In this document: positions 1 to 64,000 of the stretch, piece after piece
Position numbering within the stretch: the stretch's first letter is position 1
How the letters are laid out: each line of letters opens with the position of its first letter
Source of the DNA: an uncultured Eubacteriales bacterium
GTDB taxonomy: Bacteria; Bacillota; Clostridia; Christensenellales; CAG-138
Length of the DNA: 64,000 bases
Direction: 5' to 3'
Assembly (NCBI GenBank): GCA_902768795.1
Contig: CACXMS010000004.1
Location: 10,978 to 74,977 of the forward strand
The notes under the pieces: model-generated
What the model was told of the DNA's origin: nothing
Seen by the model: the letters and a program-made list of their open reading frames with translations, nothing else
The model's database searches: none
Translations under genes and position numbers: made by a program

Positions 1-2606
1 AAACTCGGAACGCCTTTCACCAACGCGATCTGCAAAGTCTCCGTTTCCTCATACGCTTCATTCTTCCCGGTGTGCTTCTCGATTTTTTTGTATCCTTTGT
101 ATGTAATCTCCGTATAGGGAAGCAGCTCCCGACATTTTGCAAGCAGCGCTTCTCTGTCGCCGTTCCGATCCGGGATCGACTCCAGCAATCCTATGGCCTC
201 CGTAAGGGACATTTGCTCCGCTTCGTCGATTTGTCTGTAAACCGCATCGGCATACCGTTCGTCTGCGTCCAAAAATCCGGGAATCTTTTTGTACAATCCC
301 GCCGCTCCCGAGGGATTCTCTTCTTCCGCCAGTCTTGCATTGATATAGGTTCCGTATTGGGAAGCGTCCTGATAATCGCCGAGCGTAAAGAAGCATTTTT
401 TCGCGTCGGTCAGCGCTTCTTTTTCAAGCAAGGTCTTTCCGGCTGCATAAATGAGTTCCCGGTGTTTCTCGAGATACGATTTGGGGGCTGTTTGCAGAAT
501 ACTCACATCGATCTCGGATCCTGTCAATGCATTTCGGATCAATGCGTCATAGGATTGTTCCACGATCGCTTCCGATTCCCGATATCCGTTTAAAGCCGAA
601 AAAGCTTCGATTGCTTCCGTATATCTTTCACTTTCAAAAAGTGCAAGGGCTTCGGAATACGCTTTGTCAAGCTTCGCATTTTCGATCAGAGATTGACTGT
701 CCTGATAGTCGTCCAATCCATTCAGCAGTTCAATGGATTGATCGTACTCGCCGGCTTGATACCGTTCTTTTGCCCAAAGATACTTTCCGTTTATGACATA
801 CACCGCGCTGTCCTTATACCCGTTCAGCGCTTCAAACGCCGTGATTGCTTTCTCATACTGTCCGGCGTTATAAAGATTCATGGCAGCATTATACTTCTGA
901 TTCGGGATGATAACCGTTGTCAGCACGATGATAAGCGCAACGAAGGCAAGGATGCTCGCAAGAACGATCGCAATGATTTTCCTGCGCTTCTTGGCCGCCT
1001 TTTCTTCCGCGATCCGTTCTTCCTCCGCTTTGCGCTCGCGTTCCAGCCGATTCGCTTCTTCCTTCGCTTTGAGCGCTTCGATCTTACGCCGGCAGGCAAG
1101 AATCTTTTCCTCCGCGTCCTTCCAGCCGGGAATGCTTTCAAACAGACGGATCGCTTCCCGCTGCTTTTCGACGGAATCCACAACGGCCGCTTTCCATGCC
1201 CGGGAATAGATCCTGTTCTTCCGTTCCTCTTCCTCTTTCTGTTCGCACACGGCCGCTTGCTCTTTTGCGTCCTTATACGCCGAAATGCTTTGGAACGCGG
1301 CTGCGGCTTTTGAAAAATCATACGTGTCCTTCAGCCGGATCGCTTCCTGATAGGCGTTTTCCAGCCGCTCGTTTTCATTTCGCCCGTTGATAAAGGCGAT
1401 ATCTTCGGAAAGCTTTGCCTTCAGCTTTTCATCTCCGAAGCGGTATGCCTTTTTATAATTTCCGGAATCGTCAAACGGCTCGTCCGCGTTTTTCAGTCCG
1501 TCCCACGTCCGAACGCGCAGCTGTGCCATCAGCTTGCCGAGATATGCTTCCGCGTTTTCGGGGTCGAGGTCGAGGACTTTCTCGCAGTATTCGTCTGCGC
1601 TGTCCCATTCCCCGTCCTCCAGGAACATAAAGGCGCGGCGAAGCAGCGGCGCCGTATTGGTCTGCGCCGCCTGCTGAATGACCGTTTCGCGGACGGAGCT
1701 TTTCGGCTCGTCGGGCCTGACGATCTTTTTGATCCCGCGGATCAGATCCTGCATAAAGCCGAGCTTACTCATATCCTGCGCCTGCAGATGCGAAAACTCC
1801 TCCGGCAGATCGTAGGGGTCCATATCGCGGTACGCAGGGATCAGCGTCTTTTTCGCGCCCGCCTTAATCAGCGCAAGATACCGGCTCCACTCGTTTTTCA
1901 CCCAGACGGCGTTGAAATGCTCCGGCTTCGTGCCGAGGACGACCATTGCCTTTGCGGAGTTCAGCGCGGCAAAGATGTACGGCTCGTATGCCGTGCCAAG
2001 CTTGTCCTCAAGCGTGATGCGCGAGAAGAAGACCTTGAAGCCCTCGTTGGTGAGTTGATGATAGAGGTCTGTCGCAAGCACGGAATCCGGCGTGCGGCGG
2101 CCGTTCGTGTCGGTCTCCTTGTAGCAGATGAACACGTCAAACGGTTCTTCCTTTGCTGAGATTTCTAAGATTCCCTTCTGGATCTCGTTGATCGCCTTTG
2201 CCTCGTCCTCATAGACCGAGCGCTGCAGCGCGTCCGCGTTTTTCAGCGCGGATTTATAATCCTCGTCGTCGAAGATCGATGTGAACTGCGCGCGGTTGAC
2301 CGTCGGCACGCGGCGATGCGTTGCGGGGTCCTCCACGTACTCGATGCCGTAGCGGCACAGCACGATCGACCAGTATGTTTCGGCGTCGGTCGGATCCTCG
2401 TTTAAGATGTTCTCATAGATCGACATCGCCTTGTCGAACTCGTTGTTGCGGCGAAAATGGTTTGCGCGGTCGTAAAGATTCGTTTTGCGGTCGGAATCGA
2501 GCCGCGGCAGCGTCTGCTTCGTTCCGCAGCTGTCGCATACGCCGACCGTATCGCCCTCGTTGAACTCGATCGTGCCTCCGCACATTTTGCATTTGAAGAT
2601 TGCCAT
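1..2606 (-). CDS. Membrane-spanning TIR-domain protein (zinc ribbon, TIR, coiled coil, one TM helix, C-terminal GYKDS-type repeats); 3' end beyond window
   Basis: Own minus-strand translation from ATG 2604-2606 (AGGGGG RBS upstream) gives 868 codons with no stop to the window edge, hence absent from the ORF track. MAIFKCKMCGG..VCDSCG ribbon. FDVFICYKETD..VFFSRITLE..AVWVKNEWSRYL TIR-like core. KKRRK + IIAIVLASILAFVALIIVLTTVII TM helix. Then YEKAITAFEALNGYKDS-type repeats. Confidence 0.8.
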   Translation of the reverse strand, partial: MAIFKCKMCGGTIEFNEGDTVGVCDSCGTKQTLPRLDSDRKTNLYDRANHFRRNNEFDKAMSIYENILNEDPTDAETYWSIVLCRYGIEYVEDPATHRRVPTVNRAQFTSIFDDEDYKSALKNADALQRSVYEDEAKAINEIQKGILEISAKEEPFDVFICYKETDTNGRRTPDSVLATDLYHQLTNEGFKVFFSRITLEDKLGTAYEPYIFAALNSAKAMVVLGTKPEHFNAVWVKNEWSRYLALIKAGAKKTLIPAYRDMDPYDLPEEFSHLQAQDMSKLGFMQDLIRGIKKIVRPDEPKSSVRETVIQQAAQTNTAPLLRRAFMFLEDGEWDSADEYCEKVLDLDPENAEAYLGKLMAQLRVRTWDGLKNADEPFDDSGNYKKAYRFGDEKLKAKLSEDIAFINGRNENERLENAYQEAIRLKDTYDFSKAAAAFQSISAYKDAKEQAAVCEQKEEEERKNRIYSRAWKAAVVDSVEKQREAIRLFESIPGWKDAEEKILACRRKIEALKAKEEANRLERERKAEEERIAEEKAAKKRRKIIAIVLASILAFVALIIVLTTVIIPNQKYNAAMNLYNAGQYEKAITAFEALNGYKDSAVYVINGKYLWAKERYQAGEYDQSIELLNGLDDYQDSQSLIENAKLDKAYSEALALFESERYTEAIEAFSALNGYRESEAIVEQSYDALIRNALTGSEIDVSILQTAPKSYLEKHRELIYAAGKTLLEKEALTDAKKCFFTLGDYQDASQYGTYINARLAEEENPSGAAGLYKKIPGFLDADERYADAVYRQIDEAEQMSLTEAIGLLESIPDRNGDREALLAKCRELLPYTEITYKGYKKIEKHTGKNEAYEETETLQIALVKGVPS

Positions 2607-2681
2607 GCTGCCCCCTGTTGATCCTGTTCGCTTGCTTCCTGAACCTGCGCTTTGAACGCGCTTCTGCCCGAAAAGCCGGTC

Positions 2682-4184
2682 TTATGAAATGGTGTTCAGA
2701 TCGATCCAGAGCGCCGGGCGGACGGCGCCGTTCATGTTGCGAAGATAGCTGCCGAACGCGTTGACGCTGCCGTCGCTGCCGACCAGCGAAACGTAGTTCA
2801 CGCTGGTGCCGGACGTTCTCAGCCACCACCAGCTCGTGCCCTGCTCGCCGACAAACTCCTTGTTGCTCACCGCTGCGCCCTGCGCGATTGCGTACGCGGT
2901 CGCAACGCCTTTTCGCTGCTCATCCGAGGAAAAATACAGGTTCGCCTCCCGGATGCCGAGCACGAACACCTTATCGGGCGTATTCGGGCCGGCGGGCGTG
3001 CTGCGATAGGACGGGTTTTTCTCCCCGATAACCGTAGTGGTCCGGATCATCTTCTGCTCGTCCGCATTGAACGCGGCGCCCAGGAAGGTTCCGTTCAGCC
3101 AGCCGCGCAGAGAACAGGTGCTCCAGTTCGCGCTCGCAAAGACGGAATGGAACGGCTGACAGTCCAGCGCGTACCGGCTGATCACGAGAATCCGGTTGTT
3201 ATCCTTGGAAAGGACGGTCCATTCGATCGGCTCTTTCCCGTCTGCGGCGTCGTTGTCCTGCTCATAGCGGCCGAAAAGAACCGTATCCCCTTTCTTGGCC
3301 GTTTTGAGCGTGTCCCGATAATACAGCGGCATGGCTTCCTCTATCTTCGCCGCGCTCTCCCGGTAGCCGGACAGCGCCGTAAACGCTTCGATCGCTTCGC
3401 GGTACGAGCCGCCCTCCAGCAGCGCTTCCGCCGCGGCATACCGCTGATCGAGAATCGCATTTTGGCAGTTTACGATCTGCTGTGCGCTGTCCTTGTATCC
3501 GTCCAGCGCCGCAAACGCCGCGATCGCTTCCTCAAACTGTCCGGCTTCGTACAGCGCCAGCGCCGCGCCGTATCTGCATTCCGTGATCCTGTCTTCGCTG
3601 TCCTTATATCCGTTCATCGCCGTAAACGCCGCGATCGCTTCCTCAAACCGCCCGGCTTCATACAGCGCCGCCGCATCGTCGTACTTCTGATCCCGGATCG
3701 CGGTCTCGCAAGCTTCGATCTGCTGTTCGCTGTCCCGATACCCGTTCATCGCCGTAAACGCCGCGATCGCTTCCTCGTACCGCCCGGCTTCATACAGCGC
3801 CGCCGCATCGTCGTACTGCCGGTCCCGGATCGCCGTTTTGCACGCTTTTATCCGCTCTTCGCTGTCCTTGTATCCGTCCATCTCCGTAAACGCCGCGATC
3901 GCTTCCTCGTACTGCCCGGCTTCCGAAAGCGCGACCGCCTTGCCGTAATTGAGCTCCGGGAGGACGAACCGGACGGCCAGCACAGCCAGCGCGGCGATCA
4001 GCACGACGCACGCAACGACGACGCCGACAACGATCCCTTTCGATTTGCGCTTTTTTCCTGCGCCGCCGGTCCCCTCCGGCAGCGTCTGCTTCGCGCCGCA
4101 CGCTTTGCAAACGCCTTCCGTCTCTCCCTCGTTCCACTCGACCGTGCCGCCGCACTTATCGCATCTGATCTTCGGCATTTTCAT
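2682..4184 (-). CDS. Zinc-ribbon / single-TM / repeat protein with C-terminal DUF6273-like domain (paralogous scaffold to the TIR neighbour)
   Basis: 500-aa ORF; ATG 4184 with GGGAGAA RBS. RCDKCGGTVEWNEGETEGVCKACGAKQTLP ribbon, TM GIVVGVVVACVVLIAALAVLAV, five YEEAIAAFTxMxGYKDS repeats. C-terminal GDTVLFGRYEQD..IEWTVL..WSTCSLRGWLN resembles DUF6273 (recalled, not searched). Confidence 0.8.
   Translation of the reverse strand: MKMPKIRCDKCGGTVEWNEGETEGVCKACGAKQTLPEGTGGAGKKRKSKGIVVGVVVACVVLIAALAVLAVRFVLPELNYGKAVALSEAGQYEEAIAAFTEMDGYKDSEERIKACKTAIRDRQYDDAAALYEAGRYEEAIAAFTAMNGYRDSEQQIEACETAIRDQKYDDAAALYEAGRFEEAIAAFTAMNGYKDSEDRITECRYGAALALYEAGQFEEAIAAFAALDGYKDSAQQIVNCQNAILDQRYAAAEALLEGGSYREAIEAFTALSGYRESAAKIEEAMPLYYRDTLKTAKKGDTVLFGRYEQDNDAADGKEPIEWTVLSKDNNRILVISRYALDCQPFHSVFASANWSTCSLRGWLNGTFLGAAFNADEQKMIRTTTVIGEKNPSYRSTPAGPNTPDKVFVLGIREANLYFSSDEQRKGVATAYAIAQGAAVSNKEFVGEQGTSWWWLRTSGTSVNYVSLVGSDGSVNAFGSYLRNMNGAVRPALWIDLNTIS
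3321..3935 (-). repeat. Tandem ~132-nt (44-codon) intragenic repeats, about 5 units, two nearly identical at DNA level
   Basis: Units starting near 3601 and 3733 match almost base for base (..cgttcatcgccgtaaacgccgcgatcgcttcctc..cccggcttcatacagcgccgccgcatcgtcgtac..). Flanking units are more diverged. Confidence 0.8.
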
Positions 4185-4212
4185 TTCTCCCGTTTTTTAT
4201 AACTTACCTGAT

Positions 4213-4240
4213 ATTATATCATATTTTTCGAAAACGTAAA
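4213..4240 (-). promoter_or_regulatory. Sigma-A-type promoter for the 2682-4184 gene
   Basis: Minus strand reads TTTACG, 16 nt, TATAAT (preceded by TGA), about 28 nt upstream of the ATG. Confidence 0.5.
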
Positions 4241-4293
4241 GAGAATACCGGCTCTTCGCAAATCGATTGCGCCTCTTTCGGACGCAGAGCAGC

Positions 4294-4328
4294 AAAAAAA
4301 AGAAGATCCCCCTGTCAAAGGGATCTTC
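4294..4328 (-). terminator. Rho-independent terminator after the ABC exporter pair
   Basis: Minus strand reads GAAGATCCC, 9-nt loop, GGGATCTTC, then TTTTTTTT. Confidence 0.8.
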
Positions 4329-4402
4329 CAAGCGTGCCGAAGATGCTTTCGGAATGCAAAGCAATCTGTCGGGGAGGGCGAAAAGCGCCCGATCTATGCC
4401 GC

Positions 4403-6322
4403 TCAGCTCAACTCGAACGCGCCGGTATAGAGCTGATGATACTTGCCCTTTTGGGCCAGCAGCGCATTGTGTTCGCCGCGCTCGATGATCTCGCCGTGCT
4501 CGAGCACCATGATGCAGTCCGCGTTGCGTACCGTCGAAAGCCGGTGCGCGATCACAAATACCGTGCGTCCCTTCATCAGCGCGTCCATGCCCTTTTCGAT
4601 GAGCTTTTCGGTGCGCGTGTCGATCGAGCTTGTCGCTTCGTCGAGGATCAGCACCGGCGGATCGGAAACCGCGGCCCGCGCGATCGAGATCAGCTGCCTC
4701 TGCCCCTGCGAAAGGTTCGCGCCGTCCGCCACAAGCTGCGTGTTGTACCCCTCAGGCAAATGCGAGATGAAGAAATGCGCGTTCGCAATCTTGGCGGCAC
4801 GGATGCAGTCTTCGTCGGTCGCGTCGAGCCGGCCGTAGCGGATGTTCTCCATCACGGTCCCCGTAAACAGGTGCGTATCCTGCAGAACCATGCCGAGCGA
4901 ATGTCTCAGGTCGTCCTTTTTGATCTCGCGGACCGGGATGCCGTCGTAGGTGATCGTGCCGTCGGTGATGTCGTAGAACCGGTTGATCAGGTTCGTGATC
5001 GTCGTTTTGCCTGCGCCGGTCGAGCCGACGAACGCGATCTTCTGTCCCGGATGCGCGTACAGCGTTACGTCGTTCAATACCTGCTTTTTGCCGTCGTACG
5101 AAAAATCGACGTCGGTAAAGCGCACGTCGCCCCGCAGCGGGATCAGCTCATTTTCGCGCTTCCACGCCCATTTACCGGTGCGCCGCGCGGTTTCGGTCAG
5201 CGTTCCGTTCTTCTCCTCGACGCGCACCAGCGTAACCGTGCCCTCGTCCGTTTCGGACGGCATGTCGATCAGCGCGAATACGCGCTCCGCGCCCGCCAGC
5301 GCAAGCAGGATCGAATTGAACTGCATCGAAATCTGCGAAATGCGGTTGGCGAACTGACGGATGTACTGCAAAAACGCGATCAGAGCCGCGCTCTGCACAA
5401 GCAGGATCTGATGGCTTGCAAAGAAGGTTCCCTCCGCCAGAAACGGCTCCCCCGGCACGGGGGCGGCCAGCAGCACGCCGACCGTGCAGATCAGCGCGTA
5501 GAAGATGTGCGACAGGTTGTTCATCACCGGGCCGACAATGTTTGCGAACGTATTCGCGTCGGTGGCGACCGTGCAAAGCTCGCCGTTCATCGCGTCGAAC
5601 GCGGCGAGGCCCGCTTTTTCATGGTTGAACACCTTGACGACCTTCTGCCCCTCCATCATCTCCTCGATGTACCCGTTCACGCGGGAGATCGCCTTCTGCT
5701 GTTTCTGGAAGTTTTTGCGGCTCTTGCCGCCGATGATCCGGATCACATAGAAGATGCAGACGCACATCACGATCACGACGAAGAACAGCGGGATCGACAG
5801 ATAGATCATCATGCCGATATAGGCCACGATGCTCACGACCGAGATCAGCATCTGCGTGATCGAGTTCTGCACCATTTCGCGGACCGCGTCGATATCGTTG
5901 GTGTAATAGCTCATCAGTTCGCCGTGCGTGTGTCCGTCGAAGAACGATACGGGCAGCTTCTGCATCTTGGCGAACATCTCCTTCCGCATCGCGCACATGA
6001 TGCGCGCCGAGCACAGGAGCATCAGCCGGTTAAACAGAAAGTTCGTGCCGATGCCGATCGCGTACAGCGCGCCCATGCCGATCAAAAGCGCCGAATAGCG
6101 CGCGGTATCGGCGTTCGTCCCGGCCTCCAGAACCGCAACGAGCGGGTCGAGCATGTAATAGGTCAGCGTCGTCGCCGCGGAATACACTAAGATGCCCAGC
6201 AGCGCAAGTACAAGCTGCGCCTTGCACTCCCGATAGTACCCCATCAGCCGCACCAGCGTCTTCAGCGGGTTTTCGGCGTGTCTGCCGCCCATCTTGCTGT
6301 CAAACGAAGATCCTCTCGGCAT
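4403..6322 (-). CDS. ABC transporter ATP-binding/permease protein (type I exporter half-transporter)
   Basis: 639 aa. N-terminal 6-TM region. Walker A GSTGAGKTT, signature LSQGQRQ, Walker B ILILDEATS. Start overlaps the upstream stop (TAATG). Confidence 0.9.
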   Translation of the reverse strand: MPRGSSFDSKMGGRHAENPLKTLVRLMGYYRECKAQLVLALLGILVYSAATTLTYYMLDPLVAVLEAGTNADTARYSALLIGMGALYAIGIGTNFLFNRLMLLCSARIMCAMRKEMFAKMQKLPVSFFDGHTHGELMSYYTNDIDAVREMVQNSITQMLISVVSIVAYIGMMIYLSIPLFFVVIVMCVCIFYVIRIIGGKSRKNFQKQQKAISRVNGYIEEMMEGQKVVKVFNHEKAGLAAFDAMNGELCTVATDANTFANIVGPVMNNLSHIFYALICTVGVLLAAPVPGEPFLAEGTFFASHQILLVQSAALIAFLQYIRQFANRISQISMQFNSILLALAGAERVFALIDMPSETDEGTVTLVRVEEKNGTLTETARRTGKWAWKRENELIPLRGDVRFTDVDFSYDGKKQVLNDVTLYAHPGQKIAFVGSTGAGKTTITNLINRFYDITDGTITYDGIPVREIKKDDLRHSLGMVLQDTHLFTGTVMENIRYGRLDATDEDCIRAAKIANAHFFISHLPEGYNTQLVADGANLSQGQRQLISIARAAVSDPPVLILDEATSSIDTRTEKLIEKGMDALMKGRTVFVIAHRLSTVRNADCIMVLEHGEIIERGEHNALLAQKGKYHQLYTGAFELS

Positions 6323-8133
6323 TACGCATCCACCTCCTTCGTCTGCGACGCATAGACCTCGCGGTAGATCGTCGACCGCTGCATCAGCTCGTCATGCGTG
6401 CCCACGTCGGAAATCCCGCCGTGCTCCATCACGATGATCCGGTCGGCGTACATCACCGACGCGATGCGCTGCGCGATGATCAGCTTGGTCGTTCCCTGCA
6501 GCGACTCCCGAAGCCCCTTGCGGATGCGTTCGTCGGTCGCGGTGTCGACCGCGCTCGTCGAGTCGTCGAGAATCAGAATCTTCGGCTGCTTCAGGATCGC
6601 GCGCGCGATGCAGAGCCGCTGCTTCTGCCCGCCCGAAACGTTGCTCCCGCCCTGTCCGAGGTCGGTGTCGTATCCTTCCGGGAACTGCATGATAAAATCA
6701 TCCGCACAGGCGATCCGGCACGCTTCGCGGATCTGTTCGTCCGTCGCGTTCGGATTGCCCCAGCGCATATTCTCGCGGATGCTGCCCGAGAACAGCATGT
6801 TCTTCTGCAGCACCATCGAAACGCTGTCCCTCAGCTCGACGAGATCGTACTCGCGCACATCGTGTCCGTCGATGCGGATCGCGCCGTCCAGTACGTCGTA
6901 CAGCCGCGGAATCAGTTGAACAAACGTCGATTTGCCTTCGCCCGTGCCGCCGATGATGCCGACCGTTTCGCCGGCGTTGATGTTCAGACAGATATCCTTC
7001 AGGTTCAGCACCTCGGGATTGTTCGAATAGCTGAAATTGACGTGATCGAACTCGATCTCTCCGCGTGTAACCTTCAGCGTACTGTTTTTGGGGGAAACGA
7101 TGTCAAGCTCCTCGTTGAAAATCTCATTGACGCGGTCAAGCGAGGCCTTCGTCATCGAAAGGCCGATCACCAGGAACGACAGCATCAGAAGGGAGGAGAT
7201 CACCTGCGTCGAATAGCTCATCAGACTCGTGAGGTCTCCGATGTTCAGCGTCGATCCCGGCTCGATGACTTTCATGCCGCCGAGCGCAAGCAGAACCAGC
7301 GTACAGGTCCACATGATGCCGAGCTGAATCGGGTTCGCCAGCGAAAACAGCTTTTGCGCGTGAATCTGCGCTTTCTGGAGATCGTCGGCCGAATCGTTGA
7401 ACTTTCCGATCTCGTGCTTCTCGCGCACAAACGATTTCACAACGCGCGCGCCGATCAGATTCTCCTGCACCGCGCCGTTCATGCTGTCGTACTTCTTCAG
7501 CATGACTTCAAACCGCTTGAATCCGACGCGGATCATGACATACATCACCGCCGCGATCACGGGAATCGCGAACACGAAAATCACCGCAAGCTCCGCGTTG
7601 ATCCGAAACGCCATAGTCGCCGCGAGAATCAGCATCACGGGCGTGCGAACAAAAATCCGCAGAAGCTGCTGGTAGATGTTCTGGAGGTTGTTGACGTCGG
7701 TCGTCGTCCGCATCACAAGCGACGAGGTCTGAAACCGGTCGGTGTTGCGAAACGAGAACGACTGAATGCGTTCAAACAGCGCGTGGCGAAGGTTCTTCGC
7801 AAACCCCATGCTCGCCACAGCCGACGTGCGCGCCGCCAGCGCGCCGAACGTCAGCGAAAGCAGCGACGCCAGAACCATCAGCCCGCCGGTCCAGAGCACA
7901 AACTGCAGATTGTTTCCGATCGGCAGCAGCGAAAGAAGCTCCTTGAGCTGATAGGTTTCCTCGTGATACAGTCCGCCGTCCACGAGCGCCGCCATCAGAA
8001 GCGGAATCATCACCTCGAGCGCGACTTCGCCGATCATCAGAAACGGTGTGAAAAACGCAGGCAACCGGTACCCCGCCGTACAGGGCAGAAGCGCCGAAAT
8101 GCCTTGATACTTTTTTGTCGGTTTCCGTTCCAT
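6322..8133 (-). CDS. ABC transporter ATP-binding/permease protein (partner half-transporter)
   Basis: Walker A GGTGEGKST, signature VSGGQKQR, Walker B ILILDDSTS. The track start 8196 is a TTG lying inside the -35 box. Trimmed to ATG 8133 (MERKPTKK) behind an AGGAAG RBS. Confidence 0.85.
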   Translation of the reverse strand: MERKPTKKYQGISALLPCTAGYRLPAFFTPFLMIGEVALEVMIPLLMAALVDGGLYHEETYQLKELLSLLPIGNNLQFVLWTGGLMVLASLLSLTFGALAARTSAVASMGFAKNLRHALFERIQSFSFRNTDRFQTSSLVMRTTTDVNNLQNIYQQLLRIFVRTPVMLILAATMAFRINAELAVIFVFAIPVIAAVMYVMIRVGFKRFEVMLKKYDSMNGAVQENLIGARVVKSFVREKHEIGKFNDSADDLQKAQIHAQKLFSLANPIQLGIMWTCTLVLLALGGMKVIEPGSTLNIGDLTSLMSYSTQVISSLLMLSFLVIGLSMTKASLDRVNEIFNEELDIVSPKNSTLKVTRGEIEFDHVNFSYSNNPEVLNLKDICLNINAGETVGIIGGTGEGKSTFVQLIPRLYDVLDGAIRIDGHDVREYDLVELRDSVSMVLQKNMLFSGSIRENMRWGNPNATDEQIREACRIACADDFIMQFPEGYDTDLGQGGSNVSGGQKQRLCIARAILKQPKILILDDSTSAVDTATDERIRKGLRESLQGTTKLIIAQRIASVMYADRIIVMEHGGISDVGTHDELMQRSTIYREVYASQTKEVDA

Positions 8134-8166
8134 TTTTCTTCCTGAATTCCCCATATATTGTTTTAC

Positions 8167-8196
8167 AGTATAGCATATCCCCTCCCGAAGTTGCAA
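8167..8196 (-). promoter_or_regulatory. Promoter of the ABC exporter operon
   Basis: Minus strand reads TTGCAA, 18 nt, TATACT. Confidence 0.55.
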
Positions 8197-8263
8197 GCGA
8201 TCCGGCCGGCTTCACATATTTTTCACTTTGCGCGTTTTTCTGCGGGATTTCCCGGGATTTCAC

Positions 8264-8292
8264 TTGAATCGGAGGAAATAATCTGCTATAGT
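8264..8292 (+). promoter_or_regulatory. Promoter of the 8346 lipoprotein gene
   Basis: TTGAAT, 17 nt, TATAGT. Confidence 0.55.
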
Positions 8293-8345
8293 AAAAGAGC
8301 GGTGGGATTTTCCGCCGCAGTATCGGATCAAAAGGGAGATGTATC

Positions 8346-9425
8346 ATGATTCGCAAAACCGCCCGCTTCCAAATTGTCATCTGGCTGCTTGCCGCGCTGT
8401 TTCTTCTGGGCTCCGCCGTCGGATGTACGCAAAAGCAGGACGCAGATCTTTCGGCGCTGACGCAAACGTTGATTTCCGAGCGCAACGAACTGCAGAACGA
8501 ACTGAGTAGCGCGCAGGCCGAGCTCGGCAGCGCAAAGCAGGAAATTGAATCGCTCAAAGCGGCTCTGACCGAAGCGCAGTCCGTCGAGCCCACGGTCGTG
8601 ACCGAAACGAAGGAGGTCGTTACCGAGGTTCCGGTCAAGTACGCATACGGCATGAACTGCACGATCAACGGGGAACGCACTGTAAAACTTTCCGACGGCA
8701 GCGCAGAATATTCCTGCAAAGCGGATTCGATCGAAGGATACGTTTTCGATCATTGGGTCGTCGGGGAAAAAGTCGATGAGGTCTCCGGCCCGGAAGCTTC
8801 GTTTACGCTGTCCGACACTACGGTGGTTCAGGCCGTCTTCCATCAGCGCCATATCGTCAAAACGGTCAACTGCCATCTGCAGTTTATGAACGCAGGCGGC
8901 AACGCGAAGGGCTCGAATTATACCGAGTTCGATTTTGAGGAGGATTATGTCAATCCCGTCACGAACGCCAAGTGCGCGGGCGGCAAGATCAGCTTTTATC
9001 TGACGGCCGACATTCCCAAGGGCAAGGAAGTCGATTACTGGCTCATCAACGGGGTGAAATATCAGTACCCGAACAACGTGACGAAGTTCCGCGTCGAAAA
9101 CCTCGACGAAAACACGGTTTATGAAGTCGTTTTCAAGGGCGAAACCAAAAAGACGACCCCCACGACGTATTATAACGTAACCTGCACAAACTGTACGTTC
9201 TCGGGCGGCGGCGCTTCCGGCAGCTCCGGCAAGGTTCCGGCCGGCACAACAATTACCATCAAGGGCGTATCGTATTCGAGCGAGGCATATTTCACCGGGA
9301 CGCCGGGATCGGTAGACCGTCATTTCACGACGCCGACCTCGCACAGCGGGAAACAGTATGTTTTCACCTATACCTATGTCGTGAACAGCGATACCACCGT
9401 TTACTTCCGCGGAGTCGTCAACTGA
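8346..9425 (+). CDS. Secreted lipoprotein with coiled coil and InlB-B-repeat/Flg_new-like beta domains
   Basis: 359 aa. Signal peptide plus lipobox LLGSAVGC. Heptad-like ELQNELSSAQAELGSAKQEIESLKAAL. GYVFDHWVVGEKV and DYWLINGVKY motifs resemble Listeria-Bacteroides repeats. Confidence 0.6.
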   Translation: MIRKTARFQIVIWLLAALFLLGSAVGCTQKQDADLSALTQTLISERNELQNELSSAQAELGSAKQEIESLKAALTEAQSVEPTVVTETKEVVTEVPVKYAYGMNCTINGERTVKLSDGSAEYSCKADSIEGYVFDHWVVGEKVDEVSGPEASFTLSDTTVVQAVFHQRHIVKTVNCHLQFMNAGGNAKGSNYTEFDFEEDYVNPVTNAKCAGGKISFYLTADIPKGKEVDYWLINGVKYQYPNNVTKFRVENLDENTVYEVVFKGETKKTTPTTYYNVTCTNCTFSGGGASGSSGKVPAGTTITIKGVSYSSEAYFTGTPGSVDRHFTTPTSHSGKQYVFTYTYVVNSDTTVYFRGVVN

Positions 9426-9448
9426 TCGCGATTCCCGAACAGCTTATG

Positions 9449-9491
9449 AAAGCGGGTCTTTCGGAACGATTGTTCCGAAAGACCCGCTTTT
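9449..9491 (+). terminator. Rho-independent terminator
   Basis: 19-bp stem AAAGCGGGTCTTTCGGAAC, loop GATT, GTTCCGAAAGACCCGCTTT, then T run. Confidence 0.8.
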
Positions 9492-9505
9492 GCGAAATGT
9501 TGCGA

Positions 9506-9643
9506 CAGGCCGGCAAGAACGGGCTTGGAATCCGCGTTTTCGGCGCATGATCGAAGAAAAGACGGTTTTTCCGTCTTTTCCTCCTGCAAGTATTCTTTTC
9601 CCAAACCCGCCAAAAATGGTCCGGACCCGTTATTGGCAGTCTG
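9506..9643. repeat. MITE-like intergenic element, copy A (138 bp)
   Basis: Imperfect 19-bp terminal inverted repeats: CAGGCCGGCAAGAACGGGC on the left, reverse complement of the right end CAGACTGCCAATAACGGGT. Internal hairpin GAAAAGACGG/CCGTCTTTTC. Homologous to 32062-32253 and 50055-50145. Confidence 0.7.
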
Positions 9644-9651
9644 AATTCCGA

Positions 9652-9867
9652 TTATTCGCCGTTCGGCTCCTCATAAAGATATTCGTCGTCCTCGAACGTG
9701 AAATCGTCGGTTTCATCCGCGATTGCGTCGTTGTAATCGTTGTACAGCAGCTCCCGATAGTACGTATCGCGCGTGGCAAGCTCGATGGGATCCAGCTTGC
9801 CGTCGCGGTCGAAATCAAACGACTCCGGGCCGATTTCGGGGTTCCGTTCACTTTCCGACATACGCAT
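9652..9867 (-). CDS. Small acidic protein with one canonical EF-hand loop
   Basis: AAGGAGG RBS inside the end of the upstream gene, then ATGCGTATG. DFDRDGKLDPIE fits the 12-residue EF-hand loop (D1 D3 D5 G6 L8 D9 E12). C-terminus is D/E/Y-rich. Confidence 0.55.
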   Translation of the reverse strand: MRMSESERNPEIGPESFDFDRDGKLDPIELATRDTYYRELLYNDYNDAIADETDDFTFEDDEYLYEEPNGE

Positions 9868-11260
9868 AGGCCTCCTTATGATAGACCGCTTTCTCAAGCG
9901 CTTCCGCTTTCCAGGCGTCCTGCAGCTCGTTCCATGCGGTTTCCGTCGCCGCCGCTTTCGCCGCGGTGCGGATCGCGTCCTCGATCGGCGCGCGATCGAC
10001 GGCGCCGGGCGTCAGCCGTCCGACCATATAGACAAGGTACACGGCGTTCCCCACGGTGATCACGTCGGAATACGCTCCGTCCTGCAGCGCGGCCGCGGCT
10101 TTTTGGACTTCCTCCGCAAATTCCCAGTCGCTGCCGTTCAGGCACAGGATCTGCTCCCTGGCATCGGGCGCCGCCTCGTCAATCGACGCTCCGCCGCGCA
10201 GCTTTTCGAGAATCCCGTTGACCGTCGCAACCGAGTCGCCGTAATACGCCTCCCGGAGCTCCTCGTTTTTCTGCACGAGCTTCGCATATTCGGCGCGAAT
10301 CTCCTCAAGCTTTGCCTCGTCGCCGCCGCTCAGCGCGATCTTTCCGTATTCCGCCTCATACTCGGCGATCTTCGTGTTGTTTTCGGAAATCTCCGCAGGC
10401 GCCTCGCCTTCGGGCGTGCTTTTGATCAGCTTCACAACGGCCAGTCCCTCCGGCACGTAGAGCAGCGGATCCCCGGTCGTGCTTTCCCGGGAGGTGCGAT
10501 ACATCGTCGGATCCCCGTCAAACGTCTCTTTCTGTTCCGCAAGCGTGTCCTCATACCATTTCTCGACCGCCGCATCGTCCGCAACGACGGTTTCGTCGCT
10601 CACCGCGCGCAGTTTTTCCACATAGGCGTTGACGATTCCCTCTTGATAATAATAGTCATACGCCTCGGAAATATAGACGTCGATATCCGCGTTCGGATCA
10701 TTGTAGTATTCCCGGATCTCGTCGTTCAGATAGTGCAGCGTTTCTTCGAGCTGTTCGGGAGTGAGCTCCGCGGAGCTTGCCACGTCGCCCGCATCGGTAT
10801 AGTAGGACGCATAGTACGTGATCAGACTCTCGTATTCCTCGTCGGCGCTGTAATGCGCGTCCTGATCGATTTTGTCGAGTTCCGCTTCGGTCAGTTCGAC
10901 GCCCGTTTCCTTGGCTTTCCAGATCGGAAGCCGCTCGGTCAGAAGATCCTCGATCGACATCTGCACATATTCGGCGATTGACTCCTCGTCGGTCGGCGCG
11001 CTTGTCCCATAATAGGAAAACAGCTCGATGTAGCTGTTGTACATGTCTTCGATCTCTCCGGCGGTGATTTGCACGTCGCCGAGTTCAACGGCAACCGCAT
11101 CGCGGTTCCGGGAGACGTTCGGCGCAGGCGCAACGCCCGAGGGCGCGTCGGTCACGGCGGCCGTGGGCGTTTCGGCGTCCTGCCGGACAAGGCAGCCGAA
11201 CGCCGACGCAAACAGCAGCGCCGCCAGTGCTACGGATATCAAACGGATCGTATGTTTCAT
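9848..11260 (-). CDS. SurA-N-terminal-domain/PrsA-like foldase lipoprotein (no clear PPIase core seen)
   Basis: 470 aa. Signal peptide with LFASAFGC lipobox. Acidic helical protein in the position downstream of mfd that PrsA-like genes occupy in Clostridia. Confidence 0.5.
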   Translation of the reverse strand: MKHTIRLISVALAALLFASAFGCLVRQDAETPTAAVTDAPSGVAPAPNVSRNRDAVAVELGDVQITAGEIEDMYNSYIELFSYYGTSAPTDEESIAEYVQMSIEDLLTERLPIWKAKETGVELTEAELDKIDQDAHYSADEEYESLITYYASYYTDAGDVASSAELTPEQLEETLHYLNDEIREYYNDPNADIDVYISEAYDYYYQEGIVNAYVEKLRAVSDETVVADDAAVEKWYEDTLAEQKETFDGDPTMYRTSRESTTGDPLLYVPEGLAVVKLIKSTPEGEAPAEISENNTKIAEYEAEYGKIALSGGDEAKLEEIRAEYAKLVQKNEELREAYYGDSVATVNGILEKLRGGASIDEAAPDAREQILCLNGSDWEFAEEVQKAAAALQDGAYSDVITVGNAVYLVYMVGRLTPGAVDRAPIEDAIRTAAKAAATETAWNELQDAWKAEALEKAVYHKEAYAYVGK

Positions 11261-11303
11261 TTTCAGTTCCTTTCCCGGGTATTTATATCAGGTATTTAAA
11301 TCA

Positions 11304-14300
11304 TTATAAAGCATTCTCGTTCAGGATACAATGCTTCAACCTGTAAAGAAATTGTGGAAGTATTTTGACAATCTCCTCCACATTTGCGCCCTTTTGCCGC
11401 CATTCGACGGACGTGCTCTCTCCGCTGAGGAGCCGCGCGCCGCTTTCCTCGGACAGCACCGCAAGAAGCCGCATCCCGTCCGGCCGCGCCGAAGCGTCGT
11501 ACTTCAGCGTCGCGCCGCCGTCGCGCACGCGAACCTCCGAAAACCCCGCCGCCCGCGCATAGGCGCGGATTAAGCTCAGCTGCATCAGGTTCATCACCGG
11601 ATCCGGCAGCTCGCCGTACCGATCGTTGAACTCGTCGAGCAGGTCGGAAAAGCTGTCGCCGTCGTCAATCTCGGCGATGCGGCGATACATGGCAAGCCGG
11701 TGCAGCTCGCTCGGCAGAAACGCTTTCGGGACGAATGCGTCCATCGGCGCGTCGACCGTCGTTTCAATCTCCTGTCCGACGGTTTCGCCGCGCGCCTGGG
11801 CAACCGCCTGCCGCATCAGCTTGCAGTAATACTCATAGCCGACGTCGGTGATGTGTCCGTGCTGCTCCGCGCCGAGCAGATTGCCCGCGCCGCGGATTTC
11901 GAGATCGCGCAGCGCCAGCCGGAATCCCGCGCCGAACTGCGTAAACTCCCGGATCGCCAGCAGCCGCTTTTGCGCCGTCTCCGAAACCGCCTGCGAAGCC
12001 GGGACCGTCAGGTACGCATACGCCATGCGGCTCGAGCGACCGACCCTGCCGCGGAGTTGATACAGCTGTGCCAGTCCGAATTTATCCGCTTCGAGCACCA
12101 CGAGTGTGTTGGCGTTCGGGATATCCACGCCGCTCTCGATGATCGTAGAGCAGACAAGGATGTCGATCTCGCGCTCCAGGAAGCGCATCATTACGGCTTC
12201 AAGCTCCGCTTCCGGCATCTGCCCGTGCGCATATTCGATTCGCGCGTCCGGCAAAAGCTGCCGAAAATGCGAAACTGTCAAAGGCATCGAAGCGACGCGG
12301 TTGGAAACGACAAACGCCTGCCCGCCGCGGGAAAGCTCGCGCGTCAGCACGCCTGTGATCAGCGCATCGTTGTATTCCAGCACGAACGTCTGCACCGGAA
12401 ACCGGTTTTCGGGCGGCGTTTCCATCGTCGAAATGTCGCGGATGCCGGTCATGGAAAGGTTCAGCGTGCGCGGGATCGGCGTCGCGGTCAGCGTCAGCAC
12501 GTCGACGTCGCCCTTGAGCGCCTTGATCTGCTCCTTGTGATTCACACCGAACCGATGTTCCTCGTCGATGATCAGCAGACCGAGGTTTTTGAACGAAACG
12601 GATTTGGCAAGCAGCGCATGCGTTCCGATCACGATGTCAATCTCTCCGCTTGCAAGCCGTTTTTTGATCGAAGCGGCTTCCTTTGCGCTCTGAAAGCGCG
12701 AAAGACAGGCGACGCGCACCGGGTATTCCGCAAACCGCGCGGCAATCGTGGCGTAATGCTGCTGCGCGAGGATCGTCGTCGGCACCAAAAATGCAACCTG
12801 CCGGCTGTCCTGCACCGCCTTGAAAGCCGCGCGCATCGCAACCTCGGTCTTGCCGTACCCGACGTCGCCGCACAGCAGCCGGTCCATCGGACGCGGCGAT
12901 TCCATGTCGCGCTTGACGTCCGCGATCGCGGCGGCCTGGTCGGGCGTTTCCTCATACGGGAACGCTTCCTCCATGCGCTTTTGCCACGCGTTGTCGCCGG
13001 AAAACGCGAACCCGCGGCTGTTGCTGCGCTCGGCGTAAAGACGCGCCAAATCGACCGCGAGCTTTTTTGCGCCGGCTTTGGCTTTTGCGACGCGGTTTTG
13101 CCAGTCGTTCCCGCCGAGTTTGGACAGCTGCGGCGGATGTTCCTCGTCGGTTCCGATGTATTTCTGGACGCGGTCGAGCTGATCGGTCGGAATATAGAGC
13201 CGGTCCTCACCGCGATACGCAAACAGCAGATAATCGCGCGTGTGATTCTCCACGGTAAGCTGCTCAACGCCGAGAAATCTGCCGATGCCGTGTACTTCAT
13301 GCACGACCAGATCGCCCGGCACAAGATCGCTCTTTTGCAGCGCGTTTGTTTTTCGCCGCGCTTTTGCGGACGGGCGCTTTCCGAACAGCTCGAACGGCGT
13401 CAAAATGCACAGATGCAGCTCGGGGAACACAAACCCCTGCGGCAGCGATTCGTTCAGGACCAGAATCTCGCCGCGCACCGGCGGGCGCGTCAGCGTTTCC
13501 GCCGCCGCAAACGGCAGCTCCGCCTCCGAAAACCGGTCCGCGATCCGCGCGGCCCCCTCGCCCGCATAGAGCAGGACCGCCTGTTTTTGGCGGCGCATGG
13601 CGGAAAGCTCCTCCGTCAGCCGCCCGAAATCGGAAAGGTACTGCGGCGCGCCCTCCGCGGCGAACGAAACGCGCGAACGGTGCGTCAGCGCCGGGCAGGT
13701 GCGAAACAGCGCATAAAACGCCGCCGTATACGGCGTATCGAGCAGCGCGGCAAGCCGTTCGGCGGAGCAGAGCAGATGCGCCTGCAGCCGATGTCCTTCG
13801 CCGCGCTCGAGCGTCGCCGCCACGGTTTCCGCAAAAACGAGCTCGGCCGCTTTCGCTTCGTCCAGGATGCGCTGCGGCTCCGACAGGAGCAGAACCGGCG
13901 CGTTTTTGCAGTAATCAAACAGCGTTGCCGGTTCCGGATACAGCAGCGGCACAAGCATATCCGCGCCCTCGCACGGCTGCCCCTGTTCCCATGCGTCGAT
14001 CTGCGGATCGAACCCGACGGTGTTCTTCAAAAGCCGCAGCGCGCGCGCCATCGCTTCGGACGACTGCGGCGTTTCATACGCGGGCGGCAGGATCGCGTTG
14101 GTCTGCTGTTCGATGCTTCGCTGCGTCAGCGGATCAAACATGCGGATCTGGTCGATCTCGTCCCCGAAAAATTCAATGCGGTACGGATACGGCGCCTGCG
14201 GCGGATAAACGTCGAGAATATCGCCGCGCAGCGCGCACTGGCCCGCGCCCTCGATCTGATCGCAGCGCTCGTAGCCCGCCTCGACCAATGCGGCCAGCAG

Positions 14301-14744
14301 CGCGCGCGGATCCGTTTCCTCCCCGACCGCAACGGTTCGAAGCTGCGCTAAAAACGCATCCGGCGGCGCCAACCGTTCCATCAGCGCTTCGGGACAGGTC
14401 ACGACGAGCATCTGCTGACCGAGCGCCAACCGCGAAAGCACCGCAAGCCGATCGGCGCGGCGCTCCGTGCTCACCGCCTGCAGATGCACAAGCGGCAGTT
14501 CGCGCGGCAGATACAGCAGCGTGTTCGGAGAAAACGCGCGCAGCAGGCCGTGAAGCTTCATCGCTTCAATTTGCGTGGACGCCGTCAGAAACAGCGTCCT
14601 GTTCTCAGCGAGCGCGGCGGTCACCGCCATGCGGTGCGATTCGGGCAAGCCAAAGACGGCAGCCGTTCCGCTGCCGTCGGTCAACGCATGTTCGAGCTGT
14701 CGGTAAGCGGCGTCCTTTCGGATCGCCTTCAGAAGTTCACGCAT
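11304..14744 (-). CDS. mfd: Transcription-repair coupling factor
   Basis: 1146 aa. Superfamily-2 helicase motifs [29 protein letters not shown]. CarD-like [13 protein letters not shown] region. Confidence 0.95.
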
Positions 14745-15330
14745 CCGGTTCGTTCTTTTTCATCGATTCATGTTTCTTATTGTATTTTCCCTGCGCTTCG
14801 GTCATCCTGCCCGCCGCGATCAGCTCCGCCGCCTCCGCGGCGTGATCAAACGCTTCGGCAAGAACCGCCCGTTCGTCCCCGGACGGACGTTTCAGCACAT
14901 AATCCCGCAGCAGCAGCGTCTGATCGTTGCCGACGCCGATCCGCACCCGCGCAAACTGATCCGAGTGCACGCACGCAATGACGGACCGCATGCCGTTGTG
15001 CGTACCTGCCGAGCCGTTCTGCCGGATCCGAAGACTGCCGACGGGCAGATCGATATCGTCGTACAGCACGATCAGCGACGACGGCTCCAGCTTGTAGAAA
15101 TTCAAAACCTGCTGCACCGCGTCGCCCGAATTGTTCATATAGGTCTGCGGCTTCACGAGCAGCGCGCGCTGCCCGCCGATCTGCCCTTCCCCGTAGACCG
15201 CCGAAAAGCCCTTTTTGTTGAAGCGCACGCCGTTGCGCTCCGCAAGGCGGTCAATCGCGGAAAAGCCCGCGTTGTGCCGCGTTTTGCGGTAGGCAAGCCC
15301 CGGATTGCCGAGGCCGACGATGATGATCAT
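14737..15330 (-). CDS. pth: Peptidyl-tRNA hydrolase
   Basis: 197 aa. MIIIVGLGNPG..YRKTRHNAGF..GTHNGMRS. 8-nt overlap with mfd. Confidence 0.95.
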   Translation of the reverse strand: MIIIVGLGNPGLAYRKTRHNAGFSAIDRLAERNGVRFNKKGFSAVYGEGQIGGQRALLVKPQTYMNNSGDAVQQVLNFYKLEPSSLIVLYDDIDLPVGSLRIRQNGSAGTHNGMRSVIACVHSDQFARVRIGVGNDQTLLLRDYVLKRPSGDERAVLAEAFDHAAEAAELIAAGRMTEAQGKYNKKHESMKKNEPDA

Positions 15331-15358
15331 ATCCGTTTCCTTTCCGGGAAGCCCCGTC

Positions 15359-16387
15359 TTACAGCGCGTCCGCGATATCGTAAATCAGCCGTTCGGTTTT
15401 TTCCCAGCCGAGACAGGCGTCGGTGATCGACTTGCCGTAGCAGGTACCGCCGACAGGCTGGTTTCCGTCCTCGAGGTAGCTTTCCACCATGAACCCCTTC
15501 ACAAGTCCGCGGATGTCGTTCGAATACGCGCGGCAGCCGAGCACCTCGCGGACGATCCGCGGCTGCTCGAACGGATCCTTGCCGGAATTCGCATGGTTCG
15601 TGTCAATCAGAAGCGCATGGTTTTTTAGCTCGCGCTCAGCGTACAGGTCGTACACGCGCCGAAGGTCCTCATAGTGGTAGTTCGGCATCGCGTTGCCCTG
15701 CTTGTTCGTATAGCCGCGCAGGATCGCGTGCGCGTAGGGGTTCCCCTGCGAATGCGCCGCCCAGCCGCGATAGATGAACGAATGCTTATGCTGCGCGGTC
15801 TGGATCGCGTTCATCATGATCGTAAGGTCGCCGCTCGTCGGATTCTTCATGCCGACGGGAACTTCGATGCCGCTCGCGGTCAGCCGGTGCTGCTGATCCT
15901 CGACCGAGCGCGCGCCGACCGCGACATACGCCAGAAGATCGTCGATGTACTTATGGTTCTCGGGGTAGAGCATCTCGTCCGCGCAGGAAAAGCCGTAATC
16001 GCGCACGGCCTGCATGTGCAGAGCGCGCGTCGTGATGATGCCCTTGTAAAGGTCGGGCTTGCCGTTCGGATCGGGCTGGTGCAGGATGCCTTTATATCCG
16101 TCGCCGGTCGTGCGCGGCTTGTTCGTATAGATGCGCGGCACGATGAAAACCTTCTCCGCAACGCGATTCGCGACCGGACGCAGCCGTTCCAGGTATTCGA
16201 GCATCGCATCCTCCCGGTCGGCCGAGCACGGTCCGATCACCAGAACGATCCGATCATCCTCGCCGCGAAAGATTTTCTGCAGCTCCGCCTGCCGTTTTTC
16301 GACCGTTTGCGCGATCTTTTCGGTCACGGGAAAGCGTTCCTTCACTTCCATCGGAATCGCCAGCTTGCGTTCAAATTCCATATTCAT
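15359..16387 (-). CDS. aroF: 3-deoxy-7-phosphoheptulonate (DAHP) synthase, type I
   Basis: 342 aa. LVIGPCSADRED, IYTNKPRTTGDGYKGILHQP, LIDTNHANS. Confidence 0.85.
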   Translation of the reverse strand: MNMEFERKLAIPMEVKERFPVTEKIAQTVEKRQAELQKIFRGEDDRIVLVIGPCSADREDAMLEYLERLRPVANRVAEKVFIVPRIYTNKPRTTGDGYKGILHQPDPNGKPDLYKGIITTRALHMQAVRDYGFSCADEMLYPENHKYIDDLLAYVAVGARSVEDQQHRLTASGIEVPVGMKNPTSGDLTIMMNAIQTAQHKHSFIYRGWAAHSQGNPYAHAILRGYTNKQGNAMPNYHYEDLRRVYDLYAERELKNHALLIDTNHANSGKDPFEQPRIVREVLGCRAYSNDIRGLVKGFMVESYLEDGNQPVGGTCYGKSITDACLGWEKTERLIYDIADAL

Positions 16388-16402
16388 AAGCCATACTACC
16401 TC

Positions 16403-17257
16403 TTATTTGTCAAAATAGCCCCGCCGCTCGGTCGAAAGGCGCATCTTCGCCATCAGCCCTTCGCGGTCGTCCTCGTCCAGCATCGACCGAAGCTCGGACA
16501 GCTCGCCGATGAACCGGTCCATCTGTTCGAGCAGCTCCGTCTTGTTCAGCAAAAACAGCTCGCTCCACATCTTTTCGTTGATGCGCGAAATGCGCGTCAG
16601 ATCCCGGAACGAATCGCCCGTATAATCCACCAGATGCCGGTTGTCGTTGCAGGTCATCAGCGCAACCGCGATGCAGTGCGTGAGCTGCGAAACGAACCCG
16701 ATCATCTCATCGTGTTCCTCGGGCGAAAGCAGCGATACGCGCCGGAACCCGAGCAGCCGCCCGAGACTCTTGCACCATTCGATCGCTTCGGGCGTGTTCG
16801 CGTCGGTCGGCGTGACAATGTAGTTCGCGTTCAGAAAAATGCGATCGTCCGCGTTTCTTACGCCTGACACCTCGCGCCCCGCCATCGGATGCGCCGCAAT
16901 GAATTCCACGTCGCCGCGCAGCATCGCCTGGATATCGTAAACGACGCACGCCTTCACGCCCGTCACGTCGGTCAGAAGCGCGCCCGGCTTCAGAAGATGC
17001 TGATACGCGGCGATCCACTCCCTGAACGCCGAGGGATAGAGCGCAAAGATCACCGCGTCCGCGTTCGAAACGAGCGACGGATCCGGCTCGGCCGCGCCCT
17101 TTTGGATGATCCCGCTTTCGAGCGCGTAGGCGATCGCGTCCGGATCGCGGTCGATCGCCGCGACGCAGAAGCCCAGCCGCGTCAGCGCCTTTGCGTAGCT
17201 GCCGCCCATCAGGCCGAGACCGACGATCAAAATTTCACTGTTGCTGATCCAATTCAT
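16403..17257 (-). CDS. tyrA: Prephenate dehydrogenase
   Basis: 284 aa. Rossmann motif ILIVGLGLMGGSYAKAL. FIAAHPMAG motif. Confidence 0.85.
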   Translation of the reverse strand: MNWISNSEILIVGLGLMGGSYAKALTRLGFCVAAIDRDPDAIAYALESGIIQKGAAEPDPSLVSNADAVIFALYPSAFREWIAAYQHLLKPGALLTDVTGVKACVVYDIQAMLRGDVEFIAAHPMAGREVSGVRNADDRIFLNANYIVTPTDANTPEAIEWCKSLGRLLGFRRVSLLSPEEHDEMIGFVSQLTHCIAVALMTCNDNRHLVDYTGDSFRDLTRISRINEKMWSELFLLNKTELLEQMDRFIGELSELRSMLDEDDREGLMAKMRLSTERRGYFDK

Positions 17258-18452
17258 TGATTCTCACTCCAAGCGACCGATACCGGTCGAAAAAATCCGG
17301 AAAACTCTTCGCGACGGCTTCCGCCCCCGCAATGCTGCCGCCGACGGCGGCGCAAAGGAGCGCGTCCGCCATGACGACGCGGTGATCGTTGTGCCCGGAC
17401 AGCCGCGCCGTCGGCGCCGAAAGCCCCGGGTACACCGTCAGCGTATGCGCGTCCGCCTCGGTACGAACGCCGAACTTCCATAGCTCCTCCCGCATCGCGG
17501 CGACGCGGTCGCTCTCCTTCAGCCGCAGCCGTTCGACGCCGGTAAACGACGCGCCGTGCAGCGCGCCCGCGAGCGCGAACAGCACCGGTCCGAGGTCGGG
17601 ACAGTCGGATAGATCGATCACAGGCGAACCGCTTTGCAGCGCCGCAAAGTGCGCGCGGTAAACGCGATCCCCCTGCAGGCTGGATTCGTCCAGCCCGGTC
17701 ACGGTCACATTCCCGCCGAGCAGGTTCAGCCCCTCCAGAAATGCCGCGTTCGACCAGTCGCCCTCGACCTCCGTCTTTTGCGGCGAAAACCGCTGTCCGC
17801 CGGGGATACGCAGCGTCGTTTCCTCCGCCCATCCGGCTTCAACGCCGAACGCTTTGAGCGCCGAAAGCGTCAGATCGATATACGATCGGCTTTCGACGGG
17901 CGGCAAAAGACGGATCTCGCTGTCCTCTCTGCAAAGCGGCAGCGCATATAAAAGGCCCGTTGCGAACTGGCTGCTGACGCCGCCGGAAAAGAGGAAGGTT
18001 CCGCCGGTCAAAGGTCCCCTGACCGTGACGGACGTTTCGGTCTGTTCAAATAAAAATCCGTTTGCCCGGCACAGATCCGCGTAGATCGAAAGCGGACGCG
18101 ACAGCAGCTTTTGCGTGCCGGTCAGCGTGACCGGCGCTTCGGACAGCAGGCCGATCGGCAAAAGGAACCGCAGCGTGCTTCCGCTTTCACGGCAGGGAAG
18201 CGTCGCCGCGGACGCGCGCCGCGTCGGATCGAAGCCGGTCACCGTCGCCGTATCGCCATGAATCTGCACCGTAGTGCCGAGCGCGTTCAGGCAGTCCACG
18301 GTCGCGGCAACGTCGCTGCTTTGCGCCAGATTCGTGATTACGCTTCTGCCCTCAGCGAGCCCTGCGGCAAGCAGCAGCCGATGCGCCATGCTTTTGGACG
18401 GCGGCGCTGCAACGGTTCCATGCGCTTCGGAAGGGAAAAATTCCGCGATCAT
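17235..18452 (-). CDS. aroA: 3-phosphoshikimate 1-carboxyvinyltransferase (EPSP synthase, short form)
   Basis: 405 aa. PPSKSMAHRLLLAA start, ESGSTLRFLLP, KESDRVAAM, GHNDHRVVMA. Confidence 0.9.
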   Translation of the reverse strand: MIAEFFPSEAHGTVAAPPSKSMAHRLLLAAGLAEGRSVITNLAQSSDVAATVDCLNALGTTVQIHGDTATVTGFDPTRRASAATLPCRESGSTLRFLLPIGLLSEAPVTLTGTQKLLSRPLSIYADLCRANGFLFEQTETSVTVRGPLTGGTFLFSGGVSSQFATGLLYALPLCREDSEIRLLPPVESRSYIDLTLSALKAFGVEAGWAEETTLRIPGGQRFSPQKTEVEGDWSNAAFLEGLNLLGGNVTVTGLDESSLQGDRVYRAHFAALQSGSPVIDLSDCPDLGPVLFALAGALHGASFTGVERLRLKESDRVAAMREELWKFGVRTEADAHTLTVYPGLSAPTARLSGHNDHRVVMADALLCAAVGGSIAGAEAVAKSFPDFFDRYRSLGVRINELDQQQ

Positions 18453-18880
18453 GCGAGCGTTTCGATCAGAAAATCGATCGCCTCAAGGTACCCGTCGGTG
18501 CCGTGCCCCATGACCGTTTTGACGCACGCCTGCCGGATATAACTGACCTGCCGGAACGCTTCGCGCTTGGTCACGTCCGAGATATGCACCTCGACGGTCG
18601 GGATCGAAACCGCCTTGACCGCGTCTAAAAGCGCGATGCTCGTATGCGTATACGCGCCGGGATTGATCACGATCCCGTCCGCGTCGCCGTACGCCGCCTG
18701 AATCCGATCGACAAGGTCGCCCTCGTGGTTCGACTGGTACAGCTCGACTTCCGCGCCGCGCGCTTTTGCGTGCGCGCGGATTTTATCACAAAGATCGGCG
18801 TACGTTTCGACGCCGTAGACCGACGGTTCCCTCAGTCCGAGCATGTTCAGGTTCGGTCCGTTCAAAACAAGCAGCTTCAT
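18449..18880 (-). CDS. aroQ: Type II 3-dehydroquinate dehydratase
   Basis: 143 aa. LVLNGPNLNMLGLREPSVYG, QSNHEGDLVDRIQ, INPGAYTHTSIAL. Confidence 0.95.
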   Translation of the reverse strand: MKLLVLNGPNLNMLGLREPSVYGVETYADLCDKIRAHAKARGAEVELYQSNHEGDLVDRIQAAYGDADGIVINPGAYTHTSIALLDAVKAVSIPTVEVHISDVTKREAFRQVSYIRQACVKTVMGHGTDGYLEAIDFLIETLA

Positions 18881-20106
18881 TCGAGTTCCTCCAGGATCAT
18901 ATGTGCGGTCTCGTTGGCGTTTTTGCCGGAATGAATGTGAACATCCGCGGCGGCAAGATAGATCGGATAGCGTTCCGCGAAGAGCTTGCGGACGCGCTCA
19001 CGGTCGCTCGAAAGCGGCCGGTCGTCGGAAACCTTCAGTTCATCCACCGGCCGGTCGAGAAACAGCAGGACGCCGTTGGCTTTCAGCGCGCGAACGTTCT
19101 CGGGTTTCAGCACTGCGCCGCCGCCGGTCGACAGCACGACGCCGCTCTTTTGGGAAAGCTCCGCAATCACTTCCGACTCAATCGCGCGGAACGCGGCTTC
19201 GCCGTGCGCCGCAAAATAGTCCGCGATCGGCATTCCGATCCGCTCCAGAATGACCCGGTCGCTGTCGAAAAACGGACGTTCCAGCAATTCCGCAAGCCGC
19301 ATTCCGACGCGCGTCTTGCCGACGCCGGGCATTCCGATCAGCACAGGGTTGCGCTTTGCCGCAAGCGTTCTCCGATAAACGCGGTCGAGCGTCGCCGCGG
19401 GGAACGCCTCTCCCGTGAACCGCTCCGCCGCGCGAACCGCCTGCGCGACGAGCATATACAGCCCTCCCGCGGCCGGGATCTTCCGCTCCTTTGCGTCCAG
19501 AACAAGCCGCGTACAGAGCGGATGATAGATCGCGTCAAATACGCCGGTCAGATTCGAAAACCGGTCGACGTCGATCGGCGTTTCGTCCGCATGCGGAAAC
19601 ATGCCGCACGGCGTCGTATTCAGAATGACGTTCGCGTCGGTTTGGTACGCCTGTTCATAGGTCAGCGCGCCGTCTTTGCCGCTCCGGCTCACCTTGTGAA
19701 CCGACTTTGCGCCGAGCGCCGCCGCCACCGCAAAAGCCGTTTTAGAGGTGCCGCCCGTCCCGAGAATCAGGACGTTCTTTCCCTTCAGCCGTATCCCGGC
19801 GTGCGAAAGCGCCAGGCGCATCCCGTCAAAATCCGTATTGTCGCCCCAAAGCCGCCCGTTCCGGTTCACGATCGTATTCACCGCGCCGATCGCTTTCGCG
19901 CGGTCGGAAATCTCATCCAGATACGGCATCACCGTTTGCTTGTGCGGGATCGTCACGTTGATCGCGCGAAAGTCACGCCGCCGCAAAAACGTCGCAACCT
20001 CGTCGGGTTTCAACTCGCAAAGTTCATACGAATAGCGGCCGAGCGCTTCATGGATCTCTTTGGAAAAGCTGTGCCCGAGAGGGCAGCCGATCAGACCGTA
20101 CTGCAT
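18877..20106 (-). CDS. aroE/aroK: Bifunctional shikimate dehydrogenase / shikimate kinase fusion
   Basis: N-terminus MQYGLIGCPLGHSFSKEIH (AroE). C-terminus LIGMPGVGKTRVG P-loop (AroK). Start trimmed to ATG 20106 behind an AAAGGAG RBS; the track start 20166 would overlap aroC. Confidence 0.85.
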   Translation of the reverse strand: MQYGLIGCPLGHSFSKEIHEALGRYSYELCELKPDEVATFLRRRDFRAINVTIPHKQTVMPYLDEISDRAKAIGAVNTIVNRNGRLWGDNTDFDGMRLALSHAGIRLKGKNVLILGTGGTSKTAFAVAAALGAKSVHKVSRSGKDGALTYEQAYQTDANVILNTTPCGMFPHADETPIDVDRFSNLTGVFDAIYHPLCTRLVLDAKERKIPAAGGLYMLVAQAVRAAERFTGEAFPAATLDRVYRRTLAAKRNPVLIGMPGVGKTRVGMRLAELLERPFFDSDRVILERIGMPIADYFAAHGEAAFRAIESEVIAELSQKSGVVLSTGGGAVLKPENVRALKANGVLLFLDRPVDELKVSDDRPLSSDRERVRKLFAERYPIYLAAADVHIHSGKNANETAHMILEELE

Positions 20107-20147
20107 TGGACTCCTTTCTGACGGATGCACGGCGGCATAGCCGCGGA

Positions 20148-21245
20148 TTATTTTCTCTCCTTCCACCAGTCCGTTCCATAGCGACCGGTCAGAAGATCGA
20201 CCAGCACGAGCGCGGTCATGCTGTCAATGACGACGCGCGCCCGATGCACGATCGCCGGATCGTGCCGTCCCGAAAGGGAGAGAACGCGCGGCTCGTTTTT
20301 CACAAAATCGACCGTGTCCTGCGATTTGAAGATCGAAGGCGTCGGCTTGACCGCCGTGCGGAACAGGATCGGCATCCCGTTTGTGATGCCGCCATTGATT
20401 CCGCCGTTGCGGTTCGTCAGCGTCACAACGCGCCCGGCGTCCACGGTCATCGGATCGTTCGCCGCGCTGCCGCGCAGCTCCGAAATCGCAAACCCGTCGC
20501 CGAACTCCACGCCCTTGACGGCAGGGATTGCAAACAGCGCGCGGGAAAGAACGCTTTCCACGCTGTCGAACCACGGCTCCCCGACACCCGCCGGAACGCC
20601 CGTCACGACCGTTTCCAGCACGCCGCCGACGCTGTCGCCGTCCGCTGCCGCAGCCAGGATCGCCGCCTGCATCGCCTCCCCGGCCGCGTCGTCCAACACC
20701 GCAAACCGCTTTTCATTCAAAAGCGGCAGCTCGTGCGCCGGATCCGCAAAGCCGCGGTCCGCGATCCCGGCGCACCGCGCGATGTGCGTGCCGAGGTCGA
20801 TTCCTTTTTCCCGCAGCATCGTCAGCAGGATCGCGCCGGCCGCAACGATCGGAGCCGTCAGTCGGCCCGAGAAATGGCCGCCGCCGCGCGGATCGGCAAA
20901 GCCGTGATATTTGACGTAACCCGTGTAATCCGCATGCCCCGGCCGCGCGACGGTCCGGAGCGCATCGTAATCGGCGGAACGCGTCTGCGTATTCGGGATG
21001 GAAATACAAAGCGGCGTGCCAGTCGTTTTTCCTTCGTAAACGCCGCTGAGAATCTCAAAGGCGTCCGGCTCGCGCCGCGCCGTCGAGATCGCGCCGAACG
21101 GACGTCTGAGATCGAGCTGCCGTTCGATGGCTGTCCGATCGACCGGAATGCCGGGGCAAAGCCCGTCCAGCACGACACCTGTGGCGGCGCCGTGGCTCTC
21201 GCCGAACAGCGTCAGGGTGACCGCGTTGCCGATGGTGTTTTTCAT
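20148..21245 (-). CDS. aroC: Chorismate synthase
   Basis: 365 aa. LTLFGESHG, RPGHADYTG, GRHDPAIV. Confidence 0.95.
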   Translation of the reverse strand: MKNTIGNAVTLTLFGESHGAATGVVLDGLCPGIPVDRTAIERQLDLRRPFGAISTARREPDAFEILSGVYEGKTTGTPLCISIPNTQTRSADYDALRTVARPGHADYTGYVKYHGFADPRGGGHFSGRLTAPIVAAGAILLTMLREKGIDLGTHIARCAGIADRGFADPAHELPLLNEKRFAVLDDAAGEAMQAAILAAAADGDSVGGVLETVVTGVPAGVGEPWFDSVESVLSRALFAIPAVKGVEFGDGFAISELRGSAANDPMTVDAGRVVTLTNRNGGINGGITNGMPILFRTAVKPTPSIFKSQDTVDFVKNEPRVLSLSGRHDPAIVHRARVVIDSMTALVLVDLLTGRYGTDWWKERK

Positions 21246-22261
21246 GCAGGGTTCCTCCGTATGACCGTTTCGATGCGCGCGCGCAGCGCTTCGGGCCGGA
21301 CGGTCTCGATCCGGTAGGAACCGATTTCGTCCGAAAAGACTGCCGCAACACCGTTTTCGGTGGATTTCTTGTCATGCAGCATCGCCGCGTAGACCGCTTC
21401 CGGATCCAGATCCGCCGCAGTCGGCAGGCCGAGCCGCTTTAATACGGGCAGCAGCCGCGCGCGGACCTTGTCCGAGCACATCGGCAGCATCCCGATCGCA
21501 ACACACTCTCCGTGATGCAGCGCGCCGCCCGCGGCGCTTTCGATCCCGTGTCCGATCGTATGCCCGAAATTCAATACGCGCCGTAAATCCTGTTCCTTCT
21601 CATCCCGCTCGACGACGTCGCGCTTGAGCGTGACCGCGCGGGCAATGATTGCGTCGATCTTCGAAAGCGGATCGCCGTTCTCGAATTCTGTAAAGAACGC
21701 CGCGTCGAATGTCACAGCCATCTTGACCGCCTCGCCGAGCCCGCTTGCGATCTGCCGCGGCGGGAGCGTAGCGAGCGTTTCCGGATCGATCACGACCGCT
21801 TTCGGGCGGTAAAACGCGCCGACGATGTTTTTCACGCCGCCGAGGTTGATCGCCGTCTTGCCGCCGACCGAAGCGTCCACCTCGGAAAGCACGGTCGTCG
21901 GGACGGCGTAAAAGTCGATCCCGCGCATATAGGTCGCCGCCGCAAAGCCCGCCAGATCGCTGACGACCCCGCCGCCGACGGAAACCACGCAGTCCTTCCG
22001 CGAAAAGCCGCGTTCGAGCATGTCCGTAAGCAGCCGCTCGAGCACGGCGAACGACTTGCTGCCCTCGCCCTGCGGCACGACCGCAAGATACGGCTCCCTG
22101 CACGCAGCAAAAACCGCTTCGGCATACCGGGCCGGTACGCCGTCGTCGGTGACGATCAGCACCTTGCGATCCAGGCGGCAAAGCGTGCCGACGCGCCGCA
22201 GCGCGCCGCGCTCGACCGTGACCGTATAACCGTCGTTTCCGAACCGAACCGGAATCTCCAT
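21242..22261 (-). CDS. aroB: 3-dehydroquinate synthase
   Basis: 339 aa. GGGVVSDLAGFAAATYMRGI, NFGHTIGHGIE. Confidence 0.9.
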   Translation of the reverse strand: MEIPVRFGNDGYTVTVERGALRRVGTLCRLDRKVLIVTDDGVPARYAEAVFAACREPYLAVVPQGEGSKSFAVLERLLTDMLERGFSRKDCVVSVGGGVVSDLAGFAAATYMRGIDFYAVPTTVLSEVDASVGGKTAINLGGVKNIVGAFYRPKAVVIDPETLATLPPRQIASGLGEAVKMAVTFDAAFFTEFENGDPLSKIDAIIARAVTLKRDVVERDEKEQDLRRVLNFGHTIGHGIESAAGGALHHGECVAIGMLPMCSDKVRARLLPVLKRLGLPTAADLDPEAVYAAMLHDKKSTENGVAAVFSDEIGSYRIETVRPEALRARIETVIRRNPA

Positions 22262-22401
22262 ATCTGCTCCTTTTGCGGCATGACCGTATATTTACCTATT
22301 ATAACTATTTAACGCTATCACCGAACGGCCAAAAAGTCAAGTGGATTTTCATTCGGCACGCTTTCCTGCCGTTTTTTCGCCGCGCACAGGCAAAAAAGGG
22401 C

Positions 22402-22430
22402 TTGCCACGCGGGTTTTTTTCGGCTACAAT
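22402..22430 (+). promoter_or_regulatory. proS promoter
   Basis: TTGCCA, 17 nt, TACAAT, 29 nt upstream of ATG 22459. Confidence 0.55.
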
Positions 22431-22458
22431 AGGGGGCAGAATTGACGGAGGTTGCGAT

Positions 22459-24198
22459 ATGAAAGTCAGTCAGCTTTTGGGCGAACGGTTTAAGGAACGC
22501 GCGTTTGAGATCGAAAGTCAGAATCTTATGACGCGCGGCGGATATATGAAGCTCGTCGGCAACGGCATTTATTCGCTGTTCACGCCGACCAAGCGAATTC
22601 AGAACAAGATCGAACAGATCCTGCGTGAGGAAATGGACGCGATCGACGGACAGGAGGTCCTGTTCCCGGTCGTCATGCCCGCTTCGATCTGGCAGCAGTC
22701 CGGTCGCTGGAATTCGATCGGCAAGGAGCTGCTGCGATTCAAGGACCGCAGCGGCGCGGATATGGTTCTCGGCATGACGCACGAGGAGGCCGCGGTACAC
22801 ATGGCGATGAACGTTGCCGGCACGTATCAGAAGTACCCGTTCATGATCTATCAGATCCAGACCAAGTTCCGCGACGAGCCGCGCGCCCGCGGCGGTCTGA
22901 TCCGCGTCCGCGAATTCACGATGAAGGACGCTTATTCGTTCCACACCTCGCAGGAGGATCTGGAAGCATACTATCAGCGCGCTTACCGCGCTTATGAGCG
23001 CATCTATGCGCGCGCCGGCGTACCCGAGGTCGTCGCCGTCAAGTCCGACAGCGGCATGATGGGCGGCAAGGTCAGCCATGAATTCATGCTGCTCTGCGAC
23101 ATCGGCGAGGATTCGATCGTCACCTGCCCCGAATGCGGCTACCGTGCGAACATGGAAGCGGCCGAAACGCTCGTTTCGAACGAAAAGGGCGAAACGCCGC
23201 TGCCGCTCGAGGAAGTCTTTACCGGCGACGCCAAGACGATCGAAGACGTCTGCGCGCTTTTGAAGAGCGACGCGAAAAAGTCGTGCAAGGCCGTTGTGTA
23301 CCAGCGCAACGCGGACGACAGCTATGTGCTGATCTTCACGCGCGGCGATCTCGAAATCAACGAAACGAAGCTCACGAATTTCCTGAAGGCGGAAGTGCAC
23401 CCCGCCGCGGATATCGATCAGGCGAATCTTGCCGCGGGCAACATCGGTCCGGTGCGGCTCGAAACGAGCGCGACCGTTCTGTTCGACCGTTCGATTGCGG
23501 ACGCGGAGAACCTCGTTTGCGGCGCAAACCGCGCGGAATACCATTTCACCGGCTTCACGCCCGCGCGCGATCTGCCGGAAGACACCGAATACATCGATCT
23601 GTCCAAAACGCAGACCGGGTTCGAATGTCCGAATTGCCATCGGCACAGCTTAAAGGTCAGCCGCGGCATCGAGGTCGGCAACATCTTCCAGCTCGGCAAG
23701 CGCTATTCCGAAGCGATGGGCATGACCTACGACGATCCGAACGGCAACCGCGTCAACCCGATCATGGGCTGCTACGGCATCGGCGTCGGGCGATTGATCG
23801 CCTCCGTCTGCGAGGTGCGGCATGACGATTACGGCCCGATCTGGCCGATCACGATCGCGCCGTGGCAGGTCGAGGTCTGCGCGCTCCGCATCGACAACCC
23901 TGCCGTCCGGGAAGCCGCCGACCTGCTCTATCGGGAACTGACCGACGCCGGCGTCGAAGCGCTGTACGACGACCGCCCCGTCTCCGCGGGCGTGCTGTTC
24001 TCCGACGCGGACCTGCTCGGCGCGCCGATCCGTGTGGTCGTCAGCCCCAAGACGCTTTCCCGCGGCTGCTTCGAGCTTTCCGCGCGCGACAAGTCGTTCC
24101 GCGAGGACATCGACCCCAAATTCGCGGTCTCCGAAGTGTTCCGCAAGATTGCCGAGCTCACCGCCGCGATCAACGCGAAGGTGCCTGCGCGCCTGTAA
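22459..24198 (+). CDS. proS: Proline--tRNA ligase (bacterial type with INS editing domain)
   Basis: Track ORF trimmed to MKVSQLLGERFKE behind a GACGGAGG RBS. Class II motifs FRDEPRARGGLIRVREFTMKD and GCYGIGVGRL. Confidence 0.9.
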   Translation: MKVSQLLGERFKERAFEIESQNLMTRGGYMKLVGNGIYSLFTPTKRIQNKIEQILREEMDAIDGQEVLFPVVMPASIWQQSGRWNSIGKELLRFKDRSGADMVLGMTHEEAAVHMAMNVAGTYQKYPFMIYQIQTKFRDEPRARGGLIRVREFTMKDAYSFHTSQEDLEAYYQRAYRAYERIYARAGVPEVVAVKSDSGMMGGKVSHEFMLLCDIGEDSIVTCPECGYRANMEAAETLVSNEKGETPLPLEEVFTGDAKTIEDVCALLKSDAKKSCKAVVYQRNADDSYVLIFTRGDLEINETKLTNFLKAEVHPAADIDQANLAAGNIGPVRLETSATVLFDRSIADAENLVCGANRAEYHFTGFTPARDLPEDTEYIDLSKTQTGFECPNCHRHSLKVSRGIEVGNIFQLGKRYSEAMGMTYDDPNGNRVNPIMGCYGIGVGRLIASVCEVRHDDYGPIWPITIAPWQVEVCALRIDNPAVREAADLLYRELTDAGVEALYDDRPVSAGVLFSDADLLGAPIRVVVSPKTLSRGCFELSARDKSFREDIDPKFAVSEVFRKIAELTAAINAKVPARL

Positions 24199-24223
24199 AC
24201 ACATTCCCCCGTTTTCTTCCTCT

Positions 24224-24260
24224 GCACCGCTGCGGTTTTTGCCGGAAGCGGTGCTTTTTT
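24224..24260 (+). terminator. Rho-independent terminator after proS
   Basis: GCACCGC..GCGGTGC stem followed by TTTTTT. Confidence 0.75.
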
Positions 24261-24291
24261 ACAAAAATTTGAAACTTAACAAAAATTCTAA

Positions 24292-24320
24292 TTCCATTTT
24301 GGCGACGGATGTGTTATGAT
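24292..24320 (+). promoter_or_regulatory. Candidate glg operon promoter (extended -10)
   Basis: Weak -35 TTCCAT, 17 nt, TATGAT, with TG one base before the -10, in an AT-rich spacer. Confidence 0.35.
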
Positions 24321-24403
24321 ATTTATGGAAAAATGTTGAAGCAGTCCTGCGGCATTTTCCGGATTCCGCGCCAACGGAAAATTCACCATAATAAGAGGTC
24401 GAA

Positions 24404-26266
24404 ATGTCAAACTTGACGGAGCTGGAGCTCTACTATTTCAACGAGGGAACGTCAACGACGCCGTACAAGGCCCTCGGTTGTCACCGCGTAGAACAAAACG
24501 GAATCCCGATGTGGCGATTCTCCGTCTGGGCACCGAGCGCAAAGCGCGTCGCCGTCGTCGGAGATTGGAACAGCTGGAACGATACCGCCGATCTGATGAC
24601 GCCGATCGGAAGCACCGGCGTCTGGGAATGCTGCATCGGCATTGCCAGGGAGCAGATGCTCTATAAATACTCCATTCTCGGCGCGGATAACGTGACGGTC
24701 TGGAAGGCCGATCCCTACGCTGTGCGCGTCGAACCGAACGGCTCGGCCTCCATGGTATGGGAGTGCGGCGAATACCCCTGGACGGACGGAGAATGGCTGG
24801 AAAAGCAAACGAACCGGCACACGCAGCCGATGAACATTTACGAGGTGCATCTCGGCTCCTGGAAGAAAGGGCTTTCGTACCGCGAGCTCGGCGACGAGCT
24901 GGTCGATTACGCCGTCGATATGGGGTATTCCCACATCGAGGTCATGCCGCTGATGGCGTATCCTTACGGGCCGAGCTGGGGATACCAGGTGACCGGCTAC
25001 TACGCGCCGACCGCGCGTTACGGCACGCCGGACGAGCTCAAGTATCTCGTCAACCGCGCGCACGAAAAAGGGCTCGGCGTCATCATGGACTGGGTTCCGG
25101 CGCACTTTACGCGCGATGCGTACGGCCTTGCCCGGTTCGACGGAACGCCGCTGTACGAGCATCCCGATCCCCGCAAGTCCGATATGAAGCAGTGGGGCAC
25201 GCTGCTGTTCGACTACGGCCGGACGCAAGTGAAGAGCTTTTTGATCGGCAGCGCGGTCTACTGGCTGAAGGAGTTCCATTTCGACGGACTGCGCGTGGAC
25301 GCTGTTTCGTGTATGCTGTATCTCGATTACGGCCGCAACGACGGCGAATGGATCCCGAACTGCTTCGGCGGACGCGAAAATCTTGACGCGATCGCGCTGT
25401 TCAAGCGGCTCGGCGAGGTCATTCACGGTATGCCCGGCGGCAAGATGCTGATCGCCGAGGAGAGCACGGCGTTCCCGCACGTAACGGACCAGAACGGCGA
25501 TTCGCTCGGGTTCGATTACAAGTGGAACATGGGCTGGATGAACGATACCCTCTCCTATATGGGCATGGACTCGCTCTATCGCAAGTGGCACCATGACAAG
25601 CTGACGTTCTCCCTGATGTACGCGTTTTCCGAGCATTACATCCTGCCGTTCTCCCACGACGAAGTCGTCCACGGCAAGCTGTCGATGCTGAATAAGATGC
25701 CCGGCGATTACTGGCAGAAATTCGCGCAGCTCCGCCTTCTGTACGCCTATCAGTTCGCGCATCCGGGCAAAAAGCTCACGTTCATGGGCATGGAGCTCGG
25801 CCAGTTCATCGAATGGCGGTTCGACGATTCGCTCGACTGGCTGCTGCTCGAATATCCGAAGCATGTTGAAATGCAGCGTTTTGTACGCGAGCTGAACCAC
25901 TTCTATCACGATACGCCGGCGCTTTATGAGCGCGACGACGAGTGGCAGGGCTTTGACTGGGTCGTCGTCGACGACACGGTGCATTCGGTCTGCTCCTTCA
26001 TCCGGCGCGACAAGGCCGGAAACGTGCTGCTTTGCGCTTACAACTTTACGCCCGTCCCGTGGGACGATTACCGCATGGGCAGCGAGCGCGGCGGCGTTTA
26101 CACCGAAGTATTCAATACCGACGAGCCGCGCTTCGGCGGCACGAACAATTATCATAACGGCACGGTTTCTACTGTGAACGAACAGCAGGGCCGCTTCGCG
26201 CAGTCTGTTCATCTGAAACTACCGCCTTACGGCGCTGTTTATCTATCGTTCATCCCAAATCCATAA
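24404..26266 (+). CDS. glgB: 1,4-alpha-glucan branching enzyme
   Basis: 620 aa. GH13 motifs [32 protein letters not shown]. Confidence 0.95.
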
Positions 26267-26285
26267 AGGCGAAAAGGAGACTGCT

Positions 26286-27515
26286 ATGAAGAAAAAAATT
26301 GTTGCCATGCTGCTTGCGGGCGGCCAGGGCAGCCGTCTCGGCATCCTGACCTCTCACATGGCGAAGCCGGCCGTACCGTTCGGCGGAAAGTACCGCATCA
26401 TTGACTTTCCGCTTTCCAACTGCGTCAATTCCGACATCGACACCGTCGGCGTTTTGACGCAGTACCGGCCGCTTGCGTTGAACGCCTACCTCGGAACCGG
26501 CCAACACTGGGATCTCGACCGCAGCAGCGGCGGCGTCTTTGTGCTGCCTCCTTACATGACCGAAAAAGACGGCCGCTGGTACAGCGGAACCGCGAACGCG
26601 ATCTGGCAGAACCGCGAGTTCATCGATCAGTACGATGCGGAATACGTGCTGATTCTCTCGGGCGACCACATCTACAAGATGGACTACCATAAGATGCTGC
26701 AGTTCCACATCCAGAACCGCGCGGCGGCGACGATCGCGGTCTTTCGCGTACCGCTTGCCGAGGCGCACCGCTTTGGCATCATGAACACGGACGAAAAGAA
26801 CAACATCACTTCGTTCGAGGAAAAACCGAAAAACCCCAAGAGCGGCAACGCTTCGATGGGCATTTACATCTTCAACTGGAAAACGCTCCGCCGCTATATG
26901 GAGAAGGACGACGGCGATCCCGCTTCCGAAAACGACTTCGGCAAGAACATCATTCCCGCCATGCTGAACGCGGGCGAAAAGATGATCGCCTATCCGTTCG
27001 ACGGATACTGGAAAGACGTCGGAACGATCACGAGTCTCTGGGAAGCGAACATGGACATGCTCGGCAACCCGCCGGTGCTCGATCTGAACGATCCGAAATG
27101 GCGCATCTATACGCATAACCTCGCGCTGCCGCCGCACTATATGGACCGCACCGCAAAGGTCTCCGACAGTCTTGTGACCGAAGGAAGCGTCGTCCGCGGC
27201 GTTGTGAAGCATTCCGTGCTGTTCGCCGGCGCGCATGAGGACATCTATACCGAGATCACCGATTCCGTCGTGTTCCCGAACGCCATGATCGGCAAGAACT
27301 GCACCGTGAAGAAGGCGATCATCGGTGAAAACGTTGTGATCGGCGACGGCTGCACGATCGGCGGGCCGCTCCGCGAGGGCGAAACGGTCGACAACCGGCT
27401 GACGGACGATATTACCCTGATCGGCAACGATGTCACGATCCCCGCCGGAACCTATATTCCGCAGGGCGCCGTCGTCAACGCCGATACGCTCCATCTGTTC
27501 ACAAAGGAGGCCTGA
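26286..27515 (+). CDS. glgC: Glucose-1-phosphate adenylyltransferase
   Basis: 409 aa. [26 protein letters not shown]. Confidence 0.95.
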
Positions 27516-27518
27516 CGT

Positions 27519-28643
27519 ATGATCCACGATACCTTTGCTCTCATCTATACGGGCGACAACAACCCCCTGCTCCGCGAGTTGACGCTGTCCCGCTCCGTGG
27601 CAGCCGTACCGTTCGGCGGACGCTACCGCTGCATTGACTTTATCCTCAGCGATATCGTCAATTCCGGCATCAACAACGTCGGCGTGATCATGCAGAAGAA
27701 CTACCACTCCCTGATGGACCATCTCGGATCCGGCAAGGAATGGGACCTCAACCGCAAGCATGACGGTATGTTCATCCTCCCGCCCTTTATGACGAAGGAC
27801 AACACCGGCGTCTTCCGCGGCGACATCGAAGCGATCCATTCGGTCATCACCTATATCCGCCGCAGCCCGCAGAAATACGTGCTGTTCAGCGGCGCGCACA
27901 CGATCTTCAACACCACGTTTGAGGACATGCTGATTCACCACATCTCGACCGGCGCGGATATCACGATCATGTACAACAACGAACCGCATTTCTCCGCCGA
28001 GGATCAGAACCGCGACCTGCGGCTGATCATGCGGGAGGACGAACGGGTTCTGGAAATGGAGTGGAATCCTTACCGCCCGCGCACGAACGCGCGTTCGTGC
28101 GACGCGATGATCATGGAAAAGAAGCTTCTGGAGTACCTGATCGAAGAAGCGTACGCGCGCGGCGATTCCGACTTTACGCGCGATATCCTGCAGCGGCTCT
28201 GCGGCACGCTGAAGATTTTCGGCTGGCGCTACGACGGCTATGTGGCGCGGCTTGACTCGATCAACACCTACTATAAGTGCAGCATGGACATGCTGAACGT
28301 CAACTACGCGCGCGATCTCTACAAGCACGACACGCCGATCGTTACGAAGGTCAAGGATCAGCTCTCCGCCAAGTACGGCCCGAACGCGGACGTTTCCAAC
28401 TCGATGCTCGCGGACGGCTGCAACATTGACGGCGCAGTTTCCGATTCGATCCTGTTCCGCGGCGTCACCGTCGCCGAGGGCGCAAAGGTCACCAACAGCA
28501 TCCTGCTGCAGGGATCCACGGTCGGCGCGGGCGCCGTGCTCGACCATGTGATCTGCGACAAAAACTGCGTGATCCGGCCCGGCCGCTCGCTGATCGGCTA
28601 CGAAAACTTCCCGATCGTATTGAAAAAAGGTCAGACGGTCTGA
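27519..28643 (+). CDS. glgD: Glucose-1-phosphate adenylyltransferase regulatory subunit
   Basis: 374 aa paralogue of GlgC lacking the GGxGxR motif (VAAVPFGGRYRCIDF). Canonical position after glgC. Confidence 0.85.
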   Translation: MIHDTFALIYTGDNNPLLRELTLSRSVAAVPFGGRYRCIDFILSDIVNSGINNVGVIMQKNYHSLMDHLGSGKEWDLNRKHDGMFILPPFMTKDNTGVFRGDIEAIHSVITYIRRSPQKYVLFSGAHTIFNTTFEDMLIHHISTGADITIMYNNEPHFSAEDQNRDLRLIMREDERVLEMEWNPYRPRTNARSCDAMIMEKKLLEYLIEEAYARGDSDFTRDILQRLCGTLKIFGWRYDGYVARLDSINTYYKCSMDMLNVNYARDLYKHDTPIVTKVKDQLSAKYGPNADVSNSMLADGCNIDGAVSDSILFRGVTVAEGAKVTNSILLQGSTVGAGAVLDHVICDKNCVIRPGRSLIGYENFPIVLKKGQTV

Positions 28644-28672
28644 CCGTAAAACGCAACATAAAGGAGAACCGC

Positions 28673-30145
28673 ATGAAAGTACTGTTTTGTGCAAGCGAAT
28701 GCTTCCCGTTCGTGAAGACCGGCGGGCTTGCCGACGTTGTCGGTTCGCTTCCGAAGGAGCTTCTGAAACAGGACTGTGACGTCCGCGTCATGATCCCGAA
28801 ATACCGCGTGATCGACTGGTCGTATATTACCGCGATGGAGCACATCTGTCATTTCCAGCTCCCGTTCGGAGACGGCAGTGTTTTCTGCGGGATCGACTCG
28901 CTGGAATATGAGGGCGTTCGCTTCTATTTTATCGACAACCTTGCGATGTTCGGACACGACGGCGTTTACACGGGCGACGAGCAGGAGGGCTACCGCTATG
29001 CGTTCTTCTGCCGCGCAGTGCTCGACGCGCTGCCGAAAGTCGATTTCTTCCCCGACGTGATCCACTGCAACGACTGGCAGACCGGCCTGATTCCCGCGCT
29101 GCTGAAGATGCAGTATGCCAACGATCCGGATTACGCGAAGATCAAGACGGTCTACACGATCCACAACCTCCGGTTCCAGGGGCTCTACCGCTGGGATCGG
29201 ATCTCCTCCGTGCTGCATCTCGACGGTCGGTATTTCACGCCCGACGGGCTTGAATTCTACGGTCTGCTGTCGTTCATGAAGGGCGGTATCATCTACGCCG
29301 ACCGCATCACGACGGTCAGCCCGACGTATGCCCGGGAGATTTGCATGGAATACTACGGCGAACGGCTCGACGGCCTGCTCCGTGCGCGCAGCTACTCGCT
29401 GTCCGGCATTCTGAACGGCATCGACACGCAATCCTACAACCCGGCGACCGACCCCGCGCTGCCGGAGCATTACAGCATCCGCAACCCGCGCGTCAAAAAG
29501 TCCATCAAGACGGCGCTGCAAAAGGAGCTGGGGCTTGCCGAGCGCGACGTTCCGATGCTTTCGATCGTTTCACGTCTGACCGATCAGAAGGGGCTCGACC
29601 TGATCGCCTGCGTGCTGAACGAGATCCTCTCGCTCGACGTGCAGTTTGTGATCGTCGGTCTCGGCGAGCAGCGTTATACGGATATGCTGCGCGACGCGCA
29701 GCGCCGTCACCCCGGCGCGGTCGTGCTGTGCAGCGTGCTCGATGAAAAGCTCGCCCGCCGCGTTTACGCCGCGTCCGACCTGTACCTGATGCCGAGCCAG
29801 TTCGAGCCGTGCGGTCTGAGCCAGATGATCGCCATGCGGTACGGCACGATCCCCGTCGTGCGCGAAACCGGCGGCCTCAAGGATTCCGTTCTCCCGTACA
29901 ACAAGTACACCGACGAGGGCACGGGCTTCTGCTTTATGAACTACAACGCGCACGAGATGCTGTATCAGATCGAAGACGCCGTGCGCTACTGGCGCAACGA
30001 TCCCGCCATGTGGAACCGCCTCGTGCATCGCGCGATGAAGGAGGACTTCAGCTGGAAGGCCTCCGCAAAGAAATATCTTGCGCTCTATAAAGAAATGCTC
30101 GGCCTTTCCCCTCGCGCCCGCAAGAAGGCGCCTGTGCAGGCATGA
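28673..30145 (+). CDS. glgA: Glycogen synthase (ADP-glucose type)
   Basis: 490 aa. MKVLFCASECFPFVKTGGLADVVGSLP, PSQFEPCGLSQM. Confidence 0.95.
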   Translation: MKVLFCASECFPFVKTGGLADVVGSLPKELLKQDCDVRVMIPKYRVIDWSYITAMEHICHFQLPFGDGSVFCGIDSLEYEGVRFYFIDNLAMFGHDGVYTGDEQEGYRYAFFCRAVLDALPKVDFFPDVIHCNDWQTGLIPALLKMQYANDPDYAKIKTVYTIHNLRFQGLYRWDRISSVLHLDGRYFTPDGLEFYGLLSFMKGGIIYADRITTVSPTYAREICMEYYGERLDGLLRARSYSLSGILNGIDTQSYNPATDPALPEHYSIRNPRVKKSIKTALQKELGLAERDVPMLSIVSRLTDQKGLDLIACVLNEILSLDVQFVIVGLGEQRYTDMLRDAQRRHPGAVVLCSVLDEKLARRVYAASDLYLMPSQFEPCGLSQMIAMRYGTIPVVRETGGLKDSVLPYNKYTDEGTGFCFMNYNAHEMLYQIEDAVRYWRNDPAMWNRLVHRAMKEDFSWKASAKKYLALYKEMLGLSPRARKKAPVQA

Positions 30146-32034
30146 CGTTCTACGAAAAAATCATACAGGAACTGGAGAGGGCCGAACAGTCCCTCTCCAC
30201 GGTATATTCATTCGCCTTTCGCTTCACTGAGGAAGCGCTTTTCGAGTGGGAGGAGCAGGAACAGTTTTGCTCAATGACCTACGGAGAAGCGCAAAAGCGC
30301 ATTGAAGCCGCGACGGGCGCGCTCCATGCGCTGCTGACGGATTATCCGAAAGGCAGCCCGATCGGGCTGTATCTGCCGAACGGACCGGACTGGGTGATTG
30401 CTTTCTGGGCGATTCTGCGGTCCGGGTACCGACCGCTGCTGCTGAATACGATCGCCCCGAAAGAATTGGTCGAAGGATGCCTTCGGGAAGCCGGCGCATC
30501 GGTTTGCATCGGCGCCGAAGCGTTTGCAAACGTGCGCTGTCTTGCGCCGGACGCGCTGACCGGCGGCGACGGTTCCTATTGCGACTGGGCGGACGAAATC
30601 CTCCTCTGCACCTCCGGAACGACCGGCGCGCCGCGCCTGATCGCGTTTGACGGGAAAGCCGTTTGCGCGCAGATCCGCAACTCCGGGTTTGCGCTGCAGA
30701 AAAATCATTCCATCGCGTCCTTCGTGCACGGCAAGCTGAAGCTGCTTGCATTTTTACCGTTCTATCATATCTTCGGTCTGTCCGCCGTTCTGCTCTGGTT
30801 CTCCTGCTTCGGACGGACATTCGTTCTGCTGCCGTCGCTCTCTCCCGAAGCGATCGGCCGCGTCTGCCGTCAGCACGAGGTCACGCACATCTTCGCTCTG
30901 CCGGTCTTTTGGAACGCGGTCGCGGATCAGGTTCTGCGCGCTGCCAAACGCACCGGGCAATCGGAAAAGCTCGAACGCGGCATACGCCTCTCGCTCGCGC
31001 TTCAAAACGGGCCGATCCCTTCGCTCGGCCGCTTTCTCGCCCGTAAGCTCATGCGTTCCGTACAGGAACAGGCGCTCGGAACGGCCGTGCGGTTCTGTAT
31101 CTCGGGCGGCGGCGCTTTGCGTAACGATACGCTGCGCCTGATCAACGGAATCGGGTATCCGCTTTACAACGGCTACGGCATGACCGAGATCGGCATTGCC
31201 TCGGTCGAGCTTCGGCAATCCGCCAAAGCGCGGACGGAGGGTTCGATCGGTCAGCCGTTTCCCTCGATCCGGATCGATTGCTCCGGCGAAACGATGCGCG
31301 TATGCGGACGAACATGCTATACCGCCGAATACCGAAACGGCGAACGCATCCCGCACGACCCGATGGAATGGTTCGACACGCAGGACTGCATCCATCAGGA
31401 GGAAAACGGCTCGCTGTTTTTTGCGGGGCGCAGCGACGATATGCTCAACGGCGCGAACGGCGAACGCATCTCCCCCGCGCTGCTGGAATCCGCATTCGGA
31501 AGCCCGCTGATCGCGGCGCTGGCGGCCGTTTCCGAAAACGGCGAGCCCGTTCTGGTCGTCGAACCGAAGCAGCGCAACGCTTACGCGCTTGCCGCGCTGT
31601 CCGAGGAGCTGTATGAAAAAAACGCGGCGCTGCCCTCCGCGTACCGTGTCCGGAAGATCTACTTTTCTTTGGATCCGCTCCCGCTTGCGCTGACGCAAAA
31701 GGTGCAAAGCGGCGCGGTGCGCCGCGGCCTTGCGGACGGAACGCTGCGCGTAAAGGAAGCCGATCGAGCCGATGCACCTGTCGCGTCGGCATTTGACGCC
31801 GGACTGGAGGAAATCCTGCCGCGCGTGATCGCCGTTTTCCGGTCGCTCACCGGTTCGGAGGTTCTGCCCGACAGCCATTTTCGCTATGACCTCGGCGGCG
31901 ATTCGCTGACCTATTTTGCCCTCGTCGAACAGCTTTCCGGGGAGTTTCAGGTTACGATCGATCCCTCCGCCGGAACCGATCTCTCGACCCCGCGCGATTT
32001 TGCGATCTATATCTTAAAAGAAGGCGAACGGTAA
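30142..32034 (+). CDS. Stand-alone adenylation (ANL/AMP-binding) enzyme fused to a carrier-protein (phosphopantetheine) domain
   Basis: 630 aa. ATGA overlap with the glgA stop. LCTSGTTGAPR (A3), YNGYGMTEIG (A5), GRSDDMLNGANGERISP (A8). C-terminal DLGGDSLTYF carrier motif (Ser codon 31904-31906). Confidence 0.8.
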   Translation: MTFYEKIIQELERAEQSLSTVYSFAFRFTEEALFEWEEQEQFCSMTYGEAQKRIEAATGALHALLTDYPKGSPIGLYLPNGPDWVIAFWAILRSGYRPLLLNTIAPKELVEGCLREAGASVCIGAEAFANVRCLAPDALTGGDGSYCDWADEILLCTSGTTGAPRLIAFDGKAVCAQIRNSGFALQKNHSIASFVHGKLKLLAFLPFYHIFGLSAVLLWFSCFGRTFVLLPSLSPEAIGRVCRQHEVTHIFALPVFWNAVADQVLRAAKRTGQSEKLERGIRLSLALQNGPIPSLGRFLARKLMRSVQEQALGTAVRFCISGGGALRNDTLRLINGIGYPLYNGYGMTEIGIASVELRQSAKARTEGSIGQPFPSIRIDCSGETMRVCGRTCYTAEYRNGERIPHDPMEWFDTQDCIHQEENGSLFFAGRSDDMLNGANGERISPALLESAFGSPLIAALAAVSENGEPVLVVEPKQRNAYALAALSEELYEKNAALPSAYRVRKIYFSLDPLPLALTQKVQSGAVRRGLADGTLRVKEADRADAPVASAFDAGLEEILPRVIAVFRSLTGSEVLPDSHFRYDLGGDSLTYFALVEQLSGEFQVTIDPSAGTDLSTPRDFAIYILKEGER

Positions 32035-32061
32035 CGATCTGTTGAAAAAATGCGCTGAGAA

Positions 32062-32253
32062 CAGACTGGCAAGAATGGGCTTGGAAGCCGGTTTCTTCGC
32101 CCGAAGGCTGTACTGACGTTACGCCGAGAGCGAAAAACCGGCTAATTTTGCGGCAAATAATCGAAGAAAAGCGCGTTTGTGCGCTTTTCGTCCTTCAGGA
32201 ATTCTTTTCACATAGCTGCCGCAAAATGGTCCGGGCCCGTTATTGACGGTCTG
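32062..32253. repeat. MITE-like intergenic element, copy B (192 bp, with extra internal hairpin)
   Basis: Terminal inverted repeats: CAGACTGGCAAGAATGGGC on the left, reverse complement of the right end CAGACCGTCAATAACGGGC. Hairpin GAAAAGCGC/GCGCTTTTC. Extra stem 32087-32100 with 32130-32142. Right end overlaps the MFS stop codon. Confidence 0.7.
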
Positions 32254-33571
32254 CTGTTTGCAGCTTGCTTTTCGTAATCAGAAGATACCCGACCAGCGCG
32301 ACGATCACCAGGCCGAGAACGACAAGCGCCGCCAGAAAGATGTCCGCGCTCGGAAGGAACGAGGTCGTGCCGTCGCTGTTTACGATCTCCTCCGCGCCTT
32401 CGAGCACCGCCGCGCCGATCGCCGGACCGACAATGCCCGGAATCAATACCTGCGAAAGAATGCGAAGCCCCTGGAACCGGCCCGCCATGTGCTCCGGCGT
32501 ATGGTTGCGAAGCTGCGTGCCGAACACCGCCATGCCCGAAAGGTAGCCCGACATCATCAGCAGCGAGCCGATGAACACCGGGATTCGCATTCCGATCCCC
32601 TCGGCAGGAATGACCGCCGGAACCAGATAGAGCAGCACGAACCCGAGCGCAAGCATCGAAAGCGCGGGCAGTACGATCCGCCGGAACCCGTGCCGGTCCG
32701 TCAGCCGTCCGAAGAAGAAGGTTACGACCGCGGCAAGGATGATCGCCGGCGCCATGATCAGCACATAATCCGCCATGCCGAGCGTCTTTTCATAGTAAAT
32801 GATCAGATACGGCATATAGACCTGAATCGCCGTCGAAAAAACCATATAGGCAAGCATGGAAAGATACAGCTTCGGATTCTTTCCGACAACGTCCGGTCGG
32901 AACCCGTACAGGATCGTCGGGAAATACCCGAGGTTATCCGGATTTTTCACCGGCGCTTCCTCGACCAGGAAGAACCCGAGGACGCCGATCAGCAGCACAA
33001 GACCGCCGATGATCGCATAAATGACCGTCCAGCTCTCGGCCAGATCGAGGTTGAAGCCCATGAATCCCCCGAACACGACGAGGATCGAGATCAACGGCAT
33101 CATCGAGTTGATCCCTTCCGCCGCGCCGCGGTTCGTTTCGTCGGTCGAATCCGTCAGCCACGCGTTGAACGCCGCATCGTTTGCCGACGATCCGAAAAAC
33201 GTCATCACGCAGTCCATAATGATGACAAGCGTTACGCCGATGCTCGCCGCGCCGACCGTCGACCCGAACAGCGCGGAGATCACGTCGAGCCGGATCAGCG
33301 CAAAGCTCAGGATCGACACGCCCCACGCGATATAGCCGAAGCACATGAACACCTTGCGTTTGCCGAGCCGATCGGACAGCGCGCCCATCAGCACGGTCGT
33401 CACGGTCGCGGCGATCGCGCTCGCGGTGACCATCGTCGCAATCTCGGATGCGGACGCATGGAACATCTTGTAAATATAGACGTTGAAATACATGTTTTCC
33501 ACGACCCATGCGATCTGCCCGGTCAGCGAAAAGATGATCAGCGTCAACCAGAATTTCCGATTTTTCTTCAT
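32240..33571 (-). CDS. MFS transporter (substrate unknown)
   Basis: 443 aa, about 12 hydrophobic segments. MFS motif A GALSDRLGKRK. GAAGGAGGGGAG RBS. Confidence 0.8.
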   Translation of the reverse strand: MKKNRKFWLTLIIFSLTGQIAWVVENMYFNVYIYKMFHASASEIATMVTASAIAATVTTVLMGALSDRLGKRKVFMCFGYIAWGVSILSFALIRLDVISALFGSTVGAASIGVTLVIIMDCVMTFFGSSANDAAFNAWLTDSTDETNRGAAEGINSMMPLISILVVFGGFMGFNLDLAESWTVIYAIIGGLVLLIGVLGFFLVEEAPVKNPDNLGYFPTILYGFRPDVVGKNPKLYLSMLAYMVFSTAIQVYMPYLIIYYEKTLGMADYVLIMAPAIILAAVVTFFFGRLTDRHGFRRIVLPALSMLALGFVLLYLVPAVIPAEGIGMRIPVFIGSLLMMSGYLSGMAVFGTQLRNHTPEHMAGRFQGLRILSQVLIPGIVGPAIGAAVLEGAEEIVNSDGTTSFLPSADIFLAALVVLGLVIVALVGYLLITKSKLQTADRQ

Positions 33572-33731
33572 GCACTCCCCTCCTTCGGCGCGTCCGGACG
33601 GCGGACGCCTCTCCCCCGTTCGTTCTTTATCAGTATATCATATCCGACCCCGAAAGTAAAGAAACCGCGCCGGACCTGCGGCCTGACTTTTTTCGCGCCG
33701 ATTCCGTGGTGCTTTCCCGAAAAAGACGGTT

Positions 33732-33758
33732 TTAGCACTCTTTTTGTTTGAGTGCTAA
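33732..33758 (+). promoter_or_regulatory. CIRCE operator (HrcA binding site)
   Basis: Exact match to the consensus: TTAGCACTC, 9 nt, GAGTGCTAA. 136 nt upstream of hsp20. Confidence 0.9.
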
Positions 33759-33893
33759 ATGTTCACATTTGCATTACAATCGCAACAAACTTCCGTCAAA
33801 ATCGTGTGTTACGATACAGACGTCAAAAGAAGAGAGGGTCGATGGAATACCGGAGACCCGATCGGGAAAGAATAGCAACAGGAGGTTACGATC

Positions 33894-34355
33894 ATGTTTG
33901 AACTGAAGCCTTATCGCAAAAATGAATTGCACAACGCAATGTATTATGATCCGTTCCGTGAGATGGAGGAAATGGAGCGCCGCTTCATGCGCGATCCGTT
34001 CGCCATGTTTGACAGCAACGACCTTGCCATGTTCAAGACCGATATCTCAGACCGCGGCGACGCATATCTGCTCGAGACTGACCTGCCCGGTTTTGACAAG
34101 AAGGACATCCGCCTCGATCTGAACGGCGACACGCTGACGATCCGTGCCGAGCGGCATTCCGAATCGGAGCAGAAGGAGCACAAGGACAAATACCTGCGCG
34201 TCGAGCGTTCCTACGGTTCCTACAGCCGTGCATTTGACGTTTCTCTCATCGATACGGAGAACATCAAGGCGAAGTATGAGGACGGCGTTCTGAAGCTGAC
34301 GCTGCCGAAAAAGCAGAAGGTTGAGCCCGCAAAGCGCACGCTCGAAATCGAATAA
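33894..34355 (+). CDS. Hsp20/alpha-crystallin family small heat-shock protein
   Basis: 153 aa. DISDRGDAYLLETDLPGFDKKDI..GVLKLTLPK. AGGAGG RBS. Confidence 0.9.
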   Translation: MFELKPYRKNELHNAMYYDPFREMEEMERRFMRDPFAMFDSNDLAMFKTDISDRGDAYLLETDLPGFDKKDIRLDLNGDTLTIRAERHSESEQKEHKDKYLRVERSYGSYSRAFDVSLIDTENIKAKYEDGVLKLTLPKKQKVEPAKRTLEIE

Positions 34356-34360
34356 GGAAA

Positions 34361-34406
34361 GAATACAAAGCGGGCCGGCTCAAAAGAGCCGGCCCGCTTT
34401 GTATTC
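34361..34406. terminator. Bidirectional terminator hairpin between convergent hsp20 and plsX
   Basis: Perfect 21-bp stem GAATACAAAGCGGGCCGGCTC, loop AAAA, GAGCCGGCCCGCTTTGTATTC. Confidence 0.75.
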
Positions 34407-34414
34407 TACGTGCT

Positions 34415-35431
34415 TTATTGATCGTCTGCGGCGGCTCCAATCGCCGCCTTGATTTTTTCGGTCAGGTTTGCATCCTGCATCCGATACGCCTGCATCAGGC
34501 ACGCCTTTACGGCATCGGCATTGGACGAACCGTGGCCCTTGACGATGAGCTTTTTACAGCCGAGCAGGACGCTGCCGCCGTAGCTGCGATAGTCCATGAA
34601 CCGCTTCTCCTCGTCGAACATCCGCTTCATCAGCAGCGCGCCGAGCTTGTAGATCGGGCGGGAATAGATGTCCTTTTTCAGCTTTTTCAGCATCTCGAGG
34701 CACGCGCCCTCGGTGGACTTGATCAGCACGTTGCCCGAAAAGCCGTCGCACACGACAAGATCGTACTTGCCGCCGAGCAGGTCGCGGCTTTCCATATTGC
34801 CGACAAAATGAATGCCCTCCAGGTTCTGCAGCACCGGATACGCTTCCTTCCGCAGCGCATCGCCCTTTTCGGCTTCCGCGCCGATGTTCAGCAGCGCCAC
34901 GCGCGGCTTCTCAATGCCGTACGCGCTTTCGAGGTACAAGCTGCCCATCAGGGCAAACTGCGTCAACAGCTTCACATTGACGTCCACATTGGCGCCGCTG
35001 TCGCACACGCCGACGATCCCGCCGGTCATGGTCGGCAGCAGCGGACAGAATGCAGGCCGCTTCACGCCGTGAATGCGACCGATCCGAAGCGTCGCCGCGG
35101 CAACGAGCGCGCCCGTTGAACCGACCGTTACAAGCCCGTGCAGGTTCTCATCGGTGCGGACAAGCTCCACCGCCTTCATCAGCGAGCTTTCGGGCTTCTT
35201 TTTGATCGCGGCTGTCGGGATTTCATCGCAGCCGATCACGTCCGGCGCATGCACGATCTTCAGCCGGTTTTTATCGTACGGCTTGCCGGAAAGCGCCTCA
35301 GTAAGCGTCTTTTCATCGCCCGTCAGAACCACCTCGAGATCAGGCGTTTCCTGCAGCGCAAGCAGCGCGCCGTTTACGTTTGCGTCGGGGCTGTGATCGC
35401 CGCCGAAACAGTCGAGCACCAAACGTACCAT
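34415..35431 (-). CDS. plsX: Phosphate acyltransferase (acyl-ACP:phosphate)
   Basis: 338 aa. LDCFGGDHSP start, VGSTGALVAAA, GHGSSNA. Confidence 0.9.
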   Translation of the reverse strand: MVRLVLDCFGGDHSPDANVNGALLALQETPDLEVVLTGDEKTLTEALSGKPYDKNRLKIVHAPDVIGCDEIPTAAIKKKPESSLMKAVELVRTDENLHGLVTVGSTGALVAAATLRIGRIHGVKRPAFCPLLPTMTGGIVGVCDSGANVDVNVKLLTQFALMGSLYLESAYGIEKPRVALLNIGAEAEKGDALRKEAYPVLQNLEGIHFVGNMESRDLLGGKYDLVVCDGFSGNVLIKSTEGACLEMLKKLKKDIYSRPIYKLGALLMKRMFDEEKRFMDYRSYGGSVLLGCKKLIVKGHGSSNADAVKACLMQAYRMQDANLTEKIKAAIGAAADDQ

Positions 35432-35432
35432 G

Positions 35433-36557
35433 TCAATCCTCCAGCTTTTTCACGAACGAGCGGCGACGCTTGTGCATCACCGTCTTAAACCGTTTCCACT
35501 GATTCTGGATCGCGTAGTTGTCCTCCAGATTCAAGTTCGTTTCCGCATACTCCACGCCGTCCTCCCGCAGCATTTTTTCGAGCGCCGCCGAGATTGCAAC
35601 GCTGATGCCGCGGTTTGCCCATGCCGGATCGATACCGATCAGGCCGAGGTCGATGATCTTCGGATGCTTGATCGCCCAGAGCAGCCGCACAATCGCCGCC
35701 GGCGTCAGGTGTCCGTGCGAGGGCTGTACGGCCTTTGCGATCGACGGGAAGCAGATGCCGAGGCAAACGATGTTGTCGTTCTCGTCGAGAAGGACTGCGA
35801 CATGATCGAGGTCGATGATCAGTCGGAAATTGTCGATCATCAGCTTCTTCATGCCTTCGGTGAACGGAACCGTTCCGTAAAGCTTTTCATACGACTTGTC
35901 GAGCAGTTCAAACAGTCCGTCCGCATACCGGTCGATAAAATCATTGACATTTTTCGCGGGACCGAAATGCAGGTTGTACCGCGCCATCAGCTTTTCGGTC
36001 ACGCGCGCCAACGATCCGTCGTTTTTTTCGGGCGCATAGATCTTGCTCTCCGTCCAGTCGACTTCCTTCTCGTATCCGCAGTTTTCGATCAGCCGCTGAT
36101 AGTACGGCGCGTTGTACTGTTCCTCAAACGTCGAAAGCTGATCGAAGCCCTCGATCAAAAGACCTTCGCGCTCGAGATCCGAAAAGCCGAGCGGCCCGCA
36201 GACCGTATCCATGCCCTTCTGCCGCGCCCAGTTTTCCACCGCGCTTAGCAGCGCGTCTGCGACTTCCTGATCGTCGATCGCGTCGAACCGCGTGAAACGC
36301 ACGCGCTTTTCCCGGTTCTTTTCGTTCGCGGATTTTTGCAGAATGCCCGAGATACGACCGACGATCCTGCCGTCGCGGTATGCGTTGAAATAAACCGCCT
36401 CGCAGATATCATTGTAGATATAATCCGCGCGGAAGATCTTTTTTTCATCGCCGTAAAGCGGCGGTACGAAGTACGGATTGTCCCGATACATCTTCAGCGG
36501 AAATTGCAGAAATTCCCGCTGTTCACGCTTTGTTTTGACCTCTTTGACCGTTACCAT
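35433..36557 (-). CDS. Uncharacterised GNAT-fold-like protein (~370-aa family)
   Basis: 374 aa. N-terminus KREQREFLQFPLKMYRDNPYFVPPL, typical of a conserved uncharacterised acyltransferase-like family. C-terminal half has a GNAT-like NRGISVAISAALEKML region. Call made from memory only. Confidence 0.45.
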   Translation of the reverse strand: MVTVKEVKTKREQREFLQFPLKMYRDNPYFVPPLYGDEKKIFRADYIYNDICEAVYFNAYRDGRIVGRISGILQKSANEKNREKRVRFTRFDAIDDQEVADALLSAVENWARQKGMDTVCGPLGFSDLEREGLLIEGFDQLSTFEEQYNAPYYQRLIENCGYEKEVDWTESKIYAPEKNDGSLARVTEKLMARYNLHFGPAKNVNDFIDRYADGLFELLDKSYEKLYGTVPFTEGMKKLMIDNFRLIIDLDHVAVLLDENDNIVCLGICFPSIAKAVQPSHGHLTPAAIVRLLWAIKHPKIIDLGLIGIDPAWANRGISVAISAALEKMLREDGVEYAETNLNLEDNYAIQNQWKRFKTVMHKRRRSFVKKLED

Positions 36558-36570
36558 GCGAAAACCCCGT

Positions 36571-37440
36571 TTATCTGTGCTTGGCGTGGAAGCAGATGCC
36601 GACGCCGTTCGGGCCGCAATGTCCGCCGGTCGTCGGATTGACCGGGACGATCATCAGGTCGATGTCCTCGCCGAATTTCACCTTCAGCATTCCCGCGACT
36701 TCGTTTGCAATCACCGGAGCGTCGGTATGACCGACGATCACGCGGTGTGCGCGCACATCCTCACCGAGCTCCTCGGTATATTGCAGCAGGCGGTTGATCG
36801 CGCGCTGACGGCCGCGCTCGGAACCGATCGAAACCATCTTGCCCTCGGAATTCATGTAGATGATCGGACGGACGCCGATCAGCGTGCCCATCATCGCGGC
36901 AAGGCCGGAAACGCGCCCGCTGTGCTTGAAAAACTTCAGATCGTCCGCGAAGAAATAGATCGCAAATTTATCGACCTCGGTCTTGGCCCATTCGAGGATC
37001 TGCTCGACGGGCTTGCCGGCCTTCACCATATCGCCGACCTCGAGCACGATCGCCAGACTCACGATCGTGATGCCCTTCGTGTCGATATCGTAGAACCTGC
37101 GCTCCGGATACTTTTCCCGCAGCTTTGCCACGGCCTGATCCATCGCGTCGAACGTCGCTGTCATCGCGCGGGAAAAATGGACATAGAGGATATCGTCGCC
37201 GTTTCTGAACACCGGTTCAAAGGCCTCGATGTATTTTTCGCAGCTGATCGCACTCGTATTCGGCAAAGCGCCCGCGCGAAGCTGATCGTAAAACGCCTTC
37301 ACGTCAAACACGTCGAAGTCCTCATACGGATAAACGGTCTTTCCGTCGATCGCATAAGGCATGCTGATCAGAGAATAGCCATACTCCTTCGCAATCTCCG
37401 GAGTAACGTCGCAGTCGGTGTCGGTAAACAGTTTCAGCAT
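36571..37440 (-). CDS. fakB: DegV-family fatty-acid-binding protein (FakB-type)
   Basis: 289 aa. LKLFTDTDCDVTPE, PNTSAIS, HCGPNGVGI motifs of DegV. Confidence 0.85.
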   Translation of the reverse strand: MLKLFTDTDCDVTPEIAKEYGYSLISMPYAIDGKTVYPYEDFDVFDVKAFYDQLRAGALPNTSAISCEKYIEAFEPVFRNGDDILYVHFSRAMTATFDAMDQAVAKLREKYPERRFYDIDTKGITIVSLAIVLEVGDMVKAGKPVEQILEWAKTEVDKFAIYFFADDLKFFKHSGRVSGLAAMMGTLIGVRPIIYMNSEGKMVSIGSERGRQRAINRLLQYTEELGEDVRAHRVIVGHTDAPVIANEVAGMLKVKFGEDIDLMIVPVNPTTGGHCGPNGVGICFHAKHR

Positions 37441-37450
37441 AAGACCCTCC

Positions 37451-39106
37451 TCATTCCAAAATCATGATATAATCGTAAATCGGCTGCCCGCCCTCGAGCA
37501 GAATAACCTCCGTCATCGGATGCGCGCTTTCGAGCGCCGCACGGATCGCTTCGGCCTCGTCCGGATCGGCGTTCTGACCGCAAACCAGCAGCAGAATTCC
37601 GAAATCGTCGGCTTCCAGCGCCTTTGCCAGCTGCAGCGCGGCTTCCTTCGCTTCGACCGCGTCCGAATAAATGACGCCGTTCGAGAACCCGATATAATCG
37701 CCCTCACGGACGGAAATGCCGTCGCGCTCCGTCGTGCGGCTTGCCTTGGAAACCGTTCCTTCCCGGACGCTCATCATAATCGAAACGGCGCTCTCCGTGA
37801 TCTGTTCCAGGTCCCCGGAAGCGGTGTCGAGCAGCGACAGCGCGGCATAGCACTCGGCGATGTTATGGCTCGGCATCACGGCGATGCGCGCCCCGTCGTA
37901 CAGCGACGCCGCCTGCTCCGCCGTCAGAATGATATTGCTGTTGTTCGGAAATACGAGGATCGAATCGGCGTCGATCGCGCGGAACGCGTTCAAAAAGCTC
38001 TCCGCGCTCGGATTCATGCTCTGCCCGCCGTCCACGACCTCGTCCGCACCGAGCGAAAGGAACGTTTCATGAATGCCCTTGCCCGCCGCCACCGCAACGA
38101 TACCCACGGCCTTATGCGGTTTCCGCTTGCTCGAATAATTGTTGCGGATCGTCGTTTCATGGTGCTGCAGCATCATGTTTTCGATCTTCATCGTCAAAAA
38201 CTCGCCGTACCGATGGCACTCGGCAAGCACCGTTTCGGGCGTCATCGTATGGATATGCACCTTCAATACGCTGCCGTCGCGGAACGCAACGACCGAATCG
38301 CCGTTGGCGATCAGCCAGTCGATCAGCGGCTTCTCGTCGAACGCTGCCACCGGCCCTACCTTTGCCGTCTGAAACCGCAGCAGAAACTCGGTGCAGAATC
38401 CGAATTCCAGTTCGGTGTCCTCGGTGAAGGAATCGAGATCGACCCGGGCCGCTTGCGACGCCGTGCCGCCGGCGGACGACTCGATTTCTTCGCCGCGCAG
38501 AGCGTTCTGCATGCCTTCGGCGATGTACACGAATCCCGCGCCGCCCGAATCGACGACCCCCGCTTCCCGCAAAACGTCGAGCAGCATCGGCGTGCGGTCG
38601 AGCGATGCGCGAAGCTCGGTCAAAAACAGCTCGAAATACTGCTCAAAGTCCGTTTCTTCGCTGATGCGGTCATTCGCGTAGCGCACCGCGTCGGAGTAAA
38701 CCGTCAGGATCGTTCCCTCGACCGGCGTCTGCACCGCGCTGTAGGACTCCTTGACGCCGCGCTCCAGCGCGCTCGCAAACGTGCGGATGTCCGCTTTCGT
38801 AACGCCCTCAAGCCCCTTGGAGATTCCTGCAAAGATGCGGGAAAGGATCACGCCCGAGTTGCCGCGCGCGCCGAGGAGCATGCCCCCGGCGATCCGGCTC
38901 GCCGTCGGCGCGAGGTCTTCCTCTTCCCTGCCTGCCACTGCGGAATAGCCGGCGTCGATCGTCATAAACATATTGTCCCCGGTGTCTCCGTCGGGAATCG
39001 GGAAAACGTTCAGCTCGTTGACGATGACACGATTGTTTTTCAGTCGTGCGGCGCCGCCCTCCACCATGTGGGCAAAGAGCGGGCCGTTCAAAAGTGTTGT
39101 CTCCAT
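37451..39106 (-). CDS. fakA: DAK2-domain protein (FakA/YloV-type fatty acid kinase catalytic subunit)
   Basis: Start trimmed to METTLLNG (GGAAGGGG RBS). FPIPDGDTGDNM Dak2 motif. About 550 aa, as for FakA/YloV. Confidence 0.8.
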   Translation of the reverse strand: METTLLNGPLFAHMVEGGAARLKNNRVIVNELNVFPIPDGDTGDNMFMTIDAGYSAVAGREEEDLAPTASRIAGGMLLGARGNSGVILSRIFAGISKGLEGVTKADIRTFASALERGVKESYSAVQTPVEGTILTVYSDAVRYANDRISEETDFEQYFELFLTELRASLDRTPMLLDVLREAGVVDSGGAGFVYIAEGMQNALRGEEIESSAGGTASQAARVDLDSFTEDTELEFGFCTEFLLRFQTAKVGPVAAFDEKPLIDWLIANGDSVVAFRDGSVLKVHIHTMTPETVLAECHRYGEFLTMKIENMMLQHHETTIRNNYSSKRKPHKAVGIVAVAAGKGIHETFLSLGADEVVDGGQSMNPSAESFLNAFRAIDADSILVFPNNSNIILTAEQAASLYDGARIAVMPSHNIAECYAALSLLDTASGDLEQITESAVSIMMSVREGTVSKASRTTERDGISVREGDYIGFSNGVIYSDAVEAKEAALQLAKALEADDFGILLLVCGQNADPDEAEAIRAALESAHPMTEVILLEGGQPIYDYIMILE

Positions 39107-39125
39107 ACAAACCCCTTCCGAATGA

Positions 39126-39707
39126 TTATGCAATAAAAGAAGTCACGCCGCTGCGAATCAGCAGCTTAACCTGCTTGGAAATCTCCTCCAGCGATTGCTG
39201 CATGCCGGCATTGACCCAATCCCGGTATACCGAAACGATGCCGCTCGTCAGAAAGTCTGCGTACAGCTTCGTGTACGGCCGTTTCGACGGCTCGACGCGC
39301 TTTCCGAGGAACCCGTCCACGCGCACCGAAATCAAAGCCGCAAGCTTGTCCAGTACGTGCGAGGTTTTGTTCTTCTTCAGCAGCGGCGTCGCCAGTTCGT
39401 CGTGCGCGTTGAATGCATTCGTAATCGCCTGCAAAAAGCCGAACGGATCCCCTTCGCAGCGGGAGAAATCCGACTCGTGCACCACGCCGTCAACCGTATG
39501 CACAAGCTCGTTTTCCAGCTCCTCCAGGATCGCGGAAACGCTCGGATAATAGTTATAAATCGTCTTTCGGTCAAGCGCCGCGGCCTGCGCGACGTCCGTC
39601 ACCGTGATATCCGCCGCATCCTTCTGCCCGAGCAGTCCGAGATACGCCTTGCGGATCGCAGCGCGTGTCCGCGGAATACGGCTGTCTGCTTTCCGTTTTC
39701 TTCTCAT
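39126..39707 (-). CDS. TetR/AcrR-family transcriptional regulator (DhaS-like)
   Basis: Start trimmed to MRRKRKAD behind an AGGAGG RBS. Helix-turn-helix ITVTDVAQAAALDRKTIYNYYPS. Confidence 0.85.
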   Translation of the reverse strand: MRRKRKADSRIPRTRAAIRKAYLGLLGQKDAADITVTDVAQAAALDRKTIYNYYPSVSAILEELENELVHTVDGVVHESDFSRCEGDPFGFLQAITNAFNAHDELATPLLKKNKTSHVLDKLAALISVRVDGFLGKRVEPSKRPYTKLYADFLTSGIVSVYRDWVNAGMQQSLEEISKQVKLLIRSGVTSFIA

Positions 39708-39751
39708 GCGATCCTCCTTTGCGCTTTTTGTCGATTTTTCCACATGTGTGT

Positions 39752-39780
39752 ATTATAATCGAAGTCCGGGCCGATTGCAA
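39752..39780 (-). promoter_or_regulatory. Promoter of the tetR-fakA-fakB-GNAT-plsX operon
   Basis: Minus strand reads TTGCAA, 17 nt, TATAAT, about 45 nt upstream of the trimmed TetR start. Confidence 0.7.
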
Positions 39781-39819
39781 CCGTTTTGCCGTATTTTTCC
39801 GGCAAAGCCGCAAATTTCG

Positions 39820-39848
39820 TTGACGATCGCTTTCGCTTGGGATATACT
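39820..39848 (+). promoter_or_regulatory. Promoter of the aldo/keto reductase gene
   Basis: TTGACG, 17 nt, TATACT. Confidence 0.6.
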
Positions 39849-39901
39849 TTTTTCAGAAACATCCGCCGGTGTAAAATGCCCGGCAAAAAGGAGAGAGCAG
39901 C

Positions 39902-41011
39902 ATGATCACAATGGAACAGCAGCCGAAAAAACTCGGCTTCGGATTGATGCGTTTGCCGAGAAAAGGGCTTTCGATCGACGTGGAACAGGTAAAGGAAATG
40001 GTGGATCTCTTTTTGGCCGCCGGGTGCACCTATTTTGATACGGCGTACGTCTATCCCGGCTCGGAGGACGCGATTCATAGGGCGCTCGTCGAACGGCATC
40101 CGCGCGACGCCTACACGCTTGCGACCAAGCTGTACGCCGGCATGATGCCCACCGAGAAGACGGCAAAGCAGGAGCTTTCAACCAGTCTCAAGCGCACCGG
40201 AGCGGGCTATATCGACTATTACCTGCTTCATTCTCTGATGCGCGGGAATTGGAAGCTGTATGAAAAATACCATCTCTGGGATTTTGTGCAGGAACAAAAA
40301 GCGGCCGGAACAATCCGGCACTACGGCTTTTCGTTTCACGACGGGCCGGAGCTGCTCGATGAGATCCTGACGCTTCACCCCGACGCGGAATTTGTGCAGC
40401 TTCAGATCAACTACGTCGATTGGGAAAACCCGTCCGTCACGTCGCGCAAGAATTATGAGGTTGCACGTAAACACGGCAAGCAGATCGTCATCATGGAACC
40501 GGTCAAGGGCGGCAAGCTCGCCGCTCCGCCGAAGGAAGTCCAATCGCTGATGCAAAGCGTCGCGCCGGACCGGTCGTACGCGTCCTGGGCAATCCGGTTC
40601 TGCGCGTCTCTGGAAGGCGTGCTGACCGTGCTTTCGGGCATGTCGAACCTCGATCAGATGCGCGACAATCTTTCCTATATGACGGATTTCGTCCCGCTCA
40701 ACGAAGCGGAACAGCGCATAATCCATGAAGCGCAGCGCATCATGGGCCTTTCCAATACGATCCCCTGCACGGCCTGCCGGTACTGCACGGAGGGCTGCCC
40801 GCAGCAGATCGCCATTCCGGAGGTCTTTTCCGCCGCAAACCTCGCCCTCGGGAGCGGGCGCGTTCTTGAGGCGCGCGCCGCTTATGAAGCGCTGCCCGAG
40901 GAAGCGCGCGCGTCGGCCTGCATCGGCTGCCGGGCCTGCGAGCAGGTCTGCCCGCAGCACATCCCGATCAGCGACAACATGCAAAAAATCCGGGGAATGT
41001 TCGAAAACTGA
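39902..41011 (+). CDS. Aldo/keto reductase with C-terminal 4Fe-4S ferredoxin-type domain
   Basis: 369 aa. GFGLMRLP, YFDTAYVYPGSE. C-terminal CTACRYCTEGCP and CIGCRACEQVCP cysteine clusters. Confidence 0.85.
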   Translation: MITMEQQPKKLGFGLMRLPRKGLSIDVEQVKEMVDLFLAAGCTYFDTAYVYPGSEDAIHRALVERHPRDAYTLATKLYAGMMPTEKTAKQELSTSLKRTGAGYIDYYLLHSLMRGNWKLYEKYHLWDFVQEQKAAGTIRHYGFSFHDGPELLDEILTLHPDAEFVQLQINYVDWENPSVTSRKNYEVARKHGKQIVIMEPVKGGKLAAPPKEVQSLMQSVAPDRSYASWAIRFCASLEGVLTVLSGMSNLDQMRDNLSYMTDFVPLNEAEQRIIHEAQRIMGLSNTIPCTACRYCTEGCPQQIAIPEVFSAANLALGSGRVLEARAAYEALPEEARASACIGCRACEQVCPQHIPISDNMQKIRGMFEN

Positions 41012-41031
41012 CCGGATTTCGGGCCGATGCT

Positions 41032-42465
41032 TCAATACCCGATCACAATGCCGAGCGCAATAAACAGCAGAACGAGCGCGAGGTTGACGGCAAACAGCGG
41101 CGCGCTCTTTTTGACCCACTTGAAATAGTCGACGCCGATCATCGACAGGGAGATCAGCAGCACCGGCGAGGTCGGGAACAGAACGTTCGTATACCCGTCC
41201 GCAAACGTGTAGATCAGGATCAGCGTCTGCTTGGAAAGCCCAACCTGCAGCACGGCGAGCATTCCCATTACGAAAACCGCCTTCGCCGTAGAAGAAGAAA
41301 TAAAGAATTCCAGCACGAGAATGATCGCATACAGGACGAGCGCGACCATGAAAATGCTGCGTCCTTCCACGATCGTATTGATCTGATGCACGATCGTCGG
41401 CATAATGCGGCCGGCGTCGAAGATGTACTTGATGGAGGACGCAAGCGCGATGAACACGACCGTCGGGATCGCGCCGACGACACCCTTCCCGAAGCTCTTC
41501 AGAACGGGTCGCACTTTTCCGATGCTGACAAAGCCCGCGACCAACCCGAAGATCAGAAAATAGGCGATCAGGATGACTACCGTATACCCGCGCAGCGCGG
41601 ATACGGCCGAGCAGACAATGATCAGCGCCAGACAGACGAGCAAAAATACGATATACGTGATGCAGATCCGCTTTTCGTTCTGCGGCGCATCGGAGCTTTG
41701 TTCGCCCTTTTTTTCCGCAGCGCGCAGCGCCTCGTCACGGGCGCGCGTCAGGCTGGACGACGGATCCTTTTTCAATTTTCGCACATACAGAAAAACGAAT
41801 GCAAGCAGCAGCAGATACATCAGGGCAAAAACGACAAAGCGGTACCAGATGTGCTCCATCGGGTTCGCCCCGATGATGTCCGCCGCCGTCAAAACCGTGA
41901 ACGGGTTCGTGATTGCGCTCGCAAAACCGAAGCCGCACGCAACGATGCTGATCAGAAAGCCCGTGAACGAATCCAGCCCGATCATCACGCACAGCGCGGT
42001 CACGATCGGCAGCATCGAAAGCATCTCCTCAAACAATCCCAAAAACGCGCCGAAGCACATGAAAATGAGCGTAACTGTGCAGAGCAAAAGAACGGTGCGC
42101 TTGCGGAACCGTTCGGCAACGGCGCCGACCAGCGCGCGGATCCCGCCGACGTCGTTCATCACCTGGAACGCGGCGAATACCGTGACCAGAAACAGCGACA
42201 GCACAATCAACGCCGCTCCGCCGTCCGACGCAAAAACGAGAAACGGCGCAAGCACTCCCTGATAGATCGGAATGCCGGACGCGCCCTCGATGCGCGAATA
42301 CGCAAGATAATCCGGCTTGCCGTCCGCCCCGACGCCGAATTCCCCTTTCGGGATCACATACGTTAAAACGATCGCCGCAATCATCAGAAGCAGCAGCAGC
42401 GCCACGACCTGCAAAAAAGTCTTTGCGGAAAGATCAATCAGCGATTTCCGTTTCATTTTTTCCAT
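41032..42465 (-). CDS. YfcC-family (DcuC/AbgT-like superfamily) membrane transporter
   Basis: 477 aa polytopic membrane protein. Overall pattern resembles YfcC family. AGGAGA RBS. Start lies inside the last 32 nt of the upstream gene. Confidence 0.6.
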   Translation of the reverse strand: MEKMKRKSLIDLSAKTFLQVVALLLLLMIAAIVLTYVIPKGEFGVGADGKPDYLAYSRIEGASGIPIYQGVLAPFLVFASDGGAALIVLSLFLVTVFAAFQVMNDVGGIRALVGAVAERFRKRTVLLLCTVTLIFMCFGAFLGLFEEMLSMLPIVTALCVMIGLDSFTGFLISIVACGFGFASAITNPFTVLTAADIIGANPMEHIWYRFVVFALMYLLLLAFVFLYVRKLKKDPSSSLTRARDEALRAAEKKGEQSSDAPQNEKRICITYIVFLLVCLALIIVCSAVSALRGYTVVILIAYFLIFGLVAGFVSIGKVRPVLKSFGKGVVGAIPTVVFIALASSIKYIFDAGRIMPTIVHQINTIVEGRSIFMVALVLYAIILVLEFFISSSTAKAVFVMGMLAVLQVGLSKQTLILIYTFADGYTNVLFPTSPVLLISLSMIGVDYFKWVKKSAPLFAVNLALVLLFIALGIVIGY

Positions 42466-44299
42466 TTCGAATCTCCTGCATCAGATCGACAAGCAGCGCC
42501 CACCGCACGACCTGCCGACGGTTTTCGACGGGATAAAAGTAATACAGATCCCCGTTATAATACGTCTCGAACTCCTCGCCGCAGGAAAACGGCAGCGCAG
42601 GCAGCGCGTCGAACCCGACGGTGAATTCCGTTTTGTCCGAACGGTAGGAAAATCCCTTTTCGTTCAGCGTACACCGGCCGGTTTCGCGCGTCCGATATCG
42701 GCCCTTATCATGGAAAACGGAGGTTTTCACGTCCGCTTCCAGGCAAAAGCCGGCAAGCTCCTGCCGCTCCGTCTGTTTGATTCGTTCATAGTATTCGCCG
42801 ATCGAGTACGGTTCGTCCGTAAACAGGTATTGCTCGTTCAGCCGGTGCACCGCGCCGCACGCGCTGCATTGCAGCTCGTTTTTCACACCCCGCGTCGTAT
42901 ACACCGCGCCGCAGTCGATGCAGCGGTACAAAACGTTCTCCAGCCCCTTCGCCATCCCTTTATGCCGGTACGTATTGACCGGACAGGCGGATTCGTCATA
43001 GGCAAGCGACGTGTCGATCAGCGCGTTCAGCGCGTCGTCGGTCATGGCCGCGATCTCCTCGCTGCGGATCACGCGCTCCGCCGTAACGTAGATATCGGAG
43101 CGGTAGGCGCGTTTGCGCCATTTCGGTTTGGCAAAATACGCCCCGCGGATCTTGACGATCACGAGATCTTTTTTCAGTCTCCGGTAAAACGCCGCGCTCC
43201 TGTCGAGGATCGGATAGGAGCGCCCGTCGACCGAAAGGCGCGCTTCGGGGAAAATGATCACGGGATACCCGCCGCGCAGCGTTCGCATGATCTGAACGGG
43301 AACGGCAATGTCCGGATAAAAGAGTTTCTTCGGAACAATCCCGGACTTTCCCGCGGCTTTCCGGATCAGCGGGTGCGATACAAAATGCTTGTTGACAACG
43401 TACGACGGGTTGGGCGCATTCTCCAGGAGCCGCTTGACGTAATACATATCGAAAAACGAGCCGTGATTGGCAAGCACGATATACGGCGCTTTCCGGCCAT
43501 CCAGCAGCGTGTCGTCGGTATGAATCCGCATCGCACGGTGAAACAGTTTGTCGATTACGCCGAAGAACGCGGTATAGAAGATCGAATCCGGCGTTCCCTC
43601 GTTTTCGCGGAAGTATACCTTGTTCAGGAACAGAAACAGCACGGTAAACAGTACGCCGGCCAGCAGAACGATGATCAGAATCAGCAGCGGCAGCGGCAGC
43701 CGGTTTCCGATGAAATACCGCGCCGCCGTCCCCATCAGATTTGACGTGACGATCGACGGGATTACGCCCGTCGCAACGGTAAACAGATAGCGCCCGAACT
43801 TCATCTTGCGGTGGCTGCCGTAATAGCAGATCGCGCCGAACGGAATCAGCGGCATGATGAACAGCAGATACAGCAAAAGCTGCGTGCTGCGCTCCTTTTT
43901 GACGCTCGCGGCAAGCTTTTCGATCCTCTTTTCATTTTTTTGATAGGCGTCGGTATTGAATCGAAACAGTGTGACCAGAATATATATGATCGTCGCGCCG
44001 AGGCAAACGCCGAGGTCGCATAAAATCAGCGCGATATAGAACGGGTAGCTGAGGCCGCTGGAAATCTGAATGAACTCCGCCGGGATGAAAATGACGACCA
44101 TCTGCAGCGCTTCCACCAGAACGACCGCCAAAAAGCCGAGGACGCCTTTGGAAACCAGCAGTTCCTTTGCCCCGTCGACGTCGTTCGCCATTTCCATACG
44201 CAGAAACGGCACCAGAATATCGCGCAGAAACAAAAAAGCCAATGCGATAACCGCGATCAGCGAGATCAGAATAATGATCCTCTGCGTTGATTTTTTCAT
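42434..44299 (-). CDS. Fusion protein: TVP38/TMEM64 (DedA-superfamily) membrane domain + PlsC-type acyltransferase + C-terminal zinc-ribbon domain
   Basis: 621 aa. N-terminal ~230 aa polytopic region with LIPFGAICYYGS. VLANHGSFFD (HX4D acyltransferase box), IFPEARLS. YRCIDCGAVY..LQCSACGAVH ribbon. Confidence 0.7.
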   Translation of the reverse strand: MKKSTQRIIILISLIAVIALAFLFLRDILVPFLRMEMANDVDGAKELLVSKGVLGFLAVVLVEALQMVVIFIPAEFIQISSGLSYPFYIALILCDLGVCLGATIIYILVTLFRFNTDAYQKNEKRIEKLAASVKKERSTQLLLYLLFIMPLIPFGAICYYGSHRKMKFGRYLFTVATGVIPSIVTSNLMGTAARYFIGNRLPLPLLILIIVLLAGVLFTVLFLFLNKVYFRENEGTPDSIFYTAFFGVIDKLFHRAMRIHTDDTLLDGRKAPYIVLANHGSFFDMYYVKRLLENAPNPSYVVNKHFVSHPLIRKAAGKSGIVPKKLFYPDIAVPVQIMRTLRGGYPVIIFPEARLSVDGRSYPILDRSAAFYRRLKKDLVIVKIRGAYFAKPKWRKRAYRSDIYVTAERVIRSEEIAAMTDDALNALIDTSLAYDESACPVNTYRHKGMAKGLENVLYRCIDCGAVYTTRGVKNELQCSACGAVHRLNEQYLFTDEPYSIGEYYERIKQTERQELAGFCLEADVKTSVFHDKGRYRTRETGRCTLNEKGFSYRSDKTEFTVGFDALPALPFSCGEEFETYYNGDLYYFYPVENRRQVVRWALLVDLMQEIRNGKNETEIAD

Positions 44300-44352
44300 A
44301 TTGCCATTCTCCTGCGTTCCGTCAACCGGAATTCGCTACGACGATTGCATCA

Positions 44353-44381
44353 ATTTTACTCCGAAACGGTTTTTTTGTCAA
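44353..44381 (-). promoter_or_regulatory. Promoter of the DedA-PlsC / yfcC operon
   Basis: Minus strand reads TTGACA, 17 nt, TAAAAT. Confidence 0.65.
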
Positions 44382-44411
44382 TACAACCGCCTGCCCAGAC
44401 GCCGCAAAGAG

Positions 44412-44439
44412 AAAAAAGGAACCGTTCCGTTCCTTTTTC
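44412..44439. terminator. A/T-flanked hairpin terminator after the LRR gene
   Basis: AAAAAAGGAAC, loop CGTTCC, GTTCCTTTTT(C). Confidence 0.6.
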
Positions 44440-44483
44440 AAATTGTCCTTTTCGCCGGACGCGCAGTGCATGTTTCCTTGGAA

Positions 44484-46016
44484 TCAATACCGCGGACTTT
44501 TTTCGAAGAACGCAATCATCCAGTCATAGCGCGGATGCTTGCGCCAGCCGCCCTCGGTTTCGGGCCAGGCGTCCCGGTTGCACAGGCAGTCCGGCAGCGC
44601 CGCCATCAGCGCCTGATGCTCGGCCAGCCGGATCTTGTTGCCCGAATACCAGACACGCTCGAGCGACGAAACCGACTGCAGCGGAGAAAGGTCCGTGATG
44701 CTGTTTGTGCAGACGTTCAGATCCTTGAGATTCTCCAATTCCGAAAGCGGCGATAAATCGCTGATATGGTTGATGAACAGCTCAACCCATACAAGCTCCG
44801 GCATTTCGGCGAGCGCAGAAATGTCGGAAATGCGGTTGTCCGCCAGAATCAGCACCTGCAGCTTGTGAAGCGTCGACAGGAAGGAGATGTCCTCGATCCT
44901 CTGGTGTCCGAGGTCAAGCGCGACGAGATCGACGCAGAATCGCAGCGGCCGGATTTCCTCGCTCGTGAGCCGGTGCGCGTCCTCCGCTTCACTTCTGCCG
45001 GAACGGGTCGTAAACGCCGTCGCGTCCGTCCGCAGCGTTCCCCAGAACCCGAGATCAATCTCCCAAAGGAACCGGATCCCGGGGAATTCGTCACAGATCG
45101 CGCTCATTTCGTCATTGTCAAGCCCGCAGTTTAACATGCCGACCGACGTCAGCCGCGGCAGCAGCGCCAGCGTCTCCGTCAGCGCGTCGACGTCGTCGAT
45201 CGCAACGCCGTCAAGATTCATCGATTCCGTGCTTTCGGAATACGTCTTGCCCGCGTAGGAGACGGAATAGGTGCACACAAATTCCAGATCCGAAAATGCC
45301 TCCATAAACGCCACCGCACCCGCCGGATCGGCCGAACGGTCGCCGAGCAGAACCTTTTTCAGGCCAATAAGATACGGCAGCGCTTCCCTGAGCTCGGTCT
45401 CATCCGGCGCCGTGCCGTCCGACAGGTCAAGCGTTTCCGCGTCGGGCGCAAGCGATTTACCGAAAAGGGCAATGTTGTAATCCAGCGCAAGCGAATCGCC
45501 GAGCAGTTCCGTCGCGTCCGCCAGCTCTTTCGGCGTGCATGTGCCGAGGTGAACCGCCGAAAGGTTCAATAGATACGGCTTTGCCTCCGCAATGTCCGCC
45601 GCCGTCACGGCGTCGAGCGCCTGATCGACCGAAAGCTCGGTCGTATCGGGCGAAACGAACGCACTGCCAACCGCAATGCAATATATGAATGCAATTTCGG
45701 GAAAACGCGCCCGCAGAACGTCGATCTCACTGTTGGCAAGGACCCCGTCCGCAAGCGTCACGCGCTGCAGCGTTTCCGTTTCCGAAATCCGCCGGATCAG
45801 CATGTCCGGCGTCGTCGGTTCCGTTACGGTCAGTTCCGTTTCGGGAACGTCCGTCGGCCTTGGCGTCGGCGTCACAGCGGCTTCTGTCGGTTCCGGCGTC
45901 AGCGCTGCCGGCGCTTTTTCGGCTGCACGCAGGCATAAAATCGTGATCAGCCCCGCCGCTGCAATCAGCAGCAGCGCGGCAAGAATGATCAGGAGCAGAA
46001 TCCTCGATCGATTCAT
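44484..46016 (-). CDS. Membrane-anchored leucine-rich-repeat (internalin-like) surface protein
   Basis: 510 aa. N-terminal TM ILLLIILAALLLIAAAGLITIL, PT-rich linker. LRR units LQVLILADNRISDISALAEMPELVWVELFINHISDLSPLSELENLKDLNVCTNSITDLSPL. Confidence 0.8.
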   Translation of the reverse strand: MNRSRILLLIILAALLLIAAAGLITILCLRAAEKAPAALTPEPTEAAVTPTPRPTDVPETELTVTEPTTPDMLIRRISETETLQRVTLADGVLANSEIDVLRARFPEIAFIYCIAVGSAFVSPDTTELSVDQALDAVTAADIAEAKPYLLNLSAVHLGTCTPKELADATELLGDSLALDYNIALFGKSLAPDAETLDLSDGTAPDETELREALPYLIGLKKVLLGDRSADPAGAVAFMEAFSDLEFVCTYSVSYAGKTYSESTESMNLDGVAIDDVDALTETLALLPRLTSVGMLNCGLDNDEMSAICDEFPGIRFLWEIDLGFWGTLRTDATAFTTRSGRSEAEDAHRLTSEEIRPLRFCVDLVALDLGHQRIEDISFLSTLHKLQVLILADNRISDISALAEMPELVWVELFINHISDLSPLSELENLKDLNVCTNSITDLSPLQSVSSLERVWYSGNKIRLAEHQALMAALPDCLCNRDAWPETEGGWRKHPRYDWMIAFFEKSPRY

Positions 46017-46028
46017 GTGTCTTCCCCC

Positions 46029-47531
46029 TCAGTTTCGTCTCTTGGTCAGAATTCTCAGCAAAACGAGCGCCCCGATCAAAACCGCCAGCGCTGCGGCAAG
46101 CGCGATCAGAATGCCGCGCATCGGAATCGCATTTCCCCGGGATGCGAGCCCCGCCGCTTCCGTCGCCGCCGGAACAGGCGCTTCAGTCGGCGCAGGCGTT
46201 TCCGTCGGCCCGGCCGTTTTGATCGGCTCGGGCGTCGGCGCTTCGGTCGGCGCGGGCGTATCGGTCGGCGCGGGTGTATCGGTCGGCGTCGGCGAAGGCG
46301 TTTCCGTCGGCGCCGGCGTCGGAATAAAGTTGCTCAGATCCTCGGCCGGAATGTTTTCGAACATGTCGTTGACGCCCGAATCCGATCCGACCGTTGTAAA
46401 GGCAAGTCCGAATTTTTCCAGACTGTTTTCATTTTCGTTGTTGCACAGATGGTACCACAGCCGCTGCGACTGATGGCACTGATACGCCTCCTGCGCGACT
46501 TCCCACGCGGTCCGTCCATCAAACGCTTCGAGCGGAACCGTTGCGGAAACGAAGATCGGATTCTCCTGATACAGATGCAAGTACAGTTTTTTCACCTGCC
46601 AGGCGCCGCTCATTTCAGCGGATTGCGGATCGTACGTGGGATCCGCCGCATCGACCACCGCGCGCTGGATCGCCTCGGCAACGACAATGTGCTGCCAATG
46701 TCCGTACTCGCCGTTGACGTCGTGCGTCATGATGACTTCGGGCTGCAGCATGCGGATGTATCCGACAAGCACGCGCTCAACGTCCTCCGTCAAAAAGTCC
46801 TTTGCGTACTTCTCCTTGTTTTTGATCGAGATATCGGGCAGACCCGCCATCAGCGGATACGTCCGAAGCCCCATCGTCCACGCGCCGTTCAGCGCTTCGG
46901 TGCGGCGGACGCGCGTCCGCGTCGCAAGGTACAGAATCGTGCCGTTTAGCCCGCGCTCCGCGCCGTACGTCGGGATCATGCTGCCCATAAACAGCGTATC
47001 GTCGTCGGGATGCATCGAGATCACGAGAAAATCGGCTTTTTCGACCGTCGGCTGCCACGGATGATAGTCGGACGGCGCGCCGCCCGAGAACGGGATCAGC
47101 GTGCAAAGCTCCATCGCTTCCGTAATCTTCAGCCGAACGCCGTAAACATCCTCGCCGATTTCGACGCCGCTGTTCCAATACTGCTCGCCCTGCCGCTTTT
47201 CGATCACGCTGCCGTCCTTCGCAAGCAGCTCCACGGTATAGGCCGACGGCTCGACGCCCGCTTCATCCGACCACTCCCAATAGACGAAATCGACGGGTTG
47301 ATCCTCTTTCCAGGAAACGGACACCCATCCGTTGTCGTTCATTTTCGTGCGGGTTTCGAGTTTGCGGTCGCCGAGCAGACTGCGGAGGCGATCCGCCTGC
47401 TTCGACCCGTTATACGTGCATTGCCGGGAAAGATTCTCCGGGCCGTCCTTTTCCGCGACCGCGCCGGGAATCCCCGCCAACAGCAGAAGGACCGCCAGCA
47501 GTCCGATCAGTATGTTCCGGATTCGTTTCAT
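46029..47531 (-). CDS. Secreted PIG-L/LmbE-family deacetylase with PT-rich linker and C-terminal TM anchor
   Basis: Start trimmed to MKRIRNILIGLLAVLLLLAG (signal peptide, AAAGGAAC RBS). VISMHPDDDTLFMG PIG-L motif. C-terminus (PT)n + ILIALAAALAVLIGALVLLRIL + TKRRN. Confidence 0.75.
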   Translation of the reverse strand: MKRIRNILIGLLAVLLLLAGIPGAVAEKDGPENLSRQCTYNGSKQADRLRSLLGDRKLETRTKMNDNGWVSVSWKEDQPVDFVYWEWSDEAGVEPSAYTVELLAKDGSVIEKRQGEQYWNSGVEIGEDVYGVRLKITEAMELCTLIPFSGGAPSDYHPWQPTVEKADFLVISMHPDDDTLFMGSMIPTYGAERGLNGTILYLATRTRVRRTEALNGAWTMGLRTYPLMAGLPDISIKNKEKYAKDFLTEDVERVLVGYIRMLQPEVIMTHDVNGEYGHWQHIVVAEAIQRAVVDAADPTYDPQSAEMSGAWQVKKLYLHLYQENPIFVSATVPLEAFDGRTAWEVAQEAYQCHQSQRLWYHLCNNENENSLEKFGLAFTTVGSDSGVNDMFENIPAEDLSNFIPTPAPTETPSPTPTDTPAPTDTPAPTEAPTPEPIKTAGPTETPAPTEAPVPAATEAAGLASRGNAIPMRGILIALAAALAVLIGALVLLRILTKRRN

Positions 47532-48025
47532 TCGTTTGTTCCTTTCAGGACCGACCATGCGCTTAGCAGCCGGTCGAACGAGCACGCCGCGTTTGCGGGA
47601 CTCGTGGATGGCAGTACAACGGCGTCCCGCCCGAGGACGGAACGCTGATATTTCCGATAATAAGCGTCCGCGGTTCGTCCGTTCACGTAGATCGCACGGA
47701 TCGGCGCCGCGGCAAGGATCGGTCTTAAATCGTTCGGCACGACATCGCGGATGGAGCTGTCCGCCGAACCCGCAACCGTGCAGGAGCCGATCACATCCCA
47801 CAGCGCGATGTGATTCTGCTCGAGCAGCGCGATCTTTTCCGGAACGGAGCCCGGAACCGGTGCGTCAAACAGCGCCGCCAGCACGCGCCAGAACCGATTC
47901 TGCGGATGACCGTAAAAGAACATCTGCTCCCGGGACTTCACCGAAGGAAAGCTCCCGAGGATCAGGATCCCGGAATCCGGCCGGTAAAACGCCGGAAACG
48001 GATGAACGACTGCTTCCGGCTTCAT
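47528..48025 (-). CDS. Uracil-DNA-glycosylase-superfamily protein (hypoxanthine/deoxyinosine DNA glycosylase type)
   Basis: 165 aa. ILILGSFPSVKS..FFYGHPQNRFW motif. 4-nt overlaps with both neighbours. Confidence 0.7.
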   Translation of the reverse strand: MKPEAVVHPFPAFYRPDSGILILGSFPSVKSREQMFFYGHPQNRFWRVLAALFDAPVPGSVPEKIALLEQNHIALWDVIGSCTVAGSADSSIRDVVPNDLRPILAAAPIRAIYVNGRTADAYYRKYQRSVLGRDAVVLPSTSPANAACSFDRLLSAWSVLKGTNE

Positions 48026-49908
48026 TGCAGACGCAGGCAGTAGAGCCGCGGCGAGGATCCCGTCGTCGCAACGCAGATGTAGTTTCCGTACGCAACCGGG
48101 GTCGCCTCAATGCTGTCGCCGAGATTCAGCGCATACAGGGAGTTTTCCCCGGGATTCACCGCGCGATACAGACGGATCGCGCCGACGCGGTCGCAGGTGA
48201 TCAGATACGCGTCGCCGCGCGCAGTGTAGACAAGCAGCGGCGAGGAAACATAATCCGCCGCGCCGATCTGCTTGATCTCCCACCGCACTTCGCCGCTTGC
48301 GCGCTCATACGCGACGACCTTGCCGCCGTACGTATACTTCACATTGCCTTCTTCGTCCACGGTATCGACCGCAAGGCCGTAATACGCGCAGATCAGAAGG
48401 TCGCCGACCGTTCCGCGGCCGAGCGCAGGCGTCGCTTTGCAGCCGCCCTTCATGCTTTTCCCGGTGATCGGATCGAGAACCTGCACAAGCTGTTTCTGCT
48501 CCCAGACGATCTGTCCGGTCAGACCGTTGATTTTCTTCGTATAGCAATAGCCGTAGCCGCGCGGCAGGGATTCGTCCTGCGCGTCGGTCTGCCCCGATGC
48601 GTACAGCCAAACCGTCCCCGCGCCGCCGTCCTCCTCGAGGACGATCGAAGCGTCCGCGTCATTGCCGAGATCGACGACAAACTGCAGCTTCAGCGTGTTC
48701 ACGTCGACGCACTGCAGCCGTCCGCCGTTGTCCGCCAGATACAGATAGTTGCGGAACGCGGTCACGCTCGATTCGTAGCCGTACCAGCGCTTGTCCGCCG
48801 CCGCGCCCGTCGTGTAATCGGCCGCCTGATAGCGGTACTTGATCTTGTCGCCCGGCGTGATCGAGAGCGTGTGCGCGGCCGCATCGTAAGCGGTGTTCAG
48901 CCTGATCAGGTACAGAAGCCCGTTTTCACTCGGCCAGATCAGCGTGTCTTCAATGATCAGCGGGCTGGAATCGAACGCCGACCAGTTATCGCGCCGCGCG
49001 GTATGGTCCTTGCCCGAAACGATCGTCTGCGCGGTGTTTGTCACAAGATTCACGCCGAAGCACGCGGACTTGTTTGTCTCATACGACGTTCCCTGCCCGA
49101 TATACAGCATCGGAATGCCGCGCGGATCGAGCGTCGGGGAACCGAACATCGACGCGCCGACGCTGATCGGCTCGCGCGTTTTGTTCCCGCTGTCCAGCTC
49201 ATAAAAGTAGATCATGCCGTCTGCGGCGCATTGAATGACCTCGGTCAGCGAATCGCCGCGCTTATAGGTATCGAGCACGCCGATCGCCTGCAGCGTTTCG
49301 CCTTCCCACGTCACGATCAGCGGCTGACCGGTCCAGGTCGCGCCCGAAAACGTCCCGAGCCCGCTGAGGCCCTGCGACCAACGCTCCGTCAGCGTTTGCA
49401 TGGAAACGTTCGCCGTCCCGTATGCGCGCGAATTGCGGTAGTTGTTGCCCGAAAACGTCGTAATGCCCTTGACAGACGTATATTCCGCATCCGTGCCGAA
49501 CAGGAAATCCGTTTCGACCGGATTCGAGGTATAGGTGTCCTCACGGTTGTTGCGCCGGATATCATAGGTGAACCCGAGGTTCGCCGGCTTTGCGGCGTCG
49601 ATCGGATTGACCACATACGCAAGATCCTTGTCCAGCGCAGGCGGCGCGTCGATCACGGTCGCGTTGGTGCTGTCGGTTTTGGAAACGGCGCTTTGCGTGT
49701 CGGTGCCGGACGATTCGGTTTCGATCACCGTACTGCCGAGCGTCAGCGCGTCGGGCGATCCGACGCATCCCTTCAGCGCAGCGCAGGACGAGCTTCCGTA
49801 TACGATCGCCACGACCAGCAGCGTCACGCTGATCAGCAGGATGAATACAGAAGCCACAAACAGCAGAAATCGCGGATGAATGGTTCTCGTTCGATCGCGT
49901 CTTGACAT
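48022..49908 (-). CDS. Membrane-anchored PQQ-like/BamB-like beta-propeller repeat protein
   Basis: Start trimmed to MSRRDRTR (GGAGG RBS). TM FLLFVASVFILLISVTLLVVAIVYG. Repeated beta-propeller-like blades (..GRLQCVDVNTLKLQF.., ..GKVVAYERASGEVRWE..). Confidence 0.6.
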   Translation of the reverse strand: MSRRDRTRTIHPRFLLFVASVFILLISVTLLVVAIVYGSSSCAALKGCVGSPDALTLGSTVIETESSGTDTQSAVSKTDSTNATVIDAPPALDKDLAYVVNPIDAAKPANLGFTYDIRRNNREDTYTSNPVETDFLFGTDAEYTSVKGITTFSGNNYRNSRAYGTANVSMQTLTERWSQGLSGLGTFSGATWTGQPLIVTWEGETLQAIGVLDTYKRGDSLTEVIQCAADGMIYFYELDSGNKTREPISVGASMFGSPTLDPRGIPMLYIGQGTSYETNKSACFGVNLVTNTAQTIVSGKDHTARRDNWSAFDSSPLIIEDTLIWPSENGLLYLIRLNTAYDAAAHTLSITPGDKIKYRYQAADYTTGAAADKRWYGYESSVTAFRNYLYLADNGGRLQCVDVNTLKLQFVVDLGNDADASIVLEEDGGAGTVWLYASGQTDAQDESLPRGYGYCYTKKINGLTGQIVWEQKQLVQVLDPITGKSMKGGCKATPALGRGTVGDLLICAYYGLAVDTVDEEGNVKYTYGGKVVAYERASGEVRWEIKQIGAADYVSSPLLVYTARGDAYLITCDRVGAIRLYRAVNPGENSLYALNLGDSIEATPVAYGNYICVATTGSSPRLYCLRLQ

Positions 49909-49929
49909 GCTCGCCTCCGATTTTATCCT

Positions 49930-49958
49930 ATTATAGCGTATCGGCGCCGTACTTGCAA
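49930..49958 (-). promoter_or_regulatory. Promoter of the propeller-glycosylase-deacetylase-LRR operon
   Basis: Minus strand reads TTGCAA, 17 nt, TATAAT, 21 nt before the GGAGG RBS region. Confidence 0.7.
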
Positions 49959-50054
49959 CCGTGCGATTGCGGCAATTGTGCAACTTTTATGAGAAAAATC
50001 ATCCGTAAATACCCGTGCCTGGGCCGCTTTTTTGTTTCTCTTTCCCCTGTAAAG

Positions 50055-50145
50055 CAGCGAAAAGCGCATTTTTGCGTTTTTCATCCTATAAGTATTCTTT
50101 TCCAAAATCCGCCGAAAACGGTCCTGGCCATTTCCTGACAGTCTG
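50055..50145. repeat. MITE-like intergenic element, copy C (right-half fragment)
   Basis: Aligns with the right ~90 bp of copies A and B (GAAAAGCGCA/TGCGTTTTT hairpin, TATTCTTTTCC, GGTCCTGGCC, ACAGTCTG end). No matching left inverted repeat seen. Confidence 0.6.
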
Positions 50146-50178
50146 AAGCGGCTGCCGCAGGAATGCGGCAGCCGCTTC
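50145..50178 (-). terminator. GC-rich hairpin downstream of the ABC ATPase gene
   Basis: 14-bp stem GAAGCGGCTGCCGC, loop AGGAAT, GCGGCAGCCGCTTC. Weak U tract, so efficiency is uncertain. Confidence 0.45.
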
Positions 50179-50196
50179 GCTTCAGTTTGTATTCGA

Positions 50197-51321
50197 TCAG
50201 AACAGGAGGTTCTTTTCGGTTTCGGGATCGAAGAAGTGCATGACTTTGCCTTCGAAGGTGACATAGAGCTTCGCGCCGCTGACCATGCCTTCGCGCTGCT
50301 GGGGCGTAAGGTCGATCGTCGGGATGCGGACGATGAGGCGCGTGCCGTCCTCGGTGTAAACGTGCAGATGCAGCTCGGAGCCCATCATTTCATTGACCTC
50401 GAGGGTTACCGGGATCGCATGCTCGCCCTGCTCCTTCGCAAGGACGATGTGCTCCGGACGAACGCCGAGCAGAATCTCTCCGCCCTCTACGTTCTTTTCC
50501 TTGAGCAGCTTGCCCTTTTCGCCGTCCACTTCGATCTTCGCGCCGAACGGCGTGACATAGTACTTGTCGCCCGCCTTGATCATGTTCGTGCGGAGAACGT
50601 TCATCTTCGGCGCGCCGATGAATTCTGCGACGAAGAGGTTTTCCGGCATTTCGAACACTTCCGTCGGGGTGCCGACCTGCATGATGTAGCCGTCCTTCAT
50701 GATGACGATGCGGTCGCCGAGCGTCATGGCCTCGGTCTGATCGTGCGTAACATAGATGAACGTCGTATCGAGCTTCTGACGGAGCAGGATGATCTCGGCA
50801 CGCATCTGGTTACGCAGCTTTGCGTCAAGGTTCGAAAGCGGTTCATCCATCAGGAAGACCTTCGAGTCGCGCACCATCGCACGGCCGATCGCAACACGCT
50901 GACGCTGTCCGCCGGACAGAGCGCGCGGTTTACGCATCAGGTACTGGGTGATGCCGAGAACCTCGGCAGCGTTCGTAACCTTGTTGTAGATCACGTCTTC
51001 CGGCATCTTCTGCAGACGGAGGGAGAACGCGATGTTGTCAAATACGGTCATGTGCGGATACAGCGCGTAGTTCTGGAAAACCATCGCGATGTTCCTGTCC
51101 TTCGGCTGGAGATCGTTGACGACCTCGCCGTCGATTTCGACCGTACCGTCGCTGATCTCTTCCAGACCGGCGACCATACGAAGCGTCGTCGACTTGCCGC
51201 AGCCGGACGGTCCGACAAATACGACAAACTCTTTATCCTTGATGTCGAGGTTGAAGTCGTGTACGGCGACGACGTTGTTATCGTATACTTTCTTTACGTT
51301 TGTAAGTTTTACACTTGCCAT
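50197..51321 (-). CDS. msmK: Sugar ABC transporter ATP-binding protein (MsmK/MalK/UgpC type)
   Basis: 374 aa. GPSGCGKST, LSGGQRQRVA, VFLMDEPLSNLD. C-terminal TOBE-like domain. Confidence 0.9.
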   Translation of the reverse strand: MASVKLTNVKKVYDNNVVAVHDFNLDIKDKEFVVFVGPSGCGKSTTLRMVAGLEEISDGTVEIDGEVVNDLQPKDRNIAMVFQNYALYPHMTVFDNIAFSLRLQKMPEDVIYNKVTNAAEVLGITQYLMRKPRALSGGQRQRVAIGRAMVRDSKVFLMDEPLSNLDAKLRNQMRAEIILLRQKLDTTFIYVTHDQTEAMTLGDRIVIMKDGYIMQVGTPTEVFEMPENLFVAEFIGAPKMNVLRTNMIKAGDKYYVTPFGAKIEVDGEKGKLLKEKNVEGGEILLGVRPEHIVLAKEQGEHAIPVTLEVNEMMGSELHLHVYTEDGTRLIVRIPTIDLTPQQREGMVSGAKLYVTFEGKVMHFFDPETEKNLLF

Positions 51322-51358
51322 ATCGGTGTACTCCTTTTCTTCACGTTAGAGTTCGGGC

Positions 51359-52252
51359 TTAACCCTTGACCGCGCCGCCCGTGACGCCTTCCACATAGTA
51401 TCTCTGCAAGCACATGAACAGGATCACGACCGGGATCGCGACGACGACGCCGCCTGCGCAGAACATGGTGTAGTAATTGTTCGTCATCGTATCGGTTGCC
51501 AGCCAGGACTGCAAACCGACTGCTACGTTGTATGCGCTCGGCGTAACGCCGCTCACGTATTTTGCAAATACGAAGTCGCCCCAGGGGCCCATGAACGCCG
51601 TCAAAACCGTGTAGATGACGATCGGCTTTGCAAGAGGCAGGATGATCTTGAACAGCACCTGCGATCTGGTCGCGCCGTCGACGCGCGCCGCTTCGTCCAG
51701 CGATTTCGGGATCGTATCGAAGAAGCCCTTCGAAACGTAGTATCCCATGCCGGACGACGCGCAGTAGACGAGGATCAGGCCGGGGATCGCGTTTGCGCCC
51801 GCCAGACCGAGGTCCTTCAGGACCTGGTACAGGATGATCATGGAGAGCATGCCCGGGAACATGCCGAGGATCAGCATGAACTGCATCAACGGCTTACGCA
51901 GTTTGAAGCGGAAGCGCGACAGCGTGTAAGACATGCACAGAACGATGATCGTCTGTACCACCGCGACGACGATCGCGATGATGAAGGTGTTCAGATACCA
52001 TTTCGGGAAATCGGACTGCCAGAGTTTAATGTAGTTATCAAAGCCCCATTTGAATTCGATTTCCGGGTGATGGAGCAGATAACGCGACATGGTCGTGGGT
52101 TCTACACGGAAGGACTGAATCACGATACACACGAACGGGATCAGCCAGATCACGCTGATAAAGACCAGGATGAGGTGAATGATGGTGTTGCTGATGCGCG
52201 ACGCCGCCTTCATGCCCATGTGTCTCTTCATAGAGTTTTCTGTCGTTTTCAT
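51359..52252 (-). CDS. Carbohydrate ABC transporter permease (MalG-like)
   Basis: 297 aa. EAA loop DEAARVDGATRSQVLFKIILPLAKP. Confidence 0.85.
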   Translation of the reverse strand: MKTTENSMKRHMGMKAASRISNTIIHLILVFISVIWLIPFVCIVIQSFRVEPTTMSRYLLHHPEIEFKWGFDNYIKLWQSDFPKWYLNTFIIAIVVAVVQTIIVLCMSYTLSRFRFKLRKPLMQFMLILGMFPGMLSMIILYQVLKDLGLAGANAIPGLILVYCASSGMGYYVSKGFFDTIPKSLDEAARVDGATRSQVLFKIILPLAKPIVIYTVLTAFMGPWGDFVFAKYVSGVTPSAYNVAVGLQSWLATDTMTNNYYTMFCAGGVVVAIPVVILFMCLQRYYVEGVTGGAVKG

Positions 52253-54015
52253 TATTGGAAATCCTCCTCATTCTTGACCGAGGGCAGAACGCTGTAAACG
52301 ACCAGCGAAATGGCGCCGACCACAATAAAGACGAGAATACCGATGACGGAAGCGAGATAATACTGCGAACCATCCTGCGCCGTGCCGGTCTGCGTGATCT
52401 TGAACAGCCAGGTGATCAGAAGGTCCGTGTACCCTACGTTGCCCGCGGCGCCGGAAGCTGCCGGGTTCGTCGGTCCGCCGCCTGTCAGCAGGTAGATGAC
52501 GTTGAAGTTGTTCATGTTGCCCGTAAAGCTCGTCAGAAGGTACGGACCGGTGATGAACAGCATGTACGGAAGCGTGATCTTGCTGAACTGCTTCCAGCCG
52601 CTTGCGCCGTCGATCTTTGCGGATTCATAAAGATCCGCCGGAATGTTCATCAGGATGCCGGTTGCGATCAGCATCAGGTACGGAATACCGATCCAGATGT
52701 TGATGATGATGACCACGATACGCGCCAGAACCGGGTTGTTGCCGCCGAGGAAGTCGATCGCTTCCGACGGCTTGATGAATCCGAGATCAATCAAAAAGCC
52801 GTTGATAAGACCGTTCAGACTGAACATCTTGGAGATGTACAACAGGGAGATGAACTGCGGAATCGCGATCGTCATGATCAGAATGGTTCTCCAGACCTTC
52901 TTGAGGTGGATGCCCTTCTTATTGATCGCCATTGCGACGAGGATGCCGAGGAAGTAGTTCGTGAACGTCGCAAAGACCGCCCATACCAGCGTCCACAGCA
53001 GAATCTCGCCGAACGTCGCGGAGTAGTTGACACCGCCGACGTCCCAGGAGAACATCGTCTTGAAGTTTTCAAAGCCGACCCAATGGAACAGACCGTTGTA
53101 CATACCGTCGTTGATCGAGGAATAGTTTGTGAACGCAACCAGGATCATGAAGACGATCGGCATGACCGTAAAGATCAGGATACCGAGAGTCGGGAGAGCG
53201 AGCAGCGTCTTATGGAACTGATCGTCCACAAGCGACTTCAGGTCGTCCTTGCCGCTCTTGAGCGGTTTTCCGGTACGAAGAATGTCTTCCGCGATTTTGT
53301 TCTGCTTGATATTGGTGTACCAGGTGTAAGCAAACGCGACAATGAAGAAAATTGTCAGAACGCCGTACAGCAGAATCCGGAACGACTGATCGCCGGGCGT
53401 CGATACCCACTGATCCAGCACTTCGTTATAGGCGCCGTGCGGATTCGGGGCAACCGTACCGAGCGAAGGCAGCATGGAAAGCCAATAGGCGCCGCCTTTC
53501 GGAATGACCATGTAGCCGATGAAAACGATCTCAAGCAAGAGGAACAGCAGGCCGCGAAGCACCTGGCCTCTTGTGATGTTGCCAAAGCCCATGACAACGT
53601 AGGAAATTTTGGTCTTCCAATCGCCGTGAATGAACGTTGTTACGATGCCTGCCAGGCCTTTTCCGATTCCGACAAAGAACTGGACGATCTTTTTGCCGGC
53701 GTTGGAGCAGAAAACGACAAGCCCGTTGCGCTCACGCGATTTGATGTAGGAGCCGCTCTGTACAACCTTTTTGTTGTACTGCGTGGTCCGGATCATTTCA
53801 TGAATTCCCAGATAAAGCAGGATAATGGCGCCGATCACCATGATCGCCGTAATCACTGCCCAAACCCAGAAGCCGTCCTCGCCGAACTGATAGGGCGTGA
53901 GGATCGATTTCTTGATTTTCGGGACAAGAACCGATGCAACCATCCACGAAATCCCCGCCAGAATGACGCCGAGCACGGTCTTTACTACCGCGGGGACTAT
54001 CTTTTTCTTATACAT
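52252..54015 (-). CDS. Carbohydrate ABC transporter permease (MalF-like, extended N-terminus)
   Basis: 587 aa. EAA loop YESAKIDGASGWKQFSKITLPYM. AAGGAGGG RBS. Confidence 0.85.
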   Translation of the reverse strand: MYKKKIVPAVVKTVLGVILAGISWMVASVLVPKIKKSILTPYQFGEDGFWVWAVITAIMVIGAIILLYLGIHEMIRTTQYNKKVVQSGSYIKSRERNGLVVFCSNAGKKIVQFFVGIGKGLAGIVTTFIHGDWKTKISYVVMGFGNITRGQVLRGLLFLLLEIVFIGYMVIPKGGAYWLSMLPSLGTVAPNPHGAYNEVLDQWVSTPGDQSFRILLYGVLTIFFIVAFAYTWYTNIKQNKIAEDILRTGKPLKSGKDDLKSLVDDQFHKTLLALPTLGILIFTVMPIVFMILVAFTNYSSINDGMYNGLFHWVGFENFKTMFSWDVGGVNYSATFGEILLWTLVWAVFATFTNYFLGILVAMAINKKGIHLKKVWRTILIMTIAIPQFISLLYISKMFSLNGLINGFLIDLGFIKPSEAIDFLGGNNPVLARIVVIIINIWIGIPYLMLIATGILMNIPADLYESAKIDGASGWKQFSKITLPYMLFITGPYLLTSFTGNMNNFNVIYLLTGGGPTNPAASGAAGNVGYTDLLITWLFKITQTGTAQDGSQYYLASVIGILVFIVVGAISLVVYSVLPSVKNEEDFQ

Positions 54016-54091
54016 TTACTACCCTCCTTATCACGACCGAGAGGAGAAACCGCCATTGACACGCAATGCAGTCGGACGGTTCGAATACTTC

Positions 54092-54134
54092 CTTTTGAAA
54101 AAATCGGTTGGAGCCGCATCAACGGCTCCAACCG
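54092..54134 (-). terminator. Intra-operon attenuating terminator after the binding-protein gene
   Basis: Minus strand reads CGGTTGGAGCCG, loop, CGGCTCCAACCG, then ATTTTTTCAAAAGG. Confidence 0.7.
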
Positions 54135-54207
54135 AAATCCGATGAAATCAGACCCGGTTAAAGCTCCTCCGCTTTAACACAATGGATCTATATTTCAATA
54201 GCGTCGA

Positions 54208-56352
54208 TTATTCCGCCAAGGCAAGAGTCAGGGTTCTTGCATTGATGTCAAGCGTGACAATGTAGTTGCCGTCCGCCTCAACCGGCACGTTGGCACCGCC
54301 CATCAGCAGCTCACCATCGGTGAGGCCGAAGTTCACAGCCCAGTCGCCGTTCGCACGAACTTTGAACTGATTGCCGGCCTTCAGCGCGATCTGTTCGGAT
54401 GTCCAAACGCCAAGTTCAGTCTCGGTCATCGCAGCATCGGTGCTCCAGCCGCTGCCTTCGAAGTCGCCGATCACGCCCCAGGTCGCGATCTTCTCAACGG
54501 TCAGCGTCGGCGCTTCAGCGTCCGGATTCAGGGCAACATAGTAGGTGCCGTCCTCTTCGACCTTCAGGTTGGTCTGACCGTCTGCCTTAACATTGCCTTC
54601 CTCATCGAGGCCATAGTTCAGCGCCCAAGCACCGTCTGCACGGACTTTGAACTCTTCGCCCGCCTTCAGAACGACAACCGCCTGCCAGAGTTTGGTTTCC
54701 TGATTGTCGAACATCGGGATGTCGGTATCCCAGTTGGTGCCGCAGATCGCGCCGATCAGCGCCCAGGTGTGGATCGCGTCGGGATCGGGTTCGGGAGTAG
54801 CGGGTGCTTCAACAACCGCGCCGCTCTCGTCGAGCAGTTCGAGCGTGAAGGCGTTGAGGTCGAGCTTAACGGTGTACTTGCCGTCGGCCGGAACCTGCAT
54901 GTTCGGACCATCCGGTACGCAATCCTGGCCGTAGTTGACGGACCAGCTTGCGCCCTGGCGAACTTTGAATTCTTCGCCCGCATGGAGCTCGAGCACGTCA
55001 GAAACGAACACGTTCGCTTCGGTCTCGGTCATCGGGAGGTCGGTATCCCAGTTGGTGCCGCAGACTGCGCCGATGACGGCCCAGGCGTTCTTCTCTTCTT
55101 CCGTCATGTTGAACAGAGCGGAGATCTTGTCATAGTAGTTCTGCAGAGCCTGCTTCAGACCTTCTTCGTCTTCCGCTGCCTTTACGTCATCCGCGATGAC
55201 CTTCGCGATATCCCACCAGGAGCCGTGGATCTGGCCCTGCGGACGGGAGTAAGCGTTCTGCTTCAGAAGAGCCGCGAGGCCCGGGTTGTTCTGGACCGCT
55301 TCGGAATTCTGAGCGTTGGTGTTGGACGGACCCCAGGCAAGCGCTTCGAAACGCTCCATCTGGCGGGCTTCGTCGGTGAGGTACTGAGCGAGCTTGTGGA
55401 GAGCAGCCGCGCGGGTCGCATCGTCCTGCGGCTTAATGCCCATCAGCTTGCAGCCGTTGAAGGAACCGAGGTGATACTCTTTGCCGTCAACTTCGAAGGA
55501 GGGCAGGTCCGTGACGCCCATCTTGTCGCCGAGCAGACCCTGGATGTCGCTGTACGCCCAGGTGCCGGTCACAACGATCGCCGCGTCGCTGGCAAATTCA
55601 GCGGCAGCGGAGGAGGACTTGTGCATCGGGGAATCGACGAGCTTCTTCATGCCCTTCGCAGCGATGAGACCTTCGGGGCTGTTAAACGTATCTTTAACAG
55701 AGATGAAGGAACCGTCGTCGCCGGTCGTCCATTCGGAGACGCAGCCGGTCGCGAAGAACCAGGACGCAATGTACCATGCAGAGGTGTTCGCTTCAAAAGC
55801 AAACCACTTGTTCGCCGCTTCGCAGTCCGCGATCAGCTTCTCGAGAGAGTCAACGTCTTCCTCCGGGATGACGGTCTTGTCATAATACATGAAGTAGCCG
55901 TTATCGGAGGTCAGCGGGTACGCATACAGCGTATCGCCGGAGGTCGCAGCCGCAACAACGCCGGGGTCGTTTGCCGCTCTCACCGTTTCCGCCGCCTTGT
56001 CGCCGAGTCTGTTCAGAGCGCCGCCCTGGACAAGACGAGCGAACTGGTCCTGCGCGAAGCAGTAGATGTCAGCGCCGGCAGAAATGTCGACGAGCATCTG
56101 GTCCGCACTCGTCGCCTCGGAAACCGGGTTGACCGTCGCGTTGAACTTGATGCCGAACTCGTTGCTGTTGTTGAAGTCCTCGATCTGCTTCTTGGTCAGA
56201 TCAACAGCGTTCTCACCGACCCAGACAGTGATGTCATAGGTTCCGGCAAGATCGTTGCCCGTGGTCGTCGGCTGCTCGGGAGTGGTTCCGGTGCAAGCGA
56301 CAAGCGCGAGAACCATGACGAGTGCCAGCACGATTGCTAACGTTCTTTTCAT
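54208..56352 (-). CDS. Extracellular solute-binding lipoprotein (maltodextrin/oligosaccharide type) fused to three C-terminal CBM-like beta-sandwich repeats
   Basis: Start trimmed to MKRTLAIVLALVMVLALVACTG (lipobox; AGGAGGAAG RBS). Solute-binding-protein body of about 430 aa. Then 3 units of W-x-[VL]-IG-x3-G-x-x-W-x-T-D..LKAG-x-[EQ]-FKVR-x-x-G-x-W-x-x-N-[YF]-G. Confidence 0.8.
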   Translation of the reverse strand: MKRTLAIVLALVMVLALVACTGTTPEQPTTTGNDLAGTYDITVWVGENAVDLTKKQIEDFNNSNEFGIKFNATVNPVSEATSADQMLVDISAGADIYCFAQDQFARLVQGGALNRLGDKAAETVRAANDPGVVAAATSGDTLYAYPLTSDNGYFMYYDKTVIPEEDVDSLEKLIADCEAANKWFAFEANTSAWYIASWFFATGCVSEWTTGDDGSFISVKDTFNSPEGLIAAKGMKKLVDSPMHKSSSAAAEFASDAAIVVTGTWAYSDIQGLLGDKMGVTDLPSFEVDGKEYHLGSFNGCKLMGIKPQDDATRAAALHKLAQYLTDEARQMERFEALAWGPSNTNAQNSEAVQNNPGLAALLKQNAYSRPQGQIHGSWWDIAKVIADDVKAAEDEEGLKQALQNYYDKISALFNMTEEEKNAWAVIGAVCGTNWDTDLPMTETEANVFVSDVLELHAGEEFKVRQGASWSVNYGQDCVPDGPNMQVPADGKYTVKLDLNAFTLELLDESGAVVEAPATPEPDPDAIHTWALIGAICGTNWDTDIPMFDNQETKLWQAVVVLKAGEEFKVRADGAWALNYGLDEEGNVKADGQTNLKVEEDGTYYVALNPDAEAPTLTVEKIATWGVIGDFEGSGWSTDAAMTETELGVWTSEQIALKAGNQFKVRANGDWAVNFGLTDGELLMGGANVPVEADGNYIVTLDINARTLTLALAE

Positions 56353-56478
56353 TCTTTTTCTTCCTCCTGTTACATTTTTGCTTTTTAAGCAATGAATAGA
56401 TCGGTCAAGGTTCGATTCCCTGTACCTGATAGAGTACAAGAAACAGGGAATCCCCTGTTCGTTCCTTTTCCGACTACT

Positions 56479-56507
56479 ATATTACCCCTATTTTTTCGGA
56501 TTGTCAA
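56479..56507 (-). promoter_or_regulatory. Promoter of the sugar ABC operon
   Basis: Minus strand reads TTGACA, 17 nt, TAATAT, leaving a 5' leader of about 120 nt. Confidence 0.65.
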
Positions 56508-56664
56508 CACAGTTTTTACGTGTGCTTTTCCTTTTTCTCAAACAATTTGTACATTATTCAATTTATCGTCGAACAGAAATTGTACGCGTCGTTTTTTCGT
56601 TAATTCTCAATCAACCGTAAACCGGCGGAAGAAATCTTTTTCGCGCAGATACGCCGTGTTCGGA

Positions 56665-57141
56665 TCATTCGGTCAGATCGGCATACGCAGCGTTCGCGGC
56701 ACGGCAGAAGTCGTCCGGCCCGAGGCAGAGCTGGCAGCCGATCCGCCCGCCCGAAACATAGATCGTATCGAACAGCATCGCCGTCTCGTCGATCCGCGTT
56801 GCGAATTTCTTTTTCATGCCGATCGCCGTACAGCCGCCGCGCACATAGCCCGTCAGCGCAAACAACTCCTTTTGCGGCAGCATCGAAACCGACTTGACGC
56901 CGACGGACTGCGCGCATTTTTTGAGATCGAGCGTTGCCTCGACGGGGATCACGAACACGTAATGATTGCGGTCCGAGCCGGTCGTTACCAGCGTTTTGAA
57001 CACGCGCTCCCGTTCCAGTCCGAGCCGATCCGCGGTCTCGACGCCGTCGGTGAACGCGTCGGCCGCATACTCCGTATGCGAAAACGCGACGCCCATCTGC
57101 TCCAGAATTCGCATCGCGTTTGTTTTTTGCGTATTTGCCAT
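56665..57141 (-). CDS. ybaK: Cys-tRNA(Pro)/Cys-tRNA(Cys) deacylase YbaK/EbsC
   Basis: 158 aa. KTNAMRILEQ start, KTLV, GGCTAIGMKKKF. Confidence 0.85.
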   Translation of the reverse strand: MANTQKTNAMRILEQMGVAFSHTEYAADAFTDGVETADRLGLERERVFKTLVTTGSDRNHYVFVIPVEATLDLKKCAQSVGVKSVSMLPQKELFALTGYVRGGCTAIGMKKKFATRIDETAMLFDTIYVSGGRIGCQLCLGPDDFCRAANAAYADLTE

Positions 57142-57160
57142 AATCCGCTCCCGGGCTTCC

Positions 57161-57643
57161 TCAGAGTTCTTTTTTCAGCAGAATGATCCGGTCCGTGCGC
57201 GCGATCTCCGAAAATCCCTCTTCGGCAAACATCCCGAGCGCCGGATTTGTGATCGCCATATCGTCGTACAGAACCGGAATCCCGCGGGATTTCGCGGCGG
57301 TGCAAAGCAAGCGCAGCGCTTCGCGCCCGTATCCGCGGCGGCGATACCGGTTGTGAATGATCACGTTCGCCATGTACCCGCCCCACTTCGGATCGAAACG
57401 AAACGAAATCTCGCCGACATAGTCGCCGGCTTCGTTGACCAGATAGCGATAATAGCGCAGATTTCGGTGGTTTGCGATCCATTCGTCGTACCAGTCGTTC
57501 CACGCTTCCTCGGGGAACGCAATCGTGCCGCCCCATTCCGCGTTGAACGACATCGTTTCCGGATCGGCCAGAAGCTGCCGCCGAAAGGACAGATCGTCCC
57601 GCGCGGGCAGATGCAGGCGCAGCAGGTGTTTCGGTTCCGTCAT
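57161..57643 (-). CDS. GNAT-family N-acetyltransferase
   Basis: 160 aa. RRRGYGREALRLL acetyl-CoA-binding motif. Confidence 0.8.
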   Translation of the reverse strand: MTEPKHLLRLHLPARDDLSFRRQLLADPETMSFNAEWGGTIAFPEEAWNDWYDEWIANHRNLRYYRYLVNEAGDYVGEISFRFDPKWGGYMANVIIHNRYRRRGYGREALRLLCTAAKSRGIPVLYDDMAITNPALGMFAEEGFSEIARTDRIILLKKEL

Positions 57644-57655
57644 CGGTTTTCTCCT

Positions 57656-58321
57656 TCATTTCACATACAGTTCCAGGCGCTGCCGCCGTCTTTTGGGCAG
57701 GGGCAGCTTGTCCAGCAGCCGATGCCACACGAGCGCCAGTACGCCCGATCCGACCACGCCGAGGCCGACAAGGCGCCAGATCTTCCACGGCTCCCAAAAA
57801 TGCGCGAGCACGCGATCCGCCGCCGTGATCACGATCGCGCCGAGCGTGATCAGAAACATGTTTCTTTTGGTAAACATTTTCTTTAGCGGCACATTCGGAA
57901 ACAGCAGCTTCCATACGAGCGCAAACAGCCCGAGCAAAACGCCGAACGCAAGCAGCGCGTGCAGCACGGCCTGTCCCGCCGGCGAATTCCACAGCAGGGA
58001 AAGCAGCAGCGTCAGCGCTTCGCCGACCGCCCAGAGCGGCAGCAGCAACAGCACGCGAACGGGCAGCGGAAGTCCCTGCACCCAGACCGTCAGCCGTTCC
58101 CGCACGGTCAGCGGTTCATAGTTGCTGGTCTCAATCAAATAGGAACGGTGTTCGGTTTGCTCCACATGCAGCACGTGCGGCGACGCTTCGTCCGTTTGCC
58201 CGGGCGAAACCAGGACGGACGGATCGGGAACCGCCGTGTGCACCAGCATGCTTGCCGTCACCGCCATTGCCGCCGCGCCCGCAGCGACGCGCCGTTTGAT
58301 CTTTTTCGTGCTGTATTTCAT
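57656..58321 (-). CDS. Hypothetical membrane protein
   Basis: First ATG (MKYSTKKIKRR); the track start is TTG. About four hydrophobic segments. Weak RBS. Confidence 0.5.
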   Translation of the reverse strand: MKYSTKKIKRRVAAGAAAMAVTASMLVHTAVPDPSVLVSPGQTDEASPHVLHVEQTEHRSYLIETSNYEPLTVRERLTVWVQGLPLPVRVLLLLPLWAVGEALTLLLSLLWNSPAGQAVLHALLAFGVLLGLFALVWKLLFPNVPLKKMFTKRNMFLITLGAIVITAADRVLAHFWEPWKIWRLVGLGVVGSGVLALVWHRLLDKLPLPKRRRQRLELYVK

Positions 58322-58387
58322 CGTTTCGATTCTATCATCTTTGCGCCGCGCCCGCAAGGGGACGCGGTGCAACGAAATTGTAACATT

Positions 58388-59014
58388 TTACCAAAGCTCC
58401 TGCTTGTTTTCGATCGAATCCGCAGAACCGAGCGTTCGGATCACGCGGCACGGATTTCCCGCGGCGAGCACGCCGCCCGGCAGATCGCGGGTCACGACGC
58501 TTCCCGCGCCGACGACGGTTCCCGGCCCGATCGTGACGCCCCCCGCGATCACGACGTTCGCCGCGATCCAGCACCCGTCTCCGATCGTAATCGGTTTCGC
58601 GTATTCCCGGTCCGTCCAGACGCCGTCCGCGCGGCGATACAGGCGGCGCTCCGCGTCCAGCAGCGGATGCATCGGCGACATCAGCGATACGTTCGGGCCG
58701 ACGAACACGTCGTCCCCGATCGTGACCGGCGCGCAGTCCAGCACGGTCAGATTGTAATTGAAAAAGCAGCGCTTTCCGATCGTCGTGAAGCGACCGTAAT
58801 CAAACTGCACCGGCGCGTTGATCCACGAATCCTCGCCGAGCGCGGGAACGAGCGCCCGCAAAAGCGCTTCCTGCCGGTCCCCGTCCATAGGGTCGCAGTC
58901 GTTGTACGCCTTGCAAAGCCGCCGCGCTTCGGCGCGCAGACAAACCAGCGTTTCGTCTACGGGATCGTACAGCTTGCCGGCAAGCATCTTTTCCGTTTCC
59001 GTCATGTCAGACAT
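58388..59014 (-). CDS. maa: Sugar O-acetyltransferase (maltose/galactoside acetyltransferase family, left-handed beta-helix)
   Basis: 208 aa. N-terminal EKMLAGKLYDP Mac domain. Hexapeptide repeats IGDDVFVGPNV..IGDGCWIAANV..IGPGTVVGAGS. Confidence 0.85.
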   Translation of the reverse strand: MSDMTETEKMLAGKLYDPVDETLVCLRAEARRLCKAYNDCDPMDGDRQEALLRALVPALGEDSWINAPVQFDYGRFTTIGKRCFFNYNLTVLDCAPVTIGDDVFVGPNVSLMSPMHPLLDAERRLYRRADGVWTDREYAKPITIGDGCWIAANVVIAGGVTIGPGTVVGAGSVVTRDLPGGVLAAGNPCRVIRTLGSADSIENKQELW

Positions 59015-59792
59015 CCCCCTTTTTCAAAAGACGCTCGGCAAGCTTCAGCGCGACAAACGCGACGCGGTCCTTTTCAGCCAGGTTCGCTTCGTTGGAAAGA
59101 CTGCGCTTATCCCACTGTTCGCCGTCAAGATTGTCCGCGGCATAGAAGAACTGCAGCGCGGTCTTGCCCCGCATCGCGCAAAGCGCCGCGATCGCGGAAC
59201 ATTCCATGTCGACCGCAATACACCCCTGTGCCTTTCGCCGCTCCACCATGCCGCGCGTCTCGCGGTACACCGCGTCCGTCGTCCACACCTTGCCCGTCGT
59301 GTACGAAACGCCGAGCGCATCGAGCGTCTCCCGCGTGAGCGCGAGCGTTCCGGCGTTGACTTCGATCGTTTCGCTTGCGGGCGCGTAGTGATAGCTCGTG
59401 CCTTCGTCGCGCACCGCCTCGGTCGGCAGAACGATGCTGCAGTCGCGGATCGATCCGTCGAGCACGCCGCAGGTGCCGAATACGACGATCGATTCCACGC
59501 CCGTTTCAAAGAGTTCCTCATAAAGCCCGACGCATGCCGGCGCGCCGACCGGCGACAAAAAGAGCGTAAATTCCGATCCGCCGAACGATACGCGGCAGAC
59601 CGGATTCTTTCCGTTCGCGCTGCCGAGCTGCACTTCTTCGATCGGTTCGGCACACAGTTCCGCCGCAAGGCGGGAAAACAGCGTGTGCGAAAAGCAGGTG
59701 ACTGCGACCTTCGGCATTCCCGGAACGGGTTTTGCGAAAAACGACGGGAGAATGACGCCGGTCGGGTTCGGATCAAACGATTCGGTAATCAT
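59007..59792 (-). CDS. PNP/UDP-family nucleoside phosphorylase (uridine phosphorylase-like)
   Basis: Start trimmed to MITESFD (AAAGGAG RBS). FGTCGVLD, AVDMECSAIA motifs. Confidence 0.7.
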   Translation of the reverse strand: MITESFDPNPTGVILPSFFAKPVPGMPKVAVTCFSHTLFSRLAAELCAEPIEEVQLGSANGKNPVCRVSFGGSEFTLFLSPVGAPACVGLYEELFETGVESIVVFGTCGVLDGSIRDCSIVLPTEAVRDEGTSYHYAPASETIEVNAGTLALTRETLDALGVSYTTGKVWTTDAVYRETRGMVERRKAQGCIAVDMECSAIAALCAMRGKTALQFFYAADNLDGEQWDKRSLSNEANLAEKDRVAFVALKLAERLLKKGDV

Positions 59793-59868
59793 AGCGGCTC
59801 CTTTTTTCGGTTTTTTCTCATTATATCCTATGTTTTTCCGTTTGTCCACCCACAGTGAAAAATGGCGC

Positions 59869-59897
59869 TTGCCGCCCGCCGTCCGCCGTGGTACAAT
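59869..59897 (+). promoter_or_regulatory. punA-mtaD promoter
   Basis: TTGCCG, 17 nt, TACAAT. Confidence 0.55.
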
Positions 59898-59923
59898 AGA
59901 AAGAAAATGCTTCGGAGGCAGGC

Positions 59924-60748
59924 ATGTCGTTTCCGCGATCGTATTTTGAAGAGGCCGTGAGCGTCGTTGCGGCACGCGCGGGGTTTGTTCCCGAAATCGG
60001 CGTAATCCTGGGATCCGGACTCGGCGGATTCTGCGATTCGATCGAATCGCCCGTTGAGATTCTCTATGAAAAGATCCCCGGTTTTTTGCGCGCCACTGCG
60101 TCGATGCATGCGGGCAAGCTCGTCCTCGGCACGCTTTGCGGCAAGCGGATCGCCTGCCTGTCGGGACGGTTCCATCACTATGAGGGATATTCCTATGAAC
60201 AGCTTTGCATCCCGATCCGGTTTCTGCATTGCCTCGGCGTGAAGCGGACGATCCTGACCAATATCGCCGGCGCGATCAACCCCGCCTACCGTCCCGGAGA
60301 CGTTATGATCCTGCGCGATCACATCAAGCTGTTCGGGGACAGCCCTTTGACCGGCGCGAACGATTCCGAATTCGGCCCGCGCTGTCCGAAGATGCGAAAC
60401 GTGTATGCGCCCGAGCTGCGCGCGCTTGCAAAGGATGCTGCGCTTGCTTCGCCGCTGACCGTCCATGAGGGCGCGTACTTCTTTTTCCCGGGTCCGCAGT
60501 TTGAAACGGCGGCGGAGATTCGCGCGGCGGGACTGCTCGGCGGCGACGTCGCCGGGATGTCCACCGTACCGGAGGCGATTGCCGCAGCGCATTGCGGCAT
60601 GCCGATTCTCGGCCTGTCGCTCGTGGTCAATATGGCGGAGGGCGTTTGGGATGCGCCGATCGAAAACGACGCGATCAATGCCGTGCTGTCGGATGCTGGC
60701 ACGTTTTATTCCTATTTGAAAGATATCATCAAACGGATGGAGGTCTGA
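59924..60748 (+). CDS. punA: Purine nucleoside phosphorylase (trimeric PNP-I type)
   Basis: 274 aa. GVILGSGLG, GRFHHYEGY, GMSTVPEAIAA. Confidence 0.9.
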   Translation: MSFPRSYFEEAVSVVAARAGFVPEIGVILGSGLGGFCDSIESPVEILYEKIPGFLRATASMHAGKLVLGTLCGKRIACLSGRFHHYEGYSYEQLCIPIRFLHCLGVKRTILTNIAGAINPAYRPGDVMILRDHIKLFGDSPLTGANDSEFGPRCPKMRNVYAPELRALAKDAALASPLTVHEGAYFFFPGPQFETAAEIRAAGLLGGDVAGMSTVPEAIAAAHCGMPILGLSLVVNMAEGVWDAPIENDAINAVLSDAGTFYSYLKDIIKRMEV

Positions 60749-60754
60749 AAATCC

Positions 60755-62056
60755 ATGCAGAAACTCTTGCTGACGCACTGCTCGGCGCTTGTGCCGGACG
60801 GCGAAACCGGTTATGCGCTTCTGGATCCCGCTTTCATCGGGATCGAGGACGACACGATCGTTTCCGTCGGCGCATCGGAGCCCGCGGGCGACTGGACAAA
60901 AAAGGACATGCACGGCGCGCTTCTGATTCCCGGGCTTGTCAACGGACATACGCATGCCGCGATGACGCTGCTCCGCAGCCGCGGCAGCGGGCTTCCGCTC
61001 GACCGCTGGCTGAACGAAGCGATCTTTCCGATCGAGGACCGCATGCTGCGCGAGGATATGGCTGCCGGCAACGCGCTCGCGCAGCTCGAAATGCTGCGGA
61101 CCGGCACGACCGCCTATTCCGATATGTATTACAACCTCGATACGGAAGCCGAGCTTTGCCTGCAAAGCGGCATGAAGGTGAATCTCGGGCGGGCCGTCAC
61201 GTCGTTCGATCCGGACGAGCCGGCCGCTTCTTCCTCCCGCGTACGCGAATCGCTCGCGCTCTTTGACGACTGGCACGGCAAGGCGAACGGGCGGATCCGC
61301 GTCGATTTTTCGATTCACGCCGAATACACCTGCACGGAACGCATGGCGAGAGAATTTGCCGCGCTCGGCGCGGCGCGCGGCGCGCGGATGCACCTCCATC
61401 TTTCCGAAACCGCCCGCGAACATGCGGCCTGCAAAGCAAAGTACGGCAAGACGCCGGCCGAATGGTTCCGCGATCTTGGCGTATTCGATCTGCCGACGGC
61501 CGCGGCGCACTGCGTTTTTGCGGAGGACGGCGACCTTGCGATCTTCGGCGCGTACGGCGTAAGCCCCGTGCACAATCCTTCGAGCAACCTGAAGCTCGGC
61601 AGCGGCGTCATGCGGCTGAAAACGATGCTGGACAAAGGGCTTTGCGTCGGTCTCGGAACGGACGGCGCCGCCAGCAACGACAATCTCGATATGCTCGAGG
61701 AGATGCACCTTGCCGCGCTGCTCCACAACGGCGTGCTCCGCGATCCGACCGCGATCCGCCCCACCGACGTGCTCCGCATGGCGACGCGAAACGGCGCGCT
61801 TTTGCAGGGCCGGCCCGACACGGGCGCGCTGGAGCCCGGCAAAAAGGCGGATATCGTTGCGATCGACCTCGACGCGCCGCATCTTGTTCCCGCCTTCGAT
61901 CCGCTCGCGCTGCTCGTCTATTCCGCGCAGGGCGCCGACGTCCGCATGACGATGGTCGACGGCCGCATTCTTTACGAAAACGGCGAATACTTTACGCTCG
62001 ACGCCGACCGCATTCGTTTCGATGTGCAGAAGGCGCTCGGTCGGCTGTACCGATAA
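60755..62056 (+). CDS. mtaD: Amidohydrolase, 5'-methylthioadenosine/S-adenosylhomocysteine deaminase type
   Basis: 433 aa. GLVNGHTHAAMT, HLHLSET, GLGTDGAASNDNLD. Confidence 0.8.
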   Translation: MQKLLLTHCSALVPDGETGYALLDPAFIGIEDDTIVSVGASEPAGDWTKKDMHGALLIPGLVNGHTHAAMTLLRSRGSGLPLDRWLNEAIFPIEDRMLREDMAAGNALAQLEMLRTGTTAYSDMYYNLDTEAELCLQSGMKVNLGRAVTSFDPDEPAASSSRVRESLALFDDWHGKANGRIRVDFSIHAEYTCTERMAREFAALGAARGARMHLHLSETAREHAACKAKYGKTPAEWFRDLGVFDLPTAAAHCVFAEDGDLAIFGAYGVSPVHNPSSNLKLGSGVMRLKTMLDKGLCVGLGTDGAASNDNLDMLEEMHLAALLHNGVLRDPTAIRPTDVLRMATRNGALLQGRPDTGALEPGKKADIVAIDLDAPHLVPAFDPLALLVYSAQGADVRMTMVDGRILYENGEYFTLDADRIRFDVQKALGRLYR

Positions 62057-62058
62057 CC

Positions 62059-62088
62059 TTGACACGCCGCGCGCCGACGCGGTATAAT
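62059..62088 (+). promoter_or_regulatory. Near-consensus promoter of the PqqD-like operon
   Basis: TTGACA, 18 nt, TATAAT, immediately after the mtaD stop. Confidence 0.7.
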
Positions 62089-62095
62089 AGCAAAA

Positions 62096-62140
62096 ATGAA
62101 AAAGGAACCGCCGTTTTATCGGCGGAAAAGGAGAAAATGA
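62096..62140 (+). other. 14-codon micro-ORF (MKKEPPFYRRKRRK), candidate leaderless leader peptide
   Basis: ATG 7 nt after the -10 box with no RBS. Its TGA overlaps the PqqD-like ATG (AAAATGATG). Contains a CCGCCG-TTTTAT-CGGCGG hairpin. Confidence 0.25.
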
Positions 62141-62400
62141 TGAAACTGAAGCCCGATTTTATCACACAGGACATTGACGGAACCCAATTTCTGATCGCCG
62201 TCGGCGGCGAATCCTTCAACGGAATCGTAAAGAGCAACCCGACCGCGGCTTTTATCGTGGATCAGCTGAAGCAGGAAACGACCGAAGAGAAGATCACCGA
62301 CGCGATGTACGCCGAATACGATGCGCCGAGAAGCGTCATCGCCGCCGACGTGCATACCGTCGTCGAAACGCTGCGAAGCATCGGCGCCATCGAGGACTGA
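62137..62400 (+). CDS. PqqD-family protein (RiPP recognition element-like)
   Basis: Only the last 87 codons of track ORF 61462-62400 are credible (AAAGGAG RBS, MMKLKPDF..). ..NPTAAFIVDQLKQETTEEKITDAMYAEYDAPRSVIAADVHTVVETLRSIGAI fits the PqqD pattern. Confidence 0.7.
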   Translation: MMKLKPDFITQDIDGTQFLIAVGGESFNGIVKSNPTAAFIVDQLKQETTEEKITDAMYAEYDAPRSVIAADVHTVVETLRSIGAIED

Positions 62401-62404
62401 TCCG

Positions 62405-62860
62405 GTGTCGGAAACGACATTCGAGGACATTCTGGCCAAGGAAGGCCGCCTCGTCTACAAAACAAAGGGAACCAGCATGCTGCCGATGCTGCATCAGAAC
62501 CGCGATATCGTCGTGATCGAGCGACCCGAAGGCCGCTTACAGCCGTTTGACGTCGCGCTCTACCGCAGAGGCCCGCAGTATGTTCTGCACCGCGTTCTGG
62601 AAGTGCGGGGATCCGATTACGTGATCCGCGGCGACAATACCTATGTGCTCGAAACGGGCATTACGGACGAGGATGTGCTCGGCGTTCTGAAGTCGTTCGT
62701 CCGCAAAGGGACGCCGCACAGCGTGACCGAACCCGGATACCTGCGGTACGTACGCTTCTGGTGCGCGATCTATCCCGTTCGCGCGTTTTTCGTTACGCTG
62801 TACCGGCGGATCCGGCGCCTCGGCGGTACCGTTTTACGAAAACTCGGCTTCAGAAAGTAA
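62405..62860 (+). CDS. S24/S26-family peptidase-like protein (Ser/His/Asp, SipW/Sec11-like signature, no N-terminal TM)
   Basis: GTG start 4 nt after the PqqD-like stop (GAGGA RBS). GTSMLPML (Ser24), YVLHRV (His62), IRGDN (Asp77). C-terminal hydrophobic segment FWCAIYPVRAFFVTLY. Confidence 0.6.
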   Translation: MSETTFEDILAKEGRLVYKTKGTSMLPMLHQNRDIVVIERPEGRLQPFDVALYRRGPQYVLHRVLEVRGSDYVIRGDNTYVLETGITDEDVLGVLKSFVRKGTPHSVTEPGYLRYVRFWCAIYPVRAFFVTLYRRIRRLGGTVLRKLGFRK

Positions 62861-62873
62861 AGGAACTCCCGCC

Positions 62874-64000
62874 ATGCAGCATAAACAACTGACCGGCATT
62901 TTTATCCTTGCCACCGCGGCGACGCTGATCGTCGGTACGTTTGTTTTGCTTGCCGCGGGCGTTCTGCGTCCGTCGCTCTCCCTTTCTCTGCCGCGCACCG
63001 CGCCTTCCGCCGTCCCCGCCGAAGTGCAGATTGAACTGTCTGTCACGCCGACACCGACCGAAAAACCGACCGTTTCACCGGTCCCGTCCGCCGTTGTGTA
63101 CCCGCCGAATGCGGTCAATCTGCTCGTTAACGGCTCGCCGCTGTTTGCTTTGTCCGGAAAGGACGCCGCCGAGCAGATGCTTTCCGATTACCTTTCGGTC
63201 TGCGCCTCGGAGAATCTGACCGGCGAGGAATCGCTGATCCGCGCCTACATCGATGCGGAGCTTTCGCTCCTGCCCGTAGACGGAACGGTCGATTATCTGT
63301 CCTACGAGGAAGCGAAGAACCGCCTGCTTTCCAACCGGGCGCTGATCCCCGTCGTGCGATCCACGCAGCATGCGCTGATCGAAATCGGCTCAGTGGAAAC
63401 GACGACCGTCAGTCAGCCGCTGCTTCCTTCCGGCGCGCGGCTGTACCGCTCGCTCGGCAAAGCGGAACGGCGCTTCTCTCTGACGGAAACGCTGTATAAA
63501 AACGGCATTGCGGTTTCCGATTCCACCACGCTCGCCTCCACGCGCATCGGCAGCGATCCTGCGGCGCGCGTGATCGAAAACGGTACGTTCTCCTACCGCA
63601 GCGACGCCGCCTCCGAAACGGAAGGCCCCAAAGGCAAGGACGCCGGCGATCTCAAGCTGACCGCGCCGTGCCGCGGAACCGTGATCAGTTGGTTCGGAAA
63701 ACGCGGCGGCACGATGCACTACGGCATCGACTATTCGCTGCGTCCGGGCGAATCCATTGTCGCGCCCGAAAGCGGAACCGTAATCTTCTGCGGTACCCGC
63801 GGCGATTACGGACTTGTCATCGAAATTCAGCACGGAAACGGCTTTGTTTCCCGGCTGACGCACTGCGCTTCGCCGACCGTCGAGCTCGACCAGCACGTTT
63901 ACCGCGGCGATCGCGTCGCGCTGCTCGCGGCCGAAGACACCGATGAGCCGCATCTGCATTACGAACTGCTGATCGACGGCATTCCGTTCAATCCGCTCCC
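62874..64000 (+). CDS. Membrane-anchored M23 (LytM-type) metallopeptidase, 3' end beyond window
   Basis: Own translation (not in the ORF track). MQHKQLTGIFILATAATLIVGTFVLLAAG TM, PT-rich linker, MHYGIDY (HxxxD) and HLHYEL (HxH) zinc motifs. Confidence 0.8.
   Translation, partial: MQHKQLTGIFILATAATLIVGTFVLLAAGVLRPSLSLSLPRTAPSAVPAEVQIELSVTPTPTEKPTVSPVPSAVVYPPNAVNLLVNGSPLFALSGKDAAEQMLSDYLSVCASENLTGEESLIRAYIDAELSLLPVDGTVDYLSYEEAKNRLLSNRALIPVVRSTQHALIEIGSVETTTVSQPLLPSGARLYRSLGKAERRFSLTETLYKNGIAVSDSTTLASTRIGSDPAARVIENGTFSYRSDAASETEGPKGKDAGDLKLTAPCRGTVISWFGKRGGTMHYGIDYSLRPGESIVAPESGTVIFCGTRGDYGLVIEIQHGNGFVSRLTHCASPTVELDQHVYRGDRVALLAAEDTDEPHLHYELLIDGIPFNPL

What the first reader, a model, noticed from the sequence alone, without database searches (positions are those of the whole stretch)
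62137..62860. Orphan RRE (PqqD-like) protein coupled to a TM-less Ser/His/Asp S24/S26-type peptidase, followed by an M23 peptidase
An 87-aa PqqD-family protein, the fold used as a peptide-recognition element in RiPP pathways, is followed 4 nt later by a 151-aa protein. That protein has GTSMLPML (Ser24), YVLHRV (His62) and RGDN (Asp77). The spacing resembles the Ser/His/Asp arrangement reported for SipW/Sec11-type signal peptidases. It lacks the N-terminal membrane anchor such enzymes normally have. No radical-SAM, YcaO, lasso-cyclase, PqqB/C/E or obvious precursor gene is present. The pair could be a minimal unit that recognises and then cleaves a peptide made elsewhere. Alternatively it could be a regulator-cleavage system in the LexA/S24 style. 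A membrane-anchored M23 peptidase follows 13 nt downstream and may belong to the same unit.
Basis: partly seen in the sequence, partly recalled or inferred. Interest (0 to 1): 0.6.

Follow-up and report, generated by a model that had tools for sequence, protein, structure and literature searches.

The report
Stand-alone RiPP leader-recognition and peptidase pair
Two small genes of a cattle-rumen Clostridia bacterium encode a peptide-recognition protein and a signal-peptidase-like enzyme of a kind shown in 2026 to trim leader peptides off ribosomal natural products. Here the pair stands alone, with no peptide, modifying enzyme or exporter gene nearby.

Summary
An 86/87-aa PqqD-fold protein (Pfam E 3e-14) is followed 4 nt later by a 151-aa, anchor-less S26-like peptidase, then 13 nt later by a membrane-anchored M23 peptidase.

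The pair is a distant homologue of LppB/LppS. That is an RRE plus a SipW-like "SpI" leader peptidase, shown experimentally by Popov et al. (Nat Commun 2026, PMC13381572). Ser24 and His62 align with LppS S29 and H68.

The peptidase family is large (2982 representative clusters at E<=1e-10), and the genome relatives retrieved are nearly all ruminant-gut MAGs. Relatives sit in cassettes of HprK-like kinase, YxxP-leader precursor, radical-SAM/SPASM maturase, PqqD, peptidase, ABC exporter and NTP-transferase. Natural fusions to PqqD, kinase, NTP-transferase and ABC exporter exist.

In this genome none of those partners lies within 62 kb upstream, and AzlCD follows M23. The pair is nevertheless under purifying selection, has a consensus promoter, and appears in rumen metatranscriptome contigs.

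M23 is probably co-transcribed but is an independent gene: its orthologues elsewhere lack the pair.

Verdict: a new member of a recently described kind in an unusual orphan context. The LexA-style reading is rejected.

The parts
62059..62088 (+). Sigma-70-type promoter TTGACA-18 nt-TATAAT (12 of 12 matches) driving the PqqD-peptidase(-M23) transcript
   Evidence: The same consensus hexamers and 18-nt spacing lie upstream of the PqqD gene in L010 and L011.
62108..62125 (+). 6-bp GC hairpin (CCGCCG-TTTTAT-CGGCGG) in the 5' UTR. It overlaps a 14-codon mini-ORF (62095-62139). Function unknown.
   Evidence: Sequence. It was reported as a terminator-like site on the minus strand only. An A-run indel after 62098 is seen in runs X25/X26.
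62140..62400 (+). PqqD-fold RiPP recognition element (RRE), 86 aa (87 if started at 62137). Acidic: 15 D/E against 7 K/R.
   Evidence: Pfam PF05402 E 3e-14. It is 32% identical (E 2e-15) to the RRE paired with an SpI-like peptidase in SSN cluster 9 of Popov et al.. It is 62-72% identical to PqqD proteins of full cassettes with YxxP-leader precursors. dN/dS 0.15-0.33. The homologous domain of a natural fusion superposes on lasso B1 proteins TbiB1 and TfuB1 (TM 0.77-0.84).
62405..62860 (+). SipW/LppS-like ('SpI-like') Ser/His leader peptidase, 151 aa. It has an N-terminal helix (6-13), an S24/S26 beta core and a basic C-terminal amphipathic helix (110-146). Key residues: Ser24 (62474-62476), His62 (62588-62590), Asp77 of the GDN box (62633-62635), Glu83 (62651-62653).
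   Evidence: hhalign against LppS: probability 94.7%, E 6.4e-8. BLASTP E 2e-6. BLASTP E 5e-20 to cluster-9 protein SCH01704.1. AF2 pLDDT 90. Foldseek top hits are SpsB, SipA, LexA, cI and UmuD. Invariant residues. dN/dS 0.04-0.23. No TM segment.
62874..64000 (+). Membrane-anchored M23 metallopeptidase (TM 9-27; HxxxD = HYGID and HxH = HLH intact). It runs off the window; full length is 379 aa. It is probably co-transcribed but is not a conserved partner of the pair.
   Evidence: PF01551 E 3.9e-21. The full gene is seen in L092-L094. Orthologues without the pair: L089, L090, L091, L095. The trio occurs in WIN, L010 and L011.

Best explanation
The two genes encode a two-component leader peptidase of the LppB/LppS type.

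Proposed mechanism, by homology:
1. The acidic PqqD-fold protein is a RiPP recognition element. It binds a [Y/W]xxP-type motif in the leader of a ribosomal precursor peptide by beta-strand addition.
2. The RRE-leader sheet docks on the N-terminal helix of the peptidase (invariant F6/E7/L10).
3. The last leader residues are thereby placed in the active site of a cytoplasmic SipW-like serine peptidase. In relatives these residues are V/L-T-S, which fits the -3/-1 rule.
4. Ser24 acts as nucleophile and His62 as base, with Glu83 and the GDN-box Asp77 in support. The leader is cut off.
5. The basic amphipathic C-terminal helix probably holds the enzyme at the inner face of the membrane, next to an exporter.

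In this genome the pair has been separated from the kinase, radical-SAM, precursor, exporter and NTP-transferase genes that accompany it in relatives. It sits in a three-gene operon with an unrelated cell-wall M23 peptidase. Its substrate must therefore be encoded elsewhere in the genome (action in trans).

Shown here: gene identities, homology, conservation, orphan context, promoter, and presence in RNA-derived contigs.
Shown by others for the homologue: RRE-dependent leader cleavage.
Inferred: the same activity for this pair, the identity of the substrate, and membrane association.
For: - Homology of both partners to characterised or catalogued RRE plus SpI-like pairs. The LppS and LppB sequences and biochemistry come from PMC13381572.
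- Alignment of catalytic residues: S24=S29, H62=H68, E83=D93, D77=D87. All are invariant.
- S24/S26 fold with an N-terminal helix and a long C-terminal helix.
- Co-occurrence and fusions. 29 of 59 loci have an adjacent PqqD gene and 41 of 59 have some RiPP-type partner. Among the best 150 representatives there are 6 PqqD-peptidase, 4 HprK-like-peptidase, 3 NTP-transferase and 1 ABC-exporter fusions.
- Relatives carry precursors with a Y-E-K-P...V-I-x-T-S leader in front of Cys/Asp-rich cores.
- The window's RRE is 62-72% identical to RREs of such full cassettes.
- Maintenance and expression: dN/dS 0.04-0.36; a consensus promoter conserved in three genomes; RNA-Seq-derived contigs covering 62235-62825 but not the flanks.
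Against: - No precursor-like ORF, maturase or exporter of the family lies anywhere in the 64 kb window or just downstream. The substrate is therefore unknown and action in trans is untested.
- Identity to LppS is only 23%, and the RRE has no BLASTP-detectable similarity to LppB itself.
- 17 of 59 loci have the peptidase with no partner at all. It may therefore have an RRE-independent or non-RiPP role.
- The third residue is Glu, not Asp.
- Logan contigs of metatranscriptomes can contain DNA and do not measure expression well.
Confidence: 0.7

Rival explanations
1. The pair is a remnant of a degraded RiPP gene cluster. It was left behind when the precursor, maturase, kinase and exporter genes were lost, and it has no substrate in this organism.
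For: - The family is modular and patchy, and partners come and go between related loci.
- L017, L033 and L061 keep only the peptidase at the site where L007-type genomes have the full rSAM cassette.
- Popov et al. infer many gain and loss events for LPP systems.
- No substrate gene is in the window.
Against: - Both genes are intact in three genomes that have diverged to 65-83% amino-acid identity, with dS near or beyond saturation and dN/dS of 0.04-0.33.
- All catalytic residues are invariant.
- A perfect consensus promoter is conserved.
- RNA-derived contigs exist.
A useless remnant should have decayed.
Confidence: 0.13
2. The pair works together with the downstream M23 peptidase as one functional unit. 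For example, it might process or regulate a cell-wall hydrolase or a peptide that controls it.
For: - Same strand, a 13-nt gap, and no promoter or terminator between the genes.
- The trio is conserved in WIN, L010 and L011 although the upstream neighbours differ.
- In this lineage the M23 gene has no promoter-sized spacer of its own.
Against: - M23 orthologues at 42-59% identity stand alone with their own promoters.
- None of the other peptidase loci surveyed has an M23 neighbour.
- The M23 domain is extracytoplasmic behind a TM anchor with only about 8 cytoplasmic residues. The peptidase has no signal or TM segment.
- No YxxP-type leader is visible in the M23 sequence.
Confidence: 0.08
3. The peptidase has a general, RRE-independent housekeeping role. 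For example, it could be a cytoplasmic or peripheral processing protease for non-RiPP proteins, with the RRE only an optional adaptor.
For: - 17 of 59 well-flanked loci carry the peptidase with no recognisable partner, all with intact motifs.
- These lie next to polysaccharide-type genes: a glycosyltransferase, an epimerase and LicD.
- The family is large and highly conserved.
Against: - The characterised homologue LppS is inactive without its RRE.
- The invariant N-terminal helix residues match the RRE-docking surface described for LppS.
- The fusions are all to RiPP-type partners.
- In this window the RRE is retained and translationally close.
Confidence: 0.07
4. It is a LexA/UmuD-style self-cleaving regulatory system, with an S24 protease plus a winged-helix partner acting as a switch.
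For: - The fold search returns LexA, lambda cI and UmuD among the top hits.
- A natural PqqD-peptidase fusion gives full-length LexA as its first hit, because the RRE is also a winged helix.
Against: - His replaces the Lys of the Ser/Lys dyad.
- GDN box E is an S26 feature.
- There is no Ala-Gly-type cleavage loop and no DNA-binding domain in the 151-aa protein.
- The PqqD protein is acidic, so DNA binding is unlikely.
- The LexA superposition of the fusion has an rmsd of 13.8 A, so only the separate domains match.
- The homologue LppS cleaves a separate substrate.
Confidence: 0.02

Closest known systems
LppB/LppS of the linear polyphosphorylated peptide (LPP) pathway, Paenibacillus alginolyticus (Popov et al., Nat Commun 2026, PMC13381572)
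   Same: - A discrete PqqD-fold RRE next to a 151-aa SipW-like 'SpI' peptidase. The window protein has no TM anchor, and LppS has the same length and aligns over about 110 residues.
- The Ser/His catalytic residues align, and the validated third position (D93) is occupied by an invariant acidic residue.
- Both have an N-terminal helix with conserved acidic and hydrophobic residues.
- Relatives of the window pair share the other LPP core genes: HprK-like kinase, NTP_transf_5 and an MsbA-like ABC exporter.
- Relatives also share a YxxP leader motif with a small residue at -1.
   Different: - Only 23% identity to LppS, and the RRE is not BLASTP-alignable to LppB.
- The third residue is Glu, not Asp.
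- The window lacks the kinase, NTP-transferase, exporter and precursor.
- Many relatives add a radical-SAM/SPASM maturase and Cys/Asp-rich cores, which the paper does not mention.
- The hosts are rumen Clostridia and other phyla rather than Bacilli.
Uncharacterised RRE-associated SpI-like peptidases of SSN clusters 4 and 9 in Popov et al., Supplementary Data 1 (e.g. SCH01704.1 with SCH01659.1 from an uncultured Ruminococcus; WP_073589069.1 from Anaerocolumna)
   Same: Both partners are homologous to the window pair: peptidase 29-31% identity (E 5e-20 and 5e-11), RRE 32% (E 2e-15). The RGDN...E motif and the basic C-terminal helix are shared.
   Different: These are catalogued only, with no function or neighbourhood analysis published. 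They are still a different subfamily at about 30% identity.
SipW / Sec11 / archaeal (ER-type) type I signal peptidases, MEROPS S26
   Same: Box B Ser (SM.P), His in place of the box D Lys, the GDN box E with an acidic residue 6 positions later, and the beta-barrel-like S24/S26 fold.
   Different: - No N-terminal membrane anchor, so the catalytic domain is predicted to be cytoplasmic.
- It scores below every curated Pfam and TIGRFAM cut-off.
- It needs an RRE (by homology) and cuts RiPP leaders rather than Sec signal peptides.
Split lasso-peptide leader peptidase B1 (RRE) + B2 (transglutaminase-like Cys protease)
   Same: The same logic: a discrete PqqD-fold RRE binds a YxxP leader and presents it to a separate leader peptidase. 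The RRE fold superposes on TbiB1 and TfuB1. HprK-like kinase and NTP_transf_5 are shared accessory genes.
   Different: The peptidase is a serine S26-like enzyme, not a cysteine protease. No lasso cyclase is present. According to Popov et al. the docking surface is different.
C39 peptidase-domain ABC exporters (PCATs)
   Same: One family member (P0170) has the S26-like peptidase fused to the N-terminus of an ABC exporter. This suggests leader removal coupled to export at the cytoplasmic face.
   Different: The protease fold and catalytic type differ. In the window the peptidase is free-standing and no cognate exporter is nearby.

Membership tests
RRE-dependent SpI-like leader peptidase pair (LppB/LppS type) | Discrete PqqD-fold RRE gene directly adjacent to the peptidase gene on the same strand | tested here: met
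   PF05402 E 3e-14. The gap is 4 nt. An adjacent PqqD gene is present in 29 of 59 related loci.
RRE-dependent SpI-like leader peptidase pair (LppB/LppS type) | Peptidase homologous to LppS (about 150 aa, SipW-like) | tested here: met
   hhalign probability 94.7%, E 6.4e-8. BLASTP E 2e-6, 23% identity. Both proteins are 151 aa. The window protein has no TM segment.
RRE-dependent SpI-like leader peptidase pair (LppB/LppS type) | Catalytic residues equivalent to LppS S29, H68 and D93 | tested here: met
   S24, H62 and E83 align with them and are invariant. The third residue is a conservative Asp-to-Glu change.
RRE-dependent SpI-like leader peptidase pair (LppB/LppS type) | RRE homologous to LppB | tested here: inconclusive
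   No BLASTP alignment to LppB. However, it is 32% identical (E 2e-15) to the RRE of SSN cluster 9 in the same study and belongs to the same Pfam family.
RRE-dependent SpI-like leader peptidase pair (LppB/LppS type) | Core neighbours: HprK-like kinase, NTP-transferase, MsbA-like exporter | tested here: not met
   None of the family's partners is in the window or just downstream. The two ABC genes at 4.4-8.2 kb are about 54 kb away and were treated as unrelated. The partners are present in many relatives.
RRE-dependent SpI-like leader peptidase pair (LppB/LppS type) | Precursor ORF with a [Y/W]xxP leader in the cluster | tested here: not met
   No hit in the window. The only motif match (9170-9295, minus strand) is antisense inside a lipoprotein gene. 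Such ORFs are present in relatives.
RRE-dependent SpI-like leader peptidase pair (LppB/LppS type) | [quoted passage not shown] | not testable with these tools
   This needs a biochemical assay. It has been shown only for LppS/LppB.
Type I signal peptidase, S26 (SipW/Sec11 ER-type) | Box B Ser, box D His (ER-type) and box E GDN | tested here: met
   GTSMLP, LHRV and RGDN align with SPase I boxes in PDB chains 4me8, 4nv4 and SpsB. 130 of 150 representatives match the motif pattern with His and none with Lys; the other 20 do not match it.
Type I signal peptidase, S26 (SipW/Sec11 ER-type) | N-terminal membrane anchor with an extracytoplasmic catalytic domain | tested here: not met
   The best 19-residue hydropathy window is 1.02, at residues 115-133. 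The N-terminus is a short amphipathic helix.
Type I signal peptidase, S26 (SipW/Sec11 ER-type) | Score above the curated family thresholds | tested here: not met
   PF00717 12.2 bits against 23.3. TIGR02228 22.4 against 51.85. TIGR02227 16.3 against 47.
S24 LexA/UmuD self-cleaving proteins | Ser/Lys dyad, internal cleavage site and (for repressors) an N-terminal DNA-binding domain | tested here: not met
   His stands at the Lys position. The 151-aa protein has no extra domain. Only the fold is shared.
PQQ biosynthesis PqqD | Part of a pqqA-E operon; equivalog score | tested here: not met
   TIGR03859 21.6 bits against 46. No rSAM gene (PqqE) was found, and none of the 30 large ORFs scanned matched a PQQ family.
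Lasso peptide B1/B2/C system | Transglutaminase-like B2 protease and Asn-synthetase-like cyclase nearby | tested here: not met
   Neither appears among the genes scanned. The lasso PqqD models score far below cut-off: 35.4 against 70 and 15.3 against 80.
M23 metallopeptidase (downstream gene) | M23 domain with HxxxD and HxH zinc motifs | tested here: met
   PF01551 E 3.9e-21. HYGID and HLH are visible in the translated sequence.

The most novel reading that the evidence does not exclude
The orphan pair is a free-standing, trans-acting 'leader-removal service' that matures YxxP-leader peptides encoded at distant loci. The wider rumen family would then be an undescribed radical-SAM branch of the SpI-peptidase RiPPs: Cys/Asp-rich cores, optional phosphorylation, and S26-like peptidase domains that can even replace the C39 domain on ABC exporters, all spread by horizontal transfer across at least four phyla of ruminant-gut bacteria. 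A bolder version is that the retained pair (and the frequent peptidase-only loci) serve a non-biosynthetic role. One example would be processing or neutralising leader-bearing peptides that the cell does not itself modify.
Probability: 0.3. Interest if true: 0.6.

Novelty: new member of a known kind. Interest (0 to 1): 0.4.

Why it matters
SpI-like (SipW-type) serine peptidases were added to the list of RiPP leader peptidases only in 2026, from Bacilli and only for linear polyphosphorylated peptides.

This locus and its relatives show three further things:
- The same RRE-plus-peptidase core is abundant in the rumen microbiome and has moved between phyla.
- It is combined with radical-SAM/SPASM maturases and Cys-rich precursors.
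- It is sometimes fused to ABC exporters.

The window adds a case where the core pair is kept, expressed and under selection without any cluster around it. That bears on genome mining: cluster-based tools will miss trans-acting processing enzymes, and 'orphan RREs' need not be false positives. It also offers a compact two-protein leader-removal tool for peptide engineering.

For the gene pair itself the result is mostly a correct annotation rather than a new principle.

Tried and rejected
- Precursor search in the window. An HMM built from 20 relatives' precursors gave a best E of 0.53. A [YWF]xxPx[LMVIFA] regex found one tempting ORF (9170-9295, minus strand...LEYDTPLMVIV...ELPELP). It lies antisense inside a clear lipoprotein gene (8346-9425, plus strand) and was rejected.
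- The 14-codon mini-ORF in the 5' UTR (MKKEPPFYRRKRRK) has no leader motif, and its A-run varies between samples. It was not pursued as a precursor.
- LexA-like regulator reading: rejected (see rivals).
- Anti-phage defence reading: no PADLOC hit for any of the three proteins.
- Structured RNA or tRNA near the locus: no Rfam hit and no tRNA in the whole window.
- M23 as a system component: rejected from orthologue contexts.
- Sequence-only PDB searches gave only marginal signal-peptidase I and TfuB1 hits. The structure-based search was needed.
- Direct PqqD-LppB comparison gave no alignment. The link had to be made through cluster-9 sequences.
- The fusion-protein model has two confident domains but pTM 0.55 and a disordered linker. 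No conclusion on the RRE-peptidase interface was drawn.
Full report
**Observation**

- The first runs from ATG 62137, or more probably ATG 62140, to the stop at 62398-62400. It encodes an 86/87-aa protein that passes Pfam PqqD (PF05402, E 3e-14, 53.5 bits against a cut-off of 23.4).
- Four nucleotides later a GTG at 62405 opens a 151-aa ORF ending at 62860.
- Thirteen nucleotides after that an ATG at 62874 opens an M23 peptidase gene (PF01551, E 3.9e-21). It runs off the window and is 379 aa in identical public contigs.
- The 151-aa protein has GTSMLPML (Ser24), YVLHRV (His62) and RGDN (Asp77), as stated.
- It has no hydrophobic segment strong enough for a membrane span. Its best 19-residue Kyte-Doolittle mean is 1.02, against 2.49 for the M23 anchor.
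- It scores only below threshold against S24/S26 models: PF00717 E 0.15 and TIGR02228 E 9e-5.

**Reality of the genes**

The peptidase-like protein has at least 599 close homologues. A profile search of 1.84 billion representative proteins gives 8691 hits at E<=1e-3 and 2982 at E<=1e-10.

In an alignment of 32 homologues, S24, H62, D77, N78 and E83 are invariant, as are F6, E7 and L10 in the N-terminal helix. Of the best 150 representatives, 130 match G.SM.P...[H]R...GDN. None has Lys at the His position.

The same three genes occur in the same order in two other rumen MAGs: L010 (83% peptidase identity) and L011 (70%). Pairwise dN/dS is 0.15-0.33 for PqqD, 0.04-0.23 for the peptidase and 0.13-0.36 for M23.

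A perfect TTGACA-18-TATAAT promoter lies at 62059-62088. It is conserved upstream of the PqqD gene in all three genomes.

Contigs assembled from two bovine RNA-Seq metatranscriptomes cover 62235-62825 but not the flanking genes. This suggests expression, with the caveat that such contigs are a poor measure and may contain DNA.

**What the peptidase is**

An AlphaFold2 model (pLDDT 90) has a short N-terminal helix (6-13), a beta core and a long C-terminal helix (110-146). Foldseek against the PDB returns SpsB, SipA, LexA, lambda cI and UmuD, which is the S24/S26 fold.

In sequence alignments with solved bacterial signal peptidases, Ser24 falls on the box B serine and His62 on the box D lysine. 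RGDN is the box E GDN motif.

The last 42 residues contain 11 Lys/Arg and no acidic residue. They form a strongly amphipathic helix (hydrophobic moment up to 0.73). This fits an in-plane membrane anchor on the cytoplasmic side, which is an inference.

**Genomic company elsewhere**

A scan of one genome per species (GTDB) found 294 relatives, of which the best 79 distinct loci were kept. Nearly all of those come from ruminant-gut MAGs. The hosts include Lachnospiraceae, Oscillospiraceae, Christensenellales, Erysipelotrichales-type Solobacterium, Atopobiaceae/Coriobacteriaceae and Anaerolineaceae.

I built HMMs from the neighbours and re-scanned all loci. This shows a modular cassette:

[HprK-like/ScmC-like] - [one or two small ORFs] - [radical-SAM/SPASM maturase] - PqqD - peptidase - [ABC exporter] - [NTP_transf_5]

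Among 59 loci with enough flanking DNA:
- 29 have the PqqD gene directly upstream, often overlapping by 4 nt.
- 41 have at least one RiPP-type partner.
- 8 have only ABC-exporter genes as partner, without PqqD; those examined have NHLP-type exporter genes directly upstream.
- 17 have the peptidase alone, always with intact motifs.

The small ORFs form a clear precursor family. The leader is M-x-x-Y-E-K-P-x-M-E-V-I-x-L...D-V-I-(V/L)-T-S, followed by short Cys/Asp-rich cores. The V/L-x-S end fits the -3/-1 rule of signal peptidases.

Natural fusions among the best 150 representatives join the peptidase to several partners:
- PqqD (6 cases)
- the HprK-like protein (4 cases)
- NTP_transf_5 (3 cases, in either order)
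- the N-terminus of an ABC exporter (P0170)

A model of one PqqD-peptidase fusion has an N-terminal domain with the beta3-alpha3 RRE topology. That domain superposes on the lasso B1 proteins TbiB1 and TfuB1, which were solved bound to their leaders (TM 0.77-0.84, rmsd about 2 A). The relative orientation of the two domains is not reliable (pTM 0.55).

**The literature match**

Popov et al. (Nat Commun 2026, PMC13381572) describe this logic. [quoted passage not shown] Together they make linear polyphosphorylated peptides.

Key findings of that paper:
- LppS alone does not cut the precursor; LppS plus LppB does.
- S29A, H68A and D93A abolish cleavage.
- The leader carries a YxxP motif and is cut after F-E-T.
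- In their AF3 model the RRE-leader sheet packs on the N-terminal helix of LppS (E6, I10).
- About 75% of SpI homologues in their set co-localise with an RRE.

Using the LppS sequence from their Supplementary Data 1, the window family profile aligns to it with hhalign probability 94.7% and E 6.4e-8. BLASTP gives E 2e-6 at 23% identity. The residue equivalences are S24=S29, H62=H68, D77=D87 and E83=D93.

So the residue equivalent to the experimentally required third residue is the invariant Glu83. It is also invariant and may also contribute, as the two Asp residues do in Sec11 (my own knowledge of that family).

The window RRE is not BLASTP-alignable to LppB. Both window proteins do match the uncharacterised Clostridial pair of SSN cluster 9 in that paper: peptidase 29% (E 5e-20) and RRE 32% (E 2e-15). 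The peptidase also matches a cluster-4 Lachnospiraceae protein at 31% (E 5e-11).

The paper's text and held supplements contain no mention of radical SAM. Its main text does not mention Clostridia, although Supplementary Data 1 lists Clostridial members. Other full-text searches found no earlier description of an S24/S26-type peptidase paired with PqqD.

**The window's own situation**

None of the partner families occurs anywhere in the 64 kb.
- No likely gene has a CxxxCxxC motif.
- Pfam scans of 30 further large ORFs show housekeeping functions: Mfd, aromatic amino-acid synthesis, ProRS, the glycogen operon, fatty-acid kinase, transporters and so on.
- The 6 kb upstream encodes YbaK-like, acetyltransferase, nucleoside phosphorylase and amidohydrolase genes.
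- A public contig identical over the trio shows convergent AzlD/AzlC directly after M23 (L093).
- In L011 the trio lies between rubrerythrin and holA-region genes.

So the pair is orphan on both sides. Its RRE is nevertheless 62-72% identical over its full length to RREs of complete cassettes with YEKP-leader precursors, such as L068 and L053. The same leader specificity is therefore likely.

**M23**

Orthologues of the M23 protein at 59, 56, 53 and 42% identity stand without the pair. They have divergent or unrelated upstream genes and their own promoter-like sequences. In the loci examined, the pair was seen with M23 only in the close relatives L010 and L011 (61-79% M23 identity). No other peptidase locus has an M23 neighbour.

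The simplest reading is that the pair, with its promoter, was inserted in front of a pre-existing cell-wall hydrolase gene in one narrow lineage. M23 is then probably co-transcribed (13-nt gap, no terminator) but is not part of the system. Its zinc motifs (HYGID, HLH) are intact.

**Mechanism proposed**

The RRE binds the YxxP part of a leader. The complex docks on the peptidase's N-terminal helix. The V/L-T-S junction reaches Ser24/His62, supported by Glu83 and Asp77, and the leader is removed at the cytoplasmic face of the membrane.

- Shown here: homology, conservation, context.
- Shown for the homologue: RRE-dependent cleavage.
- Inferred: activity of this pair, its substrate (encoded elsewhere), and its localisation.

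I put 0.7 on this. The rivals are a substrate-less remnant (0.13), a unit with M23 (0.08), an RRE-independent housekeeping protease (0.07) and a LexA-like switch (0.02).

**Novelty and score**

As a kind of system this is known since May 2026. The window pair is a new, divergent member in an unusual orphan arrangement.

The more novel material lies in the relatives: a radical-SAM branch, exporter fusions, and cross-phylum spread in the rumen. That was seen in passing and is only partly followed up. Interest 0.4.

Noticed in passing
L053 4434-11243; L062 5214-11217; L068 5249-10157; L007 7957-10462 (related loci): Full cassettes in rumen MAGs: HprK-like/ScmC-like protein, one or two precursors (Y-E-K-P...V-I-x-T-S leader, Cys/Asp-rich core), radical-SAM/SPASM maturase (below every NCBIfam equivalog cut-off; nearest are TIGR04463 and PapB-type), PqqD, S26-like peptidase, ABC exporter and NTP_transf_5. 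This is a radical-SAM branch of the LppB/LppS-type systems that the 2026 paper does not mention.
   Followed up: partly
P0170 (684 aa); also P0152, P0171, P0181, P0218, P0240, P0259, P0179, P0207, P0219, P0266, P0141, P0151, P0231: Natural fusions of the peptidase domain. One is to the N-terminus of an ABC exporter, an S26-like counterpart of C39 peptidase-domain exporters. Others are to PqqD, to the HprK-like protein, and to NTP_transf_5 in either order.
   Followed up: partly
L017 7866-8456, L033 6781-7362 and L061 3666-4127, compared with L007, L031, L045, L050 and L066: In L017 and L033 the peptidase gene sits alone at the same chromosomal site (pyruvate kinase - SDF transporter - aminotransferase | peptidase | Rnf operon); L061 shares part of this block. 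At that site the other genomes carry precursor + rSAM + PqqD + peptidase. The peptidase is the stable element and the RiPP genes come and go.
   Followed up: partly
window 62095-62139: The 5' UTR of the PqqD gene holds a 6-bp GC hairpin (62108-62125) and a 14-codon mini-ORF (MKKEPPFYRRKRRK) ending on the PqqD start. Runs X25 and X26 carry an extra A after 62098.
   Followed up: no
window 62235-62825: In two bovine RNA-Seq metatranscriptomes (X27, X28) assembled contigs cover only the PqqD/peptidase genes, not the amidohydrolase or M23 flanks. This hints at higher or separate expression of the pair.
   Followed up: partly
window 54208-56439 (-): A sugar ABC solute-binding protein (SBP_bac_8) is extended by three tandem C-terminal repeats of about 100 aa (W.(V/L)IG...W(D/S)TD...FKVR...W..N(Y/F)G). 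One repeat matches the pullulanase X25 starch-binding domain. The gene heads a MalK-type transporter operon (50200-54015).
   Followed up: partly
window 3-2606 (-) and 2685-4184 (-): A TIR_2 + TPR protein (cut by the window start) lies next to a TPR + DUF6273 protein. This may be a defence-type or signalling pair.
   Followed up: no
window 30142-32034 (+): A stand-alone AMP-binding + PP-binding (adenylation-carrier) didomain protein lies directly after the glycogen genes glgB-glgC-glgD-glgA (24404-30145).
   Followed up: no
L022 4217-4609 and 7998-8459: Two copies of the peptidase gene are interleaved with five paralogous ORFs of 460-581 aa and unknown family. A weak ScmC-like hit lies nearby.
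   Followed up: no
window 34418-39133 (-) compared with L095 4583-9262: The PlsX - unknown - DegV - FakA block lies directly beside the M23 orthologue in L095. In the window it is about 25 kb away, so there has been a rearrangement in this lineage.
   Followed up: no
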